From Methyloglobulus sp. (lineage in GTDB: Bacteria > Pseudomonadota > Gammaproteobacteria > Methylococcales > Methylomonadaceae): a stretch of DNA of 64,000 bases. The notes below the pieces were generated by a model. The model saw nothing but the letters and a program-made list of their open reading frames with translations, was not told the origin of the DNA and ran no database searches. The stretch spans positions 34,755 through 98,754 of the forward strand of contig CBDFHL010000006.1 of assembly GCA_965247625.1 (NCBI GenBank). Direction: 5' to 3'. Position numbers and translations under genes: made by a program. Shown here one piece after another: positions 1 through 64,000 of this stretch. The number at the start of each line of letters is the position of its first letter. Within the stretch, counting starts at the first letter, position 1.

Positions 1-944
1 TCGAGGGTCGACTTAAGGTTCGTGGCAACCGCTGCCGCAGCTGCTGCATCCTTCAATTGTTGGCGGGTAATTTCGATCACATTGTTGATAAATGCTTTCT
101 TGCCCGGCAATTGCTCCATCGGGGCATCAAGATTACCTTCACCGAATTCTTTTATACAGGCCATAGCCTTCTTCTTCACCGCGATGTGTCCGGCCACCAT
201 GTCATTGACACCTTGTGCCATGACTTTAAAATCACCTTGGAATTTGGCGGTGTCCATTGCTACGTCGATATCGCCCGCGTCGTGCTCTTGGCTCATGTGA
301 TTCATGTCGGCGATAAAGCCTTTGACATTGCTACGCACCAGTTCGATGGTATCGTTGATGAACGCCTTCTTGCCCGGCAATTGCTCCATCGGCGCATCGA
401 AGTTGCCTTCACCGAATTCTTTGACCACCGCCATCGCTTTTTTCTTCACGGCAATGTGTCCGGCCACCATGTCATTGACACCTTGTGCCATGATTTTAAA
501 ATCACCTTGGAATTTGGCGGTGTCCATCATGACGTCGATATCACCATTCTCATGCTCATCGCTCATGGTGACCATTTCGTCAATAAGCGCTTTTAAATTG
601 TCCTGGGTACGCTTCATTCCTGCCATAATACTGGACGTATCACCAGCATTTAGCTTGATAGGAGTGTTTAAATTACCTGATGAAATTTGCGAAGCCAAAT
701 CAGATACCAGACCGAGTTCGCCGCCAATTTGTGCTTTCAAACTACGAATCAACAAAAAACCAAATCCACTGACCAACACACTAACCAGTAGCGAAAAGCC
801 AATATTAGTCGCAGATGCCGATTCATTACCATAATTAGAAGCAGTAACAATTTTATCTATCTGGTACTGACATAAACCCGCCATCACAAAAAGTGCGATA
901 ACTGTCAAGGCAAGGACACTATTTAGTTTTTGTATGATCGTCAT
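1..944 (-). CDS. MCP-like transducer, N-terminal part (3' end lies beyond the left edge): 2 TM, HAMP, repeated HAMP-like units
   Basis: Absent from the ORF track because it has no stop codon in the window. The reverse complement from ATG (944-942) reads MTIIQKLNSVLALTVIALFVMAGL... and stays open to position 1. It holds two ~90-aa repeats (..[60 protein letters not shown]..) like the MCPs at 35-43 kb. The + strand ORFs at 22-834 are its antisense shadows. Confidence 0.8.
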   Translation of the reverse strand, partial: MTIIQKLNSVLALTVIALFVMAGLCQYQIDKIVTASNYGNESASATNIGFSLLVSVLVSGFGFLLIRSLKAQIGGELGLVSDLASQISSGNLNTPIKLNAGDTSSIMAGMKRTQDNLKALIDEMVTMSDEHENGDIDVMMDTAKFQGDFKIMAQGVNDMVAGHIAVKKKAMAVVKEFGEGNFDAPMEQLPGKKAFINDTIELVRSNVKGFIADMNHMSQEHDAGDIDVAMDTAKFQGDFKVMAQGVNDMVAGHIAVKKKAMACIKEFGEGNLDAPMEQLPGKKAFINNVIEITRQQLKDAAAAAAVATNLKSTL

Positions 945-1125
945 GCAAAGATCCTCTTAATTTTGAAAATTGGTTGCTCAAACAACTATTCATAACAACC
1001 CGTATTTAATTTGTTAAAAAGACTTATGTTAGTTCAAGTAGGATGCTAAATCCGCTTAACTATTCTCATTTCGAGAAACAAAAAATATCAAAATGAGCTT
1101 AACGGCAACAGTACATAAGCCTTAC

Positions 1126-3090
1126 TTAAAATCGTTGAAACTTAGTTTCGTCAAACATCAATTCAGAAGCTGGTACTCGCTTGCCGGAACCCGAAGCCTT
1201 CGGTTGTGGCGTTCCCGTTAGCTTACGGTTTGGCCCGCGACGTTCTGTTTGTGATTGCCCGATGTCAAAGAAGCCCATCAGTTCGCGCAGTTGTTCGGCT
1301 TGGCTTGTCATTTCTTCAGATGTCGCGGCTAATTCTTCGCTGGCAGATGCGTTTTGCTGGGTGATCTGGCTCATTTGGTTCATCGCCGTATTGATCTGGT
1401 TAGCACCGGAGGATTGTTCTATCGATGCCGCCGAAATTTCCTGGACCAGATCGGAAGTTTTGCCAATACCTGGAACAATCGTATTGATCAATTCACCTGC
1501 GCGTTCTGCCGCTTTTACGCTATCCACCGCCAAGTCGCCAATTTCTTGCGCGGCAACTTGGCTGCGCTCGGCAAGTTTTCGGACTTCAGCCGCAACCACC
1601 GCAAAACCTTTACCGTGGTCACCGGCTCGCGCCGCTTCAATCGCTGCATTCAAGGCCAACATGTTGGTCTGGTAAGCGATGTCGTCAATGATGCTGATAC
1701 GGGTAGCGATTTCTTTCATCGCGTCCACAGTTTGTTTCACCGCTTGACCGCCTTCCACCGCTTCCTTAGCCGCCTTGGTCGCCATACCATCGGTCACTTT
1801 GGCGTTCTCGGCATTCTGGTTGATGCTTGCTGCCATCTGTTCGATGCTGGCACTGGTTTCATCCACACTCGATGCTTGCTCACTGGTGGCTTGCGATAAA
1901 GACTGCGAAGTGGCACTGATCTGCTCAGAAGCATTGGTTAATTGTTCGGTTGCACTGATGACATTACTGATGATTTCAGTCAAACGACCCATGGTTTCGT
2001 TACAGTTTTCTTTAATAACTTTATACGACCCATCAAAATCACCTTCGATCGGTTGCCGTAAATTACCTTCTGCCATACGTTTCAAGCCATCTACTGTCTC
2101 ATTGATGATTTGCTCAACACTATTAACCATCGAATTGATTGACTGACTTAAATCTAAATAGAACCCGGTTCGCCCCTCCAAGCTTATCCGCTCCGCCAAG
2201 TCACCATTGGAAGCCGCACCAACAATTTTTGACACTTCTTTTAACATAGCTTGGGTGGCTTCCATTTCGGCGCCAAGTTTAATTTGCATAGCATCTAAGC
2301 CAGCCAATACCTTGCTGACTTCATCTTCGCCTGGAATAGTAATGGCTGTGTCATAGCGGCCATTGGAAATATTACTAAATGCTTGCAAAGCCTGATCGAG
2401 CGGGCGGGTAATCGAACGACTGATTAACACGCCAAGCCAAAGCAACAGGACGATGGAACCACCCAGCAATGCCAGTGATGCGAAACGGATAGTCTCAAAC
2501 CGTTGTTGGCCTAATTCATATTCAGCTTTGGCCACATCGAATTGCAAACCTTTCAATTTCTCGATATCAGTATCTGCTTCAGTATAAAGGCCTTTGATTG
2601 TCTCGCCCAGATTTTCCGTTTCAGCAAAGTCATTTGCTCGCAAGGCTTGTCGCAAAGGCTGGAAGGCTTGCGTAATCAATTTTTCCTTAGATTCGGCAAA
2701 CTTTGCCGCCAGTATCTTTTCTTCCGGTGTCAGATAAGTCGCCATGTAGCCTTTCCAAAGAGACTCGATGGTTTCAATGTTTTTGCCAATATCATCCGCC
2801 GCCTTTTTTGCATCTTCCGCATTCATCTTGCGGCTTGGCTGAGACCCTGTTGATAAGACAATCTCAGCATCATTGATAGTGAAAAGCATCTGGACTCGGC
2901 TATCAATCATCAGTTCGTTGATCATAGCCAAATCTTTTACCGGTAATACGCGGTCTTCATAAACAGTTTTTAAGCTGGCTTGAGTCTGGCTTAGACCGAC
3001 AACACCCAATGCACCCAACGTAATGGCAACGACTAGGGCAATCCCTATTAACCCATATAAACGCATACCAACATTCAGTTTTTGAAACAT
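1126..3090 (-). CDS. Methyl-accepting chemotaxis protein (TM, periplasmic helical sensor, HAMP, signalling domain)
   Basis: Highly conserved MCP hairpin motif [40 protein letters not shown]. The track start 3102 is GTG. ATG at 3090 is preceded by GGAG with a 6-nt spacer ([12 protein letters not shown]...). The C-terminus is ..KFQRF. Confidence 0.93.
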
Positions 3091-3231
3091 CTTTTTCTCC
3101 ACACGATGTAATCGTTAATTACATTTGATTAACAAATTAATATTTTTTTATAACGCACCGGATATACAATTTTTTTTGGGGAATGTAGTCATTTTGCTAC
3201 GTCACCAATATTCCCCAGAGCCTTGAAAATA

Positions 3232-5433
3232 TTATGCCTCGGCATACTGCGGTATTGCTTTTGGAGCCGTGTGCTTGTGTTGCGCGTAATATTGCACTAA
3301 GACCTGTACATCGATAATTAAAGCGACTTCGCCACTGCCAAGAATAGTGGATCCACCAATCCCTTGGACATGGTTAAATAATTTACCTAACGGCTTAATC
3401 ACCGTCTGGAATTCACCCAATAATCGGTCTACAACGATGCCAGTTTTGCTGCCACCTGAATTGACGACGACCACGTTCTCGCGCCGCGAGGGTTCGCGTT
3501 TAATGTTGAAAAATTTGCCTAAACGGATAAATGGCAGCACTTCGCCCCGCAAATCCATGTAATCGGCATAAAAGCTCTCGGTGGGCAATTCGACACATTC
3601 AACGATACGGTCTTGCGGAATGACAAAAAACGAATTACCGACCGCGACCAGAAAGCCATCGATAATTGCTAACGTCAAGGGTAAATGGATCCTTATGGTA
3701 GTGCCTTCACCGGCAATGCTGTTGATTTCGATGGCACCACGCAGCGCGGTAATATTCTGCTTCACCACGTCCATACCGACACCGCGGCCGGATAGGTTAG
3801 AAATTTGATCTGCCGTGGAAAATCCAGGCTCAAAGATCAGCCCGTAAATATCTTTATCACTGAGGTTGGCTCCCGGCTGAACCAGCCCTCGTTCAAGCGC
3901 TTTGGCCAGGATCTTGTCCCGGTTAAGCCCGCCGCCGTCATCGCTAACTTCGATAACAATCGAGCCTGATTCATGGTATGCATTCAGGGTTAATTTACCT
4001 TTCGCTGGTTTACCGCGCTCTGCACGGATTTGGGCGTTTTCAATACCATGATCCATGGAATTGCGGACAAGGTGCATCAGCGGATCACCTATTTGTTCGA
4101 CTACCGATTTATCAACTTCGGTATCACCGCCAGAAATCACCAAAGCGATATCTTTGCCTATCTCAGCACTGACATCACGGACGACGCGCTGGAAACGGTT
4201 GAATGTTGCACCTATGGGAACCATGCGTAGTTTTAACGCGCTATCGCGGACATCTTCGACCAGCCCAATGATTTGGGCATTGGCTTCCAACAACACCGTA
4301 TCCTTTATTTGCTCCGCACGTAAATTCGCTGCGGCACATGAAATAACTAATTCGCCAACTAAATCAATCAATTTATCCAGCTTGTCCGCATCGACCCGAA
4401 TACTCTGGTTTTCCCTAGCCTTTGCATCCTTGATTTGCTTTTGCTTTTCCAGCGCCGCATCGACGATAGGCTGCGGTACGGTTTGCGTTTCAACCAATAT
4501 CGCACCGATAGGCTGATTAGCTGCTTCATTAGGATTTTGCTGTTGTTGGAGCTGTAAACTTGACTCAAGCTCCTGCCTGGTCAATACGCCACTAGCGATG
4601 AGAAGCTCACCCAGGCAACGCTCGTCCTCAGGCAAACTGCGGATCAACTCAATATAGGTATTTAGGCAGCTATTGGGCGGCAAAATATGGATAATGCCAT
4701 CTTCCCGCACAAATTCGAAGACCGCTTCAATTGCTTCTTTTCCGGCATCACTTTGCAGATCAATTTCAAATCCTAAGTAACAGGTTTCAGGATCCATGTC
4801 AGCGGCTTCAGGCAAGCTGTCTGTTATCGTGGTAATTGAAACGATATGGCCGACCGTCGATAAGTACCGGATAAAAGCCAGAGGATCCATACCATTCCGA
4901 AGTGAGTCTTTACCAAATCGTAATGAGAGGTGCCAATTACCGCTTTGCGCACCATCTGCCTTATTCTTATCTTTTTCGATTTCAACATTGCCAGCGGCTA
5001 ACGCGACTGGCGACGGGCTGATCTCTTCATGAGCCATATAGGGTGTCAATTGCTCAAGCAACAACTCACCTTGATGAGTCAGAATTTCATCCTCCGTAAG
5101 TTGTCCCTCGGCGAGGGCTTCAATTAACAAAGAGATGTGGTCTCGACAGTTTAACAAGGTAGCCACCAGTTCGTTTGACACCTGAATCTGGCCTTCGCGT
5201 AAAATATCCAGCACGTTTTCGACAACGTGGGTAAACCGGACAATATGATCCAATCCAAATAAACCCGACGAACCCTTGATAGTATGGGCAGCCCGAAATA
5301 TGGCGGCGATAGTGTCCGTCGGATCGTCTTGCTGCTCTAAACTGATAAGGTCATCTTCCATTGTCTGCAACAGCTCTTGGCTTTCGATGATAAAAGTTTG
5401 TAATGCTGCTTGCATTTCTTGATCAAAACTCAT
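3232..5433 (-). CDS. cheA: Chemotaxis histidine kinase CheA
   Basis: Hpt motif FRAAHTIKGSSG. HATPase motifs HLVRNSMDHGIE, DDGGGL, GRGVGMDVV. C-terminal CheW-like domain. 733 aa. Confidence 0.97.
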   Translation of the reverse strand: MSFDQEMQAALQTFIIESQELLQTMEDDLISLEQQDDPTDTIAAIFRAAHTIKGSSGLFGLDHIVRFTHVVENVLDILREGQIQVSNELVATLLNCRDHISLLIEALAEGQLTEDEILTHQGELLLEQLTPYMAHEEISPSPVALAAGNVEIEKDKNKADGAQSGNWHLSLRFGKDSLRNGMDPLAFIRYLSTVGHIVSITTITDSLPEAADMDPETCYLGFEIDLQSDAGKEAIEAVFEFVREDGIIHILPPNSCLNTYIELIRSLPEDERCLGELLIASGVLTRQELESSLQLQQQQNPNEAANQPIGAILVETQTVPQPIVDAALEKQKQIKDAKARENQSIRVDADKLDKLIDLVGELVISCAAANLRAEQIKDTVLLEANAQIIGLVEDVRDSALKLRMVPIGATFNRFQRVVRDVSAEIGKDIALVISGGDTEVDKSVVEQIGDPLMHLVRNSMDHGIENAQIRAERGKPAKGKLTLNAYHESGSIVIEVSDDGGGLNRDKILAKALERGLVQPGANLSDKDIYGLIFEPGFSTADQISNLSGRGVGMDVVKQNITALRGAIEINSIAGEGTTIRIHLPLTLAIIDGFLVAVGNSFFVIPQDRIVECVELPTESFYADYMDLRGEVLPFIRLGKFFNIKREPSRRENVVVVNSGGSKTGIVVDRLLGEFQTVIKPLGKLFNHVQGIGGSTILGSGEVALIIDVQVLVQYYAQHKHTAPKAIPQYAEA

Positions 5434-5681
5434 ATAGCATGACCCTTATTGTTATCTATAGATAGCGTCATTGATGACTGGTTTAGTAATTGGATAGTAT
5501 TAGGCTTAATACCAAGATCAACAGAGTCATCACCTCCGATCAGAAGCAAGACATTACCTAAGAAAAACCAACTGCCCACCAGGAGCAACTTAAGATGTGA
5601 TAGGTCTTGCAAAATAGGAATTCGCTGCCGATTCTTTGTAGTTGAATAACTAGAGTTACAGTTAGGTTGCTCTTGTTCCAT
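5430..5681 (-). CDS. Hypothetical small membrane protein, translationally coupled to cheA
   Basis: 83-codon ORF that fills the STAS-cheA gap. AGGAG lies 8 nt upstream of its ATG. Its TGA overlaps the cheA ATG (ATGA at 5433-5430). It has one hydrophobic segment, LKLLLVGSWFFLGNVLLLIGG. I recognise no family. Confidence 0.4.
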   Translation of the reverse strand: MEQEQPNCNSSYSTTKNRQRIPILQDLSHLKLLLVGSWFFLGNVLLLIGGDDSVDLGIKPNTIQLLNQSSMTLSIDNNKGHAI

Positions 5682-5692
5682 CTAAATTACTC

Positions 5693-5980
5693 CTAATCTC
5701 CGCTTATAAATAAGGGATCGCCAAATGCGGTCGTTAAATTAGCTAATTCGAGCACCTCCATAACTGCATTACTGTGCATAGTAATCTTGAGTTTTTTTTG
5801 CTTTCGTGCCGCTTCTTGCTTAGCCATTATCAATAATTGCGTGCCTGCCGTGTCGAGCTCGGAAACCTCAGACAGGTTAATTTCAAGTTCTGATCCTGAG
5901 TTAATATAAGCTAGCAGCTGATCCTTTTGTTCCGCTGCCGTATAGATGGTCATTTCGCCCTTTATATCGAGTGGTTGCAT
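5693..5980 (-). CDS. STAS-domain protein (anti-sigma-factor antagonist family)
   Basis: ~95 aa with the SpoIIAA-like pattern (..INLSEVSELDTAGTQLLIMAKQEA..). The track start 5989 is GTG. ATG at 5980 has an AGGGTG SD sequence. Confidence 0.8.
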   Translation of the reverse strand: MQPLDIKGEMTIYTAAEQKDQLLAYINSGSELEINLSEVSELDTAGTQLLIMAKQEAARKQKKLKITMHSNAVMEVLELANLTTAFGDPLFISGD

Positions 5981-6637
5981 CAATAACACCCTATTTATCT
6001 AGTATTACCTATCATGGGCTACTAGTGCTTACTGAAAAATTCGTGAAAAGATCCCTTACAGATTTTTGCAAGGAATTACTCGGGTTAAATTGGAAAATTC
6101 CTTTCGATAGCCCTGCCCTAAAAAACTAAGGTCATTCAAATAATTTATTTGAGCTTTATAGTTTTATGTGCGGCAATAATCGAAATAATTAACATTCAGA
6201 CCCCTTTTCACCCTCATACAGCTATTTTATTTACTTAAAAAGCATAGTTGTTGTTTGGCATATTACAAATAACACCCCTTTGTCAACCGCGATAAATTCA
6301 TTTTCTTATCGCTCATCGTGCTTACGGTTACTATCGCGGTATTCACTATACTTTTCGGTATAACGAATAAACCGTAGAAAATTAAGTTGGCGATATGCCT
6401 TTAAGCTCGGATCCATAGCCTATAATTCAGAATAATATCTAACGCTCTACTATTATTCAGTCTGGAAATGGCCATTTGCTTTGACTGTTACCTGGCTTAA
6501 TTCTAGTCATTTCGTGTGCACAGGCAACATCTGACCGTGAGTAAATATTGAAATTGTGAATCGGTTCACTAACTTTAACTATCTGCTTGTTTTAATGAAA
6601 AAAATAAACTATTTTTAGCGGAAACAAAGAGGATTCT

Positions 6638-7375
6638 ATGCGTACGCCCGACAACCCGAACAGCAACCCTATTTTGTTCGCGTTGATTCCGGTTTTTCCA
6701 AGCATTTTTTTTAGCCTCATTCTTGTTTCGCAACAAGGTATTTCGTCAACCAGCGTATCATTTGCTTTTCTGATGATACTTTTTAGTTTAGTGGGCAGTT
6801 ACTTTATTTTGGTATGGCACACCGACCAATTGGAAAAACTAGACAATTATCATCAAAAAAAATATTTAGAAGGATTAAACATGCTGAAGTCTTATACCGT
6901 TGAGCTGGAACGGTTAGTGCTGATGGTTGAACCTAAGCTTGCCGAACAAATAGTGGCTGCAAAAGATCTTACTGAGCAGGAAGTTTCGACGTTGATACGA
7001 CGGTTCTCAACGATTAATGAGGAACTCAAACACATCTTCGAGTTCGCCGACTTAGCTGTAGACGGCGAAGAATCAGAAGAACTTAAAAATCTCAAAAGTA
7101 GCGTCGGTAAAATACGCAAAGAAATTGATATCGTTTTAGAAACATTGCAATTTCAAGATAGGGTCAGTCAAATTTTGGCGCTGGTGCAAACCAACTTAGC
7201 CACATTAAGGGATAACCTAGAACATATTCAACAACAAGGCCAAGATCGCCATAAAAAAATGCTAAATGTGGAAGAAGTAGTTAGCCAGATGCAGACCCAA
7301 TACGAAACAGTTAAACAGCGCAATAGCCGCCCAACAACCAAACATCAGCCGGCTGACGACTTAACCTTTTTTTAA
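6638..7375 (+). CDS. Membrane-anchored CheZ-like protein (putative CheY-P phosphatase)
   Basis: N-terminal hydrophobic region (two predicted TM helices), then a coiled coil. Motif LQFQDRVSQIL resembles the CheZ active-site segment QDFQDLTGQVI (D-x3-Q). The acidic/aromatic C-terminus ..PADDLTFF resembles the CheZ CheY-binding peptide ..DDLLDSLGF. It lies 21 nt upstream of a cheY. Confidence 0.5.
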   Translation: MRTPDNPNSNPILFALIPVFPSIFFSLILVSQQGISSTSVSFAFLMILFSLVGSYFILVWHTDQLEKLDNYHQKKYLEGLNMLKSYTVELERLVLMVEPKLAEQIVAAKDLTEQEVSTLIRRFSTINEELKHIFEFADLAVDGEESEELKNLKSSVGKIRKEIDIVLETLQFQDRVSQILALVQTNLATLRDNLEHIQQQGQDRHKKMLNVEEVVSQMQTQYETVKQRNSRPTTKHQPADDLTFF

Positions 7376-7396
7376 TCTAAACAGGAATAAACGAAC

Positions 7397-7765
7397 ATGG
7401 CAAAAACAATTATGATTGTTGATGATTCGGCATCAATGCGGCAAGTCGTCGGTATCGCCTTACGGGACGCAGGGTACGACTTAATTGAGGCCGGCGACGG
7501 TAAAGAGGCGCTTAAAAAATTAGATGGTACCAAAATCCATCTCATTGTAAGTGATATCAATATGCCGAATATGGATGGCATAACCTTTGTCAAAGAGGTC
7601 AAACAACATCCAAAATACAAATTCACCCCCATTATTATGCTGACCACGGAAGTCAACCAAGCAAAAAAGGAAGCCGCAAAAGAAGCTGGTGCTAAAGCTT
7701 GGGTAACCAAGCCTTTTCAGCCTAAGAATTTATTAGAAGCGGTGTCTAAGCTAATTGCGCCTTAA
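7397..7765 (+). CDS. cheY: CheY-like single-domain response regulator
   Basis: IMIVDDSASMR, phospho-acceptor context LIVSDINMPNMDG, and TKPF. 122 aa. Confidence 0.92.
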   Translation: MAKTIMIVDDSASMRQVVGIALRDAGYDLIEAGDGKEALKKLDGTKIHLIVSDINMPNMDGITFVKEVKQHPKYKFTPIIMLTTEVNQAKKEAAKEAGAKAWVTKPFQPKNLLEAVSKLIAP

Positions 7766-7868
7766 GCATTTATTCCGGTTATGCTAGATGCCTTTTTACC
7801 TATAAGTTTTTTGATAGCCTAAAGGCAACCGATACGGTCAATCTTGGGACGTTCACGGGCAATCCATT

Positions 7869-8636
7869 TCATCGCGTATTTCCTGCCAGCCATAGCGGAC
7901 GCAACTTAACGGCATTTTCCAAGCGTACCGTTACCGTTTCCCAGTGGATGTTTTTGAAAAACGCATCCAGGTAAGCCGGGGCTTTTGCGCCATAATCCAT
8001 CTGGTATGAATGCTCATACATATCAAGCACCAGAATCGGTAGCGTAGCGTTAGGCGCATGCAAATGATCCCCCTGCCAGTAATTTTCCAACACGCCACTG
8101 TGCAAATTGTAACCGAGCGTCACCCAACCCGAACCGCCGCCTAAGCCTGCACCCATACGTTTGAACTCTTTCTCCCAGGTGTTGGCCGAGCCGAACGCAT
8201 CCGACAACAATTTGATGAAAGCGGCATCCGGTTTGCCGTGACCGCCTAAATTACCGAAATACAATTCATGCAAGACGACCGAGCCGGTGCGCATGAGGTG
8301 TTCCCGTTTAAGGTCGTTATAGATAAAGGGCGGCGTGTCGTCATCGTCTAATAAAGCGACCAATCGTTGTTTGACAGTATTCAGCGCTTTGACTGAACCC
8401 CCGTAGTTGTTTTCCCAATGGGATTTGATTAACTTCTCAGACAGGCCGTCGAGCTTGGCGGGGTCGAACGGCAGCGGTTTCACTTCGTGACTGGCGGCAA
8501 ATGCGCTGGGGATGTTTTTGGTAATTGTCGTCTCCTTTGCCGATTTGGCAAACAGTGTTTGGGAATTTAGCGATGCTACGGTAGCACCAGTGGTGACAGT
8601 CGCGATAAATTCACGGCGGGTATATTTTGAGCTCAT
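7869..8636 (-). CDS. Fe/Mn-family superoxide dismutase with twin-arginine signal (ChrC-like)
   Basis: Tat motif TRREFI followed by a hydrophobic stretch. C-terminal SOD motif DMYEHSY (compare D-x-W-E-H-A-Y). Its ATG overlaps the chrA stop (ATGA). Confidence 0.85.
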   Translation of the reverse strand: MSSKYTRREFIATVTTGATVASLNSQTLFAKSAKETTITKNIPSAFAASHEVKPLPFDPAKLDGLSEKLIKSHWENNYGGSVKALNTVKQRLVALLDDDDTPPFIYNDLKREHLMRTGSVVLHELYFGNLGGHGKPDAAFIKLLSDAFGSANTWEKEFKRMGAGLGGGSGWVTLGYNLHSGVLENYWQGDHLHAPNATLPILVLDMYEHSYQMDYGAKAPAYLDAFFKNIHWETVTVRLENAVKLRPLWLAGNTR

Positions 8637-10009
8637 AGCAATACTCCTGCCTGTTCTAACCAGGGTTTGAGGTAAGTGACCGACAATCCAGCGATACCGC
8701 AGAGGGCGATCACTGGGATGACACCGGCTTTATAACGCAGTAAAGCCAGTAATGCGGACAAGCCAATCAGTGCGGCCACCGCATCAAAACGGCCTTGGAA
8801 ACCTTGCGGCCAAAATACGTGATAGGCAAAAAATGCCGCTAGGTTGAGGATAACGCCGACCACGGCGGCGGTGATACCGGTCAACGGTGCGGTAAACTTC
8901 AAATTACCGTGGGTCGATTCGACCAAAGGCCCACCTGCTAAAATGAACAGGAAACTGGGTAAAAAAGTAAAGTAGGTCACAACACAAGCCGCCGTTGCAC
9001 CGGCCAGAAAAAGTTGGTCAGCGCCAAACAATTCCTTAGTCCAACCGGCCACGAAACCGACAAAAGTAACGACCATAATTAACGGTCCCGGTGTGGTTTC
9101 GCCCAAAGCCAAGCCGTCGATCATTTGATGGGCAGTCAGCCAATGATAATGTTCCACTGCCCCTTGATAGACATAAGGCAATACGGCGTAAGCGCCGCCA
9201 AAGGTCAGCAGCGCCGATTTGGTGAAAAACCAACCCATCTGGGTCAATGCCCCGTCCCAACCGTAACGGCCACATAATAAGCCGATTACGCCGCCCCAAA
9301 GAATTAAGCCGATCACTATCAGCTTGCCTAAGCGTTTCCTGCTGAATTTGGCGTGTTCAGGAGTCGGGGTGTCGTCATCGATCAGTGCCTTACCATAACT
9401 TTGTTTTGCGCTGCCGTGACCGCCACCGGTGGCAAATTTCTGGGGCGTAAACTTTCCCCCCAACGAACCTAACAAACCTGCTATCAAAACAATCAACGGA
9501 AACGGCGCATCGAATACGAAGATAGCAACAAATGCCAAGCCAGCGATTGTCCACAGCAACTCGTTTTTCAAAGCGCGGGAACCAATGCGATAGGCTGCGA
9601 ACAAGACAATGGCTGTAACTGCTGGTTTAATGCCGTAAAGCACTCCCGCCACTGTGGGTAAATGGCCAAATGCCAGATAAATCCAGCTTAGGCCAATCAG
9701 GATGATGAGGGACGGCAGCACGAACAAGCTACCCGCTATTATTCCGCCCCAGGTACGATGCATTAGCCAACCAATGTAAATCGCCAACTGTTGGGCTTCA
9801 GGACCCGGCAGCAACATACAATAATTGAGTGCATGCAGGTAACGCTGTTCGGAAATCCAGCGTTTTTTCTCGACTAAATCCTGGTGCATGATGGCAATTT
9901 GCCCGGCAGGCCCACCGAAACTGATGAAACCCAGTTTTAACCAATACCAAAAGGCTTGGCCTAATGAAACAGAAGGTGGCGGCATTTGTGATGGATCGGG
10001 TTGGTTCAT
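8633..10009 (-). CDS. chrA: Chromate ion transporter ChrA
   Basis: 458 aa and polytopic. It shows the duplicated CHR-family pattern (LGFISFGGPAGQIAIMH... and a second half ...LLTFGGAYAVLPY). Confidence 0.92.
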   Translation of the reverse strand: MNQPDPSQMPPPSVSLGQAFWYWLKLGFISFGGPAGQIAIMHQDLVEKKRWISEQRYLHALNYCMLLPGPEAQQLAIYIGWLMHRTWGGIIAGSLFVLPSLIILIGLSWIYLAFGHLPTVAGVLYGIKPAVTAIVLFAAYRIGSRALKNELLWTIAGLAFVAIFVFDAPFPLIVLIAGLLGSLGGKFTPQKFATGGGHGSAKQSYGKALIDDDTPTPEHAKFSRKRLGKLIVIGLILWGGVIGLLCGRYGWDGALTQMGWFFTKSALLTFGGAYAVLPYVYQGAVEHYHWLTAHQMIDGLALGETTPGPLIMVVTFVGFVAGWTKELFGADQLFLAGATAACVVTYFTFLPSFLFILAGGPLVESTHGNLKFTAPLTGITAAVVGVILNLAAFFAYHVFWPQGFQGRFDAVAALIGLSALLALLRYKAGVIPVIALCGIAGLSVTYLKPWLEQAGVLL

Positions 10010-10959
10010 AGATCGATTCCTACAAAAGCCTGGTAATAGGCATCAAAAATTTTGTTCGTTTCGATAAGTAAATCATCATCGGAAGACAACCGTTGCCTCA
10101 TGCCCCGGATCAAGGTTTCTAAGCCAGCCGCTTCCACGACAGGAATTCCCCCTACATCTAGGTAATGTACTAGACTACCGATTCTATTTAGTGCGGAATC
10201 CTTAGCCAACCCAAAACCCCCCAGCAACACTTCAAAAGTCACTTTTGCACCGATATGCGTAAACTCAGCCCCGTCAAAATCAAATCCTAATGCATCGTCA
10301 GGACACTCAATTGGTTCAGATATCCAAATAAAACGAGCATTGGAATCGATAAAACGGTGGATTAGCCAAGCGCTGGCAAGCCGGTCAATCCAGGGACGTT
10401 GACGGGTCGCCCATATCCGGCCTTGGTAATCTTCTATATGTAACCGCCTAATTCGTCGATGCACAGCATGGGGTTCATTGGGCGAAAGGTGTTCAGTGAC
10501 TGAATGTTCTAAATCTTCCAAGACAGAGGAAGCTTGCTCCTGCGCTACACGGGGAAAAAAATCCTGGAAGGCAATGGCTTCAAAATCTTTACGCAACCGA
10601 TAGACCTGTTTTTGAAGTTTGGACAGATCGGCTGGTTGGATATTCAAGCCGGCGGTTTGCTGAATAGCTTTGACCAGTTTTGCGTAATCAGTTGAACGGT
10701 CGAATAGGTTTTCGAAGATTATTTGTTGTTCCTGATTTTCGCTATCTAAAGCCAGGATATGAGCATTCCCTCCACCGGCAATAATATCCTCAGCCTGAAC
10801 CTGAAGCGTCTGCCGGAACTCTTTACGATAAGGCAATAAATACACACCGTCGCGCAATACGCCACAACCCAGCGCTTTGAGTGCCCGCCACACGCGCATC
10901 CTTCCGGCGGAGTTTTGGGTCGGTAGGCTGACGATAAGAATAAGCCAAGCAGGACTCAT
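10006..10959 (-). CDS. chrB: ChrB-like chromate resistance regulator protein
   Basis: The N-terminus LIVSLPTQNSAGRMRVWRALKALGCGVLRDGVYLLP is typical of the ChrB N-domain. It has a 4-nt overlap with chrA. Confidence 0.85.
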   Translation of the reverse strand: MSPAWLILIVSLPTQNSAGRMRVWRALKALGCGVLRDGVYLLPYRKEFRQTLQVQAEDIIAGGGNAHILALDSENQEQQIIFENLFDRSTDYAKLVKAIQQTAGLNIQPADLSKLQKQVYRLRKDFEAIAFQDFFPRVAQEQASSVLEDLEHSVTEHLSPNEPHAVHRRIRRLHIEDYQGRIWATRQRPWIDRLASAWLIHRFIDSNARFIWISEPIECPDDALGFDFDGAEFTHIGAKVTFEVLLGGFGLAKDSALNRIGSLVHYLDVGGIPVVEAAGLETLIRGMRQRLSSDDDLLIETNKIFDAYYQAFVGIDL

Positions 10960-11018
10960 AAAATATGTTCTTTTATAACTATAATGTTTATTATTCTACA
11001 TTATTAAGAATGCAACGC

Positions 11019-11044
11019 AAAAAAAAGGGGCATTAAGCCCCCTT
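11019..11044 (-). terminator. Rho-independent terminator downstream of the protease gene
   Basis: On the - strand the sequence reads GGGGC-TTAAT-GCCCC followed by T8 (stem 11027-11031/11037-11041, A-run 11019-11026 on +). It lies 24 nt after the stop at 11068. Confidence 0.75.
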
Positions 11045-11067
11045 CCCTTTTCATTGGTGAATTTTTA

Positions 11068-13314
11068 TTACCATGTCACCGTTATCACCGACTTGGTATT
11101 ACGGCCAGGATTGTAAACATAACCTAATGCTTCAATTCCAGTTAAGGTAAAAGTAGCCGACCCACCGTTTACTGTAGTTATCGGGGTAGCTGTTTGTTGG
11201 GCAACACCATTTGTGGCTGTTTTACTGCTGACACCACCAGAAAAAGATCCCGACCAGATCCCTTTAACTACAGCGTTGGGTATCAAGCGTCTTTTATCAT
11301 CAACCACAGTAACATCTATCTTTGCTGAAACAGTCTTGCTTCTAATTACGCTCAGCCTTAAAGATGACGCAGAAAAAGTAACGGGTGGCGGTGGTGTTAC
11401 CGTAACCTGAACAGATTGCGTATGTGTTAACAGAAACTCATTTGTAATTGTTAACGTCGCTGTGTAAGTACCTGTTTTGGTATAGGTATGAGCAGGCATT
11501 GGACTCGACGAATAGCCACCGTCACCAAAAGACCATTGATAACCGATGATACGGCCATTTCCCACGGAGCTTTTGGCAGAAAAATTAACCGCTAATGATG
11601 CTGGGCCAGTTAGGGTTGAAGCGGATAAGACGGCTGTTGGCGCTGCCGCAATGCCAGAGGATGTATAAGATCCAGTGATTTGATATTGCCCAACACTACC
11701 ATAAGTTGAATATCCTAAATCAGCTCCTGAAGCGGTATGCGCTGAGCCTTTGACTGATAAGAAATACGTACCAGCCGATACCGTTGTGCTTATCGTAGCA
11801 GAAAGATCCGACTCCGGCGCATTTGTGCTGATTGTTGCACCACTAGCCTTATACAGGGTTAGCTTTATATCAAGGTTTGGGCCTTTCGTCGTGGGTTTTA
11901 CTGTAATATTCATCATTCCACCGGCGGTATCGATCCGGTACATATCAATATCGTTAGCACTTTCAATTACGCCCGATGTTAAAATTGTCGCAGGAGTACC
12001 TGATGCCGCATTCGACAATGAACCCGCAGTCGTAAAGGTATTGCCCACATCGTCTGTCCTTTGAACAAATCCATTTGACGCCAATACTGAGAAATCATCT
12101 TGCTTATTGTTAGCATCTTGATATTCGCCTTTGCTCCATTGGCTTAGATTTTTGTAGTAACCTACTCCCATAATTGGCGCCCATGCTGTCGTGCCGGTAC
12201 CATGACCAGAATAATAGCCGTTCACAGTAGTACCTACCCTTTGGCCATCATGGAATAAACCTAACGTATGTCCAGCTTCGTGCGATACGGCTTCAGCGAT
12301 ATATTTTTCGTTGTTCCCTAATGACTGTTGAAATACCCAAGCCGGTTGATAAGACGTGTTATTTACCATAGAAACAACCCCAACATAAGCCACACCGCCA
12401 CAACTACAACTTACTGTACCGGTTTTAGTAATGACAACCCGTGTTCCATAGGTATTATCAGACGTGCTTGACCGTAGTAATGCATCTGCTGACGGCGCTT
12501 CTGTAGTGACATCAACATCGAAAGGAATGTAATCCTCAGCCACCCTACTCCAAATGCTAACTATATTACTCAACTCGTTATCATTGAAAGCTGCCGGATT
12601 ACCATCCAGGTCATAAGCAGGCGCCACGATTGTTGATGCTGACCATGCCGTATTGCTGGCGGTATGACCATCAAAGTCGAGGTATATGGTTTTGCTCGCG
12701 CCAGGCTTGCTATGTAAAGCAAATGCGTTAGCGGCTGTCGTGGATAAATCGATGGGCAGCCCTGGGCTATTTGCCGTCGCACCATTCGCTGTAACTCGAC
12801 CAGTAAAAGTCTCGTTGCTTGACAAGTGTTGCCCTATAGAATCATCAACGTAAAAAATACGTTTAGTTTTATCGATACGAATTGTGTTATCGGTTAATAG
12901 GAGCTCTTTAAATTTATCTGGGGTAAACCCGTGCCGTGAAGCAATTTTAGGTAAATCAGCGCCAATGTAATCGATTGCACGTTGGCCTTGGTAATTTTCC
13001 GGCATTGCCACGGATGAAACCGCATCTGGAGAAACTAGTTTTGCGTTTGCTAAAGCACTTGCAAAAGAAGGGTGCGCATCTTTGCCAGAACCATTTGCAC
13101 CTGCATCGACAACTTGTTTTATTTTACCAAGTTGATCCATTTCAACAACATAATTCCGCCCGTGCATCACCGAATTAACCAATTCACGATTTTGGCCGAG
13201 ATGTTTGCCAGCTAATTGCGTTTTGTCGCTGGCATAACTCAATGGAGACAAAACAAAACTCGTAGCAATAGCAGATAATACGATTCTTGATCGTATATTT
13301 TTTGAAACATTCAT
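11068..13314 (-). CDS. Secreted zinc metalloprotease (metzincin-type) with PPC and PKD modules
   Basis: HEAGHTLGLFHDG (HExxHxxGxxH). PPC-like segment ..DIDMYRIDTAGGMMNITV... PKD-like segment WSFGDGGYSS..HTYTKTGTYTATLTITN. Signal peptide MNVSKNIRSRIVLSAIATSFVLSPLSYA. The track start 13323 is GTG; ATG at 13314 has an AAGGTG SD sequence. Confidence 0.88.
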   Translation of the reverse strand: MNVSKNIRSRIVLSAIATSFVLSPLSYASDKTQLAGKHLGQNRELVNSVMHGRNYVVEMDQLGKIKQVVDAGANGSGKDAHPSFASALANAKLVSPDAVSSVAMPENYQGQRAIDYIGADLPKIASRHGFTPDKFKELLLTDNTIRIDKTKRIFYVDDSIGQHLSSNETFTGRVTANGATANSPGLPIDLSTTAANAFALHSKPGASKTIYLDFDGHTASNTAWSASTIVAPAYDLDGNPAAFNDNELSNIVSIWSRVAEDYIPFDVDVTTEAPSADALLRSSTSDNTYGTRVVITKTGTVSCSCGGVAYVGVVSMVNNTSYQPAWVFQQSLGNNEKYIAEAVSHEAGHTLGLFHDGQRVGTTVNGYYSGHGTGTTAWAPIMGVGYYKNLSQWSKGEYQDANNKQDDFSVLASNGFVQRTDDVGNTFTTAGSLSNAASGTPATILTSGVIESANDIDMYRIDTAGGMMNITVKPTTKGPNLDIKLTLYKASGATISTNAPESDLSATISTTVSAGTYFLSVKGSAHTASGADLGYSTYGSVGQYQITGSYTSSGIAAAPTAVLSASTLTGPASLAVNFSAKSSVGNGRIIGYQWSFGDGGYSSSPMPAHTYTKTGTYTATLTITNEFLLTHTQSVQVTVTPPPPVTFSASSLRLSVIRSKTVSAKIDVTVVDDKRRLIPNAVVKGIWSGSFSGGVSSKTATNGVAQQTATPITTVNGGSATFTLTGIEALGYVYNPGRNTKSVITVTW

Positions 13315-13413
13315 ATCGGTCACCTTTATAAAAAATTAATCTCAACAAGCATACCAACCGAGCCAACTTGCTAAGGACGATCACATTTACTGGTGATCAA
13401 AATATAGATAAAT

Positions 13414-13429
13414 GTGCCTATATGGGCAC
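13414..13429 (-). terminator. Possible terminator hairpin downstream of the mtd-like gene
   Basis: GTGCC/GGCAC stem with a 6-nt loop. The - strand continues with a T-rich but interrupted tract (ATTTATCTATATTTT). Confidence 0.3.
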
Positions 13430-13544
13430 GTTACGGAACTCAATAATTTAAGCCGATGAGACTATAACAAAACTTTGGATATATATTTGCGACATAGCTC
13501 TAAAATTTATATCGAAAACTTACAGCTACGGTTTAGAAAAGGAT

Positions 13545-14450
13545 TTATTTGGCCATCTCGCGTTTTTTGAGTAATGACAGGGCAAAGGCATAAGTCTCTG
13601 GAAGATCAATGAGCGCTGTTTTACTTGCTGTTTGAATCTCCTTGAATAAGCCAAGTTGGGCTTTATATTTTAAACTCCCAATCCCTAACGGCCCGATACT
13701 GCGGAAACTACCATGCGCGTAATCAACAGGTGTGCCCAAATCATGCAAATTAACCCCTAAAACCCCACTAGGGGGAACAGCATTAGTATCAGCCACCACC
13801 ATTAAACTTTTAGCGTTGTTTAAATGTCCCTCCAAAATACGGATACCCGCTTTGGCTGCACAGATAATTATTTCTGTGTCAGCAATTTCTGTTGTTTTTT
13901 CTTTGTTGGTTTGTGTTGAAACCCATTGTACATCAGTCTTATAGCGCTCAAAGAAGCGCTTAGCGGCGGCTTGATCATCTTCTGCAAGTAGCTTACAGAG
14001 TTTAACGCTAGCACCCTGCTTCGCTGCTAGCATAGCGGCACTTACGCCCACGGGGCCGGAACCAAATACAGTTACCTTTCGCCCCTTTAAGCTACTGTTA
14101 AAATGCTCATCCAAAACCTGCTCAACCAATGCCACGATACTTGATGATGTGGTATAGGCACCGTTAGGGTCGGCAAAAACCCCTATTTCAAAGGGGCTAA
14201 CCATGGCATTTTTAGCGCTTTGAAACATATCGCTCGCCAAGTGGACGTCACGGCCACCGATAAATATTCCGGTATGATTAAATCGATTTGGCGGACGGCA
14301 GAAGATGGCATCTTGAACCATACCAGTGACTTGTTTTAGCTCGACATTCGTGAGCGGTATCACCATATCAAATCCAGCATCAGCCGCAATAGTGGCATCA
14401 AATGGGCTTATATTTGCGGCAGGTGTTAAAAAGTAAAGGATTTTTTTCAT
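13545..14450 (-). CDS. Methylene-tetrahydromethanopterin/tetrahydrofolate dehydrogenase family (MtdA/MtdB-like)
   Basis: It appears colinear with what I recall of MtdA: FIGGRD (vs FVGGGD), DPNGAYTTSSSIVALV (vs DSNGSNTTAAAGVALV), GRKVTVFGSGPVGVSAAMLAAKQGA (Rossmann), VADTNAVPP, GPLGIGSLKYK. Confidence 0.8.
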   Translation of the reverse strand: MKKILYFLTPAANISPFDATIAADAGFDMVIPLTNVELKQVTGMVQDAIFCRPPNRFNHTGIFIGGRDVHLASDMFQSAKNAMVSPFEIGVFADPNGAYTTSSSIVALVEQVLDEHFNSSLKGRKVTVFGSGPVGVSAAMLAAKQGASVKLCKLLAEDDQAAAKRFFERYKTDVQWVSTQTNKEKTTEIADTEIIICAAKAGIRILEGHLNNAKSLMVVADTNAVPPSGVLGVNLHDLGTPVDYAHGSFRSIGPLGIGSLKYKAQLGLFKEIQTASKTALIDLPETYAFALSLLKKREMAK

Positions 14451-14674
14451 TATTTGGCGGCTTCATATTTTATTTATACACGTCATAAATATAGTTGATG
14501 AATATTTAAATACTATGTAAGAAACCTTATGTTATACAGGCTTATTTCAGGATAATTGCGGCAGATAATGCGATAAGTGGCGGGTAAAAATGTTTTGATC
14601 GCATTTTACCCAGGAAAATATGAAAGTAAAATAGCGACAATCCGAAGGCCATGGCTTAAGGTTGAAGTTAACCG

Positions 14675-15874
14675 CTAATCTAAGCTGCTCAACACATCTT
14701 TAGCCCAAGTGATACTTTTAAAGTAAGCTTCACTAATCATTTTTTGATCCATACTCCTGAAATACATCCCGGAAAGATTCCAATGCTCATAATTTACAAC
14801 GCATTCAAGCGCTTCTCCCGCCAGTCCCTCTTTATTTAATATGGCTAATTTAACATCATTCGCTAACGGTAATTGTTGCAATGCCTCGTCCAGCGGGATA
14901 TCTAATATGCTGTCGATACTCGATAAAATACCAATAAGGAAAAAGTGATCCGCTTTTTCATCAGCAAATTTACCTAAATATTCACACATTTTTCCGCGGA
15001 TCAATGAGTTTTGCAGGGTAGCTTTAGGTTTATTGGACAAAGAAGCCAGCGTCAAAATATTGGACCAGCGTTTAACTTCTTTTAACCCCAAGTAAGATAT
15101 AGCATGCTGTATTGATTCAATCTTGCTAGGTAATGCAAAAAATGCAGAATTTATATAATGTAAAAGTTTATAACTAAGCCCGACATCCAATGATATTGTT
15201 TTTGCTAGCTGATCAATTTCTACCTCTGGATCATTGATGATAGTTAGCAACCTAATTGCAGCCGTTTGATTAACGCCTAGGCGTTTACCTGGAACAGTAT
15301 TGGGCTTGTTAAAAAAGAAACCCTGAAAATAATCACAACCTAATTCGCTTAGGTACTGGAATTCTTCATGAGTTTCTACTTTTTCTGCGAGCAGCTTAAT
15401 ATTATAGGATTTAAGATGCTTAATGGCATTCCTGGTTCTTTCCTCCCCCATTTCCAGAACATCTAGTTTGATAATGTCAGCAAATTCAATCAACGGTTTC
15501 CATTCATCTGAATAAACAAAATCATCTAATGCAATCGTATAACCTTGCTGGGAAAATTCCTTTAGGTTGTTGATGATTCTCAAGTCAACCGCAACATTTT
15601 CCAAAACCTCAATAACAACCCTGTCTTTAGGTAAGCTTAAAGGTGTTTTTTCTAGGATATTCTGCGAGGTAAAATTAATAAAAGCTTTGTGGGAACCTAC
15701 TAAGTTATTTAAACCGAGCTCAAGTATCGAGTCAGTAATTATTTGATTCGTCGCCTGGGTTGCTTCACTATTATTTTTTAAATCTAAATCTTTGCCTCTA
15801 AAAAGGAGCTCATAAGCATAAATATCCAACTTTTGATCAAGTATTTGCTGCCGTCCGATAATGAAGTCTGCCAT
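14675..15874 (-). CDS. EAL plus HDOD domain protein (c-di-GMP-related)
   Basis: N-terminal YELLFRG EAL-type signature with downstream DDF.. and ..KLD motifs. The C-terminal half resembles HDOD (..LLHYINSAFFALPSKIESIQHAISYLG..). Confidence 0.85.
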   Translation of the reverse strand: MADFIIGRQQILDQKLDIYAYELLFRGKDLDLKNNSEATQATNQIITDSILELGLNNLVGSHKAFINFTSQNILEKTPLSLPKDRVVIEVLENVAVDLRIINNLKEFSQQGYTIALDDFVYSDEWKPLIEFADIIKLDVLEMGEERTRNAIKHLKSYNIKLLAEKVETHEEFQYLSELGCDYFQGFFFNKPNTVPGKRLGVNQTAAIRLLTIINDPEVEIDQLAKTISLDVGLSYKLLHYINSAFFALPSKIESIQHAISYLGLKEVKRWSNILTLASLSNKPKATLQNSLIRGKMCEYLGKFADEKADHFFLIGILSSIDSILDIPLDEALQQLPLANDVKLAILNKEGLAGEALECVVNYEHWNLSGMYFRSMDQKMISEAYFKSITWAKDVLSSLD

Positions 15875-16013
15875 TTTGCTTATGTAGAGATATTGGGTTG
15901 GATGTTAGATAAAGTTAGCATAGAAAACAAAACTCAGTTGTAAATATAAATATCTTCCATTAATCCTATAAAAAAATAAATATTCACTATAATATTCAAC
16001 AAGTTATATAATT

Positions 16014-16029
16014 ATTGGCTATAGCCAAT
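16014..16029. repeat. 16-bp perfect palindrome ATTGGCTATAGCCAAT (candidate parS/centromere or module boundary), copy 1
   Basis: Perfect dyad 10 nt downstream of the parB stop. The same core recurs at 20283-20298. Confidence 0.6.
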
Positions 16030-16039
16030 TTCGCAGTTG

Positions 16040-17014
16040 TTATATGTAGCCGTCTATTACTGTTTTTAATAACTCAATGATGTCTTCTTTTGCCCCTAAC
16101 TCTTTCTTATCAATCAAAAGCTCTAGCTTTTTGTCATTACGTTTTTTTATAAAAACTGTTACTAAACCATTTTTAGAGACATACTGATTTTTAGTTTTGT
16201 TAGGTGTAACACTTGGGTTAACAGAATTTAATAATTCAGAAATAACCTTGGCCCCATCATAACCCTTCCCTTTCAATTCAATTGCTTTTTGCATTAAATT
16301 GTCTTTAATCGCCTTATTTTTTATTGAATTATTTAAGTAGGGTTTTAACTTTCTGGCGTGGATCACTTTAATGTCGGTTATATCCCGATAAGCGTTAACA
16401 ATTTGTTCAGGCAGGTCGGCAATATCGAGGTATCTGGATAACCAGCTTGTAGTCACTTCTAACCTATTCGCCATTTGGACTTGGTTCTTATAATAATGGC
16501 CAAGGGCATTTTTATAATCTAGCGCCCTCTCATAATCAGAAATATCTTCACGTGCCCTATTTTCAATATCTGAAAGCCTAAACGCTTCTTCATCTGATAA
16601 ATCCCTTATCTCAATAAAGTACTTCCAGCCAAGATATTGGCTGGTCCAAAACCGTCTAGCCCCGCAGATTATTTCATATTTTATTTCCCCTCCCCCTTCA
16701 ATTAACCTGACAATTCCAGGAAACTCCTGCTTGCCAGTTACCTTGAATTGGTCAATCAAATCTTTACATTTTATTTCATTGAGTAAGGCATAATCCCGAT
16801 TATGCCTGTCCCATATTTTGCATTGGCTGGGCTCAACGAGCAATCGGGGCGTTTTTACTTTGCTACCTGACATAATCTCTTTTGTTAAATTCAAGCCTTG
16901 CTCGAATTTATTTTGTCTGATGAAAGTATTATCGGTATCAACTTCACGTGTGTTTTTCTTTTCTTCTTCAATATTTTGCTTCAGTTCGGCAAAGAAATTT
17001 TTATTTTTATTCAT
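16040..17014 (-). CDS. parB: Plasmid partition protein ParB
   Basis: ParB/Srx-type N-domain with ICGARRFW (GxRR box). It lies 12 nt downstream of parA and has a GGAG SD sequence. Confidence 0.88.
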   Translation of the reverse strand: MNKNKNFFAELKQNIEEEKKNTREVDTDNTFIRQNKFEQGLNLTKEIMSGSKVKTPRLLVEPSQCKIWDRHNRDYALLNEIKCKDLIDQFKVTGKQEFPGIVRLIEGGGEIKYEIICGARRFWTSQYLGWKYFIEIRDLSDEEAFRLSDIENRAREDISDYERALDYKNALGHYYKNQVQMANRLEVTTSWLSRYLDIADLPEQIVNAYRDITDIKVIHARKLKPYLNNSIKNKAIKDNLMQKAIELKGKGYDGAKVISELLNSVNPSVTPNKTKNQYVSKNGLVTVFIKKRNDKKLELLIDKKELGAKEDIIELLKTVIDGYI

Positions 17015-17026
17015 AGCATAACTCCG

Positions 17027-18193
17027 TTAATCTAACCCTGCTTCTCTTAAAGCTTTTGCATGGCTTGGCCAGCTACGCCTAATCAAAAGCTCCACTTCTT
17101 TATTTACAGAATCAAGGATATTAAGGCATCTGTTATGCACTTTTGTTGATGTAATCGGGCTGTTTAATTCATATACCGTCCTTTGCCTATTTCCAGCACT
17201 GGCAATTTCGGCTGAATCCCTAAGCTTTGCAGTAAGAACCGATCCTTCAAATTGGTCATTAGCTAAGTCGACAAGTGCTTGTTGAGCACTTTTGTTTTCG
17301 TCATACCGGCTTATTAATATTTTCACGAATTTATATTCAATTGCCCCTAAATAGCGCTCTAAAGATTCCATAGAATTTTTGAGCATTGTTAAAAAGGAAA
17401 TGGTCGACGAAAAATCATACATAGCTGGTGGCATTGGAATTAATAAAGCGTTTGCCGCATAAACCACATTCAACGATATCATTCCCAAGGCTGGAGCGGG
17501 ATCTAAAATAATGATATCGTAATTTTCCTGAATGGTTTCTATGCCCTCTTTCAATAAAGTAAAGGTAGTCGCTGATGGTTTACTTGCTAATTCATACTCC
17601 GCTTGATAAAGCATAAGATTTGAAGGAATTAAATCAAGTGAATCCCAATAGGTTTTTCTGATATAGGGCGCTAACGTTTCTGCTTCTTCCCTTAAAAAGG
17701 GTAATAAGGTCTCACTCTCGTCAATATCGTCATCAGGAATATAACCAAATGTGGTAGTTGTACTCGCTTGTGAATCACAATCAATTATTAATACCCGATA
17801 ACCTTGTTTAGCAAGATACTGGGCTAAATGGCAAGCAACGGTTGACTTTGAAACGCCCCCTTTAAAATTTTGTATTGCCAAAATAACAGGTTCATCGTGT
17901 TTATCGCGATGAAGTCTAGTCCCAAAGACATCCCGCATATTATTTATTTGGGTTAATGAAAAGCCTAACCGTCTGCCATTAGCTCCTGTTTCAGGAGGTT
18001 GTAGCCTACCATCCGCTTCCGCATCCCGAATCGCTTGATAAGACCTACCAACTAATTCTTGTGCCTCTTTAAGCGAATACCTACGCTCGTCGTGTTTTAT
18101 ATTATCAGGTGAAAAGTTAAAATTTCTAAAGGAACGCCGCAGGCCTTCTGTATGTTCAAGCAGCTTATTAATTTTATCCAAACCTGTACCCAT
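17027..18193 (-). CDS. parA: Plasmid partition ATPase ParA (long, type Ia-like with N-terminal extension)
   Basis: Deviant Walker A motif QNFKGGVSKST, plus LIIDCDSQAS. About 100 aa of N-terminal extension, as in P1 ParA / F SopA. The track start 18229 is GTG; I prefer ATG at 18193 (TAGGT SD sequence, MGTGLDKINKLL...). Confidence 0.9.
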   Translation of the reverse strand: MGTGLDKINKLLEHTEGLRRSFRNFNFSPDNIKHDERRYSLKEAQELVGRSYQAIRDAEADGRLQPPETGANGRRLGFSLTQINNMRDVFGTRLHRDKHDEPVILAIQNFKGGVSKSTVACHLAQYLAKQGYRVLIIDCDSQASTTTTFGYIPDDDIDESETLLPFLREEAETLAPYIRKTYWDSLDLIPSNLMLYQAEYELASKPSATTFTLLKEGIETIQENYDIIILDPAPALGMISLNVVYAANALLIPMPPAMYDFSSTISFLTMLKNSMESLERYLGAIEYKFVKILISRYDENKSAQQALVDLANDQFEGSVLTAKLRDSAEIASAGNRQRTVYELNSPITSTKVHNRCLNILDSVNKEVELLIRRSWPSHAKALREAGLD

Positions 18194-18230
18194 ATTATTA
18201 CCTAACTTGATCATTATGTTATAATTCACA

Positions 18231-18243
18231 TTGATAATATCAA
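18231..18243. promoter_or_regulatory. Palindrome TTGATA-A-TATCAA upstream of parA (candidate operator overlapping a -35-like TTGATA)
   Basis: 6-bp arms around one central base, ~38 nt upstream of the preferred parA ATG. On the - strand TTGATA is followed 16 nt later by TAACAT. Confidence 0.3.
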
Positions 18244-18387
18244 GTACACCTGAAGTTGTCTATGTTTCTTTCCGATATTTCTTTTTATTTTTGGATTATG
18301 TATGTATATGTTTTTAAACAAAACATAACATATATATAGATTAATAAATATTTATAACAACATGAATAATATAGAGTTATTTTCATT

Positions 18388-18921
18388 GGTGGCGTAATTT
18401 CCGGGAAATTTAGGATTTAATGTGCTTTATATGTGTCTGATTTATATATGTTATTAAGATAATAATGATGAATAATGGTGGCTAAAATATAAATAAGGTG
18501 GCTAAATATACGGCTTAAGTAACCTAGCTTACTTATTGAAAATAAAAGAAAATAATCTAATATGATTATTTTTAGGTGGCTAAAAATTACGTAGTAATTG
18601 TAAAAGGTGGCTTAATTTCCGGTATTGGTGGCTAGATGTCAGGAATTAAAATAACTTGAATATACCCATAGATACTTAATCTCTATGTCCAGTTTAAGCT
18701 ATTGCCATTGTTAAATGGTGGCTAAATATGCGGGATTTGGCTCTTATAAATATCTTGAAAAGATATGATGGTGGCTTAAATTCCGGAGCGGTGTGTTTTG
18801 GTTGTTTGTACCCATATAAATCAGGGGATGTTCTTAAATTTCTCTGTTTTTTATAAAGGAAAGGTGGCTAAAAAACCGGAATAGGTGGCGTTAATTCCGG
18901 TAAAGGTGGCTAAAAATCCGG
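18388..18921 (+). repeat. Iteron array / oriV: 11 direct copies of GGTGGC(T/G)(T/A)AA(A/T)(A/T)(A/T)(T/A)CCGG-like 17-mers
   Basis: GGTGGC cores start at 18388, 18477, 18497, 18575, 18606, 18627, 18717, 18770, 18863, 18884 and 18905, all in the same orientation. The last three lie at ~21-bp spacing just upstream of rep. A very AT-rich stretch (18245-18385) sits beside them. Confidence 0.88.
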
Positions 18922-18993
18922 AGAATTTTAATGAGAATTCTGCCGCTGTTATAGGCATCTATTTTATTGAAGTAGTTTGGGATAAGGATTTTT

Positions 18994-20280
18994 ATGGTGA
19001 CTGTAAAAAAAGTTGAAGAGATTAATGCAATTGTAAAAAAGCATAAGGCCATTATTAATTGCGAGAACTCATTGCCTTTAGCTTCTAGGAAAATTTTTAA
19101 TATTCTGTTGTTCTTAGTTAAAGACAGATTCGGGAAAGATCTTGAGCATCACGTTTCCGAAAGTGATGTGATTTCTCTTTTAAATAAGACAGATAGGGAT
19201 ATTACAAACGCAAGGATCAACTATAAAAAATTGGCTTCCACAGTTATTGAATACAATATATTAAATAATGAAAGGGACCATCTTAATGGCGTTGGAACCA
19301 TGTTGGCTCCTGCGGTTATAAATAAAACCAAAAAAACCTGGAATTTTTCCTTTCCGCCAAATATTGTCCAATGGGTTCAGGATCCAAATTCATTTGTATT
19401 TTTGGATATTACGACACAAGAGCGTTTCAGCTCTAAATATTCACAAGCACTATGGGAAATTTGTATAGGTAGCTTAGAAGATCAGTTAGAGTCATATTTC
19501 TCAGTGAAATTAGATGAATGCCGTATTTTAATGTGCGGCAAAGATAATCATCAAATCTATAAGGATTTTAAACGCCGCGTTGTTATGACTGCAATTAATG
19601 AGATTAATGAAAAATCACTTTTGCATGTTGACTTATATCAAGAAAACAAAGAAGGGAGGAAGGTGACTGAATTAGTATTCTTTGTGACAAGAGAAGAATA
19701 TATTGAACCAAAACAACTGATTTCCAATGATGACTTGCTTGAGAAAATGGTTGAGGTATTTGGCATAACTGGCAATGTGGCCAATAAAATTATTAATACT
19801 TATGATAACGAACATATCTTAAGGAACTTGGACTACACCGAACAACAGTTTAAAAAAGCCATTAAAAATAAAAAAGAGAACCAGTTTAATGTTGGTGCTT
19901 ATGCAACTAGTGCGATCATTAAGGATTATGCCCCTAAACAAGCAAAATTATTATCTAGGGTTATCGAGGAAAAAGAGCATAAGAAAAGTACTGAATTAGG
20001 TTTAATTGAGTTAAATAAGAAAAATGATGATGAACTTGCAAAAAAAATCATGAAAAATTATGAAAAAATTGAACCTGTCTTGCAGCAGGGGTTAAAGACT
20101 GAGTTTGAAAAAAATGGAATTCGTGGCCCAATTAAAAAGCTTTTTAATTCTGAAGGATGGGGTTCTAAGCAAATAAACAACCATTTTTTTCTATTTCTTG
20201 CATCGCAAATAGAGCAAGGCAGAAAAGGGCAGGGCTATGATCAAATTAATGAATTTCTAGTTAAAAGTGCAACGCACTAA
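18994..20280 (+). CDS. Iteron-type plasmid replication initiator (Rep_3/RepB-like)
   Basis: 428 aa, directly downstream of the iterons. The N-terminal segment ..NSLPLASRKIFNILLFLVK.. resembles winged-helix Rep initiators. AAGGA SD sequence. Confidence 0.75.
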   Translation: MVTVKKVEEINAIVKKHKAIINCENSLPLASRKIFNILLFLVKDRFGKDLEHHVSESDVISLLNKTDRDITNARINYKKLASTVIEYNILNNERDHLNGVGTMLAPAVINKTKKTWNFSFPPNIVQWVQDPNSFVFLDITTQERFSSKYSQALWEICIGSLEDQLESYFSVKLDECRILMCGKDNHQIYKDFKRRVVMTAINEINEKSLLHVDLYQENKEGRKVTELVFFVTREEYIEPKQLISNDDLLEKMVEVFGITGNVANKIINTYDNEHILRNLDYTEQQFKKAIKNKKENQFNVGAYATSAIIKDYAPKQAKLLSRVIEEKEHKKSTELGLIELNKKNDDELAKKIMKNYEKIEPVLQQGLKTEFEKNGIRGPIKKLFNSEGWGSKQINNHFFLFLASQIEQGRKGQGYDQINEFLVKSATH

Positions 20281-20303
20281 AAATTGGCTATAGCCAATTT
20301 TTA
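20278..20303. repeat. 26-bp perfect palindrome TAAAAATTGGCTATAGCCAATTTTTA, containing copy 2 of the 16-bp core
   Basis: It starts inside the rep stop codon and sits between convergent rep and kfrA. It could also act as a weak bidirectional terminator. Confidence 0.6.
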
Positions 20304-20328
20304 TGTATATTACTGAAATATAACTAAA

Positions 20329-21237
20329 TTAATTATTGTGGGATTTTGGGTGTTTTTTTATAACGTTTTTATTTAAAAGGAGCCGTATTTTTTCTTCTCT
20401 GGCGGTGAGTTCTTTTTGTAATTTAGCTTCGATTAGGATCAGTCCAGCTTGTTTCAATTTCTCATCTGCATTTCGGCTTTCAAGTCCCATTATAATTTCA
20501 TTGTTTTTGCTGATTTGTTTGGCCATTGAGTCTAATTTGACTTGAAGTAATTTACTGCTTTGCTTGCTGCGGTCAGTTTCTGATTTCAGGCGATCAATTT
20601 CAGTCTTGAATTGCTGTTTAATAGTTTCTTTTTCTTCTTCGATACGTTTGATTGCCCACTCGTGTTCTTTAGTGTACTGCTTTTCAATCCAATTGTATTT
20701 TTCACGTTCTTGTCGTAGTTGCTCGGATAAAACGGCATTATTTTTTTCAAGTTTAGATGCAGCTGTATGGCAATACTCATTCTTTTCTATCAAATTTGTT
20801 GATTCAATCGATATCCGATTTATTTCTTTTTTTAGATGGTGTATTTCTTCCTGATATTTTTGTGCTGTCAGTTGCACCAGTTCTCGAATTCTAGATGTTT
20901 CTTCATTTAATGTTTTTTCTTTGTTCTCTAATACTGCCTGTTTGTTTTGTAAAATAACGGTTTCTTCATCAAAAGTTTTTTTTGCTTCAAGTAATGCTTC
21001 TTCCCATATGCCAGTCATTGCAGAAATTAGATGCTTTGGCATCGCCGGGTTGTGGGGTTGTGATTTATTTATTGCTTGCGATAAGTTGAGTTTCCAGTCC
21101 TTAATGGCACTAGAAATTGTCGTTGGGCTGTTGACATTAATAATCGGCTTGATTGATTCAATGGTAGGCATTAATCCGGTTTTTAAAAAATAAGCTTCAC
21201 ATGCTTCATATGCCAGGGTGTAAGTGGTTTTTTTCAT
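20329..21237 (-). CDS. kfrA: KfrA-like plasmid DNA-binding coiled-coil protein
   Basis: N-terminal KfrA_N-like segment (AYEACEAYFLKTGLMPTIESIKPIINVNSPTTISSAIKDWK), followed by ~220 aa of heptad-rich E/K/Q coiled coil. Confidence 0.75.
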   Translation of the reverse strand: MKKTTYTLAYEACEAYFLKTGLMPTIESIKPIINVNSPTTISSAIKDWKLNLSQAINKSQPHNPAMPKHLISAMTGIWEEALLEAKKTFDEETVILQNKQAVLENKEKTLNEETSRIRELVQLTAQKYQEEIHHLKKEINRISIESTNLIEKNEYCHTAASKLEKNNAVLSEQLRQEREKYNWIEKQYTKEHEWAIKRIEEEKETIKQQFKTEIDRLKSETDRSKQSSKLLQVKLDSMAKQISKNNEIIMGLESRNADEKLKQAGLILIEAKLQKELTAREEKIRLLLNKNVIKKHPKSHNN

Positions 21238-21495
21238 TTTAGGAATGGCCTAAATAACATTGGGTTTTTCTAAGGTATTATAGGGCGAGGCTAGAAAATA
21301 TTAATAATATATTAAGTAAAACACTAAAATAAATTATATTGTTACTCATATTATGGATATAGCTACAATTATATCAACTATAAAAATTTACTGGATTTGC
21401 TCTTCTTAATGCGTTTATATCCTCAACATAATTTATAGGCATACCAAATATTTAAAAAGAACATTGTAAATATGGAATGAATTGCCATAATTACT

Positions 21496-22668
21496 ATGAT
21501 GATAACCAGAAGAGCACAAAATATATTGCTACAGTTGTTGGATGATTTCCCTGCTGTTGGCTTATTAGGGCCAAGGCAGGTAGGAAAAACTACGCTCGCT
21601 TTAGCATTGGCTGATAAATACCCAGTTGTATATTTAGATTTAGAATCAACGGTTGGTCAAGCTAAATTGCAGAATCCAGAGCTTTATCTAGCTGAGCATC
21701 GAGATAAACTTGTTATTTTGGACGAAATTCAACGCGCGCCAGGGTTGTTTAAAAATCTTCGTGGTTTGATTGATAAAGGGCGAAGGGAAGGCCGGTGTAA
21801 TGGCCGTTTTTTACTGTTAGGGTCGGCTTCAATTGAATTATTGAAGCAATCGGGCGAAAGCTTGGCTGGCAGAAATGCTTATCTTGAATTAACGCCATTT
21901 GATGTTTTGGAAGTTGGACCCGAAAAAACCGATAGCTTATGGCTGCGTGGTGGCTTTCCTGACAGTGTGCTGTCAGCAAATGATAGCAGTAGCTTAAGAT
22001 GGCGCCAGAACTTTATCAATACTTATCTGGAGCGCGATATCCCACAGTTAGGCCCACGTATCCCCGCTGAGACTTTACGACGTTTTTGGAGCATGTTGGC
22101 ACATAATCAGGGTGAGTTACTGAATGCTGCTAAACTGGCTGCGGCTCTCGGTGTGGATGGTAAAACTATTGCCCGCTATTTGGACTTATTGGTTGACTTA
22201 TTGCTCGTGCGAAGGCTAAAGCCTTGGCACACCAACAGTGGTAAACGGTTGGTTAAATCGCCTAAAACCTACATTAGGGATAGCGGTATTGCCCATGCAC
22301 TTTTAGGTATTGTCGACAAAGAAACTTTGTTGGGTCATCCTGTTTGTGGTCGAAGTTGGGAAGGTTTTGTCATTGAGAATTGTTTGTCTGTCGTCCCCCC
22401 GCACAGTGAGGCTAGTTTTTATAGGAGCAGTTCAGGTGCGGAGTGCGACTTGATCCTAAAATTTCCTGATCAAACGCAATGGGCTATTGGGGTCAAAAGG
22501 AGTTTGGCGCCTAGCTTAAAAAAAGGCTTCTATTTTGCCAAAGAAGATATTCAACCGGTGGCAAGTTACGTGGTTTATCCAGGCAATGAAGCTTATTCAA
22601 TTGCCGAAGACATTAAAGTTATCGGTTTAACGGCAATGGTGCAGTTAATTGCTGCCCAGGCAATGTAG
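21496..22668 (+). CDS. AAA ATPase of the AAA_14/DUF4143 type
   Basis: Walker A motif GPRQVGKTT, Walker B motif LVILDEIQ. The C-terminal region is typical of DUF4143 proteins. Confidence 0.8.
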   Translation: MMITRRAQNILLQLLDDFPAVGLLGPRQVGKTTLALALADKYPVVYLDLESTVGQAKLQNPELYLAEHRDKLVILDEIQRAPGLFKNLRGLIDKGRREGRCNGRFLLLGSASIELLKQSGESLAGRNAYLELTPFDVLEVGPEKTDSLWLRGGFPDSVLSANDSSSLRWRQNFINTYLERDIPQLGPRIPAETLRRFWSMLAHNQGELLNAAKLAAALGVDGKTIARYLDLLVDLLLVRRLKPWHTNSGKRLVKSPKTYIRDSGIAHALLGIVDKETLLGHPVCGRSWEGFVIENCLSVVPPHSEASFYRSSSGAECDLILKFPDQTQWAIGVKRSLAPSLKKGFYFAKEDIQPVASYVVYPGNEAYSIAEDIKVIGLTAMVQLIAAQAM

Positions 22669-22932
22669 TGCGAAGACCAACAGCCATATCAAGCAGGTAA
22701 GTATTCTAATTTTAAGGGGGTCACAAAAAAATTATTCAATTATTTGCCATAATTTAAAAGGTTAATGTGCCCTTAGTCTTGAGAGCCAAGGTAGTGACCT
22801 TACAGTCATACAATGAAAAAGTAGCAATATTAAAAAGTTTGATTGATATGGTGACCTAAAATCGACTTGAATTTAATCGGGCTAATATTCATTAGCTAAG
22901 CCCAAATCATCAGTAATAAACAGGTTCAAATT

Positions 22933-23988
22933 ATGACGCAATTACGTGTTGGAATTATCGGTCTTGGTAGGGTAGGGCGCGGAATTGTACGCGCAAATTT
23001 CGATCAAACCGAAGGTGAAAAATTTAACGTTTGCGCGTTATGTGATGTTATGCCAGAGGATCAGGTGACTTATTTATTGGCTAATGACAGCACTTACGGT
23101 AAGCCGCCTTATACGCTCGATTGTGGGAATAAATATATTGTCGTAGGGGGCAAAAAAGTAGCTTACGTCCGTGGGGACAGGCGGCGCAATATTCTTGACC
23201 ATGAAAGCTTTTCTGACCTTAGAAAATTAGAGTTGGATATCATTATTGATTCAACAGGCACTGCGAAAATTAATGATTTACGTGGGCTAATCGAGCAAAA
23301 CATTGCCAAAAAAGTACTCTGTACTGCCAATATTGCGGGTATTGATATCAGTATTGTCTATGGTGTTAACCAGGGACAGTATGATCCTTTGCAGCATCAG
23401 GTTATTGCCGCCAGTACCTGTACCGGCAACGCGATGACACCGGTGGCTTATATATTGAATAAACATATTGGTATTGACTACGCTAGAATCACGACCATAC
23501 ACCCGGCACTTTCCGACCAACGGGTATTGGATGGCTTCCATTTCTCTACTGCACAACTCGGCCGAAGCTGTGCAGCATCGATCATCCCGATTAGTACTAA
23601 TGTCGCCAAATCGACTAATTTAGTGTTACCTGAGCTTGAAGGTAAACTTGATTCCATCTCATACCGGGTACCCACAGAAATTGTTTCAGTGATGGACGTG
23701 ACAGCGACCTTAAGCCGAGATACTTCCCTAGAAGAATGTACAAAACTTTTGGAGCATTACGCCCAAAATGAGCTTAAAAATATCGTTCACTGCGAATACG
23801 GTTCTTGGGGCCACGAAAAAGCAAGCATCGACTATTTGGGAACTGAGTACTCAGTTATTATCCTTATGAAACATATGCAGCTGAGTCATAAACGGCAACT
23901 GGGGTTAGCTATGATGCATGATAATGAGCGTGCTTACTGTTGCCGCGTATTGGACGTTTTAGGCGTACTTCAGCAAGCATGGGGTTAA
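22933..23988 (+). CDS. Divergent glyceraldehyde-3-phosphate dehydrogenase family protein
   Basis: GLGRVGR (NAD fold), NDSTYG (vs YDSTHG), and the catalytic-Cys context ASTCTGN (vs SCTTN). Also TIHPALSDQ, IIPISTNVAKS, LPELEGKLDSISYRVPT and MHDNERAY (vs WYDNE). Confidence 0.75.
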   Translation: MTQLRVGIIGLGRVGRGIVRANFDQTEGEKFNVCALCDVMPEDQVTYLLANDSTYGKPPYTLDCGNKYIVVGGKKVAYVRGDRRRNILDHESFSDLRKLELDIIIDSTGTAKINDLRGLIEQNIAKKVLCTANIAGIDISIVYGVNQGQYDPLQHQVIAASTCTGNAMTPVAYILNKHIGIDYARITTIHPALSDQRVLDGFHFSTAQLGRSCAASIIPISTNVAKSTNLVLPELEGKLDSISYRVPTEIVSVMDVTATLSRDTSLEECTKLLEHYAQNELKNIVHCEYGSWGHEKASIDYLGTEYSVIILMKHMQLSHKRQLGLAMMHDNERAYCCRVLDVLGVLQQAWG

Positions 23989-24100
23989 AATACTTGTCTC
24001 CAAAATTATCTGAAGCTTATCGCATTGGCTACAAATAAAAGTTGATACCTTTACTGTCTTAATGACTGCATTAGGGCTGCGTATAGAATCGATAACTACA

Positions 24101-24126
24101 TATATTAACTAGCGCTAGTTTTCCGG
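24101..24126 (+). repeat. 26-nt direct repeat, copy 1 (TATATTAACTAGCGCTAGTTTTCCGG)
   Basis: It matches 25028-25053 at 24 of 26 positions. It contains the palindrome AACTAGCGCTAGTT followed by TT. Confidence 0.7.
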
Positions 24127-24283
24127 ATATTCAAATTCATGAGGTTTTTAGGGTACTTTTCCAGACTAAAAATTAGGTCTTCGTCGTAAAAATATGCTAG
24201 CAAATCTTGAAGATGACTTGAAGAGTGTTAATTGACATCCATATCTTTCGGATGATTAGCACACTTGAAGTATATATAATAAT

Positions 24284-24300
24284 GGTATAATTTATATACC
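24284..24300 (+). promoter_or_regulatory. brnTA promoter -10 (TGGTATAAT) embedded in the inverted repeat GGTATA-N5-TATACC
   Basis: An extended -10 element, TGnTATAAT, at 24283-24291, with a TTGACA at 24231-24236 further upstream. The inverted repeat abuts the brnT ATG at 24301, so the leader would be very short. Confidence 0.45.
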
Positions 24301-24564
24301 ATGATCTCATTCGAATTTGACGAAACCAAGAGCCAAGCCAACTTTTCAAAACATGGCATCAATTTTATGGAAGCACAGATGTTATGGCATGATCCCATGC
24401 TGCTGGAAATTCCGGCAAAAACATTTGATGAACCCAGATACTTGGTAATAGGGCTTATCGAGGGCAAACATTGGTCAGCCGTCATTACATACCGTGGTAA
24501 AGCTATTCGAATTATTTCTGTCCGTCGTTCACGAATTGAAGAGGTAACATTCTATGAAAGCTAA
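24301..24564 (+). CDS. brnT: BrnT-family (DUF497) type II toxin
   Basis: FEFDETKSQANFSKHGINFMEAQMLWHD... matches the BrnT N-terminal signature. 87 aa. Confidence 0.88.
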   Translation: MISFEFDETKSQANFSKHGINFMEAQMLWHDPMLLEIPAKTFDEPRYLVIGLIEGKHWSAVITYRGKAIRIISVRRSRIEEVTFYES

Positions 24565-24805
24565 TTTGTTTGATACACAATTTGATGAGGGTATCGATGT
24601 CACTGTGTCCCTCGATTTATCCAAAGCAAAACGCGTTTTGCTGGAGCAAAAACGGGTAAATGTTGATTTTCCTGCATGGATGATTGAATCGTTGGATCGG
24701 GAAGCAGGAAAAATCGGTGTTACTCGACAATCTATTATCAAGGTTTGGTTAGCCGAACGCCTTGAAGAATCAGTTTCTAAAAAACCGATCAATCGGATAT
24801 CTTGA
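24554..24805 (+). CDS. brnA: BrnA-type (CopG/RHH-like) antitoxin
   Basis: 11-nt overlap with brnT. KRVNVDFPAWMIESLDREAGKIGVTRQSIIKVWLAERL is the BrnA pattern. Confidence 0.85.
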   Translation: MKANLFDTQFDEGIDVTVSLDLSKAKRVLLEQKRVNVDFPAWMIESLDREAGKIGVTRQSIIKVWLAERLEESVSKKPINRIS

Positions 24806-25027
24806 CGCCTTAAACCACATGAGTTTAACGATTGAATTCTTCCTGTTTCGCTTCTAAGTCACTACAAAAGATTTCAAATGGTATTGTTGTTTAGCGAATA
24901 AAGATAAATGTCTTAATCGTTAATCTTATCGGGTCTGGTTAACGAAATCTTAACAAATAATTTTTATCCAAAAATAGCATAAGATCCTTAAAAACAACAA
25001 TATAAAAAATTGATATAAAGCTCTCCT

Positions 25028-25053
25028 TATATTAACTAGCGCGAGTTTTCCAG
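25028..25053 (+). repeat. 26-nt direct repeat, copy 2 (TATATTAACTAGCGCGAGTTTTCCAG)
   Basis: See copy 1. It lies 222 nt downstream of the brnA stop and upstream of the intron-like RNA segment. Confidence 0.7.
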
Positions 25054-25399
25054 CTTTGCGCTTGGGGGTGCATGGCTGGCAATAATTGCTAGAATTTAAC
25101 CGGTATTTTATCAATTTCTTGCATTTATTTCCCGCATTAATTTAATCTTTATACTATTTAATCAATAGGTTGTAATATTTTCAGGGACGACTAAATAGAT
25201 TTGCAGAGTTTCCATAGTAGTCTGAGATGGGGAAAACCTATTACCTGGCGAAGGGGAACAGTTTAAGGAATTTGCTTGGAAAATTACCTGACTCTAGTGA
25301 GGTGAAGACCTTTGATAATCAGTGAAATGCAAAACAAAATTGCAACGTGGGTTTGCGCTATTAAGACGTTGCAATGGCTATGAGCCATTCTTAAATGGA

Positions 25400-25484
25400 G
25401 AGCCGTATGCGCTGAAAGGTGCACGTATGGTTCGGGGAGAAGAAGCAGGGAAATAGTTCGACTACGTCCTGCTTCTTACTCTAC
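25400..25484 (+). mobile_element. Group II intron 3' end: ribozyme domains V and VI (no intron-encoded protein nearby)
   Basis: Domain V at 25400-25433 is GAGCCGTATGCGCTGAAAGGTGCACGTATGGTTC. It has a 9-bp lower helix with the AGC triad, a 2-nt AC bulge, a 5-bp upper helix and a GAAA loop. In domain VI, 25436-25449 pairs with 25468-25482, leaving A25478 unpaired as the 7th nt from the terminal ..CTAC (25484). The hairpins GCAACGT..ACGTTGC and AATGGCT-ATG-AGCCATT just upstream look like a domain IV stub. Confidence 0.85.
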
Positions 25485-25633
25485 TTCCGACTGCCGATAT
25501 GGCTCAACAAAAAAGTATTTGTATAGCTAGCTAAATAACAAAGGGTAGCGGATTGGGATCCGGTTGGGATTAATAAATACGATGCCGAAATTACTTCAGG
25601 TGGCGTAAATTGAGAAACCGAGGTAATTACGTA

Positions 25634-26662
25634 TCACTCAATATGTGTTACTAGATTCCGCCCATCATGTTTAGAACGGTACAAGGCCTTATCCGCGCGT
25701 TCAAAAAAATCTGATATCGGTTCTTTTAGGCGATAACGGGTGACGCCAATAGAAACTGTTATACGGCAGATTTCTTCTTGGCTTTTGGCGCGTTTAATTC
25801 GGGTGTTCTCAACAATTTGCCTAATACTTTCTGCCAGCTTTACTGCACCCTGCAAATCGGTTTCTGGTAATAGCACGCAGAATTCCTCGCCGCCATAGCG
25901 GGCGGCGGTATCCTTGCCTTTAGTTTGGTTGTTTAAAGTATCACCAACTACTTTAATAACATTGTCACCTAGTAAGTGACCGTGAGTGTCATTGATGTTT
26001 TTGAAGTTATCGATGTCAATCATCAAAATACATGGTGAAGATGTCAACTCACCTATAGATGAAATTGCCGCTTCGATCGCTTTAGTTAAGCCTTTGCGGT
26101 TGACCAGTCCTGTGAGCGAATCAGTCATCGCTTCTTCACTTATTTTTTCCAAGCGCTCTTGCAAGGCATTAATTTCGTGCCGGCTATCTTGAATTTGCTG
26201 GCGCATCATGCCCATTGAGGCTTGGATGGATTTCGTGCTTGCTAATAAGTGGGTCACTATTGTTTCAAGTGAACTGTTGGGTTCTGCAAGTTCCTTTTCG
26301 CTACGTTTTAAGGTGTGGCCAAATTGATTTACATTTTCTTCTGTTAGGTTAGCAGAGTTGGCTAAGGATGAAATGATATCAATCAGATCAGCTTTTGATT
26401 GTTGAAGATGGGTAAGGTCATACTCGGATAAATAAACTTTAAACCAATGCGCCATCATGGGGTCTGTTAACTCAACTTTTCCCTGGATAGCTTTGTCGAT
26501 CTCTCTTTTAAGTGCCGGATGCGCCCCCAAGAGATATTCATAACATACAGTATAGTTCACCGGGTTTGCTGACAGGTGATGAGCACCAATAAAAGCAATG
26601 GCTTGCTTGAGCATTTCTCGGCTTTCTAAAGCCGATTCAGGCGGTCTTGAAATAACCATCAT
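25634..26662 (-). CDS. Diguanylate cyclase (GGDEF) with N-terminal helical sensor region
   Basis: Active-site RYGGEEFCVLLP, ..DIDNFKNINDTHGHLLGD.. and the C-terminal ..ADKALYRSKHDGRN. Confidence 0.92.
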   Translation of the reverse strand: MMVISRPPESALESREMLKQAIAFIGAHHLSANPVNYTVCYEYLLGAHPALKREIDKAIQGKVELTDPMMAHWFKVYLSEYDLTHLQQSKADLIDIISSLANSANLTEENVNQFGHTLKRSEKELAEPNSSLETIVTHLLASTKSIQASMGMMRQQIQDSRHEINALQERLEKISEEAMTDSLTGLVNRKGLTKAIEAAISSIGELTSSPCILMIDIDNFKNINDTHGHLLGDNVIKVVGDTLNNQTKGKDTAARYGGEEFCVLLPETDLQGAVKLAESIRQIVENTRIKRAKSQEEICRITVSIGVTRYRLKEPISDFFERADKALYRSKHDGRNLVTHIE

Positions 26663-27368
26663 AAAGCGTAGTAAAAATTCATTTTTAAAGCGAAGGTTTC
26701 AATGGTGTATTAATTAGCTTTTACTGTTCTCAGTCAAAGAGGGCAGCGTAAACGCCATAGGTTACTAGTTTTCGCATTTTCAAGTTACCAATATTAGTCA
26801 TATAAGTATTTACCTTCTTAAAACAAAGCATTTTTATTCTTGCAGGCAGGTTATAAATTACTTTAGTAGGGACATAATTAATTTTAGTTGACTACGTTAG
26901 TTTTGTGCCTAATTTTTAAGAGGCTTAAAAAATACTTATTATAAATAAGTATAGTTAAAAAACAGATGGTTAGTCGTGTAAGTTCGAGAAAATTATATTT
27001 TGTTAGTTTAATTTAACGATTATTAACATTACACATAGCCATTTAGGTTAAAAAATTAGTGTTAAAACACAATAAAAAAAAGATAAGGCCACTTAAGAAA
27101 ATTATGGTCAGAACCGATAGGTAATAGCTAAAAAAAACCTATATAACACCTGTTAACCGTAAGCTAAATATTCTTTGGGATACTTGTCACAATTCTATAA
27201 AAGTACATTAGCTCTTTGATTTTTCATGGGCTATATTCAATCCGTACATTAAATACAGGCGCAAGGATTAAGTTAGGCAAAGGTTGCCGTTTTGTAAAAT
27301 GTGGTCCTCAATAAGTCTTGTGAATAAGCTAGAAATTTTATGAATTTTAATTAATGGAGTCATTGAAA

Positions 27369-27518
27369 ATGAAAGATATGAAAAGAGATGTTTTGATTGG
27401 TGCAATGTTTTTGTTTGGTATTTGTGGGTTTATTTCCGGTGAGTTTATTGCCTCCACGATGCTATTTGCTTCAGCGGCTATCTACAGTAATGTGGCATTA
27501 AATAGGCAATACAGTTAA
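27369..27518 (+). CDS. Hypothetical 49-aa membrane peptide
   Basis: Below the ORF-track size cut-off. The sequence is ATG MKDMKRDVLIGAMFLFGICGFISGEFIASTMLFASAAIYSNVALNRQYS TAA. GGAG lies ~10 nt upstream, and it is followed by the hairpin at 27548-27583. Confidence 0.35.
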   Translation: MKDMKRDVLIGAMFLFGICGFISGEFIASTMLFASAAIYSNVALNRQYS

Positions 27519-27547
27519 GGGCATAAAGGTTTTGAAGATGTGCAGAA

Positions 27548-27583
27548 GCTAAAGGCTGCTCCCGATAGGGCGTAGCCTTTAGC
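27548..27583 (+). other. Long hairpin (10-bp perfect stem GCTAAAGGCT/AGCCTTTAGC, 16-nt loop)
   Basis: Perfect inverted repeat 30 nt after the small ORF stop. There is no U-tract, so terminator function is uncertain. Confidence 0.4.
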
Positions 27584-27796
27584 CACATAACAATAGCGAG
27601 TTATTTTAAGGGAAAAGCATAGGTGAAAAGTTAGTTAAGTTTGATTAATTTATCGTTTGCTAAGTCAAATACCTGCCTCTGCAATATTGGGGCGATAAGC
27701 ACTAATAATTGTGATAAAAACAAAAAATATTTAGTTTTCTACCATACTTCTTATTTCAATTAGTGACTTGTCGATTAGCTATCAAATGGTTAAATA

Positions 27797-29290
27797 ATGC
27801 AGGGTATCTTCAAACTCCCCAAAATTTTTGGATTAATTTTCATTGTAGCAGTTCTGGTAAATTCCCCATCTATTGCGGCAGCGACGCGTCATGCGTTGTC
27901 GGATCAGCATATTCGTGACGTTGTTGAAAAGCTAATGCACGAAAAAAATCAGAAAATCGAACAACTGGAAGCCCGCATCAAGCAGTTGGAAACTCACCAG
28001 GCCGTTCCGCAAACGGCTACACAAGCCCAATCGGCTAATAACCAAACACAAACCAATAGCGATAAGCCCAAAGAAGCAAGCGCTCAGAACCTAGCATTGC
28101 CACCAGGTACCGTTGCCAAAAATAGCCACAGTGATTCGACCATCATGAGCAAGCTAGGTGATTTGGGGGAAGAAATTGAAGAATTAAAAGAAGGCGCAAA
28201 AGAAAAAGGCCTGGATATCAGCGGTTTTTTTGACGTGAATGCCAAAACCGATAATTCAACCGACCAGACGTTCAGCGTTGGTTCGGTCGAGCTGGATTTG
28301 GAATATGCTTACAATGATCGTTTTGCCGCCAGCTCGGCGATTGTTTTGTGCGGCAATTCTTCGGGTGTCGATTCTGCCGCGCCGGCCGCCATCTTCTGTG
28401 GCGGTAGCGGGCCGGGTGGCTTAGGCGGCGGCCAAGCCGGGATTGCAGTCGCGTTAGCTGACTTCCATATGTTCGATAATTCTATACCGCCAAGGGGCCG
28501 GATTTTCAATAACCAAGGCTTTCATATCCAGGCTGGACGCTTTGATATTCCGTTCTCCACCGATTACCAGAATTTCGCCAATACTGATCGGGTGACTGTC
28601 ACGGCGCCTATTACCACATCCAGGATGCAATTCGGCGGATTTAACGGTGACGGGTTGCGGTCTTACGGTTCCTGGAAATTCTTAAACTACTCCGTATTCT
28701 GGACAGACGCTATGTTCGCCAATGATGGCACGTCGGTAGGTGGCCGTCTGGGGCTAGCACTGGGCCAAAATAATTACCGTAGCCATAAAAATAACCCAGA
28801 AGGTATTGAGGCTGGCGTGTCGTATCTAGCCGATTTGGACAAAAACTATAATTTGCGTCATGCGGTTTATGGTGTCGACTTGAGCTTGGGTTACAGTTTT
28901 CTCCGCTTACAAAATGAATTATTACTGACCCAAGCATATAACAATTTTGAAGTTACCGACGATGCTGGCAATATCATCGCAGATTACGGCAAGCCCCACC
29001 AATTAGGCTACCATTCGACTTTAACGGCAGATTTGGAGCGGTTTATCGGCTATCCAGTGATTACCTTTATCCGTTATGGCCGATGGGAGCCGAAAGCCCG
29101 TAAAGCAGAGGATTTTGATGGCACACTTGTCGATATAAAGAATATTTCAGCATTAACGGTTGGCCTAAATTATCGCTTTAGTGAATATCTCAAACTTAAG
29201 TTCGAGTATACCGATTCGTTGGGTTCATCCACGACAGAACGTTTTTTTGATAAGCAATTGGGTATAGCCCAGATGGTCGTGTCTTTCTAA
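27797..29290 (+). CDS. Porin-like outer-membrane beta-barrel protein with N-terminal coiled coil
   Basis: Signal peptide (..VNSPSIAAA), then a coiled coil (EKNQKIEQLEARIKQLE). The region after that is rich in alternating G/Y/F residues. The C-terminal ..GIAQMVVSF ends in Phe, as in OMP barrels. Confidence 0.7.
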   Translation: MQGIFKLPKIFGLIFIVAVLVNSPSIAAATRHALSDQHIRDVVEKLMHEKNQKIEQLEARIKQLETHQAVPQTATQAQSANNQTQTNSDKPKEASAQNLALPPGTVAKNSHSDSTIMSKLGDLGEEIEELKEGAKEKGLDISGFFDVNAKTDNSTDQTFSVGSVELDLEYAYNDRFAASSAIVLCGNSSGVDSAAPAAIFCGGSGPGGLGGGQAGIAVALADFHMFDNSIPPRGRIFNNQGFHIQAGRFDIPFSTDYQNFANTDRVTVTAPITTSRMQFGGFNGDGLRSYGSWKFLNYSVFWTDAMFANDGTSVGGRLGLALGQNNYRSHKNNPEGIEAGVSYLADLDKNYNLRHAVYGVDLSLGYSFLRLQNELLLTQAYNNFEVTDDAGNIIADYGKPHQLGYHSTLTADLERFIGYPVITFIRYGRWEPKARKAEDFDGTLVDIKNISALTVGLNYRFSEYLKLKFEYTDSLGSSTTERFFDKQLGIAQMVVSF

Positions 29291-29411
29291 TATGAATAGC
29301 CTTGTCATTCCGACCACGGGTAGGAATCCTTGTGCCTTTAGTGATCGACATGGCAATGAAGGTTGAGATAACAAATAACGAAAAATAGATGCTAAGAAAT
29401 AATCAGCCAAT

Positions 29412-29915
29412 ATGAAACCCAATAGTTATTTCACAATTATACTTATGTTGTTATGCCTTTGCGGGGCAGGGCGGGTGTTTGCGCAAAACCCGCATGAAAT
29501 ATCACCGCAAAACCATGACATTGATTGTGCCAGTTGTCATCTTGAAAAACCACAAGTGGCCACTACGGGATTATTGAACAGCAAAAATCATCAAGCTGAC
29601 CCTGCCTACTTCAAAGCTGATGGCATCGAGATGTGTTCCGGTTGTCATGACAAAGACGATGGTCACAAAGTAGGCCTAAAGTTAGAGTTTGATGTCCCTG
29701 CTGATATGCCGTTGGGGACAAAAAATAAACTGACCTGCTTAACCTGCCACTATACTCATGGCAGCCTGAGTAGTAATAAACCGCAAGCTAGCGTGAGTTT
29801 TATGGATAGCATGCTGAATGCAGAACGGTTACACAAAAGTTTCTTACTGCGCCGCAATAATGCCGAAGGCGACTTATGCTTAACCTGTCATGAGGTCAAA
29901 GAGGGATCAAAATAA
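29412..29915 (+). CDS. Periplasmic tetrahaem c-type cytochrome
   Basis: Signal peptide ending VFA/QNP. Four CxxCH motifs: CASCH, CSGCH, CLTCH, CLTCH. Confidence 0.88.
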   Translation: MKPNSYFTIILMLLCLCGAGRVFAQNPHEISPQNHDIDCASCHLEKPQVATTGLLNSKNHQADPAYFKADGIEMCSGCHDKDDGHKVGLKLEFDVPADMPLGTKNKLTCLTCHYTHGSLSSNKPQASVSFMDSMLNAERLHKSFLLRRNNAEGDLCLTCHEVKEGSK

Positions 29916-30481
29916 TGTCTACGAATGAAAATAAACGCCGCAAACTCTTTATTAATAAAACCTTTCAGGGTCGTTTTATTTTAAATGTGTTTCTCTTGAT
30001 TTTACTGTCAAGCCTTTGCTCGGCCTTGCTGATCTACTGGATTACGGGGGGTGATTTACAAGCTGAATTGCAAACCGCACATGGCAGCATTACCAATGCG
30101 CTTGATCACCTCGGCATTTCGATATTTATCGGTAACATGGTGGCGTTGCTGGTGGCTGGCATCATTAATATTTTTATGGTGTTGTACGCTTCCCATAAAA
30201 TTGCTGGCCCCTTGTACCGTTTTGAGAAATTGTGCGAACAAATTGGTGATGGCCAATTGGACGGCATCACTACACTCAGACAGGGCGACCAACTCCAAGA
30301 TATCGGACGGGCATTTAATGAGATGGTCACCAAATTGCGTCACCGTAAAGAACAGAAATCAATTCTCATCGCCCAATTAAACCATGCGCTTGAAAGCTTG
30401 CAACAAGACCAGGCGGTTGCCGCCAATTATTCAGAGCAATTAGAGCAGGTGCGCCAGGCCCTTACCCAGTTACAGGAGTAG
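29915..30481 (+). CDS. HAMP-only membrane protein (2 TM + HAMP, no output domain)
   Basis: Its start overlaps the cytochrome stop (TAATG). It has two TM helices, then HKIAGPLYRFEKLCEQIGDGQLDGITTLRQGDQLQDIGRAFNEMVTKL (HAMP pattern), then a short coiled coil. Confidence 0.75.
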   Translation: MSTNENKRRKLFINKTFQGRFILNVFLLILLSSLCSALLIYWITGGDLQAELQTAHGSITNALDHLGISIFIGNMVALLVAGIINIFMVLYASHKIAGPLYRFEKLCEQIGDGQLDGITTLRQGDQLQDIGRAFNEMVTKLRHRKEQKSILIAQLNHALESLQQDQAVAANYSEQLEQVRQALTQLQE

Positions 30482-30578
30482 GTTATCCCTTCTGAAGCAT
30501 AATTTTTTGGAATTTTAATAGAGATCCTGTTTTTCAACACTATCCACGGTTTAAAAACAATACCCATTAGGAACCGCA

Positions 30579-33500
30579 ATGTTTAAATATTTAAGCTTTA
30601 AAGCCCGCATACTATTAGGCTTTGGCACGGTGCTGCTGCTTATGGTGGCGATGGCGTTGTTTAGTTATTTAAATGATGTAAAGGGCGAAGCAGCACTTAA
30701 TAATATTGATACATTAACCTTACCTAATGCATTAGCTGTCTCTGATATGGTGAAGGATATCATACAGGTTCAACAGTTTTTGACCGATGTGTCAGCGACC
30801 CATAATACAGGTGGTTATGCAGAAGCTGAGGCGTATGCCCAAGCATTCAAAAAAGGCCTGGAATATTTTCGTAACCAAAAAGCGGGCGATACGGAACATT
30901 TAAAAAATTTAGTCGCTCTTGGGCGTGATTTCGATCAGTTTTATGCGGATGGTAAAAGGATGGCAGCGGCGTATTTAAGCGGTGGCTTAGAAGCCGGCAA
31001 TCCAATTATGGAAGAATTTGATAAATCATCGATCAATTTATCTACCCGTATGGAAGCGCTTAGGGCCGCTGAAGTCAAAGATGCAACAACGCATGTCCAT
31101 GCGTTGACTGAATCAACCCAAACGATAACCCACATACTGCTTGGGCTTGTCTTGGTTAGTATTGTGGTTGGCTTGGCTATAGTGTATTACTTAACCGATT
31201 ATCTAAATAATCAACTCGGTGTTGACCCTGTATTTGCCAAAGGTATTGCTAAAGAAATTGCCAAGGGTGACTTTAACCGGGACATCCGCTTAGAACCCGG
31301 CGATACCAAAAGTTTATTGGCTGCATTAAAAAATATGCAACAACAGCTGCGCGAACGGATGAAACAAGAACAGGACATGCAGCAACAGTTACGCGAGAGG
31401 ATGGTGCGCGAAGCCAAAGACAAGGAAAGTGCCTTGCGTGTCAAGATGGCGTTGGATAAAGCCTCAGCGAATGTCATGCTGACCGATGAAAACTATAACA
31501 TCATCTACATGAACGAGTCGCTCACAACGCTTTTCCGTAAACTTAATAACGATTTTAGTAGGGAGTTGACTGGCTTCAATGCGAACTATCTACTGGGAAC
31601 CAATATCGATATTTTCCATAAAAACCCGGCACATCAACGTGCGATGCTGGATGGTTTAAGTTCAACCAGTACAGCGAGCTTTGTATTGGGCGGCCGGCAT
31701 ATGTCGGTAGTGGTAAGTCCCGTTATCGATGATATGGGGCATCGGATCGGTACCGTGGCGGAATGGCAGGATCGCACTGATCAAGTGAAAATAGAAAATG
31801 AAATTAAAGCCATTGTTGATGCGGTTAAAAATGGAACGCTTAATCGCCGTTTGGAAACAGCCGATAAAACCGGGTTCTTTCAAGCTATCAGCACCAATAT
31901 TAACGACCTGACAACAGTAATTGAACATGTTTTTTCTGATATTGCTGATGTTATGCACAGTATGGCAGAGGGAGACCTTACCAACAGGATGACCCATGAT
32001 TACGAAGGTGTTTATGGCCGTTGCAAAGCCAATATCAATACTACTATCGACAAATTACAACAGCGTATTGAACGGGAAACCATAGAAAAAGAAGGTGCGC
32101 TACGCATCAAAATGGCACTCGATAAGGCCTCGACCCATGTCATGATGGCGGATGACCAGCATAATATCATTTACATGAACGATGCACTCCACGCGCTGTT
32201 TAAGGGGATGCAAAATGAATTGCAACGGGAGTTGCCGCAATTTGATGCAAGCAAGCTGATTGGCTCCAACCTTACTCTGTACCATAAAACAGCCCAACCC
32301 AACCTTAGCTTGGACTCGCTACAGGCCACTGTTAAAGCCAAGCTAACTTTGGCTGGGCGTTATATTGATGTGGTGGCCAATCCCGTGTTGGAACCTAACG
32401 GGCGACGCATCGGTACAGTGGTGGAATGGCAAGACCGTACGCGTGAAATAAAAATTGAAACTGAAATTAAAACCATCGTCGATGCGGTTAAAAGCGGTGA
32501 TTTGGATCAACGCTTGAACACGGCAGACAAAACCGGATTTTTCGGGACGCTCAGCACTAATATTAATGAACTGACAGCCGTTATTGAAAATGTGTTTTCC
32601 GACATTGCCGGAATTATGCGTAGCATGGCCGAGGGTGACCTGACTAACCGTATCACTAATGATTACGAGGGTGTTTATGGTTACTGTAAGGACGACATTA
32701 ATGGCACACTTGATAAATTGCGCGAAGCGTTTATCCAAATTGAGGAAGCATCATCTTCTATTAGCCTGTCTTCCGATGAAATATACAGCGGTAATGAAGA
32801 CTTGTCTAACCGTGCTGAGCAACAAGCCGCCAGTCTTGAAGAGACCTCCTCCAGTATGGAAGCGCTGACCGACACAGTTAAGCACAATGCCGAATACGCA
32901 CAGCAAGCCAACGATGAGGCGGCTCAGGCACAGCTACTGGCTGAACAGGGTAGCCATGTGGCGAGATCAGCTGTTAATGCCATGCTGGAAATCAACGATA
33001 GCAGCAAAAAAATTGGCGATATTATTGGTGTTATCGATGAAATTGCCCTGCAAACTAATATATTGGCGCTTAACGCCGCCGTGGAAGCGGCCCGTGCCGG
33101 CGAACAAGGCCGTGGCTTTGCGGTGGTCGCCAGTGAAGTGCGCAACTTAGCGCAACGTTCGGCAGAAGCGGCTAAGGAAATTAAAACCCTAATCAGTGAT
33201 TCGGTGGAGAAAGTTGATGATGGCAGCAAGCTGGTCAGTGAGGCCGGCAGCTCACTTAATGAAATTGTTGTCGGGGTCAAGCAGTTGAATAGCATCATCG
33301 CCCAGATTGCATCTGAAGGCGATCAACAATTTCAAGGTATCAAACAAATTAACTTAGCGGTCGCCCAAATGGACGATATTACCCAACAAAATGCGGCACT
33401 TGCTGAACAAGCTGCCGCAGCTAGTTTGTCAATGAATGAACAAACCCAACATATGCGTAAATTATTGGCATTTTTTAAACTGGGTAACCAATCAATACCG

Positions 33501-33611
33501 CTGCTTAATGCCGTGCAACATGATATCCCAGTGGTCAAACTGAATGCGCCTAAAAAGCCAAAACTGGTCAGTAGCCATAGCCGTAATGATCAAGGGTGGG
33601 AAGAGTTTTAG
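30579..33611 (+). CDS. Methyl-accepting chemotaxis protein with periplasmic helical sensor and duplicated PAS-HAMP-HAMP modules
   Basis: MCP hairpin motif [40 protein letters not shown]. Two ~223-aa internal repeats. C-terminal pentapeptide GWEEF. AGGAA SD sequence. Confidence 0.93.
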   Translation: MFKYLSFKARILLGFGTVLLLMVAMALFSYLNDVKGEAALNNIDTLTLPNALAVSDMVKDIIQVQQFLTDVSATHNTGGYAEAEAYAQAFKKGLEYFRNQKAGDTEHLKNLVALGRDFDQFYADGKRMAAAYLSGGLEAGNPIMEEFDKSSINLSTRMEALRAAEVKDATTHVHALTESTQTITHILLGLVLVSIVVGLAIVYYLTDYLNNQLGVDPVFAKGIAKEIAKGDFNRDIRLEPGDTKSLLAALKNMQQQLRERMKQEQDMQQQLRERMVREAKDKESALRVKMALDKASANVMLTDENYNIIYMNESLTTLFRKLNNDFSRELTGFNANYLLGTNIDIFHKNPAHQRAMLDGLSSTSTASFVLGGRHMSVVVSPVIDDMGHRIGTVAEWQDRTDQVKIENEIKAIVDAVKNGTLNRRLETADKTGFFQAISTNINDLTTVIEHVFSDIADVMHSMAEGDLTNRMTHDYEGVYGRCKANINTTIDKLQQRIERETIEKEGALRIKMALDKASTHVMMADDQHNIIYMNDALHALFKGMQNELQRELPQFDASKLIGSNLTLYHKTAQPNLSLDSLQATVKAKLTLAGRYIDVVANPVLEPNGRRIGTVVEWQDRTREIKIETEIKTIVDAVKSGDLDQRLNTADKTGFFGTLSTNINELTAVIENVFSDIAGIMRSMAEGDLTNRITNDYEGVYGYCKDDINGTLDKLREAFIQIEEASSSISLSSDEIYSGNEDLSNRAEQQAASLEETSSSMEALTDTVKHNAEYAQQANDEAAQAQLLAEQGSHVARSAVNAMLEINDSSKKIGDIIGVIDEIALQTNILALNAAVEAARAGEQGRGFAVVASEVRNLAQRSAEAAKEIKTLISDSVEKVDDGSKLVSEAGSSLNEIVVGVKQLNSIIAQIASEGDQQFQGIKQINLAVAQMDDITQQNAALAEQAAAASLSMNEQTQHMRKLLAFFKLGNQSIPLLNAVQHDIPVVKLNAPKKPKLVSSHSRNDQGWEEF

Positions 33612-33739
33612 GAGAGGAATCACAAAATAGCCGTTGGGTTAACATTGAAGATATATTTAGAATTGCCAAGCAAAACCTGGTTAACGCCTATTGTTCCTAA
33701 GCAGTAAGCCTAAATTGAAAAATCTATTTAACTTGGTTG

Positions 33740-34363
33740 TTACGAGAACAAACTCTCTTCACTCACGTTAGCTATTTCCTCATTACACAAACGTTTGATA
33801 TGTTCCTGTTCGCGATCGATGATGGTGTCGTTATGTAGCCGTTTCAATTTTTTGACTTTGACTGTGCCTTGTCCAGGAAAGAAATAAATCTTACGCGGAT
33901 ACTTCCCGAGTAAATCTTCAGCCACAATCGGTATGCCTTCGTGTTTTAGGTAATGATGCACAAAAGCTGCATTACGCTCGCCAACTTTATCTACCGTGAA
34001 GCTTTTTAGCAGATTACCGCCGCCAAATATTTTGGCTTCGAGATTTTTGGGTTGTGCCCCCATCTCAAGCAACTGGTTGATGAGCATGTCCATGGCGAAC
34101 TTCCCATAGCGTGCCGAGCTGTTGTTAACAGTTTGATTAGCACCGTCATCGTCATTGAAAGGCAGCATAAAATGATTCATCCCGCCAATACCATTGACTT
34201 TATCGCGAATACAGGCAGCTACGCACGAACCCAGCACGGTAACGATAAGCATGGGTCGTGCTGTCGCATAATATTCGCCAGGTAAAATTTTAACGGAATC
34301 GATCTTGAAATGATTATCGTAGTAAAAATTGGGTGCTCGCGGTTGGTCGTACAAATGCGACAT
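33740..34363 (-). CDS. cheD: Chemoreceptor glutamine deamidase CheD
   Basis: LGSCVAACIRD catalytic-Cys context. ~200 aa, adjacent to cheR. Confidence 0.9.
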   Translation of the reverse strand: MSHLYDQPRAPNFYYDNHFKIDSVKILPGEYYATARPMLIVTVLGSCVAACIRDKVNGIGGMNHFMLPFNDDDGANQTVNNSSARYGKFAMDMLINQLLEMGAQPKNLEAKIFGGGNLLKSFTVDKVGERNAAFVHHYLKHEGIPIVAEDLLGKYPRKIYFFPGQGTVKVKKLKRLHNDTIIDREQEHIKRLCNEEIANVSEESLFS

Positions 34364-34386
34364 GATTTGGCTTAACTCAAATTTAT

Positions 34387-35250
34387 TTATTCGCCACTGT
34401 TGCCAAATTTAGGCTGACGCAGTGGCATAGCAAGTTCATAGACAGTTTGCCCGCGTAATTTGAATAAATCCGAGGCATGGTGCAAACTTTCTGAATGTCC
34501 GGCGAACAATAATCCGTGCGGCTCAAGCAGGGGTGCAAAGCGCTTCAGGATTTTATACTGGGTATCCTTGTCAAAATAAATCATAACGTTACGGCAAAAA
34601 ATAACATCGAACAACCCATTAACCGGCCATTGGTTATCGAGTAGGTTAAGCTGACGAAAGCTGATCAAATCACCTAATTCTTTACGGACTTTAACGTTAT
34701 TGGTGTTGTTACCCGAGCCTCTAAGGAAAAAACGTTTGAGGATATCGGGTGGTAGTTTTTCTACCCGGTCTATTGAATAAACGCCGGCTTTGGCTTTGTT
34801 TAAGACATTGGTGTCAATATCGGTAGCTATAATTTCTACCGGTGGTTTATAGGTATTAAAAGCTTCAACCATACTCATTGCTATCGTGTAGGGTTCTTCA
34901 CCGGTAGACGCCGCAGAACACCACACCCGCAAGGGGCGCTTGCGCACGCTTAGCACATGGCTTTTGAGTAACGGAAAATGATGGGGTTCCCTGAAAAAAG
35001 CGGTTAGGTTAGTGGTGAGTGAGTTGATAAAGACTTCCCATTCCTCATCTTGCTGCTTCTCAACCAGTGACAGATAGTCCCCAAATGTTTTTAAGCCGGT
35101 GGCACGTAACCTACGCGCCAAGCGGCTGTACACCATATCCATTTTGCTGTCGTTAAGCTTGATGCCGCTGTGCTTATACAGCATGCTACGAATCCGTTCG
35201 AAATCAGCTGATGTGAATAAAAATTCTTTCTGTTCAGGGTCTCTGCTCAT
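34387..35250 (-). CDS. cheR: Chemotaxis methyltransferase CheR
   Basis: VWCSAASTGEEPYTIAM SAM-binding signature, plus IFCRNVMIYFD. Confidence 0.94.
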   Translation of the reverse strand: MSRDPEQKEFLFTSADFERIRSMLYKHSGIKLNDSKMDMVYSRLARRLRATGLKTFGDYLSLVEKQQDEEWEVFINSLTTNLTAFFREPHHFPLLKSHVLSVRKRPLRVWCSAASTGEEPYTIAMSMVEAFNTYKPPVEIIATDIDTNVLNKAKAGVYSIDRVEKLPPDILKRFFLRGSGNNTNNVKVRKELGDLISFRQLNLLDNQWPVNGLFDVIFCRNVMIYFDKDTQYKILKRFAPLLEPHGLLFAGHSESLHHASDLFKLRGQTVYELAMPLRQPKFGNSGE

Positions 35251-35370
35251 TCTGATTTTACATCCGGGTTGAAGAAAAGTCCCTTTGTGGGTACAAGGCT
35301 AATGTTATGTGCAGTTTTTTAGCATTAATCAATAAAGTTATCTGTCATTTTTACCAACGGGATAAATCCT

Positions 35371-38262
35371 TTAAAACTCTTCCCATTCATCATTATTGTG
35401 TTTGCTCGGTTTTGATGGGCTCATCGCTAACTTTAGCGCCGGCTTGGGTGTTATGACCGAGAGATTGGTACGGCGCGGTTGCATCGGTGACCTGATATCG
35501 GAATCCATGCGGAACTGGGCAACCGTCTGCGCCAAGGTCTCCGCCTGCTCTTCCAGAGATTCAGCCGCGGCAGCGGCTTCTTCCACCAACGCGGCATTTT
35601 GTTGGGTCACTTCGTCCATTTGGTTAACCGCCTGGTTAACTTGTTCAATACCGGAGCTTTGCTCAGCGGAAGCGGAAGCAATATCCGCCATAATATCGGT
35701 GACTTGCCTTACCGAGTTTACAATGTCGTCCATAGTCCGGCCGGCTTCACCGACCAGTTTGCTGCCATCCTCAACTTTTTCCACCGAATCGCTGATTAAG
35801 GCTTTGATTTCTTTAGCTGCCTCTGCCGAGCGTTGCGCCAAATTACGGACTTCACTGGCGACCACCGCAAAGCCGCGGCCTTGTTCGCCGGCACGGGCCG
35901 CTTCCACCGCCGCATTAAGTGCGAGGATATTGGTTTGTAAGGCAATGCCGTCAATCACACTGATAATATCGACAATCTTTCTGGCGCTTTCATTAATGGA
36001 AACCATAGTATCAACAACTTGCTGCACCACGCTGCCGCCTTTGCTGGCAACCTCCGAAGCGGTTAATACCATTTGGTTCGCGTGTCGGGCATTATCGGCA
36101 TTCAGCTTAACTGTAGAGGCGAGTTGCTCCATACTGGAGGCGGTTTCTTCCAAACTTGCTGCCTGTTGTTCAGTACGGTGCGACAAGTCGGCATTCCCCG
36201 CAGAGATTTCTTTAGCCGCTGTACTGATCGAGTCGACAGCCGATTTAACGGTGATAATGGGCGTAACAATCGTTTCTAGGGTGGCATTAACGCCTTCGAC
36301 AATTTTGCGGAAGTCGCCCTCATGCTTGCTGGCATCGGCACGGGTCTGGATGCGCCCGTCCAGGGCCGCCTCTGACAGCAGTTTAGCGTCGTCAATCAGC
36401 GCATTCACCGCATCAATGCAGGTATTGAGGTTATTTTTGATGGTGTTGAAATCACCGCTGTAACGGTCAGTGATTTTAGGTGGGATGTCGCCATGGGCGA
36501 TCCGTTGGACATAACCGGCGGCGACGTTCAATGGGCCAACGACAGCATCAAGGGTAGCATTAATGCCAGCGATCATATCCTTAAACGAATAGCCGAACTT
36601 GCCGGCATTTGCTCGCGCGGACAATTGCCCGGATTGCGCTGAAATAGCGAGTACGGTAATTTCTGACTGGATGGATTCTAGGCTGGCTTTGACACCGTCT
36701 ACGGCCGCAGTAATTTGTCCTTTCTTGCCTGGAAGCCTATCCATATCAATAGAAAAATCGCCTTTACCGTATTGTTGGACAACTTCAACTACCCGGTTTT
36801 GCAAGGCAATATGTGATTTAACTAGGTCGTTGACGTTGCCTGCCATCACGCCAAATTCGCCTTTGAACCGTTCGGCGGCGATTTCAACATCAATATTGCC
36901 AAGATCATGCTCATTCTTGACATAAGCGCAAGAGTCGATAACACCTTTCATCGTCATAGCAAGATAATTGAGGCGCTTTTTTAATTCGGCAAAATCACCT
37001 TTGTATTCCGCATTTAACTTGCCGGACATATCGCCCTGTGAATAGTTTTTAATCTGATCTATGGTTTCTTGTATGGGGACGACGATGGCATCCAGGGTAA
37101 AATTAATGCCAGCAATGATTTTACGGAAATCACCCTGGTGGCGGTTGGCGTCGGCACGGATAGACAAGTTACCTTCCTGAGCCTGTGCAGCAAGTAAGTA
37201 AGCGTCTTCAATCAGGTTTTTAAGATTGGTGCGGACTTGCTCAATGGTTTCATTGATAAAGGCTTTTTTACCCGGCAATTGTTCTATCTGCATTTCGAAA
37301 TCGCCTTCTCCGAAGGCTTTGAACACACTGATGGCTTTTCTATTGCCGACAACATGGTCATTCACCATTCTATTTACACCTTCGGCCATCGTCCGATAAG
37401 CGCCATCAAACTTATTGGTGTCGATAACCACATCAATTTCGCCCCGTTCATGCTCGGCTGACATCTGATCCATTTCCGAGATGATATTTTTGAGCGTCCT
37501 CTGCATGAGTTGGGTTGCCTCGAGAATCTTGCTGATTTCATCCTTTCGGGTGTTTTCGATTTTAAAACCGATATCGCCGACAGACATGCGTTTTAGGTAG
37601 TTATATACCGTATCAATGGGTTTGGTGATTGCCTTGGTTAAATAAAAACCGGCGAACAGAGAACTTAACACGCCTAAGGCAATCAACGTCAAGGCGATGG
37701 TTCTGCCCTGGGCGTTATTGGCGCTGGCAGTATCGTACTCGATTTTGGCAACATCCACCTGCAGGCTGACCAGCTTGGACACTTGGTCTGAAATCGGGTC
37801 AATCACCGGGTACAGTTCATTGATAGTGAAGGCGGTGAGCGCTTCGGAATCTTGGCGCTGCATGATGCCTTTTAAGGTGGCGATTGATTGTTCCGCCTTG
37901 TGAAACAGGGGAATTGCGGCATCGACCAGTTTTTTTTCCTCGCCAGTGATGTAAGTGGAGGTGTATTTTTTCCAAGCTTGGCTAATGGTGCTCTCGGCCT
38001 GTTCAATATTCTGTAGGCCCTGCGTCCAGGTTAAATTTCCGTTACGGGTTTTATGGGCGGTATCCACAATGTTGACTGCATACATATCGGCCACAAACTT
38101 GAGGTCGCGTAAGGGCTCAACCCGGTCTATGTAAACCGTTTTAAGGCTGTCTACAGCTTGGCCGGTATTGCGTTGCCCTAAGTAACTAATTACACCCATT
38201 ATGGCAATTAGAAGGCCGATAACAGAGATCAGTCGATTCTTAATTGTGAGATCCTTAAACAT
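35371..38262 (-). CDS. Poly-HAMP methyl-accepting chemotaxis protein (963 aa)
   Basis: TM, periplasmic helical domain, TM, a canonical HAMP, then about nine further G[DNE]x..G[DE]F..[IV]N-type HAMP-like units, then the MCP signalling domain. C-terminal EWEEF. Confidence 0.92.
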
Positions 38263-38283
38263 ATGTGTACCACTTAATTTTTA

Positions 38284-41199
38284 TTAAAATTCTTCCCACT
38301 CATTGTCATCTTGTTTTTGGGGTTTTCCCGAAATTGCCGCCATCTTGATCGCCCGTTTTGGCGATACTACCGATAAATTGGTACGGCGCGGTTGCATCGG
38401 TGACCTGATATCGGAATCCATGCGGAACTGGGCAACCGTCTGCGCCAAGGTCTCCGCCTGCTCTTCCAGAGATTCAGCCGCGGCAGCGGCTTCTTCCACC
38501 AACGCGGCATTTTGTTGGGTCACTTCGTCCATTTGGTTAACCGCCTGGTTAACTTGTTCAATACCGGAGCTTTGCTCAGCGGAAGCGGAAGCAATATCCG
38601 CCATAATATCGGTGACTTGCCTTACCGAGTTTACAATGTCGTCCATAGTCCGGCCGGCTTCACCGACCAGTTTGCTGCCATCCTCAACTTTTTCCACCGA
38701 ATCGCTGATTAAGGCTTTGATTTCTTTAGCTGCCTCTGCCGAGCGTTGCGCCAAATTACGGACTTCACTGGCGACCACCGCAAAGCCGCGGCCTTGTTCA
38801 CCGGCACGGGCCGCTTCCACCGCCGCATTAAGTGCGAGGATATTGGTTTGCAAGGCAATGCCGTCAATCACACTGATAATATCGACAATCTTGCGGGCGC
38901 TTTCATTAATGGAAACCATAGTATCAACCACTTGCTGCACCACGCTGCCGCCTTTGCTGGCAACCTCCGAAGCAGTTAATACCATCTGGTTGGCGTGCCG
39001 GGCATTATCGGCATTTTGTTTAACGGTAGACGCTAATTGCTCCATACTGGAGGCGGTTTCTTCCAAACTTGCTGCCTGTTGTTCAGTACGGTGCGACAAG
39101 TCGGCATTACCCGCAGAGATTTCTTTAGCCGCTGTACTGATCGAGTCGACAGCCGATTTAATGGTGATAATGGGCGTAACAATCGTTTCTAGGGTGGCAT
39201 TAACGCCTTCGACAATTTTGCGGAAGTCGCCCTCATGCTTGCTGGCATCGGCACGGGTCTGGATGCGCCCGTCCAAGGCGGCTTCTGATAGCATGGAAAT
39301 GTCTGCTATTACGCCTTTTAAGTTGCCACGAACCTGTTCTATGGTGTCATTTATGACGGCTTTTTTACCCGGGAACTTCTCCAAGTGTGCATCGAAATTG
39401 CCTTTACCGAATTCTTTGACGCAGGCTATGGTTTTTTGGTTGAGTTCAATATGAGACTTGAGCAACAGATTGACGTTGTTTGCCATTAAACCGAAATCGC
39501 CTTTAAAACGATCGGCGGCAATATCAATGTCGGTATTGCCCTGGTCATGTTCGCTTTTAACATAGGCACAGGAATCGATGACACCTCTCATGGTCATCGC
39601 AAGATAATTCAGCCGCTTTTTCAGATCTGCAAAATCACCTTTGTATTCAACGGTTAACTGGCCCGACATATCACCGCGGGAATAATTCTTAATCTGCTCG
39701 ATGGTTTCTTGAATCGGTAGCACGATAGCATCAAGAGTGAAGTTGATGCCTGAGATAATTTTACGAAAATCGCCCTGATGGCGGTCAGCGTTAGCTCGCA
39801 CCGATAAGTTGCCTTCCTGGGCTTGCGCAGCGAGCAAGTAAGCGTCTTCAATCAGGTTTTTAAGATTAGTGCGGACTTGTTCAATCGTCTCGTTGATAAA
39901 CGCTTTCTTACCGGGCAATTGCGCGAACGGCTCTTCAAAATTGCCTTCACCGAACGCCTTGATGCAAGCCATTGCGCTCTTTTTAACAGCGATATGGTCG
40001 CCGACCATATTATTGACGCCTTGGGCCATTACCTTGTAAGCACCTTGGAATTTGCCAGTATCAATAGTTACGTCTATATCGCCTCTTTCGTGGGCAATCG
40101 CCATCAAATTTATTTCATCAATGAAGGTTTTTAAAGTATCAATGGTGCTGTTCAGATTGTGCTTGATAGTGCCAATGGTATTTAAATCACCGCTGTAGTC
40201 GGTAAACTGCGGCGGCATCTCGCCTTGGGAAATCATCTCGATGTAAGTGGCGGTCAAAGTCAACGGCCCAACGACAGCATCCAGGGTGTTGTTCACCCCC
40301 TCCAAAAGCTCCCCGTATGCGCCCTGGTGATTCTTGGTATCCACCCGGTTGGACAAATCGCCGGACATCACTGTTTTGGTAAGGACATGGCTATCGTCAA
40401 TCAAGTTGGCTAACGCCTGTTTCATTCTGTGCATGGCGGCCATGACGCTGGTGTTGTCGCCAGCTTTAGTCGGTGTGGCAACGTTGATATCGCCTACGCT
40501 GATTCTGGATGCAATATTATGAATAACAGCCGGGTCACCGCCTAATTGTTGGAAGACGCTGCGGGCAATGAGCAGTGAAAAGCCAACTAGAGCCAATATG
40601 CCAAGCACGCCAGTGGTGAAGAGGATTTGGTAAGCGATTTGGTTGGTTGCTTCAGCGCGCGTTTGGATATCTTTGATTTTACTTGTCAGAATATCGCCCA
40701 ATTTTTCTAGGGAGACTTCAAGCGTTTTAAACTGCGCGTCAAAACCAGGCAATTGTTGGTCTGCCGCAATCCGGTCTTGGAAACTGAGCCTGATTAAACT
40801 GTCAGCAGCCTGCAAATAGTTGTTAACATCCCGCTGAACCTGAGTGAGATGATTTTTTTCATCGGTGTTAAGCGGGCTGCTTTCTAAGCCGGACATTTGT
40901 TCCTGGAACGTTTTTTGGTGTTCCTGGAAAGCACTCAACCTCTCGTCATTGGCTTTTGGGTCGTTTATCCCTTTGCTCGCCGCATACAAGGCTCCCATAC
41001 CATCGCCATAGACGCCATCATGCATCATGTCCGCCATATTACCTTTGCGGAGCAGGGAAGCTGCTTCGGTTTGTTCCTTAACGGCCAAGTCGAGCTTGTG
41101 AATACCCATGTAACCAGCGCAGGTGAGCAACAGCATCATGACTACGCCGGAGCCAATTAAAATGTTAATTTTTCCGCGGAAAGTTATTTTATCTAACAC
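38284..41199 (-). CDS. Poly-HAMP methyl-accepting chemotaxis protein (971 aa)
   Basis: Same architecture as the 963-aa MCP. GTG start with an AGGA SD sequence. The 3' ~0.9 kb is nearly identical to the 963-aa paralogue. C-terminal EWEEF. Confidence 0.92.
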
Positions 41200-41322
41200 A
41201 ATTAGTTCCTAATAATGCATTTTTTGGTTAACTTAAAAGTAGTTCAATTCAATGATCTCGCTAAAAATAAATTAGCGATACGGCTTGATTTAAATAGAAA
41301 AATTGGCAATATTTAAATTGAT

Positions 41323-43512
41323 TTAAAACTCCAGCCACTCATCATCGCTTGGGTTGCTGGGTTTAGCAGAAGCCGGGCGAGACACCGGTTTATAGGTTTC
41401 TAGTGGCATTTGTGCGGCGCGAGGCTTAAGGGGCGAACGGATATCGGATTCGAGACGGAATTGGGACACGGTTTGTGCCAGGGTATCGGCTTGTTCTTCC
41501 AGGGATTCAGCAGCGGCAGCAGCTTCTTCCACTAATGCCGCATTTTGTTGGGTCACTTCGTCCATTTGGGTGACCGCATGGTTAACCTGGTCAATGCCGG
41601 AACTTTGCTCAGCCGATGCCGCAGAAATGTCGGCCATGATGTCGGCAACACGTTTGACTGAGGCGACAATCTCGTTCATGGTCTTGCCTGCTTCGCTAAC
41701 TAACTTGCTGCCATCCTCGACTTTCTCAACCGAATCCCCAATAAGCCCTTTTATTTCTTTGGCAGCTGCTGCCGAACGTTGCGCCAGGTTGCGTACTTCG
41801 CTCGCTACCACAGCAAAACCACGGCCTTGTTCACCGGCACGGGCCGCTTCCACCGCCGCATTAAGCGCGAGGATATTGGTTTGTAAGGCAATGCCGTCAA
41901 TCACACTGATAATATCGACAATCTTGCGGGCGCTTTCGTTAATGGAAACCATCGTTTCAACCACTTGCTGTACCACGTTGCCACCTTTGCTGGCGACATC
42001 CGATGCAGTTAAAGCCATCTGGTTAGCTTGCTTGGCATTGTCGGCATTTTGTTTAACGGTAGATGCCAATTCTTCCATACTGGAGGCGGTTTCTTCCAGG
42101 CTGGCGGCTTGTTGTTCAGTACGGTGCGACAAGTCGGCATTGCCCGCAGAGATTTCTTTAGCCGCTGTGCTTATAGAGTCGACCGCGGATTTAACGGTAA
42201 TAATGGGTGTAACAATCGTTTCTAGGGTGGCATTAACGCCTTCGACAATCTTGCGGAAATCGCCATGATGTTTGGCCGCGTCGGCGCGGGTCTGGATACG
42301 CCCGTCTAGGGCGGCTTCAGAAAGTATAGAAATATCGGTGATCACTGCTTTTAAATTGCCGCGTACCTGCTCAATGGTATCGTTGATAAACGCTTTTTTG
42401 CCCGGAAATTTTTCCAACGGGGCATCAAAATTGCCGTCGCCAAACTCTTTGACGCAGGCCATGGCTTTTCGGTACATCACGATATGTCCAGTAACCATGT
42501 TATTGACGCCTTGCGCCATGGTTTTATAGGCACCCAGAAACATGTTGGTGTCGATATCTAAGTCGATATCGCCTTTTTCATGTTCGGAAGATACATAGTT
42601 AACGCTTTCGATAAAGCCCTTGAGGTTGCCCCGCAAGCGTTCGATAGTTTTGTTAAGAAAGGCTTTTTTGCCAGGGAACTGCTCCAAAGGTGCATCGAAG
42701 TTTCCTTTAGAAAATTCTTCAACGCACGCCATCGCCTTTTTCTTGGTTGCAATATGGTCGCCGACCATTGTATTGACGCCTTCGGCCATGCTTTTGAAGC
42801 CGCCCTGGAATTTGCTGGCATCAATGACGATATCGATATCGCCTTTGTCATGTTCATCCGACATCCGGTTCATCTCGGCGATAAAATTTTTGAGGTTGCC
42901 GCGCATTTGTTCAACAATAGTGTTGATGAACGCTTTTTTGCCTGGAAATTGCTCCAGTGGCGCATCGAAATTGCCTTCACCGATGGCTTTCACGCAGGCC
43001 AAGGCTTTTTTCTTGGTAGCAATGTGGTCGCCAACCATTTTGTTAATGCCTTCAGCCATGGTTTTGTAAATGCCTTGAAACCTGCTGGTGTCAATCACGA
43101 CATCAATATCGCCCTTGTCGTGTTCGGAAGCCATACGGTGCATCCCTTCGACCAATCCGTTCATCGAATCAACCATGGCGTTGATATTGTTTTTCAGGTC
43201 ACCGAAGTCACCCTTGAATTCTTGGGTGATTTTCTCCGGGATATCACCTTGGGAAATCCGTTCCAGGTAACTGTTGGTCAATTCCAGGCAGACTTTAAGT
43301 TCGAGGTTGGTATCGGTTTCACGCCGCCCTTCTGAAATGCGCCGCTCTTGGGTTACCAGGTTATTTTTTAATGCCCGCATAAGCGGGGCAATCACATCGT
43401 TGCCCGAAGTGTCGATCGACACCGATAAATCGCCAGCTGACAATTTTTCGATGATGCTTACCGCTTCATCGACGCGGGTTTGGACTGCATTTTTGTTGTT
43501 AAAAAAAACCAT
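41323..43512 (-). CDS. Soluble (no TM) poly-HAMP methyl-accepting chemotaxis protein
   Basis: No hydrophobic segment. It has repeated ..[42 protein letters not shown]...[18 protein letters not shown] units plus the MCP signalling domain. C-terminal EWLEF. The track start 43548 is TTG; ATG at 43512 has an AAGAGG SD sequence. Confidence 0.9.
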
Positions 43513-43548
43513 ATAAAAGCCTCTTAATTGTGCTTGAACTACCTGCAA

Positions 43549-44025
43549 TCAGGCGGCAACTTTAGCGATAAGTGACATGTCGCTGGCTGACATTAAACGC
43601 TCAATATCAACCAGGATGATCATGCGCTCGTCTACCGTTGCCATACCGCGCAAGTATTCCGTGTCTAGGCAGGCGCCAAATTCGGGCGCAGCGTGGATTT
43701 GTTCGGGGGATAGGTCAACGACGTCCGAAACGCCGTCGACAACCATACCAATCACCCGCCCACAAACATTTAGGATAATAACAACCGTGAATTGGTTGTA
43801 ATCTACGGCATCGAGATGGAATTTGATGCGCATGTCCACGATGGGAACAATAACGCCACGTAAATTGATGACACCTTTGATAAAATCTGGGGTATTGGCA
43901 ATTTTAGTGACGGGTTCGTAAGCGCGTATTTCTTGAACTGTGAGAATATCTATACCATAGACTTCGTCGCCTAGCATGAACGCCAGGTATTCTGAATTCG
44001 AGCTAGATTCGTGATTACTTTGCAT
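43549..44025 (-). CDS. cheW: Chemotaxis coupling protein CheW
   Basis: [23 protein letters not shown].. and ..[16 protein letters not shown]. 158 aa. Confidence 0.95.
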
Positions 44026-44093
44026 GCAACACCATGATTTTAATGTTAACTCTCTCTTGTTTTGTTTTTGATTTCCGAACCAAAAATATTCAG

Positions 44094-44120
44094 CTATCGC
44101 TAAACTAGCGGTAAACTTTA
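44094..44120 (-). promoter_or_regulatory. Sigma-28 (FliA)-type promoter upstream of cheW
   Basis: The - strand reads TAAAGTTT-N11-AGCGATAG, against the consensus TAAAGTTT-N11-GCCGATAA. The -10 box lies ~70 nt upstream of the cheW ATG. Confidence 0.6.
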
Positions 44121-44402
44121 ACTCTATTAAGTCTAGTGTATTTCTTGGTTTTAATGGCTATGCCTATCTTTGTTTTGGGATCTATTTCAAAGTTTTTGGC
44201 GAGATTCGCCAGACATCAATACTGCCTTGCGCGCTAATTGAACTGGTTTTGATAAAAAGCATAGTTAAGCTGTTGTATAAGTCAACTTAACCTAGTGAAT
44301 ATGAAGAGTGTCTTGGCAGGATAGGTCGCGCAACGCTAATGTTGTGGATAATTTAATGAGGCGCGATATAGTTGTTTAGAAAGGGTATGCGGTTGTGAAC
44401 CC

Positions 44403-44789
44403 TTAAAGCATACTGCTAATTTTTTTGATTAAATCGGCAGGTTTAAAGGGTTTGATCATATAGGCCGTTATACCTGCCATTATGGCTTCTTTCACTTTGC
44501 TGCCTTCAGATGAGGAGGTAAGCATGATGAAGGGGGTGCCCGCCAGTTTGGGGTCTTCTTGCACGGCTTTAAAAAACTCCAGGCCACTCATTACTGGCAT
44601 GTTCCAGTCGCAGATGATGAGGTTAACTTTAACTTTCCGCATCAGTTTTAGCGCTTCTTGCCCATCTGGGGCATCAAAAACGTGGGCAAAACCAGCTTCG
44701 CGCAATATCGCTTTAGTTAGGCTACGCATGGATAAGACATCATCGACAATTAGGATTTTATTGAGTAGTAATTCGTTATTTATATCCAT
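44403..44789 (-). CDS. cheY: Chemotaxis response regulator CheY
   Basis: ILIVDDVLSMR, LIICDWNMPVMSG, MIKPF. AGGAA SD sequence. Confidence 0.93.
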   Translation of the reverse strand: MDINNELLLNKILIVDDVLSMRSLTKAILREAGFAHVFDAPDGQEALKLMRKVKVNLIICDWNMPVMSGLEFFKAVQEDPKLAGTPFIMLTSSSEGSKVKEAIMAGITAYMIKPFKPADLIKKISSML

Positions 44790-45119
44790 TGTTGTTCCTG
44801 TTACGCTGCCCTTAAATAGCCGCCGATTTTATATGAATGCGATGAGACCGACAAATGCGTCATGTGATCAGTTAAAGCAATAAGATAGTCGAAATTTTTA
44901 TAAATGTGGTTAATAATTTCGTCGAAGCTGGCCGCACAAATAAGACTATTTATAACACTTTATAAGCATTCCAAGCGTGCATGGTTAACACTTTTACTTA
45001 TTTGCTTATTAACTCCGCTAATTTAGTATAGGTTAATCTTCTAAAAGTCCCATGTTAAAACGTTACGGTTTGTTCATATTATCAAAAAATATAGTAGTGG
45101 TTACCTAAGGCTTCAGCGG

Positions 45120-45911
45120 ATGGGTAAAGATAAACAACAGCGGTTAACCCAATACTTTCGCATTCCACCTGCCATCTTGGCGTTATTTCTGCAAGGTGGA
45201 GCGATTGTGTGCATATTATTACTCGTCCGGTTTTTTCATGTAAACCTGCCTTTAATTGGCTTAGCTTGCGGCTGTGGTTTGCTTGCTGCCGGATTAAGCT
45301 ATTGGGCTAATTTGGCAAAATGGTGGCTACCTATTCAAGTTTTATTTTTGCCTGCATTGGTCATGACACTGGCACTAAAAATCCAACCTTACTTCTTCCT
45401 TACCGCATTTTTTATTTTGCTGCTGGTGTTTTGGAATACTTTTAAAACGCAAGTGCCGCTCTATTTATCCAGTGAGAAGGTATGGCAAGCCCTAGAGGAT
45501 TTAGTGCCACCCCCTAAGCAAGATAAAGGCTTCACGTTTATCGATATTGGGTCAGGTTTGGGCGGCGTGTTAGCGCATCTTGCCCGTATCCGTCCAGACG
45601 GCAATTACAATGGGATAGAATCAGCCCCGCTGCCTTTTTTCTGGAGTTGGTTGCGGTTCCGTTTGGGTGGCTATCGGCAATGCCGGGTGCAATGGGGTGA
45701 CTTTTGGGATTGCGAACTTTATGCCTATGATGTCGTGTTCGCCTATCTTTCGCCAGCACCAATGGAACGGCTATGGCAAAAAGCTAAAGCCGAAATGAAG
45801 CCTGGATCATTTTTTATAAGCAGTACCTTTAACGTGCCTGGGCAAACGCCTGTTAAGGCCGTCAAAATAAATGATATGCACCAATCCACGTTGTTGATAT
45901 GGGAAATGTAA
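45120..45911 (+). CDS. Membrane-anchored class I SAM-dependent methyltransferase
   Basis: N-terminal hydrophobic region (~4 TM helices), then motif I FIDIGSGLGGVLAHLA. I cannot infer a substrate. Confidence 0.65.
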   Translation: MGKDKQQRLTQYFRIPPAILALFLQGGAIVCILLLVRFFHVNLPLIGLACGCGLLAAGLSYWANLAKWWLPIQVLFLPALVMTLALKIQPYFFLTAFFILLLVFWNTFKTQVPLYLSSEKVWQALEDLVPPPKQDKGFTFIDIGSGLGGVLAHLARIRPDGNYNGIESAPLPFFWSWLRFRLGGYRQCRVQWGDFWDCELYAYDVVFAYLSPAPMERLWQKAKAEMKPGSFFISSTFNVPGQTPVKAVKINDMHQSTLLIWEM

Positions 45912-45938
45912 ATCGGTTATTCCGCATTTAAATAATCA

Positions 45939-47069
45939 TCAGTGATGCTCAGCGGCAGGTTCAGGTTTGGTTTCAGGTGATTTTTCACTTTCTGGCTTAG
46001 GTTCTGCTTCAGCATCAGAATTAGCGGATCCAGTAGCCGGTTTTTCCGGTTCGTGCGTTGCCGCTTGATCTTTTGATTCTGCCTCTGGTTTAGGTCCGGC
46101 TTCGGTATTGGCGGGGTCAACGGCAGATTTCTCTGCTCCGTGATCTGTCGTCGCTTTCTCATCGCCTTCTGGATGTGGTTCAGCAGTTTTTTCTGTCTCC
46201 GTTGCTGCAGCTCCCTCCGTACCGCCATGTTCCGCCGGCTCAGTTTTGGGTTTTTCTTTGGCTGATTTGTCTTTAGGCGCCGCTTTATTACCCACCTCTT
46301 CTAACAGTTGTAGCTCGGTCTTTCTATTCATGACGATAATCGAGATCCGCCGGTTTACCGGATCAAGGGGGTCTTTTTTATTTAATGGGATACTGTCCGC
46401 CAAGCCGGATACCCTGAGCACCTTTTTTTCATCATAGCCGCCGCCTTTTAATTCAAAGCGTGCGGCATTGGCGCGTTGGCTGGATAACTCCCAATTAGTG
46501 TACTCCTTGCTTATATCCGGAAAGGGTTTGGAGTCGGTATGGCCGTTGATGGTAATTTTGTTGGGCAGTTTATTGATGACTGGCGCCAGTGCCCGTAAAA
46601 TCGTGCGGATCTGGGGTTCGGTTTTGGCACTTCCTAACTTGAACATAGGGGTTTTTTTGTCATCGACAATTTGGACGCGTAAGCCTTCCGGCGTCGTGAT
46701 AAGTTGGATTTGATCCTTGAGCTCCCCCAAGTTTTTATCTTCCTTGATCATTTTTTCAATTTTTATTTTTAAAGAATCGAGTTGTTTCTTATCTTCTTGT
46801 TCGGCTTGTTTATCCAGCTCGGTCGGGTCGATTTCATCTAGCGTTGGCACTTTACCTTTATCGATTTTTGAGGCTTCGTAAGGATCCTGGAAATATTCGG
46901 AAATACCTTTTTTAGTGGCTTCGTCCGTTGATCCCAGCAGCCACATCAACAAGAAAAATGCCATCATCGCCGTCACAAAATCGGCATATGCCAATTTCCA
47001 GGCACCACCGTGGTGACCATGACCTTTCTTTTTGATTACTTTTTTAACGACTATCGGTGGCTCAGCCAT
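45939..47069 (-). CDS. motB: Flagellar stator protein MotB with a long low-complexity C-terminal tail
   Basis: AYADFVTAMMAFFLLMWLL plug/TM region. OmpA-like region ..NGHTDSKPF..NWELSSQRANAAR... Then ~125 aa rich in E/K/P/A/T. Confidence 0.93.
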   Translation of the reverse strand: MAEPPIVVKKVIKKKGHGHHGGAWKLAYADFVTAMMAFFLLMWLLGSTDEATKKGISEYFQDPYEASKIDKGKVPTLDEIDPTELDKQAEQEDKKQLDSLKIKIEKMIKEDKNLGELKDQIQLITTPEGLRVQIVDDKKTPMFKLGSAKTEPQIRTILRALAPVINKLPNKITINGHTDSKPFPDISKEYTNWELSSQRANAARFELKGGGYDEKKVLRVSGLADSIPLNKKDPLDPVNRRISIIVMNRKTELQLLEEVGNKAAPKDKSAKEKPKTEPAEHGGTEGAAATETEKTAEPHPEGDEKATTDHGAEKSAVDPANTEAGPKPEAESKDQAATHEPEKPATGSANSDAEAEPKPESEKSPETKPEPAAEHH

Positions 47070-47072
47070 TGT

Positions 47073-47927
47073 TTAACCTTTGTTTTTAGCGGCTTTCAGT
47101 TGTTCATCCAATTCGGCAAAACTGGGGCGCATATTTGATGGGATCATTGCCCGCATATATTCTGCTGTCATCGTCGGTGAAACCGCCTTGGCGCAGCATA
47201 GCAAGCCTTTTTGGGCGCATTTATAGGCATTGCCATAGGCTTCCAAGCGTTCCTCCATGACATTCGCTACCGGCGAAATAAAACCATAGGCCAGTAATAT
47301 ACCCAAAAATGTTCCCACCAATGCCGCCGCAATTAATTTACCTAATTCAGCAGGGGGTAAGCTGACCGACTCCATGGTGTGAACTACCCCCAATACCGCC
47401 GCGACAATGCCGAACGCTGGCATTCCATCGGCCAGGCCTTTGACGGCCTTAATCGGCCCATGGCCTTCTTCATGATGGGTTTCTATAGCTTGGTCCATCA
47501 GCTCTTCCAGCGCCGTCGCCTCAATGCCTGTCACCATTAAGCGGAGGTTGTCACGGATAAAGTCAAGTAAGTGGTGGTCTTTGGTGATAGCCGGGGTAAA
47601 AATAGTTTCGATTTCAGGGCCATCAATAACATCTTCTAGGGAGAGTAAGCCTTCTTTTCGAATTTTGCTGGACAGCGCGTTAAAAGATAGTAATAGGTCG
47701 AGATAAAACGCTTTGTTGACCTTGGCGCCTTTTAATGTGCCTGTTCCTTGGGCAAGAGAAGCTTTGATGACGGGCATCGAGTTGCCGCAGACAAAGGCAC
47801 CAATCGCTGCCCCAATTATTATGACAAATTCAAAGGGCTGGAAAAGTACGCCAGCATGACCGCCGCCGCCTAAAAAACCCCCCATAATTGCCCCAACAAT
47901 TAATACATAGCCGACAATAACTAACAT
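47073..47927 (-). CDS. motA: Flagellar stator protein MotA
   Basis: 284 aa with 4 TM helices in the MotA/TolQ/ExbB pattern. It lies 3 nt upstream of motB and has a GAGGAA SD sequence. Confidence 0.93.
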   Translation of the reverse strand: MLVIVGYVLIVGAIMGGFLGGGGHAGVLFQPFEFVIIIGAAIGAFVCGNSMPVIKASLAQGTGTLKGAKVNKAFYLDLLLSFNALSSKIRKEGLLSLEDVIDGPEIETIFTPAITKDHHLLDFIRDNLRLMVTGIEATALEELMDQAIETHHEEGHGPIKAVKGLADGMPAFGIVAAVLGVVHTMESVSLPPAELGKLIAAALVGTFLGILLAYGFISPVANVMEERLEAYGNAYKCAQKGLLCCAKAVSPTMTAEYMRAMIPSNMRPSFAELDEQLKAAKNKG

Positions 47928-48138
47928 AGCTTCCTCAAAAAAACGTCGATTGGATACTGCACCTAGGCCGCTAGGGCGGTGATCATAAATATATGAACAC
48001 GATAGCGTAAATATAGTTGGTTAATAAAAATTTTCCTTTTGATATGTAATTCACATAATTTTTTTATTCAATTATTTGAAATCAGTGTGTAAATTTTGAT
48101 GTCTTTAGGAAAATTCTTATACAGAGCCTATATTTAAT

Positions 48139-48165
48139 TAAAGTTTTTCGCCGCACTGTCGATAA
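48139..48165 (+). promoter_or_regulatory. Sigma-28 (FliA)-type promoter of flgM
   Basis: TAAAGTTT (48139-48146), N11, GTCGATAA (48158-48165), against the consensus TAAAGTTT-N11-GCCGATAA. It lies 34 nt upstream of the flgM ATG. Confidence 0.75.
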
Positions 48166-48198
48166 CAGTTACAATAAAATTGATTTTTGGAGATTGAA

Positions 48199-48519
48199 AT
48201 GGCTATCGATGGCATAACGGGCAGAATGCGTGCACCGGTCACTAGCAACACCGGCCAAAAGGTTGAGATTGATAGTGGCAACAAAGCGACCACAAAGCAA
48301 GCTGAAAAAACGGACAGCATTGCAATTACGGCTGCGGCGCAAGAAATAAAAAAAACCTTGGAATCATCCTCTTCTGCTACGATTATTGATGTAGAACGAG
48401 TCACTGCTGTAAAAAAAGCACTTGCTGAGGGTAGTTATCAGGTTAATGCAGAAAAAATTGCAGAAAAAATGATGCAACATGAAAAATTAATGTTTGAGTC
48501 TGACAAATTGAAAAAATGA
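48199..48519 (+). CDS. flgM: Anti-sigma-28 factor FlgM
   Basis: C-terminal ..IDVERVTAVKKALAEGSYQVNAEKIAEKMM.. matches the FlgM signature. The track start 48187 is TTG; ATG at 48199 has GGAG 6 nt upstream. Confidence 0.88.
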   Translation: MAIDGITGRMRAPVTSNTGQKVEIDSGNKATTKQAEKTDSIAITAAAQEIKKTLESSSSATIIDVERVTAVKKALAEGSYQVNAEKIAEKMMQHEKLMFESDKLKK

Positions 48520-49013
48520 TGGAAAATACCTGGGTATTTGCAGAAAAATTAATCCTCGACATCTTGTTTCTGACGGAACAACTTAGTCAACAGCTTACTC
48601 AGGAAGCCGACATACTAAAATCTGCCCCTACGGCGGAATCTCTTGATGGCAGTACTGCTAATAAAAAGCAATTGGTCAGCCGGCTTGAAGAACGTAACCA
48701 GCAATTCAGCCAGATTTTAGCGGTCGAAAAACTACCTAATAATCAGGTGGGCATGAATGAATATTTTCAGCGCGCCGCTTTGGCTGGGCTATCAACCACT
48801 GAAACGGTTAATAATTGGCAGAAAATTCAGCTTATTTGCACCGAGTGTAAGTTTTTAAACGAACAAAACGGCGCAAGCATCGAGTTGTTAAGCCTGCATG
48901 CTAAACGGTCGTTGGACATTCTAAAAGGCAAGAAAAGCGGCGCCAACGTTTATGGGCGGGATGGTGTCTCCCAAAGCGAAACGTTAGCCAATACCCTGAC
49001 ATTTTATTTATAG
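48516..49013 (+). CDS. flgN: Flagellar chaperone FlgN
   Basis: ATGA overlap with flgM. Helical, ~165 aa, with a FlgN-like N-terminus (..LTEQLSQQLTQEADILK..). Confidence 0.8.
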   Translation: MMENTWVFAEKLILDILFLTEQLSQQLTQEADILKSAPTAESLDGSTANKKQLVSRLEERNQQFSQILAVEKLPNNQVGMNEYFQRAALAGLSTTETVNNWQKIQLICTECKFLNEQNGASIELLSLHAKRSLDILKGKKSGANVYGRDGVSQSETLANTLTFYL

Positions 49014-49134
49014 GCTGTCCTGGGCCAAGCTTTCGCCGTAAAATTCTTTGCGGCACTCCCAAGAAAATACTATGTGCTAATATTAAAGTCTATTAGACAC
49101 TTTATTGGCAATAAACATTCGGTTGTCCTTATTT

Positions 49135-49881
49135 ATGGAATCTCAATCAGACTTTTTAATTAGCACCCCAGAAAAGATAATCAGTAAATTATCCATTTTA
49201 CTGAAAAATAAAAATTTGCTGACGGCGAGCTTTGGTGACAGAGGCCAAAAATTTGTGTCTACCATCCTTGAAATTAATAAAAAAGATAATGTTTTTATCT
49301 GTGACGGATGCGATGAAGAGCTGCTTGATAATGCGCTTAATAGCTCAAGGATATTGTTCAAAACGGAGCATATGGGCGCGCTGGTGACATTCGATTCAGG
49401 CAAACTAGCAAAAACCCAATATCAAGGCGTTTTGGCATTCTCAGTGCCTATCCCTTCATCAATGCGGTGGCTTGAGCAAAGGGAGTTCTATCGGATGCGT
49501 GTGCCGGTGCCAACAACGAGCTGTTGCCAGTTAGCCTTAAATGGCCATGGGGAAATTAGCTTAAAATTATATGATATTAGCCTTCGTGGGTTTTCTATTA
49601 TCAACGCTTCGGAAGATATTTCAGAGTTATTGGTGACGGGTGGCCAATTTGAAAAATGTAAACTCATTTTTGAAGATAAACAAGAAGTGATGATGTCTTT
49701 TGAGATACGGAGCAAATTTTTAGTGAATGCCAATAATCTCAATAAAATGGAAAGGATAGGCTGTAAATTTATGCAAATAACCCCAGCTTTCGAAAATACC
49801 ATACATAGTTATATGCTACAAATTGAGCGGGAGCTGCTTAAAAAGCGGGCTGAAAACGTCGAGTTTGCTAACTATAAATAA
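49135..49881 (+). CDS. PilZ-domain c-di-GMP receptor (YcgR/FlgZ-like flagellar brake)
   Basis: PilZ RxxxR motif (QREFYRMR) followed by a D/NxSxxG motif (DISLRGFS), preceded by a YcgR-N-like domain. Its position after flgM-flgN matches Pseudomonas flgZ. The start is uncertain (ATG 49135 preferred over track TTG 49105; neither has a good SD sequence). Confidence 0.8.
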   Translation: MESQSDFLISTPEKIISKLSILLKNKNLLTASFGDRGQKFVSTILEINKKDNVFICDGCDEELLDNALNSSRILFKTEHMGALVTFDSGKLAKTQYQGVLAFSVPIPSSMRWLEQREFYRMRVPVPTTSCCQLALNGHGEISLKLYDISLRGFSIINASEDISELLVTGGQFEKCKLIFEDKQEVMMSFEIRSKFLVNANNLNKMERIGCKFMQITPAFENTIHSYMLQIERELLKKRAENVEFANYK

Positions 49882-49924
49882 CAGTAGGTTTTTTCAATCA
49901 GATTGGGCTTATTAAGCAACGGGT

Positions 49925-50386
49925 TTAAACATTCTTCATATTGTTGGCGTTATTTCTGCCCAAACGGGATGCACGTTCATCTTGCTCTAGCTGTTCGGAT
50001 TTACTTTCCTGTTTAAGTTCAGTTTTCAATGCGGCCTGATAAATCTTTTTCAGGCTTTTGGTGCGGTGGTGCATGCTTTCCCAGATTTTCCGTTTGGTAG
50101 CTAATTCGGCTTTGCTCTGGTCAAGGGACTGTTCTTGCCCTGCGATGGCTTTATCCAGCTTGTCCATAAATGACCGGAATTCAAGCAACTGGCCGACATT
50201 GGCGCCGGCGTTGCCAAGGCGATTAAACTTATCCTGATAGTCTTGCCGGTATTTTTTTAGGTTGTCGACTTGCGCCTGCATGGCCATCAGCTTCCTTTGG
50301 GATGCGCCCAATGCTTCCAGGCTGTCCTGTTCTTGCGCCGCTTTAAGGTCGACTATTGTTTTAATGCGTTGTGATTTTTTGGTCAT
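49925..50386 (-). CDS. fliJ: Flagellar export protein FliJ
   Basis: 153-aa coiled coil immediately after fliI (4-nt overlap). Confidence 0.88.
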   Translation of the reverse strand: MTKKSQRIKTIVDLKAAQEQDSLEALGASQRKLMAMQAQVDNLKKYRQDYQDKFNRLGNAGANVGQLLEFRSFMDKLDKAIAGQEQSLDQSKAELATKRKIWESMHHRTKSLKKIYQAALKTELKQESKSEQLEQDERASRLGRNNANNMKNV

Positions 50387-51750
50387 GGGTTAATAGCCGT
50401 GTTATGCGTACCCAGTAACTGCCTTAGCTCGTCCAGGCTGCGGTTTATATTGACCGGTTCATTCATGCTTTGTTGAAGGAATTCGACAATCGCCGGGTGT
50501 TTTTCAATAGCTTGGTCAATCCGGCGGTCAGAACCGGGTTGGTAAGCCCCGACACTGATTAAGTCTCGATTTTGTTGATAAAGCGAATAAATCCGCCTGA
50601 CATCCCGTGCCATCTGTAAATGTTCGTTATCGACAATATCTGACATTACACGGCTTACTGAAGCTTCGATGTCGATAGCTGGGAAATGGCCTGATTCCGC
50701 CAGGCTTCTTGATAAGACAATGTGGCCATCCAACACGCCCCGTGCAGCATCTGCAATGGGGTCATTCGTATCATCACCTTCCGCTAATACGGTATAAAAA
50801 GCAGTAATCGACCCGCCACCGACATCAGCATTGCCAGCACGTTCAACCAGATGCGGCAGTTTAGCAAATACCGAGGGCGGATAGCCTTTGGTGGCGGGTG
50901 GCTCATCGATAGCTAAGGCAATTTCTCGGTGTGCCTGGGCAAAGCGGGTCAATGAATCCATCAACAACAACACATCAAGCCCCTGATCACGGAAATATTC
51001 GGCAATACTGGTCGCAAGCAGTGCGCCATGTACCCGCATCAAGGGTGGGCAATCGGCTGGTGTAGCGACGACAACTGCGCGTTTAAGCCCTTCTTCACCC
51101 AGTATTTTTAATACAAATTCATTGACTTCCCGTCCCCTTTCGCCAATCAACCCCACAACAACCACGTCGGCGGTCGTAAATTTGGTCATCATGCCAAGCA
51201 ATATACTCTTACCGACACCAGTACCGGCGAATAGCCCCATACGTTGGCCGCGGCCGACGCAGAGAAGGGAATTAATAGCCCGGACGCCAACATCCAATGG
51301 CTCCCGTATCGGTTTTCTGGATAATGGGTTAATCGGCGTACCATTCAGCGATATCTGGGAATCGGTTTTCAGTGGGCCTTTATCATCTAACGGGTTACCT
51401 GAGCCATCAAGTACCCGGCCTAAAAGGCCAAACCCTACTCTTGCCAAACTGTTTTTGCCGAGTGGGATTACTTTGCAATCGGGCTCAAGACCATGCAATT
51501 CACCGGCAGGCATTAGAAATACGCGTGTCCCGGCAAAGCCAACGACTTCGGCCTCGATTGTTGCGCCGGATTTTGTCTCAATACGGCAACGGGAACCTAT
51601 GGCTGCCCGGCAACCGACAGCTTCTAACGTCAGGCCAACCATACGCGAAAGTTTGCCTTCAACAATAAGCTCGGGTGTCCCGGTTAATTTTTTTGAGTAT
51701 GCCTTTAATTGCCCTGCCCAAATGTGGGAGCGGTCTGTTTTCGGAATCAT
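50383..51750 (-). CDS. fliI: Flagellum-specific ATPase FliI
   Basis: Walker A motif GTGVGKS, Walker B motif LLLMDSLTR, F1-ATPase beta-like fold pattern. Confidence 0.97.
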   Translation of the reverse strand: MIPKTDRSHIWAGQLKAYSKKLTGTPELIVEGKLSRMVGLTLEAVGCRAAIGSRCRIETKSGATIEAEVVGFAGTRVFLMPAGELHGLEPDCKVIPLGKNSLARVGFGLLGRVLDGSGNPLDDKGPLKTDSQISLNGTPINPLSRKPIREPLDVGVRAINSLLCVGRGQRMGLFAGTGVGKSILLGMMTKFTTADVVVVGLIGERGREVNEFVLKILGEEGLKRAVVVATPADCPPLMRVHGALLATSIAEYFRDQGLDVLLLMDSLTRFAQAHREIALAIDEPPATKGYPPSVFAKLPHLVERAGNADVGGGSITAFYTVLAEGDDTNDPIADAARGVLDGHIVLSRSLAESGHFPAIDIEASVSRVMSDIVDNEHLQMARDVRRIYSLYQQNRDLISVGAYQPGSDRRIDQAIEKHPAIVEFLQQSMNEPVNINRSLDELRQLLGTHNTAINP

Positions 51751-52454
51751 TAGCTTCTATCCCGATCCCGCTCACTACCAAAGACATTTGCGATAGCCGC
51801 CGCTAACCTATTTTCTATGGTGGCATCGACATGGGAGACATCGGTATCTATTTTGCACCCACCTCGTGTGATAAGTGGGTCCTCAACAATTGACCAGGTT
51901 GAAGAGGCTTCATCAAGTGCCAACACCGAACGGACCAATTCGGCATCTTCCGGGTGTAAATATAAACTGATTTTCTGCGAAGATAGCGGCAGGACTTTGA
52001 TGGCTTCCCTAACCGCCGCAATAACTTGGCCGGTATCCATTTTAATTTCCCGGCGAATGATTTGTGCGACCAAAACTGTTGAAAGTTTGACTAACTCATT
52101 TTCAACTTCTTCATCCAGGGTTTTAAATGGTTCGCTCAAGGCTTCCATTAGGCGCGTGAATTCTTCAGCTTTTTTATTTAGCAGCTCAGTGTTTTCTTCA
52201 TAACTTTGTTTCTTTCCCGCTTCATAACCGTGGTCATAGCCTTGTTGAAAGCCGTCCGCTTTGCCTTGGGTAAAGGCTTCATCATAAGCCTGTTTTTGCA
52301 TGGCCTCGATTTCGGTGACCGTTAAATGTGGTGCCGCCTTGGATTGATCCGTTTTCTCGCCGTATTGGGTTTTTCCAGCAATATCCGGTAACCGCCACAC
52401 ACTTAGCGTTTCGAGTTCGGAAGTTGTGAAGTCAGAATTTTTAGATGAGTTCAT
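51750..52454 (-). CDS. fliH: Flagellar assembly protein FliH
   Basis: Position between fliG and fliI. FliH-like central and C-terminal region (..LVKLSTVLVAQIIRREIK..). The track start 52469 is GTG; ATG at 52454 is preferred. Confidence 0.88.
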   Translation of the reverse strand: MNSSKNSDFTTSELETLSVWRLPDIAGKTQYGEKTDQSKAAPHLTVTEIEAMQKQAYDEAFTQGKADGFQQGYDHGYEAGKKQSYEENTELLNKKAEEFTRLMEALSEPFKTLDEEVENELVKLSTVLVAQIIRREIKMDTGQVIAAVREAIKVLPLSSQKISLYLHPEDAELVRSVLALDEASSTWSIVEDPLITRGGCKIDTDVSHVDATIENRLAAAIANVFGSERDRDRS

Positions 52455-53442
52455 CGCCACCTTCACCACCGAGTTGGATTTGGCCGGATTCCATTAATTG
52501 CTTCACTGAATTCAATATTTCTTTTTGTGCACTTTCTACATCGCTCAATTTTGCTGGCGGCGAAGCTTCTAAATCATCCCGGAGTATTTCTGCCGCCCGT
52601 TTAGACATATTGCTGTATATTTTTTCTTTGAGGTCGTCACTCGCCCCGCGTAAGGCCAGCAGTAACCTATCGGTTTGGACATCGCGCAGTACCGTTTGCA
52701 TGTCAGGCGCCGTCAGGCCAGTAAGGTCTTCGAACACAAACATCTTGTCTTGAATTTTTGAGGCCAAATCGTTATCGTTCTCGGAAATCTTTTTCAAGAC
52801 AAAATTACTGGCGCCACTATCCATAAAGTTCAAGATGCTGGCGGCCGCTTCGACCCCACCCAGCGCAGTCGCTTTAACCGCAACACTGCCGCTTAATTGT
52901 TTTTCCATGATGCCATCCAGTTCGCGCAAAGCGCCCGGTTGGACACCTTGCATGGTTGCAATCCTCAATAACAAGTCAGAGCGATGATTTTCAGGTAACC
53001 GTGCCAGTACTTCAGCGGCCTTATCATTACCAAGCATAGATAAAATAATCGCACCAATTTGCGGATGTTCCAAACGTACTATGTCAGAAACCGACTTGGC
53101 ATCCATATATTTTAGTTGGTCGATCCCTTTACCTTCAGCGCTCATGAAAATTCGTTCAATGATGCCGATAGCTTTTTCTTCACCAAGTGCTTGCACTAAC
53201 ACCGAGCGGATATAACCATCTGACTCAATGCCCAATGAGGATTGGTGTTTTACTGCGGGGATGATTTCTTCCAGTACGCTGTCAATCATGTCGGGGGAAA
53301 TATCACTTAAGCGAGCCATAGCATAACCAATGGACTGTACTTCTTTGGAGTCCATATGTTTTAGTACGGAGGCCGCCCTTGTTTCGCCTAAGGCGAACAA
53401 CAAAACGGCGGCACGCTCGGTGGAACTCATTTCTTTAGCCAT
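52441..53442 (-). CDS. fliG: Flagellar motor switch protein FliG
   Basis: STERAAVLLFALGETRAASVLKHMDSKEVQSIG and the C-terminal ..SKRAAEILRDDLE... Confidence 0.96.
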   Translation of the reverse strand: MAKEMSSTERAAVLLFALGETRAASVLKHMDSKEVQSIGYAMARLSDISPDMIDSVLEEIIPAVKHQSSLGIESDGYIRSVLVQALGEEKAIGIIERIFMSAEGKGIDQLKYMDAKSVSDIVRLEHPQIGAIILSMLGNDKAAEVLARLPENHRSDLLLRIATMQGVQPGALRELDGIMEKQLSGSVAVKATALGGVEAAASILNFMDSGASNFVLKKISENDNDLASKIQDKMFVFEDLTGLTAPDMQTVLRDVQTDRLLLALRGASDDLKEKIYSNMSKRAAEILRDDLEASPPAKLSDVESAQKEILNSVKQLMESGQIQLGGEGGDELI

Positions 53443-53444
53443 AT

Positions 53445-55211
53445 TTATCTAACCCACCTTTTCAGGATTTGCGCAACTAATTGCGGATCTTTATCAACCG
53501 TGTTTTGTAAAAATTCTAATCGCTTACCATAACTATGTGGCACATCAGCAAGTAATAAGTCATCTATATGATTAGGTAAAGCCGCTTGCCCTTCTTGTTG
53601 CGAGCCTAACGCTGCTAACGGGGTTTTACCGTCTTCCATAAGTTCACCGGTTGCTGCTGCCGTTGCTGCACTTGCTTCCGCCTCTGCTAAAGCAACAGCC
53701 TTTTTCGCTTCATTCAATCCGGACAAGTTACGCATCGTGGGGCGTAGCACCCCAAAAAGTATAAGCAATACCGCCAATAATCCCCCGACTTGTTTCATCA
53801 GGTTAAGAAACCAGGGTTTTTCCCATAAGGGGATTTCTGGTAATGCTTCCGGGGCTTCTGGTGCTTTGAAAGCAACATTAGTCACAGTGACTTGATCCCC
53901 CCGGGCATTGTCAAAACCTACCGCTTGTTTCACTAAATCAGTAAAGCGGGTAATGTCTTCCGGTTTATAAGGCTGGTTGGTTACTTTACCATCGGCCTGT
54001 ACGGTGCGTTGGTCGTCAACCACTACGGCAACTGACAGCCGGTGTAGTAATCCGGTTGCCGAACGGGTATGGGTAATGGTTTTATCCACTTCAAAATTGC
54101 GGGTAGCATTTTTCGCGCTTGAGCTGGGCGTGGTATCCGTTGCTGTCGCCATCCCAGAATTAGGCGCTGCCCCCGGCGCTGCAGCGGGTGTTTTTTCTGG
54201 AGCAGTCCCTGCAGCAGCGGGTTGATTTGATAATGCCCCAGGAACACCTTGAACGCCAGGTGATTTGTTGAGTTCTTCCGAGGTTTGTTCGCTTCTTAGT
54301 ACCGATGATTTTGGGTCAAACAGTTCTTGGGTTTTGTCAGTTTCGGTGAAATCGAGGTCAGCGGAAAGCTGGACACGCATGCCATCGCCGACCAATGGCG
54401 CTAAAATGTTTTCAATGCGTTCCATTAGGTGATCTTCAAAGTTTTTCTTGTATTCGAATTGTTTTGACGTCAAATTACTGACGGACGAGCCATCTCGACT
54501 GTTTAGCAGTTGGCCTTTTTGATCAACAACGGTTACCTGGTCCGCTTCAAGTTGCGGGACACTGGAAGCGACCAAATGAATAATCGATTCGATTTGGCCT
54601 TTGTCTAATGACCGCCCTTGGTATAAATTCACAATAACTGATGCACTTGGTTTTTTGCGTTCACGTACGAATACGGATTGTTGCGGAATAGCTAAGAGCA
54701 CCCGAGCGCCTTTAACACTTTGGATAGACATAATGGTTTGGGCGATTTCACCTTCCAGGGCGCGTTGGAAACGGACAGCCTCCATATTTTTACTGGCGCC
54801 AAAGCCTTGGTCTTTGCTTAATAATTCATAGCCAACACTGTTAGTCCTGGGTAAGCCTAAACCTGCCAATTTAAGCTTTACTTCATCAACATCTTCGGTC
54901 GGTACCATAATCGCCCCAGACCCATTTTCGACCTTGTATTTGATGCCTTGCGTATTAAGGACTTCAAGAATTTCGGACACATCTTTTTCACCGATTTCAG
55001 AATATAAGCGGCTGTAAGACGCTTCTTGCGACCAGAGTACAACGGCAATACCAATGGCAACGCTGAAAGCTAGTCCCAGCATGATGCCAATTTGCCTTGC
55101 GATAGACAGTTCAGCTAAACCTTTTACGGCGGGATGGGCATCACTCTTTGCCATTAAAGCGTGTTGTATGCCTTTTGTTTCAGCCATTTCGTTACCGGTT
55201 TGCTCACTCAT
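53445..55211 (-). CDS. fliF: Flagellar MS-ring protein FliF
   Basis: 588 aa with an N-terminal TM helix, YscJ/FliF ring-building motifs and a C-terminal TM helix. Confidence 0.96.
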   Translation of the reverse strand: MSEQTGNEMAETKGIQHALMAKSDAHPAVKGLAELSIARQIGIMLGLAFSVAIGIAVVLWSQEASYSRLYSEIGEKDVSEILEVLNTQGIKYKVENGSGAIMVPTEDVDEVKLKLAGLGLPRTNSVGYELLSKDQGFGASKNMEAVRFQRALEGEIAQTIMSIQSVKGARVLLAIPQQSVFVRERKKPSASVIVNLYQGRSLDKGQIESIIHLVASSVPQLEADQVTVVDQKGQLLNSRDGSSVSNLTSKQFEYKKNFEDHLMERIENILAPLVGDGMRVQLSADLDFTETDKTQELFDPKSSVLRSEQTSEELNKSPGVQGVPGALSNQPAAAGTAPEKTPAAAPGAAPNSGMATATDTTPSSSAKNATRNFEVDKTITHTRSATGLLHRLSVAVVVDDQRTVQADGKVTNQPYKPEDITRFTDLVKQAVGFDNARGDQVTVTNVAFKAPEAPEALPEIPLWEKPWFLNLMKQVGGLLAVLLILFGVLRPTMRNLSGLNEAKKAVALAEAEASAATAAATGELMEDGKTPLAALGSQQEGQAALPNHIDDLLLADVPHSYGKRLEFLQNTVDKDPQLVAQILKRWVR

Positions 55212-55246
55212 AATCTAATTAACAGTACCTGCCCCGTGATAGCCAA

Positions 55247-55561
55247 TTACATTGGCATGTTCATAACATCTTTATAGGCTTCAACGAGTTTATTCCTGAC
55301 TTGAAGTGCGGCCTGAAAAGAAACACTTGCTTTTTGCGACTCCACCATAACTTCCGCTAAACTGAAATTAGACGAGCCACTTTCAAAAGCTTCTACCATT
55401 TTTCCAGCCCTTTGCTGCGTATCATTAACCGAAGAGATCGATTGTTGCAGTAATGAAGAAAAATCGGTGCTTGCCCCCGTCTCCTGAACCGGGCGGCCTG
55501 CCGCTTGCAGAGACATAGTCCGCATCTGGCTTAAAATCTGGTTTACATTCATGTCACTCAT
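55247..55561 (-). CDS. fliE: Flagellar hook-basal body protein FliE
   Basis: C-terminal ..SLAEVMVESQKASVSFQAALQVRNKLVEAYKDVMNMPM. Confidence 0.93.
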   Translation of the reverse strand: MSDMNVNQILSQMRTMSLQAAGRPVQETGASTDFSSLLQQSISSVNDTQQRAGKMVEAFESGSSNFSLAEVMVESQKASVSFQAALQVRNKLVEAYKDVMNMPM

Positions 55562-55601
55562 GGGGTGCCTTGCCGATTATTCAAATTAATAATCATAAGT
55601 A

Positions 55602-55617
55602 AGCACAATCTATGCCA
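55602..55617 (-). promoter_or_regulatory. Sigma-54 (-24/-12) promoter candidate for fliE operon
   Basis: The - strand reads TGGCAT-AGATT-GTGCT, against the consensus TGGCAC-N5-TTGCW, with correct GG-to-GC spacing. The GC lies ~41 nt upstream of the fliE ATG, and fleQ is immediately upstream. Confidence 0.6.
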
Positions 55618-55833
55618 TTTATAAGTATGTAGATATAGCCGCGAATTCACTAAGCTTAATGGGCTAGCACTAGGTTTTTGTAGTAATTAACTATTGATGT
55701 ATGTCAAAAAAATGACGCCCACAGCGATTTTTGATTAACAGCTGGCTAAAATATATTCTTATTAGCCATGAAAATGGCTGTCATTAATTTAGCCTGGGAT
55801 TATTTATGCAGGGACATAAAGTACGGCTAAAAG

Positions 55834-57327
55834 TTAATGTTCCAAATCGAATTTACGTAATTTTTCGACCAATGTTGTACGCCGCATATTCAGGCGTTTT
55901 GCAGCATGGGCAACCACACCATTACATTCATCCAAGGCTTGGCGTATCAGGTCGCTTTCAAGGATATTCAGGTACTCTTTTAAGTCTATGCCTTCCGAGG
56001 GAAGTTGGGCCAAAGCAGCCGGCAGATTATCGGTGTTGTCATCAGGGTGTAAATATTCCAGCGACTCGGCTCTGCTGATTTTAACGGGTTGGGCGACATT
56101 AACGTTTTCGGCTGGTATTTCATATTGCTGAAATTTTTCCGGTAAATTGCCCACATCGACCTGTTCGTCAGGGTAAATAATAGCCATCCGTTCTATTAAA
56201 TTTGCCAATTCCCTAATATTACCCGGCCACTCATATTGCATCAATGCCGCTATAGATGCGTTAGTAAAGCTTACTGAACCGCGCCCAGCATCTTCCATGC
56301 ACCCAATAATGTCTTCTACTAATAAAGGGATATCCTCAATTCGATCCCGTAATGACGATACTTCAATTGGAAATACATTTAACCGGTAAAACAAGTCTTC
56401 CCGGAACCGGTTACCTTTTATTTCTTCGGCTAGGCGGCGATGTGTAGCGGCAATTACCCTAACATCGCAATGCATAGTTTTATTGCTACCTACCCGTTCA
56501 AATGTACGCTCTTGCAATACGCGCAGTAGTTTTACCTGCATAGGCATTGGCATGTCGCCAATTTCATCAAGAAAAAGCGTGCCTCCTTCCGCCATTTCGA
56601 AACGGCCTTGCCTTACCCCTAATGCACCGGTAAATGCGCCTTTCTCATGGCCAAATAGTTCACTTTCCAATAGTTCAGCCGGGATAGCACCGCAGTTAAT
56701 CGGTACAAATAGCTTTGGTTTCCGCAAAGAAGCATCGTGAATAGCCCGGGCAATAATTTCTTTTCCAGTCCCTGATTCGCCTAGGATTAATACAGTCGCA
56801 TCTGATTTGGCAACTTGGGCAATTGCTTTACGGATATTGACAATGGCTTTGCTGGTGCCTTTTAATCGGTCTTGTGCCGACAAACGCCGGTCAAATCCAC
56901 TTCTGCGGTCTAAGAATCCCCGCCTCAATGCAGCTGGAGGTGGTTCTTCAGTAGTTTCTTGTCCGCCAAAAGTGGTTGATATTTTGTCAGTGATCCGCTT
57001 TAAAGCGGGGTGGGTCACCGGCCATTCCAAGACTTGCGATACATTACTGTTAAGCGCTGGTGAGTCTTGCAGGGAATCGGCTTTATCCATAATTAAAATG
57101 ACCGGCGCTTTTTCTGCTTTGCTGACAATATCGCTAATAATGGCGGCTTGTTTATTCAGGCCGTTACCTATAAAAACGCCATACAACTGGTCAAATGCGC
57201 AGGCAACAGAACCGTAACTTTCTGAATCAGTTGCTTTTACCTGGTACTCCATAAACTGGAGGATAGTCTCAAGGTGTTGTGACCTTGTTGTATTATCATC
57301 AACTAATAAAATATACGGCAAAGCCAT
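55834..57327 (-). CDS. fleQ: Sigma-54-dependent flagellar master regulator FleQ/FlrA type
   Basis: The degenerate receiver-like N-domain ([23 protein letters not shown]) appears colinear with what I recall of P. aeruginosa FleQ. AAA+ motifs GESGTGKE and GAFTGA. C-terminal HTH ..[16 protein letters not shown]. The track start 57348 is TTG; ATG at 57327 fits the homologue length. Confidence 0.9.
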
Positions 57328-57746
57328 TTTCCTGGACTCATCATTCAATATTTAATGCTGAAAACGCTATCTATAAGCCAGTTATCACGAATAGCTGTGT
57401 TTCCAAGCGGTGACGTCTCACAATTGTTCCGGTTAATCTAAAGCAATATTTTGAACACTGTTAATCGTTGTGTGATTTAAGTGGCGTAGGGATATAACCT
57501 TGATATAACTTATAGAAATATAGTTGAAATAACGGGTTAGTTCCAGAAGTGTCAAATAATTGTCGGGGCGATATTGATAGCGGCCGCAATGCGTTTATGC
57601 CCTTAATTTTTTGGGTTTTATGGCAAAACCTGCCTAACCACCGAAATACTTTGAATTGCCCTACAGATTTAAATGGCAGAGGGTTACTTTTTTAAGGCTT
57701 TGTATAAACTAGAAATTATAGCTTTTATAAATTTCTGGAGGGCCGA

Positions 57747-58181
57747 ATGGCTTCACTACCCTATGAAAAAACAGCCAACCTAACGTGGTTAATTGGGCTT
57801 GGAAGCGTTCTGGTTATGCCTGATGCTGTATTGGGATTGTTGCTTGGCTTAACGCATGTTTTATTCGAGTGCGCCCATCTGCTTTTTGGGCTGTTTGAGT
57901 CGGCACTTGATCATTTTGTTGAACACACTTTTCATACGCGAACCCGGGAAACTCAAATTATTGTTTTTTATATAATATTTTTCATGGGTTTGGGTGGGCT
58001 TTATTTTTTGTGGCGGGTAACCTGGTTTGTATTTTACAAGCTCAAGAAATTGGCAGTAGCTGCTTTTGTAAACCAAAAAAACCGTTTTTTGAGGTATTGG
58101 GAAGAATCAGCAAATAACAAATTTAAATTAATTGCAGGGTTTAATGTGGCGTTAACCGTTATGTATCTTATTTGTTTTTAA
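57747..58181 (+). CDS. Hypothetical integral membrane protein (144 aa)
   Basis: Strong SD sequence (TGGAGG, 5-nt spacer). Three to four hydrophobic helices. I recognise no family. Confidence 0.55.
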   Translation: MASLPYEKTANLTWLIGLGSVLVMPDAVLGLLLGLTHVLFECAHLLFGLFESALDHFVEHTFHTRTRETQIIVFYIIFFMGLGGLYFLWRVTWFVFYKLKKLAVAAFVNQKNRFLRYWEESANNKFKLIAGFNVALTVMYLICF

Positions 58182-58259
58182 CCCGTGAAAAAATGACATG
58201 TAACCTTAAGTTAAATGCTACAGCCAATAACTTCAGGTCAAGTATTTAGGTGATAAAGT

Positions 58260-59384
58260 TTATGCGTAAAGGCTTAACAAGCCTTTATTGATAACTTGGC
58301 CGGATTCACTGGGATCTAGTGCATTGGGGATAGTTTCAGGATTTTGATTATTGGGATCGCCGCCAGTCCCATAGAAAGGCTGCGAAGGTGAACGCCCATT
58401 ACTTGGGTTTTGGGAAATATTGACATTGACTAAATTGAGTTGTTGCCCAAGGAGCATCTCCTTTAGTTTGGGGATCGAGGCTTCTAGGGCTTCTTTGGTT
58501 TCAGCATGCTGGGCCGTAAACAAAATAGATGCCTGATTATCTTGAGTAACATCAATTTTAATTGAAATTGGGCCAAGATTAGCTGGATTTAACTTAATTT
58601 CTGCCGCCGAAATATCTTTGTTGTTCATCCAAATGATCTGCTCACCGAGATCCTTGCCCCATCCAGGATGTGTGATGGGTCTTGTTATAACGGCGCTTTC
58701 CATTCGCGTATCTATTGGTTTTTGAATCGGTAGTATCTCTGGTGTGGCTTCTGAAACTTTTTGCCCAGATCCTGCGAGAGAAGTTAATGTTTGTTTGAAT
58801 GTGTCCGCACTGTCCGTCGACGGTAAGCTAGCCCCTTCGCTAGGCTGCATTGCCTGTCCAAAGGCAGTTGCTTTTTGCAGCGAAACGCCTGATGGCATAC
58901 TGTCGTCAACCATGGTGGCTTTATTAGCCTCTTCAGGCATCGGTTTTGCCACAGTAAGGCCAGTTAAAGCCATTGCACTGCCCAGGTGTTGTGCCGCGCT
59001 AACGTCCGTAGGGACTGAATCAGTTGGTGTAGTCGCCGCCAACCCATCAGTTAAGTTAAAAAAAGTGGGCTCTAAATTAGTTGCGGCAGTCCCTTTATCT
59101 GGAGTTGACGGCGGAAAGTATTTTTCAAGTAATGCGGCAAGCTCCTGATGATCTTCATCACTATGGGCTTTTACATCCTCGCCACTAGATTGCTTCTCAA
59201 CACTTTGTTGCGCTTTAGGAGGCTCTTCTTTGGGCTTTGGTTCTTTAAAAAACTTATCTTGTTCTTTTAAGGCATCAGCGAAGTTATTTGGGTCCCCTTG
59301 GTTTTCAGGTAAATGGGCGGTGCTGCTGTCAATAGGCTTATTGCCAGATGGCTTGGGTGCTATATTTAGGCTGTTAACATTCAT
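58260..59384 (-). CDS. fliK: Flagellar hook-length control protein FliK
   Basis: Pro/Ser-rich N-terminal half. The C-terminal Flg_hook-type region reads ..AAEIKLNPANLGPISIKIDVTQDNQASILFTAQHAETKEALE... Confidence 0.88.
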   Translation of the reverse strand: MNVNSLNIAPKPSGNKPIDSSTAHLPENQGDPNNFADALKEQDKFFKEPKPKEEPPKAQQSVEKQSSGEDVKAHSDEDHQELAALLEKYFPPSTPDKGTAATNLEPTFFNLTDGLAATTPTDSVPTDVSAAQHLGSAMALTGLTVAKPMPEEANKATMVDDSMPSGVSLQKATAFGQAMQPSEGASLPSTDSADTFKQTLTSLAGSGQKVSEATPEILPIQKPIDTRMESAVITRPITHPGWGKDLGEQIIWMNNKDISAAEIKLNPANLGPISIKIDVTQDNQASILFTAQHAETKEALEASIPKLKEMLLGQQLNLVNVNISQNPSNGRSPSQPFYGTGGDPNNQNPETIPNALDPSESGQVINKGLLSLYA

Positions 59385-59803
59385 AACATATTCTCATTAC
59401 CAACTGGTTTAACTCAAGATTTATCCTAAAATTAACCGACTATCATTGTCCTTTGGAAAATAGGATAGACTGTTTTTTCATTATTTTCCTAAATTGCATT
59501 AACACTAGCATGGTTGGATAAGCCTTTCGATGGGCGGCTTAGCCTTTTTTGCACGGGTTCACATTATTTTGCATTTTATGGTAATTCAGGGAAGGAATAG
59601 ATGGATCTTGTATGGGTTTATTAAATAAGTAACAGGACAGTTTTTATATTTGAAATCTCAAAATAACCGTTTAGCTTGAAATAAATTGGAAATTTGGTGA
59701 GCCTGAAAAAATTTAGGGTGTTCAATTCCGGCTAAAGGCGCTAACCTTATAAACACAAAACATTGGTTTTAACTTTAAACAATACGAATAAACGCCACAA
59801 TAA

Positions 59804-60781
59804 ATGAGTGACTTACTTTCACAGGACGAAATTAATGCGCTGCTACAAGGTGTTGACGATGGTGATATTGAAACCGAAGTCGATGATTTTCAGGATAAAG
59901 GCAGCGCCAAAAATTATGACTTTAGCAGCCAAGAAAGGATTGTCCGGCGGCGTATTCCTACCCTGGAAATGATCAATGAAAGGTTTTCCAAGTCTTTACG
60001 CACATCCCTGTTCAAATTTTTGCACCGTTCGCCCGAAGTGTTCATGTCCGGCATCCAGATCCGGAAGTTTTCCCAATACTTAGACGAGCTACATGTTCCA
60101 GCCAACCTGAATATTATCCGTTTTTCCCCATTACGGGGGCGGGCATTGATAGAAATTGAACCGTCGCTGATTTTTACGGTGGTCGATAACTTTTTTGGTG
60201 GTGGCGGGCAGTTTTATAGCAATGCCGGTGAAGCGCGTGAATTCACCCTGACTGAAATGCGTATCGTCCAGATATTGCTGGATATGATGTTTAAAAACTT
60301 AAAGGAAGCCTGGAAACCGGTGATGGAACTCAATTTTGAGTTTATGAGTTCGGAAATTAACCCCAGTTTTGCAGGTATTGTTGGTGCGGAGGACATTGTG
60401 GTCATTTCCAAAGTTAATATTGCTTTGGAGAGTGGTGGTGGCGATATAAATATTGTCATGCCTTATGCGATGATTGAGCCAATCAGGGCATTATTGGATA
60501 CCATCGGCGATGATTCTGACGAATCTGACATTAAATGGAAGCGCGGCTTACGTAATGAAGTGATGGGGGCAAAAATGAATTTGAATGCGCTCCTGGTGGA
60601 AAAAAAAGTCACTATTGGTGAAGTGCTTTATTTTAAAAAAGGCGATGTCATTCCTATTGAAATGCCGAAAACGGTAACCCTAAAATCAGAAGGTATTCCT
60701 ATGTTTACCGGGAAAGCCTGTGTTTCAGAAGGTTTTTATGCCGTACAGGTTATAGATAAGGTAAAGACAGAATCTATCTAA
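59804..60781 (+). CDS. fliM: Flagellar motor switch protein FliM
   Basis: N-terminal CheY-P-binding peptide MSDLLSQDEINALL. 325 aa. Confidence 0.96.
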   Translation: MSDLLSQDEINALLQGVDDGDIETEVDDFQDKGSAKNYDFSSQERIVRRRIPTLEMINERFSKSLRTSLFKFLHRSPEVFMSGIQIRKFSQYLDELHVPANLNIIRFSPLRGRALIEIEPSLIFTVVDNFFGGGGQFYSNAGEAREFTLTEMRIVQILLDMMFKNLKEAWKPVMELNFEFMSSEINPSFAGIVGAEDIVVISKVNIALESGGGDINIVMPYAMIEPIRALLDTIGDDSDESDIKWKRGLRNEVMGAKMNLNALLVEKKVTIGEVLYFKKGDVIPIEMPKTVTLKSEGIPMFTGKACVSEGFYAVQVIDKVKTESI

Positions 60782-60821
60782 ATCAGTTCTGATTTTGACG
60801 ATAATTTAATTAGTGTGAAAA

Positions 60822-61190
60822 ATGATGAGTGAAGACGATATTGAACCAGTTGATGATGTAAGGGCAGCCATCTTTCAGGAGGTTGAAAAGCAGCAGGAAA
60901 AAAAACCAAGTCCGGCAAACTCGTCAGAGGAGCTGAATCTTGATGTTATTCTGGACGTGCCTGTTACCTTGTCCATGGAAATTGGCCGAACCCAAATTAA
61001 TATCAGAAATTTGTTACAGTTGAACCAAGGCTCAGTTGTCGAACTTGATCGTTTTGCCGGGGAACCACTTGACGTATTGGTTAACGGTACGCTGGTCGCG
61101 CATGGCGAGGTTGTCGTAATTAACGAGAAATTCGGAATTCGCTTAACCGACGTTATTAGCGTATCTGAGCGAGTTAAACGGCTCACCTAA
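60822..61190 (+). CDS. fliN: Flagellar motor switch protein FliN
   Basis: SpoA-type C-terminal domain ..LDVPVTLSMEIGRTQINIRNLLQLNQGSVVELDR... Confidence 0.95.
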   Translation: MMSEDDIEPVDDVRAAIFQEVEKQQEKKPSPANSSEELNLDVILDVPVTLSMEIGRTQINIRNLLQLNQGSVVELDRFAGEPLDVLVNGTLVAHGEVVVINEKFGIRLTDVISVSERVKRLT

Positions 61191-61636
61191 TGCCTTTAAA
61201 ATTGCTGCTGTGTTGGGTTTTATTATGTTGGCAGCGCGTCAGCCTAGCCGTAATTCCTGACGCAGGTTTGCCAAAACAGCCTGTCCGTACTGTTTCTCCC
61301 GCAGATATTGCGGCATGGGGCTTTGGCTTGGCCATTGTACTGGGTGTTTTTTTTCTATGCGTTTGGGGAATGCGAAAACTTAGTGGTTTAAACGTGGGTA
61401 GTGCTGAAAAAATCCGTATGGTTGGTGGGTTATCTTTAGGCATGCGGGAAAAAGTCATTTTATTGCAAGTCGGGAAAAAGCAGCTCATTCTTGGTGTAAC
61501 CCCAGGACGGATTGAAACCTTATTAGTTTTGGAGGGCGATGATTGTTTACAGAAAGACGATCCCTTGCCAGCAAAGGCAGAAACAGGGTTTACCCAAAAA
61601 TTGGCACAAGCGATGAAAGTCCGTACTGATGCATAA
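61190..61636 (+). CDS. fliO: Flagellar biosynthesis protein FliO
   Basis: TAATG overlap with fliN. A single TM helix plus ..[26 protein letters not shown]... Confidence 0.88.
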
Positions 61637-62384
61637 CCGTCTACTCTGGCAATTAATTTTGGCCACCCTTTTTTTTCTACTGATTGAAAGCCCGGCTTAC
61701 GCCGCAGGTATTCAAGCTGTCACCGTCACCACCAATAACCAAGGTGGGCAAACCTATAGTGTCACTATCCAGATCTTGGCATTAATGACAGCATTAACTG
61801 TGCTGCCGGCGCTATTGTTGACCATGACCTCATTTACGCGGATCGTGATTGTCTTAAGCTTGCTTAGGCAAGCCTTGGGGACAGGACAGGCCCCCAGCAA
61901 CCAGGTGTTATTGGGCTTGTCGCTATTTTTGACGATTTTCATCATGATGCCAGTATTCGATAAAGTGAATACTGATGCCGTACAACCCTATTTGGAAGAA
62001 AAAATTGATATAACTGCCGCTATGGAAAAGGCATCGGCACCGTTCAGGCAGTTTATGTTGAAACAAACCCGTGAATCTGACCTGGAAATGTTTATCCGGA
62101 TTTCCGGAAATGCCGAACTACAATCGTCTGACGATGTCCCCTTCCCGTTATTAATGTCGGCTTTTGTTACGAGTGAGCTGAAAACCGCCTTTCAGATCGG
62201 ATTTTTAATCTTTCTGCCGTTTTTGATTATCGATCTTGTGGTTGCGAGTGTCTTGATGTCGATGGGGATGATGATGCTATCGCCGATGATTGTGTCGTTG
62301 CCATTCAAAATAATGCTCTTTGTCCTAGCCGATGGCTGGTCTTTGATTATGGAAATGCTGGCCGCGAGCTTTTATGTTAGTTGA
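61629..62384 (+). CDS. fliP: Flagellar export apparatus protein FliP
   Basis: ..[17 protein letters not shown].. and ..[28 protein letters not shown]... Confidence 0.97.
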
Positions 62385-62399
62385 GCGTGAGGACCTGAT

Positions 62400-62669
62400 A
62401 TGACACCTGAAATTATCCATAGGGTTAGCCAGGATGCAATGATCGTTGCCATTAAGCTGACCGCTCCGGTGCTCATTCCTTCACTGGCGATAGGCCTTGT
62501 GATTGCCGTATTCCAAGCGGCTACCCAGATTAACGAAACCACCCTTACTTTCGTGCCCAAGTTAATTGTCATTGGCCTGGTGTTATTGATTGCAGGCCCT
62601 TGGATGCTACAAACATTCCTCGATTATTTTCAGGGTTTAATCCGGGAAATTCCACAATTGATTGGCTAA
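62400..62669 (+). CDS. fliQ: Flagellar export apparatus protein FliQ
   Basis: 89 aa. ..LVIAVFQAATQINETTLTFVPKL... Confidence 0.96.
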   Translation: MTPEIIHRVSQDAMIVAIKLTAPVLIPSLAIGLVIAVFQAATQINETTLTFVPKLIVIGLVLLIAGPWMLQTFLDYFQGLIREIPQLIG

Positions 62670-62672
62670 GCC

Positions 62673-63446
62673 ATGAATTTTACCGAAGGACAAATTACGG
62701 CATCAGTCGCGTCATTTATCTGGCCATTGATGCGTATTTCTGCCATGTTTGTTTCTATCCCCTTATTCAGCCTCCGTGCTGTTCCAGCTCGCGTCAGGTT
62801 AATCCTTTCCCTGGCGATAACGCTAGTGGTTATGCCGGTATTACCCACCTACCCAATGGTTGAGATGTTCAGTTACCAAGGGTTTTTAGTCACTGTTTCC
62901 CAAGTGATGATTGGCATAACCAGTGGTTTTATTGTGCAGCTGGTTTTTTCAGCACTTCTGTTTGCCGGCCAGGGGGTTGCCTTAAGTATGGGTTTAGGTT
63001 TTGCGTCGATGGTTGATCCACAAAACGGTCAGCAGGTGCCTGTCATCGCGCAATTTTATGTGATGGCCAGTACGTTAGTATTCCTTAGTTTGGATGGGCA
63101 TTTATTGTTAATTAAGATGCTAGTGGACAGTTTTACTAGCTTGCCGATAGGTATTGATGGCATTACCAAAGCCAACATTTGGGCTATTATTATGTGGAGT
63201 ACCCACATGTTTGCCGGTGGTTTACTCCTAACGATGCCTATTATCGTCAGCTTGCTGCTGGTTAACATAAGTTTAGGTGTAGCCACCCGGGCGGCACCAC
63301 AATTGAATATTTTTTCAGTTGGCTTCCCCGTTACCCTCATGCTAGGTATGTTATTGGTTTGGTTAACCTTGCCTGATTTTCTAGAGCAGTTTACGGGCGT
63401 TTTGACCGAATCCTATGATTTGGTCGGACAAATACTAAAACTTTAA
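62673..63446 (+). CDS. fliR: Flagellar export apparatus protein FliR
   Basis: 257 aa, polytopic, positioned after fliQ. Confidence 0.95.
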   Translation: MNFTEGQITASVASFIWPLMRISAMFVSIPLFSLRAVPARVRLILSLAITLVVMPVLPTYPMVEMFSYQGFLVTVSQVMIGITSGFIVQLVFSALLFAGQGVALSMGLGFASMVDPQNGQQVPVIAQFYVMASTLVFLSLDGHLLLIKMLVDSFTSLPIGIDGITKANIWAIIMWSTHMFAGGLLLTMPIIVSLLLVNISLGVATRAAPQLNIFSVGFPVTLMLGMLLVWLTLPDFLEQFTGVLTESYDLVGQILKL

Positions 63447-63560
63447 CTGGCTTAATTAGTGGCTATAAACGGCAGGGGCAAAAGATTTTTTGAATACAGT
63501 AATGTATAAATGACCTGCCTCTGCAACCTCGCCAGCCTTGTTACGACTGTAGATTAAATT

Positions 63561-64000
63561 ATGGCTGAAGATTCAGACCAGGAAAAAACCGAAGAACCCA
63601 CCAGTAAGCGTCTTGATGACGCCAGAAAGAAAGGCCAGATTGCAAGGTCCCGCGAATTTAATACCTTTGCCATGCTGATAACCAGCGCGGCTCTTTTGCT
63701 CCTAATGGGCAAACAAATAGGTAAAGGCCTATTGCACATCATGCAGGCCGAGTTCCAATTAAGCCGTGACGTTATTTTTGATCCGGCCAGCCCCATTACC
63801 CACCTAAAACAAGCCATGGCAGATGGGGTTATGCTAATAGTGCCTTTTATAGTGGTACTGGCCGTTGTGGCAATTGTTGCTCCCTTAGCGCTCGGTGGGT
63901 GGGTATTTACCTGGGACGCTATTACGCCCAAGTTTGAAAAACTTAATCCATTAAAAGGTATTGCCCGGATGTTTGCAATGCATGGCTTGATTGAGTTGGT
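63561..64000 (+). CDS. flhB: Flagellar export switch protein FlhB (N-terminal part, runs off right edge)
   Basis: From ATG at 63561 the frame reads MAEDSDQEKTEEPTSKRLDDARKKGQIARSREFNT..., the canonical FlhB N-terminus. It is absent from the ORF track because it has no stop codon in the window. The - strand ORF at 63554-63931 is its antisense shadow. Confidence 0.92.
   Translation, partial: MAEDSDQEKTEEPTSKRLDDARKKGQIARSREFNTFAMLITSAALLLLMGKQIGKGLLHIMQAEFQLSRDVIFDPASPITHLKQAMADGVMLIVPFIVVLAVVAIVAPLALGGWVFTWDAITPKFEKLNPLKGIARMFAMHGLIEL

Follow-up and report, generated by a model that had tools for sequence, protein, structure and literature searches.

The segment at positions 15875-21237 is best explained as the functional maintenance core of a plasmid-type replicon with a low copy number and a size of at least 110 kb, and the flanking chemotaxis and flagellar genes as cargo on the same molecule (probability roughly 70%). 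The window, that is, the whole stretch of DNA analysed, comprises 64,000 of the 110,364 bp of its source contig. The earlier note had rightly proposed an iteron-type low-copy theta replicon and offered two readings, a megaplasmid or chromid and a plasmid integrated into a chromosomal motility region; the evidence favours the former. The replication and partition machinery itself is ordinary, and the host belongs to uncultured methane-oxidising bacteria. Flagellar and chemotaxis cargo on such an element has no earlier report in this group, while Ralstonia, Cupriavidus and roseobacters are known to carry flagellar genes on secondary replicons. Each feature listed earlier was recovered at its stated position; the features of the core are as follows.

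16014-16029, no strand: candidate parS-1, perfect 16-bp palindrome ATTGGCTATAGCCAAT, 10 bp past the stop codon of parB
16040-17014, minus strand: parB (324 aa), centromere-binding protein with Pfam domains SoPB_HTH and ParB_N
17027-18193, minus strand: parA, N-terminally extended partition ATPase of type Ia, 388 aa from a conserved ATG
18231-18262, minus strand: candidate parA promoter, -35 TAGACA, 17-nt spacer, -10 TATTAT
18263-18387, no strand: AT-rich stretch, candidate DNA-unwinding element, 125 bp, 16.8% GC
18385-18922, plus strand: iteron array, 11 same-orientation copies, consensus AaaGGTGGCTaAAatTcCGGtA
18994-20280, plus strand: rep (428 aa), Pfam Rep3_N 37.8 bits and Rep3_C 47.6 bits
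20278-20303, no strand: candidate parS-2, 26-bp perfect palindrome containing ATTGGCTATAGCCAAT at 20283-20298
20329-21237, minus strand: kfrA (302 aa), KfrA_N DNA-binding head (Pfam, 43.9 bits) followed by a long coiled coil

The Pfam check suggested for the 428-aa Rep was run, and both domain scores exceeded the Pfam cut-offs. By HMM, sequence-to-PDB and predicted-fold searches, the protein is grouped with RepE and pi. It exhibited the architecture of a WH1-WH2 iteron-binding initiator with an all-helical C-terminal extension of ~185 aa, and its AlphaFold model could be superposed on RepE54 and pi (Foldseek; target-normalised TM 0.74-0.78, E ~1e-8). The best identity of Rep in PLSDB was at most 28%.

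Upstream of rep, the AT-rich stretch was found as noted before. Exactly 11 copies of GGTGGCnnAnnnnnnGG lay within 18388-18921 (534 bp), all on the plus strand, and none was present on the minus strand of the parA-rep intergenic region. Thus the earlier count and orientation of the iterons stood, but the unit length of 17 bp did not, the conserved unit being ~20-21 bp (AaaGGTGGCTaAAatTcCGGtA). Across the whole window, GGTGGCnnAnnnnnnGG with up to two mismatches gave 52 matches, compared to 17.6 +/- 4.7 in shuffles. The iterons were spaced by 89, 20, 78, 31, 21, 90, 53, 93, 21 and 21 bp, with the 21-bp spacing among the three closest to rep. The parA-rep interval of five related loci (L001-L005) contained 8 to 11 same-strand iterons; among partial loci, L002 had 9 and L006 had 4. 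No DnaA box with up to one mismatch was found in the parA-rep intergenic region, and the closest one was TTATCCAAA at 18174-18182, within parA. An inverted iteron for Rep autorepression was not found.

The partition genes agree with the ParB and the long, type Ia-like ParA recognised before. The parB product scored 86 bits against TIGR00180 (cut-off 58), its PDB matches were ParB, Noc and Spo0J chains, and its identity to relatives was 68-82%. ParA matched two partition models, SopA and RepA, along their full length, and its top PDB sequence matches were the P7 and P1 ParA proteins, so it was assigned to type Ia. The open reading frame of parA covers 17027-18229 on the minus strand, with a GTG at 18229 as its upstream limit, but translation probably begins at the ATG at 18193, which matches the start called in relatives. 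The candidate parA promoter matches 10 of the 12 promoter positions and has a TG extension. A conserved palindrome, TTGATAaTATCAA (18231-18243), overlaps this promoter, and the whole block was invariant across the window, L001, L012 and L004. The palindrome is a likely operator, with a predicted role in ParA autoregulation.

The two parS-like palindromes, like the conserved parA promoter/operator, are an addition to the earlier description. The second overlaps the rep stop codon and sits where rep and kfrA converge; it may double as a bidirectional terminator. The motif ATTGGC-N4-GCCAAT occurred exactly twice per locus in all seven replicon loci, always at the same two places; its arms never varied, whereas its centre did. 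It was absent from the five chromosomal control loci. The two 16-bp palindromes, after parB and after rep, are likely parS centromeres. The KfrA-like coiled-coil protein carries the KfrA_N domain listed above and also matches the crescentin rod, weakly. Its gene is the fastest-evolving of the backbone (46-65% identity, dN/dS ~0.16-0.21).

The cargo on the two arms is as follows.

1-15874, minus strand: MCPs, CheA, STAS, CheY-like, chrBAC, PKD protein, MtdB-like gene, EAL-HDOD
21496-64000, no single strand, first part: DUF4143 ATPase, GAPDH-like gene, GGDEF, multihaem cytochrome, MCP-PAS, CheD, CheR
21496-64000, continued: three poly-HAMP MCPs, CheW, CheY, MotAB, FlgMN, YcgR
21496-64000, end: FliEFGHIJ, FleQ, FliK, FliMNOPQR
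24301-24805, plus strand: BrnT/BrnA toxin-antitoxin pair, in the window lineage only

The BrnT/BrnA pair, overlooked earlier, may serve as a module for post-segregational stability. L001 lacks it, and there 63 bp separate the GAPDH-like gene from the GGDEF gene. As had been noticed, the replicon genes are more AT-rich than the che and fli genes: the GC content of the module is 34.1%, compared to 44.2% in each flank. Pfam scans of the window open reading frames found no relaxase, integrase or transposase, as previously stated. The 64-kb window held no tRNA genes, and rRNA, dnaA and ribosomal-protein genes were found neither there nor in the 42 kb read of contig_76663, a 115-kb relative.

More than 60 relatives in metagenomes, from Methylobacter, Methylicorpusculum and Methyloglobulus-like bacteria, had the same core, including iterons and palindromes. 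The plasmid character of the family shows in some relatives with other cargo, where the core is accompanied by genes for a MobA/VirD2 relaxase and a tyrosine recombinase, by toxin-antitoxin pairs and by transposases. Rep and FliF shared one contig in four lineages from independent assemblies (110, 115, 81 and 63 kb). The left junction, EAL-HDOD/parB, was common to the window, L001, L012 and L025, which come from independent assemblies, different samples and species-level lineages; in all of them the stretch from the PKD gene to EAL-HDOD adjoins parB. The window, L001 and L012 shared an identical right junction, kfrA/DUF4143, into which three extra genes were inserted in L025. Furthermore, the right-arm gene order was repeated on contig_76663, and two Logan assemblies contained identical copies of ParB flanked by the same genes. 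The recurrence of the replicon-cargo junctions in four independent assemblies argues for a megaplasmid or chromid.

The cumulative GC-skew minimum of the window was at 18250, in oriV, and that of L001, L025, L003, L005 and L007 was at the parA-side edge of oriV. After correction for gene orientation, GC skew showed a side-of-origin effect of +0.032 (se 0.008) in the window and +0.027 (se 0.010) in the 115-kb relative; for GC3 skew, the effects were +0.069 (se 0.017) and +0.044 (se 0.014). The left arm has just 15.9 kb of cargo with only two plus-strand genes, so part of the skew switch comes from divergent parAB/rep transcription. The dN/dS ratio was 0.047 in rep and 0.010 in parA, at dS above 1.6 and with synonymous sites saturated; ratios this low point to strong purifying selection on the replicon genes. 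The dN of backbone and cargo was similar. The active origin of a megaplasmid or chromid-like replicon is favoured over a decaying integrated plasmid because the skew minimum lies at oriV, the side-of-origin skew survives orientation correction, the replicon genes are strongly constrained, and backbone and cargo have diverged to a similar extent.

In such a replicon, Rep monomers would occupy the 11 direct iterons and melt the neighbouring AT-rich stretch (~18.26-18.39 kb), from which replication forks would depart bidirectionally. Iteron titration and handcuffing would keep the copy number low. ParB would bind the two 16-bp palindromes bracketing the core, and the type Ia ParA ATPase would segregate the replicon copies and repress its own promoter through the palindrome overlapping the -10 element. 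KfrA may be an accessory DNA-binding coiled-coil protein that aids segregation. We infer origin firing, these protein-DNA contacts, the copy number and a separate circular molecule from the features described above.

Alternatively, an ancestor of this Methyloglobulus-like clade may have taken up a plasmid of this family in its chromosomal motility region, the core now being a vertically inherited passenger or an occasional secondary origin. Related genera carry orthologues of the cargo on their chromosomes, with identities typical of vertical descent (68% for FliF on a 2.4-Mb contig, 71-82% for EAL-HDOD in chromosomal context), and the local order FliK-FleQ-FliE-FliFGHIJ is also found on that 2.4-Mb contig, so the region could be native chromosome. 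The GC deficit of ~10 points and the lack of transfer genes in the window fit this history as well. Contigs of 63-115 kb suit a plasmid and a chromosomal fragment alike, since metagenomic assembly typically yields chromosomal fragments of ~100 kb too; size proves nothing. However, the replicon genes, iterons and both palindromes are intact and constrained across lineages, and the orientation-corrected skew flips sign at oriV in two lineages. No integrase, empty site or att-like direct repeats bracketing the module were found, real chromosomes place EAL-HDOD elsewhere (copA-EAL-HDOD-hflD), and ~100 kb of linked sequence lacks a housekeeping gene. We therefore regard integration as unlikely.

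Still less probable is a larger secondary chromosome or true chromid of more than 200 kb with essential genes, of which the 110-kb contig would be a fragment. It would accord with a plasmid-type replicon whose cargo GC is near that of chromosomal loci of relatives (44% vs 45-49%), with the long co-divergence of cargo and backbone, and with distant Rep relatives on 0.4-1.8 Mb replicons. Rod, hook and filament genes are absent from the window, so the regulon continues elsewhere. However, contigs with a close Rep homologue reached at most 139 kb, as opposed to 0.3-2.9 Mb for those with chromosomal cargo orthologues, no essential genes were seen, and the variable insertions (chrBAC, Tn3, toxin-antitoxin pairs) resemble accessory plasmid content. 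A small plasmid falsely joined to a chromosomal che/fla region, as metagenome assemblies can yield and as the abrupt GC drop at the module boundaries might suggest, is highly improbable given the recurrent left and right junctions and the two Logan assemblies.

Among known systems, mini-F ori2/RepE also has a WH1-WH2 initiator on direct iterons beside an AT-rich region, and RepE54 is the best structural match of Rep (target-normalised TM ~0.75). ParB here has the SopB HTH domain, ParA is similar to the SopA model over its full length, and sopC is likewise a centromere based on a 16-bp palindrome downstream of a parB-like gene. However, RepE has 251 aa, lacking the extra helical C-terminal half of the 428-aa Rep, and the two share only 16-19% identity in structural alignments. 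Mini-F has 4+5 iterons, compared to 11 scattered ones here, as well as a DnaA box and an inverted operator iteron, neither of which was found here; sopC consists of 12 tandem 43-bp repeats, as opposed to two single palindromes 4.27 kb apart; and ParA falls under the SopA equivalog cut-off (250 vs 725 bits).

The best PDB matches of ParA, P7 ParA (3ez9) and P1 ParA (3ez2, 3ez6, 3ez7), are long proteins with an N-terminal regulatory domain, and in P1/P7 parS also lies downstream of parB and the origin is iteron-controlled. However, phage genes are absent here, the candidate parS is a simple palindrome without an IHF site or box A/B architecture, and Rep here is a member of the Rep_3 family. Long Rep_3 initiators are its closest relatives in PLSDB, with alignments covering ~90% including the C-terminal extension, on replicons of 0.07-1.8 Mb: pTs417 (Candidatus Thiodictyon syntrophicum), pND6-2 (Pseudomonas putida), Legionella longbeachae plasmids, and Caballeronia and Mycetohabitans megaplasmids. 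A parA-parB pair adjoins rep in pND6-2 too, but identity to Rep is only 23-28%, gene order differs, and kfrA is not annotated beside rep in the two loci read. KfrA of RK2 (IncP-1) has the same domain layout, and its gene likewise forms part of a low-copy plasmid's maintenance region; kfrA here, of predicted function, is convergent with rep and lacks the korA/korB/incC regulon.

Rep shows weaker structural similarity to domains 2-3 of RctB (E 4e-5) from Vibrio chromosome 2, a secondary replicon descended from an iteron plasmid, as this one probably is, and Vibrio cholerae ParA2 (7npd) is among the ParA matches; however, Rep does not belong to that group by sequence, neither crtS nor 39-mer logic was seen, and the two differ greatly in scale. 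Plasmid-type replicons carrying flagellar and chemotaxis genes include the Ralstonia solanacearum megaplasmid, the Cupriavidus chromid and roseobacter (e.g. Marinovum) flagellar plasmids and chromids, the last documented in, for example, PMC12843797 and PMC11974857. A FliF homologue occurred in 245 PLSDB records, headed by those of Ralstonia, Azospirillum, Sulfitobacter and Cupriavidus, and FliF identity was at most 45%. The roseobacter extrachromosomal replicons described in one account are of the RepABC type (PMC9426580), as opposed to the Rep_3 iteron replicon here. Such flagellar replicons reach 2 Mb, whereas the element described here has an apparent size of ~110 kb and resides in gammaproteobacterial methanotrophs.

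The region 15875-21237 holds what an earlier note had described there, a parB-parA-oriV-rep-kfrA core between two arms of chemotaxis, flagellar and other cargo genes. We consider this core, with a probability of roughly 70%, to be the origin of an autonomous megaplasmid or chromid-like replicon.

Features of the replicon core and of the cargo on its two arms (window coordinates)
16014-16029: palindrome copy 1, 10 bp past the parB stop codon
16040-17014, minus strand: parB; SoPB_HTH, ParB_N and TIGR00180 above cut-off
17027-18229, minus strand: parA open reading frame; the conserved ATG at 18193 gives 388 aa
18263-18387: AT-rich stretch of 125 bp, opening the parA-rep intergenic region and adjoining the iterons
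18385-18922, plus strand: iteron array, 11 same-strand copies
18994-20280: rep, 428 aa; Pfam Rep3_N and Rep3_C
20283-20298: palindrome copy 2, overlapping the rep stop codon, inside a 26-bp palindrome
20329-21237: kfrA; KfrA_N at 43.9 bits (cut-off 26.1)
Left of the core: EAL-HDOD, MtdB-like dehydrogenase, PKD protein, chrBAC, CheY-like, STAS, CheA, MCPs
Right of the core, proximal: DUF4143 ATPase, GAPDH-like, BrnT/BrnA, GGDEF, multihaem cytochrome
Right of the core, chemosensory: MCP-PAS, CheD, CheR, three poly-HAMP MCPs, CheW, CheY
Right of the core, motility: MotAB, FlgM, FlgN, YcgR, FliEFGHIJ, FleQ, FliK, FliMNOPQR

Rep scored above the cut-offs of both Pfam models (Rep3_N, 37.8 bits against 22.4; Rep3_C, 47.6 bits against 21.1) and contains two tandem winged-helix domains, WH1 and WH2. 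It matched RepE at the sequence level, and its AlphaFold model (mean pLDDT of 76.5) could be superimposed with RepE54 and pi at a target-normalised TM of 0.74 to 0.78 (E ~1e-8). The Pfam models, the sequence match and the fold thus agree on the replication initiator that had been proposed, and class membership tests place Rep among the iteron-binding initiators of the Rep_3 / RepE-pi class, with iteron binding itself predicted. The C-terminal extension of Rep (residues ~245-428, ~185 residues, window 19725-20280) is all-helical with a pLDDT of mostly 80 to 89; the listed PDB fold matches include none for this part, which is kept both in the family and in distant PLSDB relatives.

Replicons of this class have iterons of ~17-22 bp by rep that are partly in helical phase, an AT-rich unwinding region and, at the rep promoter, an operator formed by an inverted (half-)iteron; DnaA boxes are common in their origins, albeit not universal. 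The AT-rich stretch reported upstream of rep has a GC content of 16.8% over 18263-18387. At 18388-18921, GGTGGCnnAnnnnnnGG occurs exactly 11 times, always on the plus strand; with up to two mismatches, the iteron pattern matched 52 times in the window compared to 17.6 ± 4.7 times in shuffles, and 11 of the matches fell inside 534 bp. The number and common orientation of the iterons were therefore described correctly, but the unit is not 17 bp long: the conserved unit is ~20-21 bp (AaaGGTGGCTaAAatTcCGGtA), and the three iterons nearest rep show a 21-bp spacing. The loci L001 to L005 of metagenomic relatives carry 8 to 11 same-strand iterons. The iterons at 18385, 18494, 18603 and 18714 recur every 109-111 bp (18385-18743), which suggests a higher-order repeat of ~110 bp inside the iteron field. 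The DnaA box TTATCCACA, with at most one mismatch, was absent from 18194-18993, the parA-rep intergenic region, and the nearest similar site was TTATCCAAA at 18174-18182, within parA. No inverted iteron, searched as a GGTGGC core on the minus strand of the intergenic region, was present in any locus examined; the three rep-proximal direct iterons may stand in as the operator for rep autorepression.

Type Ia ParABS systems are characterized by a Walker-type ParA of ~390-400 aa with an N-terminal regulatory/HTH extension, a ParB with an HTH and the ParB N-terminal domain whose gene lies downstream of parA, a ParB-bound centromere near or downstream of parB, and ParA autoregulation. With the start at 18193, which is the choice of the gene callers in relatives, ParA aligned with the SopA model at residues 27-385 of 388 and with the RepA partition model at 18-385 of 387. 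Its best PDB relatives were P7 and P1 ParA, with the alignment starting at residue 53. ParA is therefore of type Ia, and family models and PDB matches agree with the long type Ia-like ParA and the ParB recognized from the sequence; a gap of 12 bp separates parA from the downstream parB. The KfrA-like coiled-coil protein likewise stands, its KfrA_N domain being above cut-off and its tail showing a weak match to the crescentin rod. kfrA evolves fastest among the backbone genes and does not lie beside rep in L007; its homologue in L001 (11362-12258) has one in-frame stop within the tblastn alignment, reflecting either a pseudogene or an assembly/sequencing error.

The perfect 16-bp palindrome ATTGGCTATAGCCAAT has two copies in the 64-kb window. 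The pattern ATTGGC-N4-GCCAAT occurred exactly twice, at the same two positions, in all seven replicon loci (the window, L001, L003, L004, L005, L007 and L012), with invariant arms and a variable 4-bp centre, and it was absent from five chromosomal control loci. We read the two palindromes as candidate parS centromeres, at which ParB would bind; a centromere downstream of parB is the norm for type Ia. The rep-proximal copy is flanked by T runs and also fits a bidirectional terminator. A role as terminators only was rejected, as the parB-proximal copy has no T runs and the invariant arms around a variable centre fit protein recognition better. Upstream of parA, a sigma-70-like promoter was predicted on the minus strand (TAGACA, 17-nt spacer, TATTAT), and a palindrome, TTGATAaTATCAA, overlaps its -10 element. 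This block was invariant across four aligned loci and is plausibly the ParA operator, with TTGATAATATCAA as a candidate ParA binding target.

By analogy with these families, Rep monomers would bind the iterons and melt the AT-rich stretch, with forks moving off both ways, and a low copy number would be held by iteron titration and handcuffing. ParB would load at the two palindromes bracketing the core, and nucleoid-bound ParA-ATP would segregate the copies while ParA represses its own promoter. KfrA would help segregation, and BrnT/BrnA may contribute post-segregational killing in the lineage of the window.

The linkage of replicon and cargo was observed in several lineages. L001 (81-kb contig, Rep 85% identical) is syntenic with the window from PKD to MCP-PAS, and L025 (63-kb contig, Rep 86% identical) from the CheY-like gene to the cytochrome. 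In contig_76663, a relative contig of 114,916 bp (ENA ERZ25039527), the replicon lies at ~84-90 kb and FlhA-FlhB-FliR...FliF...MotAB-CheW at 45-67 kb, in the order of the window. Rep and FliF were located on one contig in 4/4 lineages. The lineages differed by insertions typical of accessory DNA: the window alone has chrBAC and BrnTA, contig_76663 carries Tn3, a resolvase and HigBA, and L025 carries GGDEF and two HDOD genes.

The earlier note had left two readings, a megaplasmid or chromid with motility cargo and a plasmid integrated in a chromosomal motility region; skew, selection and linkage lean to the former, and the latter is unlikely. Across the window, cumulative GC skew reaches its lowest value at 18250, on the edge of oriV that faces parA, and the minimum has the corresponding position in L001, L025, L003, L005 and L007. 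Divergent transcription explains part of this skew switch, which counts against autonomy. When gene orientation was separated from side of the origin in a per-gene regression, the side contributed +0.032 (se 0.008) to GC skew and +0.069 (se 0.017) to third-position skew. For minus-strand genes, the mean GC skew was -0.080 on the left side of the origin and -0.018 on the right, and the mean third-position skew was -0.015 and +0.132, respectively. The side effect recurred in contig_76663, even though this contig has reached saturation at synonymous sites in comparison with the window.

Base composition and gene content also count against autonomy. The module is indeed more AT-rich than the che/fli flanks (34.1% GC compared to 44.2% on both sides), which puts the backbone ~10 GC points below the cargo. 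FliF with 68% identity and the same local gene order occurs on a 2.4-Mb contig, and EAL-HDOD proteins with 71-82% identity occur in a chromosomal copA-hflD context. On the other hand, strong purifying selection acts on rep, parA and parB (dN/dS of 0.01 to 0.05), and these genes resemble the flanking ones in dN, indicating that backbone and cargo co-diverged. No target-site duplication or att repeats other than the parS pair were found around the module, and no pre-insertion site could be reconstructed, the chromosomal EAL-HDOD orthologues sitting in an unrelated context. A Pfam-type scan of the ORFs in the window detected no integrase or transfer genes, in agreement with the relaxase and integrase reported missing; relaxase, oriT and type IV secretion genes, the marks of a conjugative or mobilisable plasmid, were all absent from the scanned ORFs. 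Close Rep homologues were confined to contigs of no more than 139 kb, whereas contigs with chromosomal cargo orthologues reach 0.3-2.9 Mb; a size of ~100 kb is also common among chromosomal fragments in metagenomes, and terminal overlap was found in 0/9 small relative contigs.

A larger chromid or an artefact, taken together, account for the small probability left beside the autonomous replicon and the integrated plasmid. A chromid, in the definition attributed to Harrison et al. 2010, is said to combine plasmid-type replication and partition, a base composition within ~1% of the chromosome and core genes that are chromosomal elsewhere. A plasmid-type replication and partition system is present here. 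The GC content is 43.4% for the window and 44.2% for the cargo arms, compared to 45-49% in chromosomal loci of related genera. Orthologues of the fla cluster and of EAL-HDOD lie on the chromosomes of related genera, and no essential housekeeping gene, rRNA or tRNA gene was seen in the window. A chimeric assembly is ruled out, since the identical left junction occurs in four independent assemblies, and a phage-plasmid or ICE was rejected because phage, integrase and T4SS genes are all missing from the window.

The EAL-HDOD gene beside parB (14675-15874) has orthologues with 71-82% identity in a copA-EAL-HDOD-hflD/DUF489-ABC transporter context in Methylobacter tundripaludum SV96 and a Methylococcaceae MAG (L010 and L011). 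In a neighbour-joining tree, all rep-linked copies formed one clade with a chromosomal-context copy just outside, as would be expected if a chromosomal gene had been captured once and then co-inherited. Two further genes near the core, an MtdB-like gene with a methylene-tetrahydromethanopterin dehydrogenase N-terminal domain (13545-14450) and a divergent GAPDH-like gene (22933-23988; 223 bits compared to the 367-bit cut-off for type I GAPDH), show a pattern conserved in L001, L012 and L025, and are probably extra copies of C1/central-metabolism enzymes beside the origin.

The chromate-resistance genes chrB-chrA-chrC (7869-10959; 47-51% GC, above their neighbours) lie between the CheY-like and PKD genes; they are missing at that place in L025, and contig_76663 instead has a Tn3 transposase, a resolvase and HigBA beyond PKD. 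Accessory insertions seem to favour this site. The 1.6-kb segment 23989-25633 with BrnT/BrnA (24301-24805) is absent in L001, in which 63 bp separate the GAPDH-like gene from the GGDEF gene, and a ~26-bp direct repeat, TATATTAACTAGCGCnAGTTTTCC, at ~24101 and ~25030 brackets the pair; together, these suggest a small insertion cassette. A match to domain V/VI of group II introns lies at 25398-25484 on the plus strand (Rfam RF00029, 62.9 bits, E 5e-10), within the 830 bp that separate brnA from the GGDEF gene; no reverse-transcriptase ORF is close by, and the match is probably a truncated or ORF-less intron remnant. At 35371-43548, three MCP paralogues stand in tandem, with extended poly-HAMP arrays made up of HAMP_2 and HAMP_N3 repeats. 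Another HAMP-repeat gene seems to continue past the left end of the window, since plus-strand ORFs at 57-834 look antisense to one.

These data indicate that, in one clade, a substantial part of the gene set for motility and chemotaxis is carried along with an origin of plasmid type. A bolder reading is tentative at best: in a clade of uncultured Methyloglobulus-like methanotrophs, the only flagellar export apparatus of the cell, its motor/stator genes and its main chemosensory array may have moved onto a ~110-kb iteron plasmid of a previously undescribed Rep_3 lineage. If so, motility would hang on the upkeep of a low-copy plasmid, the flagellar regulon would be split between chromosome and plasmid, and the element would be a small, incipient chromid in a group with no reported chromids. 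The linkage also bears on binning, in which contigs of this kind may be mis-assigned or dropped, on inferring motility from MAGs, and on how chromids arise. Furthermore, the backbone family, with its Rep, iterons, type Ia ParAB, candidate 16-bp parS and KfrA, is native to Methylobacter, Methylicorpusculum and Methyloglobulus-like methanotrophs, and could be a starting point for building shuttle vectors for organisms in which genetic manipulation is difficult.

We compared the replicon with known plasmids and metagenomic sequences. PLSDB contained no plasmid with near-identical DNA, and its closest Reps (23-28% identical) were long initiators on large plasmids or megaplasmids (pTs417, pND6-2, Legionella, Caballeronia and Mycetohabitans). 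A search of 5.8 billion proteins yielded 64 Rep homologues with 45-100% identity, all from metagenomes or MAGs, with Methylobacter and Methylicorpusculum as the named hosts; one of them (P0001), identical to the Rep of the window, lies on a 110,364-bp contig. Exact ParB copies were found on two short Logan contigs, a scan of JGI metagenomes gave only short contigs (≤8.4 kb), and the closest named relatives of the neighbouring genes were Methyloglobulus MAGs. parB-parA-oriV-rep was intact in all fetched loci, usually with kfrA. The flanks in L003, L004, L005 and L007 are unrelated to the window and resemble plasmid accessory DNA, with a MobA/VirD2-like relaxase (4 kb from parB in L004), a second ParA-like gene, a UmuC-like gene, RES-Xre and PrlF/YhaV toxin-antitoxin pairs, Fic and transposase fragments. 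In L003 (9791-11533) and L004 (11840-13573), which are without che/fla cargo, a tyrosine recombinase of 577-580 aa with a C-terminal Phage_integrase domain adjoins kfrA and could serve multimer resolution or integration in this plasmid family.

With its long Rep and at most 28% identity to any PLSDB Rep, the lineage is new and rather distant, and has so far been seen only in Methylomonadaceae metagenomes. By the membership tests, its machinery is nevertheless a standard RepE/pi-type iteron origin with type Ia par and KfrA, with DNA binding predicted; it differs from the standard origin in having no detected DnaA box or inverted operator iteron. A literature search for methanotroph plasmids carrying flagellar genes returned nothing relevant. 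Flagellar and chemotaxis genes on plasmid-type replicons are already well known: 245 PLSDB records have a FliF homologue, with Ralstonia megaplasmids, Azospirillum, Sulfitobacter and Cupriavidus at the top, and flagellar plasmids and chromids of roseobacters have been described (e.g., PMC12843797 and PMC11974857). The finding is real and well supported, and its conceptual gain is modest because secondary replicons with flagellar genes were known before.

Follow-up and report, generated by a model that had tools for sequence, protein, structure and literature searches.

A 3' remnant of a probable E.c.I4-like group II intron fused to an IS5-family terminus in Methyloglobulus sp.

Introduction

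The described systems that come closest to the element considered here are the bacterial group II introns E.c.I4 and S.f.I1, which belong to ORF class A, lack an endonuclease (En) domain and were represented in 2013 by three near-identical members (PMC3552965). The sites used by E.c.I4 are specific positions within IS3-like transposases (PMC3522654), and fragments of this intron have been reported from mobile DNA (PMC3522654; PMC3552965). The lineage to which our sequence belongs shares with these introns both the missing endonuclease domain and the fixed position in IS3-like transposase genes (PMC3522654; PMC3552965); the copy described here differs from them in that domain I, most of domain II and the ORF are gone.

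According to Leclercq and Cordaux (PMC3522654), a fragment typically occurs singly, in mobile DNA and with no active copy beside it in the genome, and solitary remnants of this sort are reported to be the rule among the group II introns of bacteria (PMC3522654; PMC4496777). Fragmented or inactivated introns are exemplified by the RmInt1 remnants of Sinorhizobium (PMC4496777; PMC4181065) and by the fragments found in Enterobacteriales (PMC3522654). Like these, the remnant that we describe sits alone in mobile DNA, and its genome contains no active counterpart; it differs from them in that the 5' part was lost, the 3' terminus was kept and the ORF was deleted as well.

Two further kinds of group II intron have to be set against this locus. 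Natural ORF-less introns mobilized in trans, such as those of cyanobacteria and archaea, possess a complete ribozyme consisting of domains I to VI, are accompanied by related intron-encoded proteins (IEPs) in the genome and occur in several copies. Our sequence has in common with them a domain IV that is cut to about 135 nt while its structural elements are kept; unlike them, it has no complete ribozyme, no related IEP and no multiple copies. Class C (IIC) introns, in turn, have a short ribozyme and insert directly after terminator stem-loops, whereas the relatives of the intron studied here home inside an ORF and have about 750 nt of ribozyme RNA. The sole likeness to class C is a hairpin-containing repeat some 140 nt upstream, and this repeat belongs to the flanks of a brnTA gene pair, with insertion sequence (IS) DNA lying between it and the intron.

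The DNA that we analyzed, hereafter called the window, is a stretch of 64,000 nucleotides from a contig of Methyloglobulus sp. An earlier note, made from the sequence alone, had marked positions 25054-25484 as an ORF-less group II intron segment and had offered two explanations for it: the 3' remnant of a degraded intron, or a miniaturized intron mobilized in trans. Our data support the former, as domain I and most of domain II are absent and the IEP ORF is deleted; in all probability, positions ~25195-25484 represent an inactive 3' fragment of an E.c.I4-like bacterial group II intron.

Results

Rfam model RF00029 matched positions 25398-25484 of the plus strand with 62.9 bits (gathering score 40; E 5.4e-10 when both strands of the entire 64-kb window are scanned), with the alignment spanning the full model from 1 to 77. 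This is the sole Rfam match above gathering score within the window, and it bears out the assignment of domains V and VI made in the earlier note. Domain V occupies 25400-25433 (+), where the AGC triad, the AC bulge and the GAAA tetraloop are legible in the sequence itself; a consensus fold built from five full-length relatives and the window sequence reveals compensatory changes in its stem in two of these relatives, G161 and G198. Domain VI, which is supported by the same model and by the consensus fold, follows at 25436-25482 (+) and carries a bulged branch-point A at 25478, seven bases away from the CUAC 3' end of the intron at 25484. The position of this 3' end is the same as in 57 relatives.

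The surviving intron sequence is not confined to the last ~90 nt, a pattern that the earlier note had associated with a plain remnant; domains III and IV are present as well, and what does agree with that expectation is the absence of the decisive domain I. Domain III (GAGUUUCCAUAGUAG...GGCGAAGGGGAAC) lies at ~25206-25259 (+), as indicated by the consensus fold, by 93% identity to the full-length intron of a related methanotroph (G078) and by a weak match of RF01998 to 25173-25256 in a permissive scan (22 bits, E 0.9), centered on CCAUAGUAG...GCGAAGGGG. Homology to full-length introns and the consensus fold identify GGCGAAGGGGAAC (25247-25259) as the 3' strand of this domain, so that the loose resemblance to domain III noticed previously near 25248 proved genuine. 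Domain IV, devoid of its ORF, extends over 25261-25396 (+) according to homology, blastn, the consensus fold and the junction sequences. Its surviving ~135 nt retain the basal stem UUUAAG/CUUAAA, in which G198 and G161 show wobble changes, together with the hairpins around the Shine-Dalgarno sequence and the start codon; the hairpins formerly taken for a domain IV stub are consequently real and are what is left of this domain after removal of the ORF. Of the domain II basal stem, alignment and the consensus fold retrieve the last ~9 nt of the 3' strand at 25195-25203 (+), whose pairing partner GGUCUAUUUA has been lost.

What is missing becomes apparent from intact copies. The fragment is 93-97% identical to full-length introns of ~2.28 kb from related methanotrophs (G078 and G317). 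A search of 100 genomes of the same family with positions 25198-25484 yielded a split match in G078, with bases 1-154 aligning at 93% and bases 159-287 at 95% identity in blocks that are 1.45 kb apart; no ORF-less copy turned up among these family genomes. The G078 intron is complete (2,279 nt, L011:1995-4273, ends GUGCG...CUCUAC) and contains an ORF for a 508-aa protein with RVT_1 and GIIM domains, in which Pfam detected no endonuclease domain. The host gene of this intron is an IS3-family orfB, whose reading frame ...DITY↓IPMTKGFMYLVA is restored once the intron is precisely removed (the arrow marks the insertion point here and below). When this intron was compared by blastn with the whole window, exactly two segments were returned and nothing else matched in the 64 kb: 25194-25351 corresponds to intron nt 544-702 (93%) and 25356-25484 to nt 2151-2279 (95%). 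The window copy therefore lacks nt 1-543, that is domain I and most of domain II, and nt 703-2150; intron-derived sequence is limited to about 25195-25484, a total of 290 bases.

Rfam found no domain I in 24806-25194 at E values up to 10, and neither a GUGYG 5' end nor a domain I with exon-binding sites is present in the window as judged by blastn of the full-length relative. In agreement with the earlier note, which had found no GUGYG start, the relative matches the window only from nt 544 onward. GUGCG or GUGUG 5' ends are present in G078, G317, G198 and in a second intron scrap of the Methyloglobulus sp. genome itself (see below). Because it is devoid of domain I, the 5' splice site, the exon-binding sites and a cognate maturase, the remnant can neither splice nor move; it is unable to fold into a ribozyme and is inert as an intron. 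The split, ORF-containing form seen in G078 also occurs in G317, G214, G198 and G161, with ~1.45-1.6 kb between the two blocks. In the order-level search, all five near-complete relatives in which both blocks are present carry the ORF, and none of the 401 genomes sampled from the order contains the ORF-less form as a contiguous match. Neither the remnant nor any match to it was found among the 11 genomes of the same genus that were searched.

The second of the two losses lies within domain IV. At positions 25352-25355 (+), blastn against the full-length G078 intron and the junction sequences show that almost the entire RT/maturase ORF, 1,448 nt corresponding to intron nt 703-2150, has given way to about 4 nt. 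No convincing microhomology is apparent at this junction, the short insert being filler. What is left of the coding sequence is a relic ORF of 19 codons (57 nt) at 25327-25383 (+), in which about 10 N-terminal and 14 C-terminal IEP codons are joined out of frame. In keeping with this, the earlier note had reported that no RT ORF exists nearby: there is none within 20000-30000 or elsewhere in the window, and the nearest IEP genes reside on other contigs. The long-range domain IV stem AUUGCAAC/GUUGCAAU, which reads GGCGAC...GUCGCC in G198 and is now a hairpin, closely encloses the deletion. Only coding sequence was taken, and every RNA structural element of domain IV was spared, a pattern that a selected non-autonomous derivative would be expected to display. 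One might accordingly envisage that the ORF-deleted form existed before the IS truncation as a non-autonomous mini class A intron that was spread via the IEP of a full-length sibling. If true, it would represent a rare natural ORF-less derivative of an En-less lineage, yet we grant this idea only a slender chance.

The region to the left of the intron fragment has a different origin. Positions 25056-25194 (-) derive from one end of an IS5-family insertion sequence, of which ~140 bp are left that are 88% identical to the single full copy of this element on contig 4 of the same genome; the alignment with the end of this unique element covers 25054-25197. Starting from the inverted repeat TTAGTCGTCCCTGAAAA at its end, the fragment includes the leader and ~6 initial codons of the transposase gene (ATG, read as CAT at 25071-25073), and then breaks off; only one end of the element is present in the window, its inner end being broken at ~25056. 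The full copy is ~1.5 kb long, is bounded by 17-nt terminal inverted repeats (TTAGTCGTCCCTGAAAA/TTTTCAGGGACGACTAA) and encodes a 448-aa transposase with DUF772 and DDE_Tnp_1 domains (Pfam), on account of which we place it in the IS5 family. The inverted repeat of the window fragment ends at 25194, exactly where the homology to the intron starts; the junction therefore marks the point at which the IS inserted into the stem of domain II. It follows that 25054 cannot serve as the left boundary of an intron as had been assumed, and that the candidate start TTGCGC at ~25056 represents the inner end at which the IS was broken, followed by an AT-rich stretch that is the IS leader. The intact copy, at contig 4 positions ~143575-145085 (L012:1525-3035), has TTAA on both flanks and adjoins the gene for a LysR-type regulator.

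A 29-nt direct repeat at 25023-25051 (+) abuts the broken IS fragment, and its left counterpart lies at 24096-24124. The two repeats, 90% identical and each with the dyad AACTAGCGCNAGTT, are the only copies genome-wide and bracket a brnT gene (24301-24564) and a gene for a CopG-like antitoxin, brnA (24554-24805), with the Pfam domains BrnT_toxin and CopG_antitoxin. The hairpin-containing repeat at 25028-25053 that had been likened to an intron target is hence one of the two repeats flanking brnT/brnA; as IS DNA intervenes between it and the intron, it is no intron target. Since the right repeat abuts the broken IS end, the boundary of the brnTA cassette may be an end point of a deletion.

DNA and IEP searches of the eight contigs detected no full-length copy of this intron lineage in the genome (an assembly gap could hide one), no second copy of the ORF-less form and no cognate IEP; the best protein match, 38% identical over residues 8-236, belongs to another lineage. 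The only other same-lineage piece corresponds to intron nt 1-212 and is located at C7:671119-671331 (L021:1501-1713). It starts with GUGUG within an IS3 orfB, directly after ...WTTDITY, and its truncated end borders a gene for an IS110-like transposase. Given this 5' piece with its IS3 orfB 5' exon, one might ask whether the intron is a split one that is spliced in trans, with its 3' half in the window and its 5' half elsewhere in the genome. The contig 7 piece, however, covers nt 1-212 only, and nt 213-543, comprising most of domain I and domain II, were found nowhere in the genome by DNA search. Furthermore, the break in the window lies within the domain II stem at an IS terminus, whereas natural split introns break in domain IV, and both flanking exons are dead scraps of IS3 transposase genes, so that there is nothing to splice. 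We therefore regard a trans-splicing intron as next to impossible.

The genome does harbor three intact introns of another lineage, at C4:~14037-16000, C7:~49230-51220 and C7:~1050977-1054200 (L016, L017 and L020). They are ~1,992 nt long, are 99.5-99.9% identical to each other and encode a 441-aa IEP with RVT_1 and GIIM domains; RF00029 scores them at 36.4 bits, below the cut-off. One of these copies is split between the IEP and domain V by an IS4-like element of ~1.27 kb that encodes a 384-aa DUF4372+DDE_Tnp_1 protein and has 16 nt duplicated at its junctions, which indicates that the insertion of IS elements into introns is an ongoing process in this genome. The search for full-length copies with an IEP that the earlier note had advised has consequently uncovered no partner for the remnant, but solely the 5' piece of 212 nt and the three introns that belong to an unrelated lineage.

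These results also bear on the proposal that ~25054-25484 constitutes a functional miniaturized ORF-less intron, spliced and kept mobile by a reverse transcriptase acting in trans. Its domains V and VI are intact, the basal stem of domain IV and the former start-codon hairpins have been kept, and the genome encodes the three intact IEPs just described. Yet 25056-25194 is IS DNA, there is no GUGYG start and no domain I with its exon-binding sites, and the IEPs in question, the only ones in the genome, are 38% identical in their RT part. Moreover, the sequence is present in a single copy, with no other ORF-less copy among the 401 genomes of the order. Lacking a 5' splice site, domain I, a cognate IEP and a second ORF-less copy, a miniaturized intron mobilized in trans is thus extremely unlikely, and we return to the inactive 3' fragment as the appropriate reading of the locus.

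The homing site of the lineage was read from the flanks of its relatives. Among species-representative genomes, 111 IEP relatives were found, of which the best 80 were kept; these 80 stem from Proteobacteria, Firmicutes, Desulfobacterota, Acidobacteriota and others. The IEPs of the lineage (L047-L126, L127 and L043-L046) are 61-100% identical to the G078 protein, and their introns have about 750 nt of ribozyme RNA. Of the loci assembled for this purpose (the best 80 of the 111 relatives plus five fetched separately), 57 had a readable 3' flank, and almost all of these flanks continue with the sequence (I/M)xTxxG(W/F)xYLAVVxD of IS3-family/rve transposases. The introns reside at D(I/F)TY↓(I/M)xTxxGWxYLAVVxD, nearly always at the same codon of the transposase ORF. 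An intron of class C at a stem-loop target, to which the earlier note had seen a resemblance, is refuted by this consistent use of one motif inside IS3-family transposase ORFs (n = 57).

The same homing site, DFTY↓VSTWQGFVYVAF, is occupied by an intron of the Escherichia coli plasmid pAA-EA11, which shares the position D(I/F)TY↓I/V...G(W/F)xY with the full-length methanotroph relatives. Its IEP is 65% identical to that of G078, both proteins being about 500 aa long, and the window fragment is 80-84% identical to this intron in domains III-IVa and IV-VI. We call the pAA-EA11 intron E.c.I4 on the basis of its published target, IS3-like transposases, and not by comparison with a named reference sequence. 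By this published target and by pairwise IEP identity, the window fragment would belong to the E.c.I4-type lineage and, with it, to class A. The lineage can be characterized as having an En-less RT/maturase, a putative IIB-type RNA and, by literature, an ORF of class A; the Rfam D1-D4 models gave no match to the full-length G078 intron at E values up to 1 and hence provide no basis for the RNA subclass.

The window has preserved a trace of this homing site. A position weight matrix derived from 54 distinct 3' flanks of the relatives gave positions 25485-25496 (+) a score of 7.82 bits, compared with a member median of 7.44, and 0.024% of the window positions score as high. These ~12 nt, which read (I)PTA..., are the former 3' exon from an IS3-family transposase gene. 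Past nt 12 of the 3' flank, the matrix detected no homing-site signal, a gapped search of the flank found no downstream GGCTGG block of the IS3 transposase, and 25485-25640 has no other copy in the genome. The sequence past 25496 is unrelated to the homing site.

The fragment is followed by a GGDEF gene on the minus strand (25634-26662). It folds with -88 kcal/mol (z = -3.7 versus shuffled sequences) and sits between convergent genes, two properties that fit an exapted RNA or DNA element, for instance one in which the domain V/VI hairpins terminate or stabilize the transcript of brnTA or that of the convergent GGDEF gene. The hairpins are not followed by a run of T, however, the remnant is missing from the 11 genomes of the same genus that were searched, so that no conservation can be claimed, and recent descent from an intact intron explains the entire sequence. 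We thus judge exaptation to be very unlikely. The well-kept surviving domains, with their canonical domain V and a fold better than that of shuffled sequences, could suggest retained function; a recent origin fits equally. In view of the 93-97% identity to intact copies in other genera, good preservation and a folding z-score of -3.7 are in line with recent decay of the inactive intron fragment.

Discussion

The data lend themselves to a simple model for the history of this locus. Retrohoming would initially have placed the intron in an IS3-family transposase gene of a plasmid-like replicon, at the site D(I/F)TY↓I. An IS5-family element may then have entered the domain II stem in its 3' strand, and a later deletion, following this insertion, would have removed most of the IS along with the 5' exon, domain I and what was left of domain II. 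The internal deletion that took 1.45 kb of the IEP ORF could have occurred before or after the IS insertion and truncation, and the 3' exon would also have been lost about 12 nt beyond the splice site. The boundaries, the two losses, the identity of the IS fragment, the lack of partners in the genome and the homing site of the lineage are all observed, whereas the order of events and the mechanism of the deletions are what we infer.

The locus should therefore be annotated as a fragment of a group II intron joined to the end of an IS5-family insertion sequence, and not as an ORF-less intron. Remnants of this kind are already known, and the one described here is ordinary genomic debris; it adds one more case of bacterial intron decay by IS insertion and deletion in mobile DNA. 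A 428-aa protein encoded at 18994-20280 contains Rep3 domains, in keeping with a replicon of the plasmid type. This replicon may be seen as a graveyard of nested mobile elements, in which an IS3 element was followed by the intron and the intron by the IS5-family element.

With regard to the E.c.I4-type lineage as a whole, of which three near-identical members were listed in 2013, our survey extends its occurrence to many phyla, almost invariably at one motif of IS3 transposases. A further example of decay within the lineage is provided by the G214 copy (L043:~500-545, G214:C1), which is otherwise complete and lacks the 5' splice site; owing to a deletion, the IS3 orfB codons ...DAISPN are here directly followed by nt ~42 of the intron.

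Follow-up and report, generated by a model that had tools for sequence, protein, structure and literature searches.

Four co-oriented genes on a contig of Methyloglobulus sp. encode an outer-membrane porin-like protein (OMP), a tetrahaem cytochrome, a HAMP protein and a chemoreceptor (MCP). Do these genes form a unit and, if so, does this unit supply redox information to chemotaxis, as the initial annotation proposed? Here, the window denotes the whole stretch of 64,000 nucleotides that was analysed (Table 1). All four open reading frames lie on the forward strand at the positions first assigned to them, and the gap lengths agree as well: 121 nt separate the OMP and cytochrome genes, 97 nt separate the HAMP-protein and MCP genes, and the cytochrome TAA has one base in common with the HAMP-protein ATG (TAATG).

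Table 1. Positions of the four genes, their internal features and the flanking signalling genes in the window
Feature	Coordinates (nt)	Strand	Basis or remark
GGDEF diguanylate cyclase	25634..26662	-	domain search; divergent from the module
OMP, porin-like, 497 aa	27797..29290	+	ORF
OMP, most conserved block (residues 230-286)	28484..28654	+	alignments
Tetrahaem c-type cytochrome, secreted, 167 aa	29412..29915	+	ORF, Pfam
Cytochrome CxxCH motifs	29526-29540, 29634-29648, 29736-29750, 29877-29891	+	ORF, Pfam
Output-less HAMP protein, inner membrane, 188 aa	29915..30481	+	ORF, Pfam
HAMP protein, periplasmic loop, 23 residues	30044..30112	+	subfamily alignment
HAMP protein, His56 of the loop	30080-30082	+	subfamily alignment
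MCP, transmembrane, 1010 aa	30579..33611	+	ORF, Pfam
MCP, PAS1 and PAS2	31437-31787, 32103-32453	+	two Aer2-type PAS + HAMP modules, after a HAMP domain
MCP, signalling domain	32913-33383	+	Pfam
MCP, C-terminal GWEEF	33594-33608	+	sequence
CheD	33740-34363	-	NF010013, 277.8 bits (cut-off 223)
CheR	34387-35250	-	domain search

A conserved unit and its chemoreceptor neighbours

The OMP, cytochrome and HAMP-protein genes (hereafter, the trio) occur in the same order, that is, porin, cytochrome with four CxxCH motifs and HAMP protein with two transmembrane (TM) helices, in all loci with readable flanks but two (L030 and L040), in which the porin-cytochrome pair comes without the HAMP gene. The trio is present in Methylococcales, Gallionellaceae, Nitrosomonadales, Acidobacteria and Leptospirales, at identities down to 20-25%, and Methylomonas albis displays the identical gene order in another flanking context. 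A genome scan with the porin as the sole seed yielded 48 loci; among those with sufficient downstream DNA, all except L030 and L040 continue with the cytochrome and HAMP-only genes, including loci in Leptospirales, Acidobacteria, Nitrosomonadales and Gallionellaceae with porin identities of 24-33%; a metagenome scan seeded with the HAMP protein alone again recovered the trio, for the closest HAMP relatives. The association of an OMP, a small tetrahaem cytochrome and a HAMP-only protein, for which the initial annotation had suggested a neighbourhood comparison, retains its gene order over several phyla. Rather than chance neighbours, the four genes are a genuine conserved unit, because the unit recurs in dozens of unrelated genomic contexts, an arrangement far from chance.

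The genes of the 53 full trios usually abut or overlap (typical gaps of -1 to +2 nt for the first junction and of -1 to +12 nt for the second); packing is closest between the cytochrome and HAMP genes, whose stop and start codons overlap at many loci. The three proteins also co-diverge (r = 0.93-0.96 between identity matrices). An MCP gene lies within 1.5 kb of the trio in 52 of the 58 informative loci, in varying orientation, and 45 of these MCPs carry one divergent type of four-helix-bundle sensor; the element common to the linked receptors is this periplasmic sensor, not the PAS domain. Loci without an MCP are mostly found beside CheA/CheW/CheY or PAS-GGDEF-EAL genes; the previously suspected tie to chemotaxis is thus borne out to the extent that MCP, other che or c-di-GMP genes adjoin the trio almost everywhere. 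Because no MCP gene adjoins the trio in Leptospirales, in Acidobacteria and at some loci of Methylomicrobium, chemotaxis is perhaps not its universal output. The GGDEF diguanylate cyclase gene of the window is syntenic in loci L002 and L019, and in L009, L046 and L064 the module is likewise bordered by GGDEF/EAL genes. The organisms that host the trio range from methane oxidisers to iron oxidisers and are gradient organisms.

Properties of the four proteins

The OMP starts with a signal peptide (~residues 1-28), followed by a periplasmic coiled coil (33-67), a low-complexity linker (68-114), a helix (116-136) and a beta-barrel (139-497) that ends in Phe (...VVSF). A Pfam search with the OMP itself gave no match, and weak Porin_O_P matches were obtained for 5 of 26 homologues. 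Both AlphaFold2 models are of low confidence (pLDDT 55 for the OMP and 53 for the other); the OMP model comprises long N-terminal helices (25-67 and 116-136) and then ~16 beta-strands, and its best Foldseek matches are diffusion porins with 16 or 18 strands (OmpT, OmpF, OccD2 and OprO). As modelled, the barrel is a classical OmpF/OprO-like porin of ~16 strands and not a 20-26-strand sheath. The names of the OMP homologues (n = 184) point to Methylococcales. The most conserved block of the porin, IPPRGRIF..GFHIQAGRFDIPF..DYQ...P.TT.....GG.N.DG.R., is retained in homologues at 24-33% identity and may resemble the Porin_O_P signature.

The cytochrome contains a signal peptide and CxxCH motifs at residues 39-43, 75-79, 109-113 and 156-160, and matches the Pfam families Paired_CXXCH_1 (42.9 bits; cut-off 20.6) and Cytochrome_C7 (26.8 bits; cut-off 24.8). 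All four motifs are essentially invariant across 70 family members, in which the only additional widely conserved histidines are H28, H85 and H116, that is, three conserved distal histidines for four haems; the partly conserved M74 or M131 could be the fourth distal ligand.

In the HAMP protein, a cytoplasm-side N-terminus with the motif KRRxxFIxKxFQxxF precedes TM1 (21-43), the periplasmic loop (44-66), TM2 (67-91), the HAMP domain (92-145) and a helix (146-188). In agreement with the original description of this protein as devoid of an output domain, Pfam detects HAMP alone (25.2 bits; cut-off 25.0). Its family comprises at least 1388 clusters, nearly all of them stand-alone proteins of about 180-205 aa (~190 aa), so that being without an output domain is the native condition of this protein. 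Loop residue His56 is kept in 67 of the 68 cytochrome-linked members and replaced by Arg or Lys in 28 of the 31 paralogues that have no cytochrome link. This cytochrome-specific histidine lends indirect support to the earlier suggestion that the HAMP protein has the cytochrome as its sensory partner; alternatively, the residue could simply mark the clade without acting as a ligand.

The MCP combines an MCPsignal domain (167.6 bits) with PAS and HAMP_2 modules (Pfam). Its sensor is a divergent periplasmic four-helix bundle (~residues 33-186; nt 30675-31136) with the motif QQFLTDVSATH and no CxxCH; two motifs, QQ[FW]LTD[VI]SAT[HR] and GG.EAGN, are conserved in this sensor and appear, from sequence, to be located at membrane-distal loops. 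The PAS modules match the PAS-HAMP region of Pseudomonas aeruginosa Aer2 (3VOL; E 6e-50), and the equivalents of His234 and Trp283 of Aer2 are kept in both, as expected of haem-b modules that bind O2. Thus, the two PAS-like modules noted at the outset are present and predicted to be O2-sensing, but they are specific to this lineage and lie outside the conserved core: the cognate MCPs in Methylomonas and Gallionellaceae have no Aer2-type PAS modules. The CheD and CheR genes converge on the MCP gene and likely encode the modification enzymes for GWEEF-tailed receptors; CheW, CheY and flagellar genes are also found nearby.

Possible functions of the unit

The trio is kept together and nearly always lies beside an MCP, and therefore probably represents a haem-based sensor for the control of swimming that has so far gone undescribed; our literature search found no paper describing a porin-cytochrome-HAMP module. 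On balance, we favour the view that the trio constitutes one envelope-spanning module in which a periplasmic haem-c sensor of redox state or ligand feeds chemotaxis. The interpretation offered in the initial annotation is, as a whole, partly supported. The gene order, its conservation, the domain identities, the subfamily-specific histidine and the MCP linkage are observed; which proteins touch, what is sensed and which way the signal runs are inferred as follows. Through the small OprO/OmpF-like porin, a small solute would enter the periplasm; alternatively, the periplasmic helices of this porin would tether the complex beneath the outer membrane. The soluble four-haem cytochrome would change its redox or ligand state, and the HAMP protein would detect this shift next to the membrane with its periplasmic loop of 23 residues, in which His56 is a candidate for the sixth ligand, or for a contact, of the haem without a conserved distal histidine. 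From the HAMP dimer, the signal would pass to the product of a separate gene, mostly the neighbouring MCP with its cognate four-helix-bundle sensor. The window MCP carries two Aer2-type PAS modules and GWEEF and would be wired to the neighbouring CheR, CheD, CheW, CheY and flagellar genes, and therefore would combine redox sensing in the periplasm with O2 sensing in the cytoplasm.

A dedicated porin is an awkward component for a sensor and counts against this reading. Instead, the porin might import a small anion or metal ion for reduction or oxidation by the cytochrome, with the HAMP protein serving as a membrane dock or as a regulator unrelated to taxis. We consider such a redox enzyme or detoxification system in the periplasm unlikely. 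The Porin_O_P-like (anion-selective) affinities of the porin and the cytochrome haem without a conserved distal histidine speak for it, as do the HAMP-less porin-cytochrome pairs, downstream of which lie genes with weak HMA_2 and ferritin-like DUF2202 matches, and locus L044, in which a ferritin gene adjoins the trio. However, the HMA_2 and DUF2202 matches are at or below the Pfam threshold, the module includes neither an electron donor or acceptor partner nor a catalytic-site signature, and the near-universal MCP, che or c-di-GMP context, together with the canonical HAMP fold, suits signalling better. Candidate substrates of such an enzyme include nitrite, hydroxylamine-derived species, peroxide and Fe(II).

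There is also a small chance that the MCP is the sole sensor and the trio an accompanying envelope-maintenance or OMP-biogenesis module, or else that the cytochrome docks on the apex of the MCP bundle, with the HAMP protein as an assembly factor. In the sister branch of the HAMP family, the gene has as neighbours those for a chaperone-type, SurA_N-like lipoprotein on one side and for an unknown secreted protein on the other, a context that would also suit a non-sensory role in the envelope, and the apparently membrane-distal position of the two MCP motifs would fit as well; yet the trio survives without an MCP in several lineages, the cytochrome gene is most tightly coupled to the HAMP gene, and the loop histidine tracks the cytochrome. 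Finally, a respiratory conduit of the Mtr/Pcc/Cyc2 kind that exchanges electrons across the outer membrane with iron, manganese, humics or electrodes outside the cell, with the HAMP protein merely as its regulator, is quite improbable: the multihaem cytochrome gene directly follows the porin gene, there are weak similarities to MtrC/MtrF domain II/IV and the DmsE family, and the hosts as well as the L044 ferritin gene would fit, but the barrel resembles classical diffusion porins rather than MtrB, there are only four haems in 167 aa and no extracellular or lipoprotein cytochrome or quinol dehydrogenase in the cluster, all of which undermines the Mtr/Pcc analogy drawn initially, the constant partner is a signalling-type HAMP protein amid MCP, che and GGDEF genes, and the MtrAB-type cluster reported in Methylobacter is another locus, with a decahaem cytochrome (PMC13322032).

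Relationships to known systems

Considered as a haem-based sensor coupled to chemotaxis, the module is related in different ways to several described systems. The window MCP resembles Aer2 (McpB) of P. aeruginosa and Vibrio cholerae, from the Che2-type cluster, in its PAS-HAMP modules with the haem histidine and O2-stabilising tryptophan, its GWEEF C-terminus and the adjoining CheR and CheD genes; whereas Aer2 is soluble, the window MCP adds a transmembrane four-helix-bundle sensor, and its NCBIfam Aer2 score is 580, under the cut-off of 1200. Chemoreception is indirect in Tar-MBP, Trg-RBP and Tsr-LsrB, where it proceeds via periplasmic binding proteins, and the four-helix bundle of the MCP may similarly read a soluble periplasmic protein; here, however, a redox protein would take the place of the solute-binding protein, and the receptor is inherited together with three dedicated accessory genes. 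That a membrane receptor can terminate in a HAMP domain is illustrated by Af1503 of Archaeoglobus, an output-less HAMP receptor.

A periplasmic c-type haem as redox or ligand sensor for chemotaxis is likewise the hallmark of Desulfovibrio DcrA, a haem-c sensor chemoreceptor. The same holds for Geobacter GSU0582 and GSU0935, with one covalent haem in a periplasmic PAS-like domain (PMC3460858, PMC8396549); unlike in these three receptors, the haems here reside on a separate four-haem cytochrome, the window MCP having none of the binding motifs. The adjacency of a beta-barrel gene and a multihaem cytochrome gene is shared with MtrCAB, PioAB/MtoAB, Geobacter Pcc and Cyc2, from which the module differs in strand number (~16 versus 20-26), in its four haems and in the lack of an extracellular cytochrome or quinol dehydrogenase; the Cyc2 barrel is small, but fused to a single haem. 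The 'congregation' model of Shewanella, in which extracellular electron transfer (EET) cytochromes feed taxis (PMC5789149), provides a conceptual tie between outer-envelope cytochromes and MCP-dependent behaviour, although the genes there are not grouped in a single module and a HAMP-only protein plays no part. The output-less CHH (Cache_haem-HAMP) receptors of Pseudomonas azotoformans hold haem c in their own Cache domain and signal by docking a separate, genomically linked protein, a Ser/Thr kinase, on HAMP (bioRxiv 10.64898/2026.05.25.727664), a precedent that speaks for the relay proposed above. The trio shares with them a periplasmic haem-c sensor, two TM helices, a HAMP domain without enzymatic output and a separately encoded partner, but its HAMP protein has a 23-residue loop free of CxxCH, the haems are carried by a separate tetrahaem protein, the unit includes a porin, and the linked partner is an MCP rather than a kinase.

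A conserved gene trio and its chemoreceptor neighbours

An ORF check recovered the four plus-strand genes at the positions reported in the initial annotation, with the intergenic gaps of 121 nt and 97 nt given there (see the table). Homologues of the three small proteins, namely, the porin-like outer membrane protein (OMP), the cytochrome and the HAMP protein, are encoded at 50–97% identity in Methylobacter, Methylovulum, Methylomonas, Methyloglobulus and Methylococcales MAGs, which assigns the window to a Methylococcales bacterium. The four genes also stand together in Methylomonas albis, where their neighbours, LpxB and sugar-modifying genes on one side and Uma2 and P-type ATPase genes on the other, are all unrelated.

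Neighbourhood conservation, the check that the initial annotation had itself proposed, proved very strong across genomes, so that the module is real. With one genome taken per GTDB species and a porin alignment as the only seed, a genome scan yielded 48 loci, in which ORF and profile analysis identified a protein of 155–225 aa with exactly four CxxCH motifs at every locus with enough downstream DNA except for two (L030 and L040); the next gene in these loci encodes a HAMP-only protein of about 180–200 aa. The trio extends to distant matches with 24–33% porin identity from Leptospirales, Acidobacteria and Nitrosomonadales MAGs and three Gallionellaceae MAGs, and it came up again for roughly the 25 closest relatives when a metagenome scan was started, conversely, from a diverse HAMP-only alignment alone. 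Among 53 complete trios, the gap between the porin and cytochrome genes is typically −1 to +2 nt, the spacer in the window being the longest, and that between the cytochrome and HAMP genes typically ranges from a 1-nt overlap to +12 nt. Matrices of pairwise identity, compared between the three proteins, show correlations of r = 0.93–0.96, indicating that the proteins are inherited as a unit down to 20–25% identity.

The proposed link of the module to taxis was borne out as well in the gene neighbourhoods: a gene for a methyl-accepting chemotaxis protein (MCP) lies within 1.5 kb, downstream, upstream or divergently, in 52 of the 58 informative loci, and 45 of these 52 MCPs share the N-terminal sensor type of the MCP in the window. 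Loci without such an MCP mostly adjoin CheA/CheW/CheY genes (L004, L034) or PAS-GGDEF-EAL genes (L009, L064, L046). Real exceptions have other neighbours: astacin and ferritin at a Leptospirales locus, AcrB and a TonB-dependent receptor at an Acidobacteria locus, and a chromate transporter at Methylomicrobium-type loci. Given the loci that lack an MCP, the trio is the conserved core, with the MCP as a frequent fourth member in Proteobacteria.

Porin–cytochrome pairs without a HAMP gene occur at two loci, L030 and L040, where paralogous porin and tetrahaem cytochrome genes are followed by genes with weak matches to HMA_2 (heavy-metal-associated) and DUF2202 (ferritin-like); at the Leptospirales locus (L044), the ferritin gene follows the trio. 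These neighbours faintly suggest a link to metals or iron. Of the genomes retrieved, the closest (MAG MFD04716.bin.2.80, locus L019; 92% porin identity) has its porin gene split into two ORFs, through either a frameshift or an assembly error, and the rest of the cassette is intact.

Coordinates of features in the window and at comparison loci
Feature	Source	Positions	Strand	Remarks
Rep3 initiator (Rep3_N/Rep3_C) and KfrA	window	18994-21237	Rep3 +, KfrA −	~7 kb upstream of module
Two small overlapping ORFs	window	24301-24805	+	87 and 83 aa, toxin-antitoxin-like by sequence
49-codon ORF	window	27369-27518	+	small hydrophobic protein
Porin-like OMP	window	27797-29290	+	497 aa, signal peptide, C-terminal Phe
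Porin–cytochrome spacer	window	29291-29411		121 nt
Cytochrome	window	29412-29915	+	167 aa, signal peptide, four CxxCH
HAMP protein	window	29915-30481	+	188 aa; ATG overlaps cytochrome TAA by one base
MCP	window	30579-33611	+	1010 aa
First PAS module of MCP	window	31437-31787		Aer2-type
Second PAS module of MCP	window	32103-32453		Aer2-type
GWEEF of MCP	window	33594-33608		C-terminal
Neighbouring MCP	window	35371-38262	−	ends in EWEEF; CheR and CheD adjacent
Third poly-HAMP MCP	window	41323-43548		741-aa ORF
ParA	L002	1-3105		ParA-bearing region of the syntenic 115-kb contig
Gene matching 49-codon ORF	L002	7543-7701		52 aa
Split porin gene	L019	8001-9493		two ORFs
Porin–cytochrome pair and following genes	L030	683-4719
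Porin–cytochrome pair and following genes	L040	8-3073
Sister-branch trio	L089	4427-6145
Sister-branch trio	L114	4445-6146
Sister-branch trio	L119	4490-6121

Features of the encoded proteins

The porin in the window has no family match in Pfam or NCBIfam, and PDB sequence searches with the porin profile returned nothing meaningful. PF07396 (Porin_O_P, phosphate-selective) does not match the window protein; it matches 5 of 26 homologues weakly (best E 3.7e-5), and one homologue carries a precomputed match. The AlphaFold2 model, which we used for strand count and fold class only, is poor overall (pLDDT 55) and better in the C-terminal half, a barrel of about 16 strands preceded by long helices; its top Foldseek matches are all 16/18-strand diffusion porins (OmpT, OmpF, OccD2, MOMP, OprO). 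A block at residues 230-286 (PRGR...H.Q.GRFD.PF..D.Q...GG.N..G.R) is kept across all phyla and the helix directly before strand 1 is universal in the family; the long N-terminal coiled coil and the Cys-Cys glycine-rich loop are confined to Methylococcales or a subset thereof.

The cytochrome exceeds the Pfam thresholds of Paired_CXXCH_1 (42.9 vs 20.6) and Cytochrome_C7 (26.8 vs 24.8), which makes it a predicted class III multihaem cytochrome c (c3/c7, paired CxxCH). All four CxxCH motifs are essentially unchanged in the 70 sequences compared. Of the remaining histidines, just three are widely conserved (H28 in 60, H85 in 68 and H116 in 63), and M74 and M131 are partly so; with three such histidines for four haems, one haem lacks a conserved distal His within the cytochrome. 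PDB sequence and profile searches found no solved relative, and the AlphaFold2 model (pLDDT 53) was unusable and left out of the fold search.

HAMP is the only domain of the 188-aa protein, with a PF00672 score just above threshold (25.2 vs 25.0). The match directly follows TM2, helix 1 contains the Pro/Gly and helix 2 the acidic motif, as predicted for a HAMP domain, and G98, P99, R122 and D125 are invariant among 99 family members. The protein consists of a positively charged N-terminus (KRRxxFIxKxFQxxF), TM1, a 23-residue loop, TM2, the canonical HAMP and a variable C-terminal helix. When 1.84 billion representatives were searched exhaustively with HMMER (E <= 1e-10), the protein fell into a family of at least 1388 clusters at 50% identity. 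The best 150 of these are almost all stand-alone proteins of 180–205 aa, so that the absence of an output domain is the native state, and essentially no Rosetta-stone fusion to an output domain was found among these top 150 representatives. A derivation of the HAMP protein as a split-off part of the MCP is ruled out, the linked MCPs having two TM helices, a sensor and a HAMP of their own.

Most of the HAMP-only family is not linked to cytochromes. In the larger, unlinked sister branch (loci L070–L130), the gene follows that of a SurA_N-like lipoprotein and precedes that of a secreted protein of ~190 aa without a Pfam match, examples being L089, L114 and L119; this looks like another uncharacterised envelope module. 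Of 68 proteins linked to a cytochrome, 67 have the loop residue His56, with Arg or Lys in its place in 28 of 31 unlinked ones, and the adjacent Ala55 shows the same branch pattern.

The 1010-aa protein scores 167.6 bits against MCPsignal PF00015 (threshold 34.6), which identifies it as a methyl-accepting chemotaxis protein, and also contains PAS and HAMP_2 domains. In the periplasm, its sensor forms a divergent four-helix bundle that matches TarH and 4HB_MCP_1 weakly and has two conserved motifs, QQ[FW]LTD[VI]SAT[HR] and GG.EAGN, whose spacing would put both at the membrane-distal end. The PAS-HAMP modules match the structure of Pseudomonas aeruginosa Aer2 (3VOL) at E 6e-50, and, by alignment count, each of the two PAS modules has equivalents of Trp283 and of His234 (F/Y-H-K), the haem ligand. 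Given the conservation of both the haem-ligating His and the O2-stabilising Trp, the MCP probably also senses O2 in the cytoplasm through predicted haem-b PAS domains. By its score of 580 against a cut-off of 1200 for the Aer2 equivalog NF041847 (NCBIfam), it is not an Aer2 orthologue. The PAS modules are ruled out as the core of the module: they are lacking from the cognate receptors of Methylomonas (538 aa) and of Gallionellaceae, which share the sensor type, indicating a lineage-specific addition.

Pentapeptides of the GWEEF type, such as that ending this MCP, are recognised by CheR2-type methyltransferases, and a CheR gene adjoins the MCP gene; a neighbouring MCP ends in EWEEF. On the opposite strand downstream of the module lie genes for CheD, CheR, three poly-HAMP MCPs, CheW, a CheY-like protein and MotBA, and beyond these the flagellar genes FlgN, YcgR, FliJIHGF, FleQ, FliK and FliM. 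The scanned part of the window yielded neither a CheA nor a CheB gene; the 741-aa ORF is ruled out as a kinase, being the third poly-HAMP MCP.

Proposed haem-based signalling through an output-less receptor

The best-supported reading of the trio is a haem-c-based periplasmic sensor feeding chemotaxis. The redox or ligand state of the cytochrome would be read by the output-less HAMP protein, which would relay it to a partner encoded by another gene, in most cases the MCP with the cognate four-helix bundle. The cytochrome and HAMP genes, which overlap, form the tightest pair in the trio. The cytochrome-specific loop His, together with the haem that lacks a conserved distal His, suggests direct contact: His56 might touch the cytochrome, possibly as an axial-ligand switch, although we consider this specific step less likely than not. 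The role of the porin is the least explained part of the module; it may admit the signal molecule or tether the complex via its periplasmic helices.

The initial annotation had likened the porin–cytochrome pair to trans-outer-membrane electron conduits of the Mtr/Pcc type; the conserved, taxis-linked module part of its interpretation stands, but the conduit analogy is not supported. Mtr/Pcc sheaths have about 20–26 strands and enclose the cytochrome, whereas the low-pLDDT model of the window porin has ~16; conduits further combine an octa- or decahaem cytochrome inside the barrel with an extracellular cytochrome, in contrast to the 167-aa protein with its four CxxCH motifs, which scores 25 bits against a DmsE-family cut-off of 192. 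In the scanned loci, the trio has no further ORF with at least two CxxCH motifs next to it. The Methylobacter porin–cytochrome (PCC) cluster published in 2026 is of the decahaem MtrAB type and represents a different locus (PMC13322032). A respiratory Mtr/Pcc-like conduit is less consistent than the sensor with the size of the barrel, the number of haems, the lack of respiratory partners and the signalling genes nearby. The same applies to a periplasmic redox enzyme that has an import porin of its own, and to an envelope-maintenance module or a cytochrome docking directly on the MCP.

The periplasmic sensor would work most like a combination of binding-protein-style indirect chemoreception and the logic of CHH, the output-less Cache_haem-HAMP receptors of Pseudomonas azotoformans. 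As a 2026 preprint shows (bioRxiv 10.64898/2026.05.25.727664), such a haem-c receptor can pass its signal on through a separate kinase that docks on the HAMP domain, which makes the general logic of the trio credible. However, CHH receptors carry a haem-c Cache domain and are linked to a Ser/Thr kinase, whereas the HAMP protein in the window has a 23-residue loop without CxxCH; lacking a Cache_haem domain, it is not a CHH receptor, and the two share a HAMP without output but nothing else. No kinase domain was found among trio neighbours in the loci scanned. Likewise, receptors of the GSU0582/GSU0935 type have CxxCH in the periplasmic sensor of the MCP itself, whereas the MCP in the window has 0 such motifs and so is not a GSU0582-type haem MCP. 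Literature searches for the gene combination found no description, and the trio is not mentioned in the searched passages of a Gallionellaceae pangenome paper. Read as haem-based sensing via an output-less HAMP receptor, the module is unusual in its three-protein, two-membrane composition.

Methylococcales and Gallionellaceae inhabit narrow opposing gradients of O2 versus CH4 or Fe(II), within which their positioning is poorly understood. Coupled in one conserved, self-contained module, the periplasmic multihaem cytochrome, the output-less HAMP receptor and the cognate chemoreceptor would be a concrete, testable candidate for redox-guided taxis, directly so given that the module is present in cultured, genetically tractable Methylomonas species. 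It would be the second, architecturally different case of HAMP-only receptors signalling by docking separate partners, and gives a first context for one branch of a very large uncharacterised family. The module also puts right an annotation error that is easy to make: a porin beside a multihaem cytochrome need not be a conduit for extracellular electron transfer, which matters for metagenomic surveys of ‘EET genes’.

A further reading, which we regard as unlikely, casts the trio as an envelope-spanning redox reporter: the porin and cytochrome would sample redox-active species outside the cell or in the periplasm (for example Fe(II)/Fe(III), humics, or ligands derived from NO or O2), a redox- or ligand-linked switch with His56 as haem axial ligand would drive the output-less HAMP dimer, and the dimer would modulate the neighbouring chemoreceptor array. 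If true, this would amount to transmembrane signalling by haem-ligand exchange and to a genetic basis on which methanotrophs and iron oxidisers at oxic–anoxic interfaces perform redox taxis or ‘electrotaxis’.

Replicon context and smaller features

Upstream of the module lie a GGDEF gene, which is divergent, a gene for GAPDH and, together with KfrA, a Rep3 initiator of the plasmid type. Given Rep3 and KfrA near the module and ParA on the syntenic contig L002, we propose that the whole chemotaxis and flagellar region may belong to a large plasmid or chromid carried by a member of the Methylococcales; a plasmid database megablast of the region returned zero matches. A promoter and terminator scan gave no more sites than shuffled sequence and is thus uninformative on the operon, and an Rfam scan that covered the cluster and the 1.1 kb of intergenic DNA upstream detected no riboswitch or other family. 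Two small overlapping ORFs farther upstream resemble a toxin-antitoxin pair in sequence. Within the 1.1-kb AT-rich region 5′ of the porin gene, a 49-codon ORF encodes a small hydrophobic protein, and a 52-aa gene is called at the matching place on L002.
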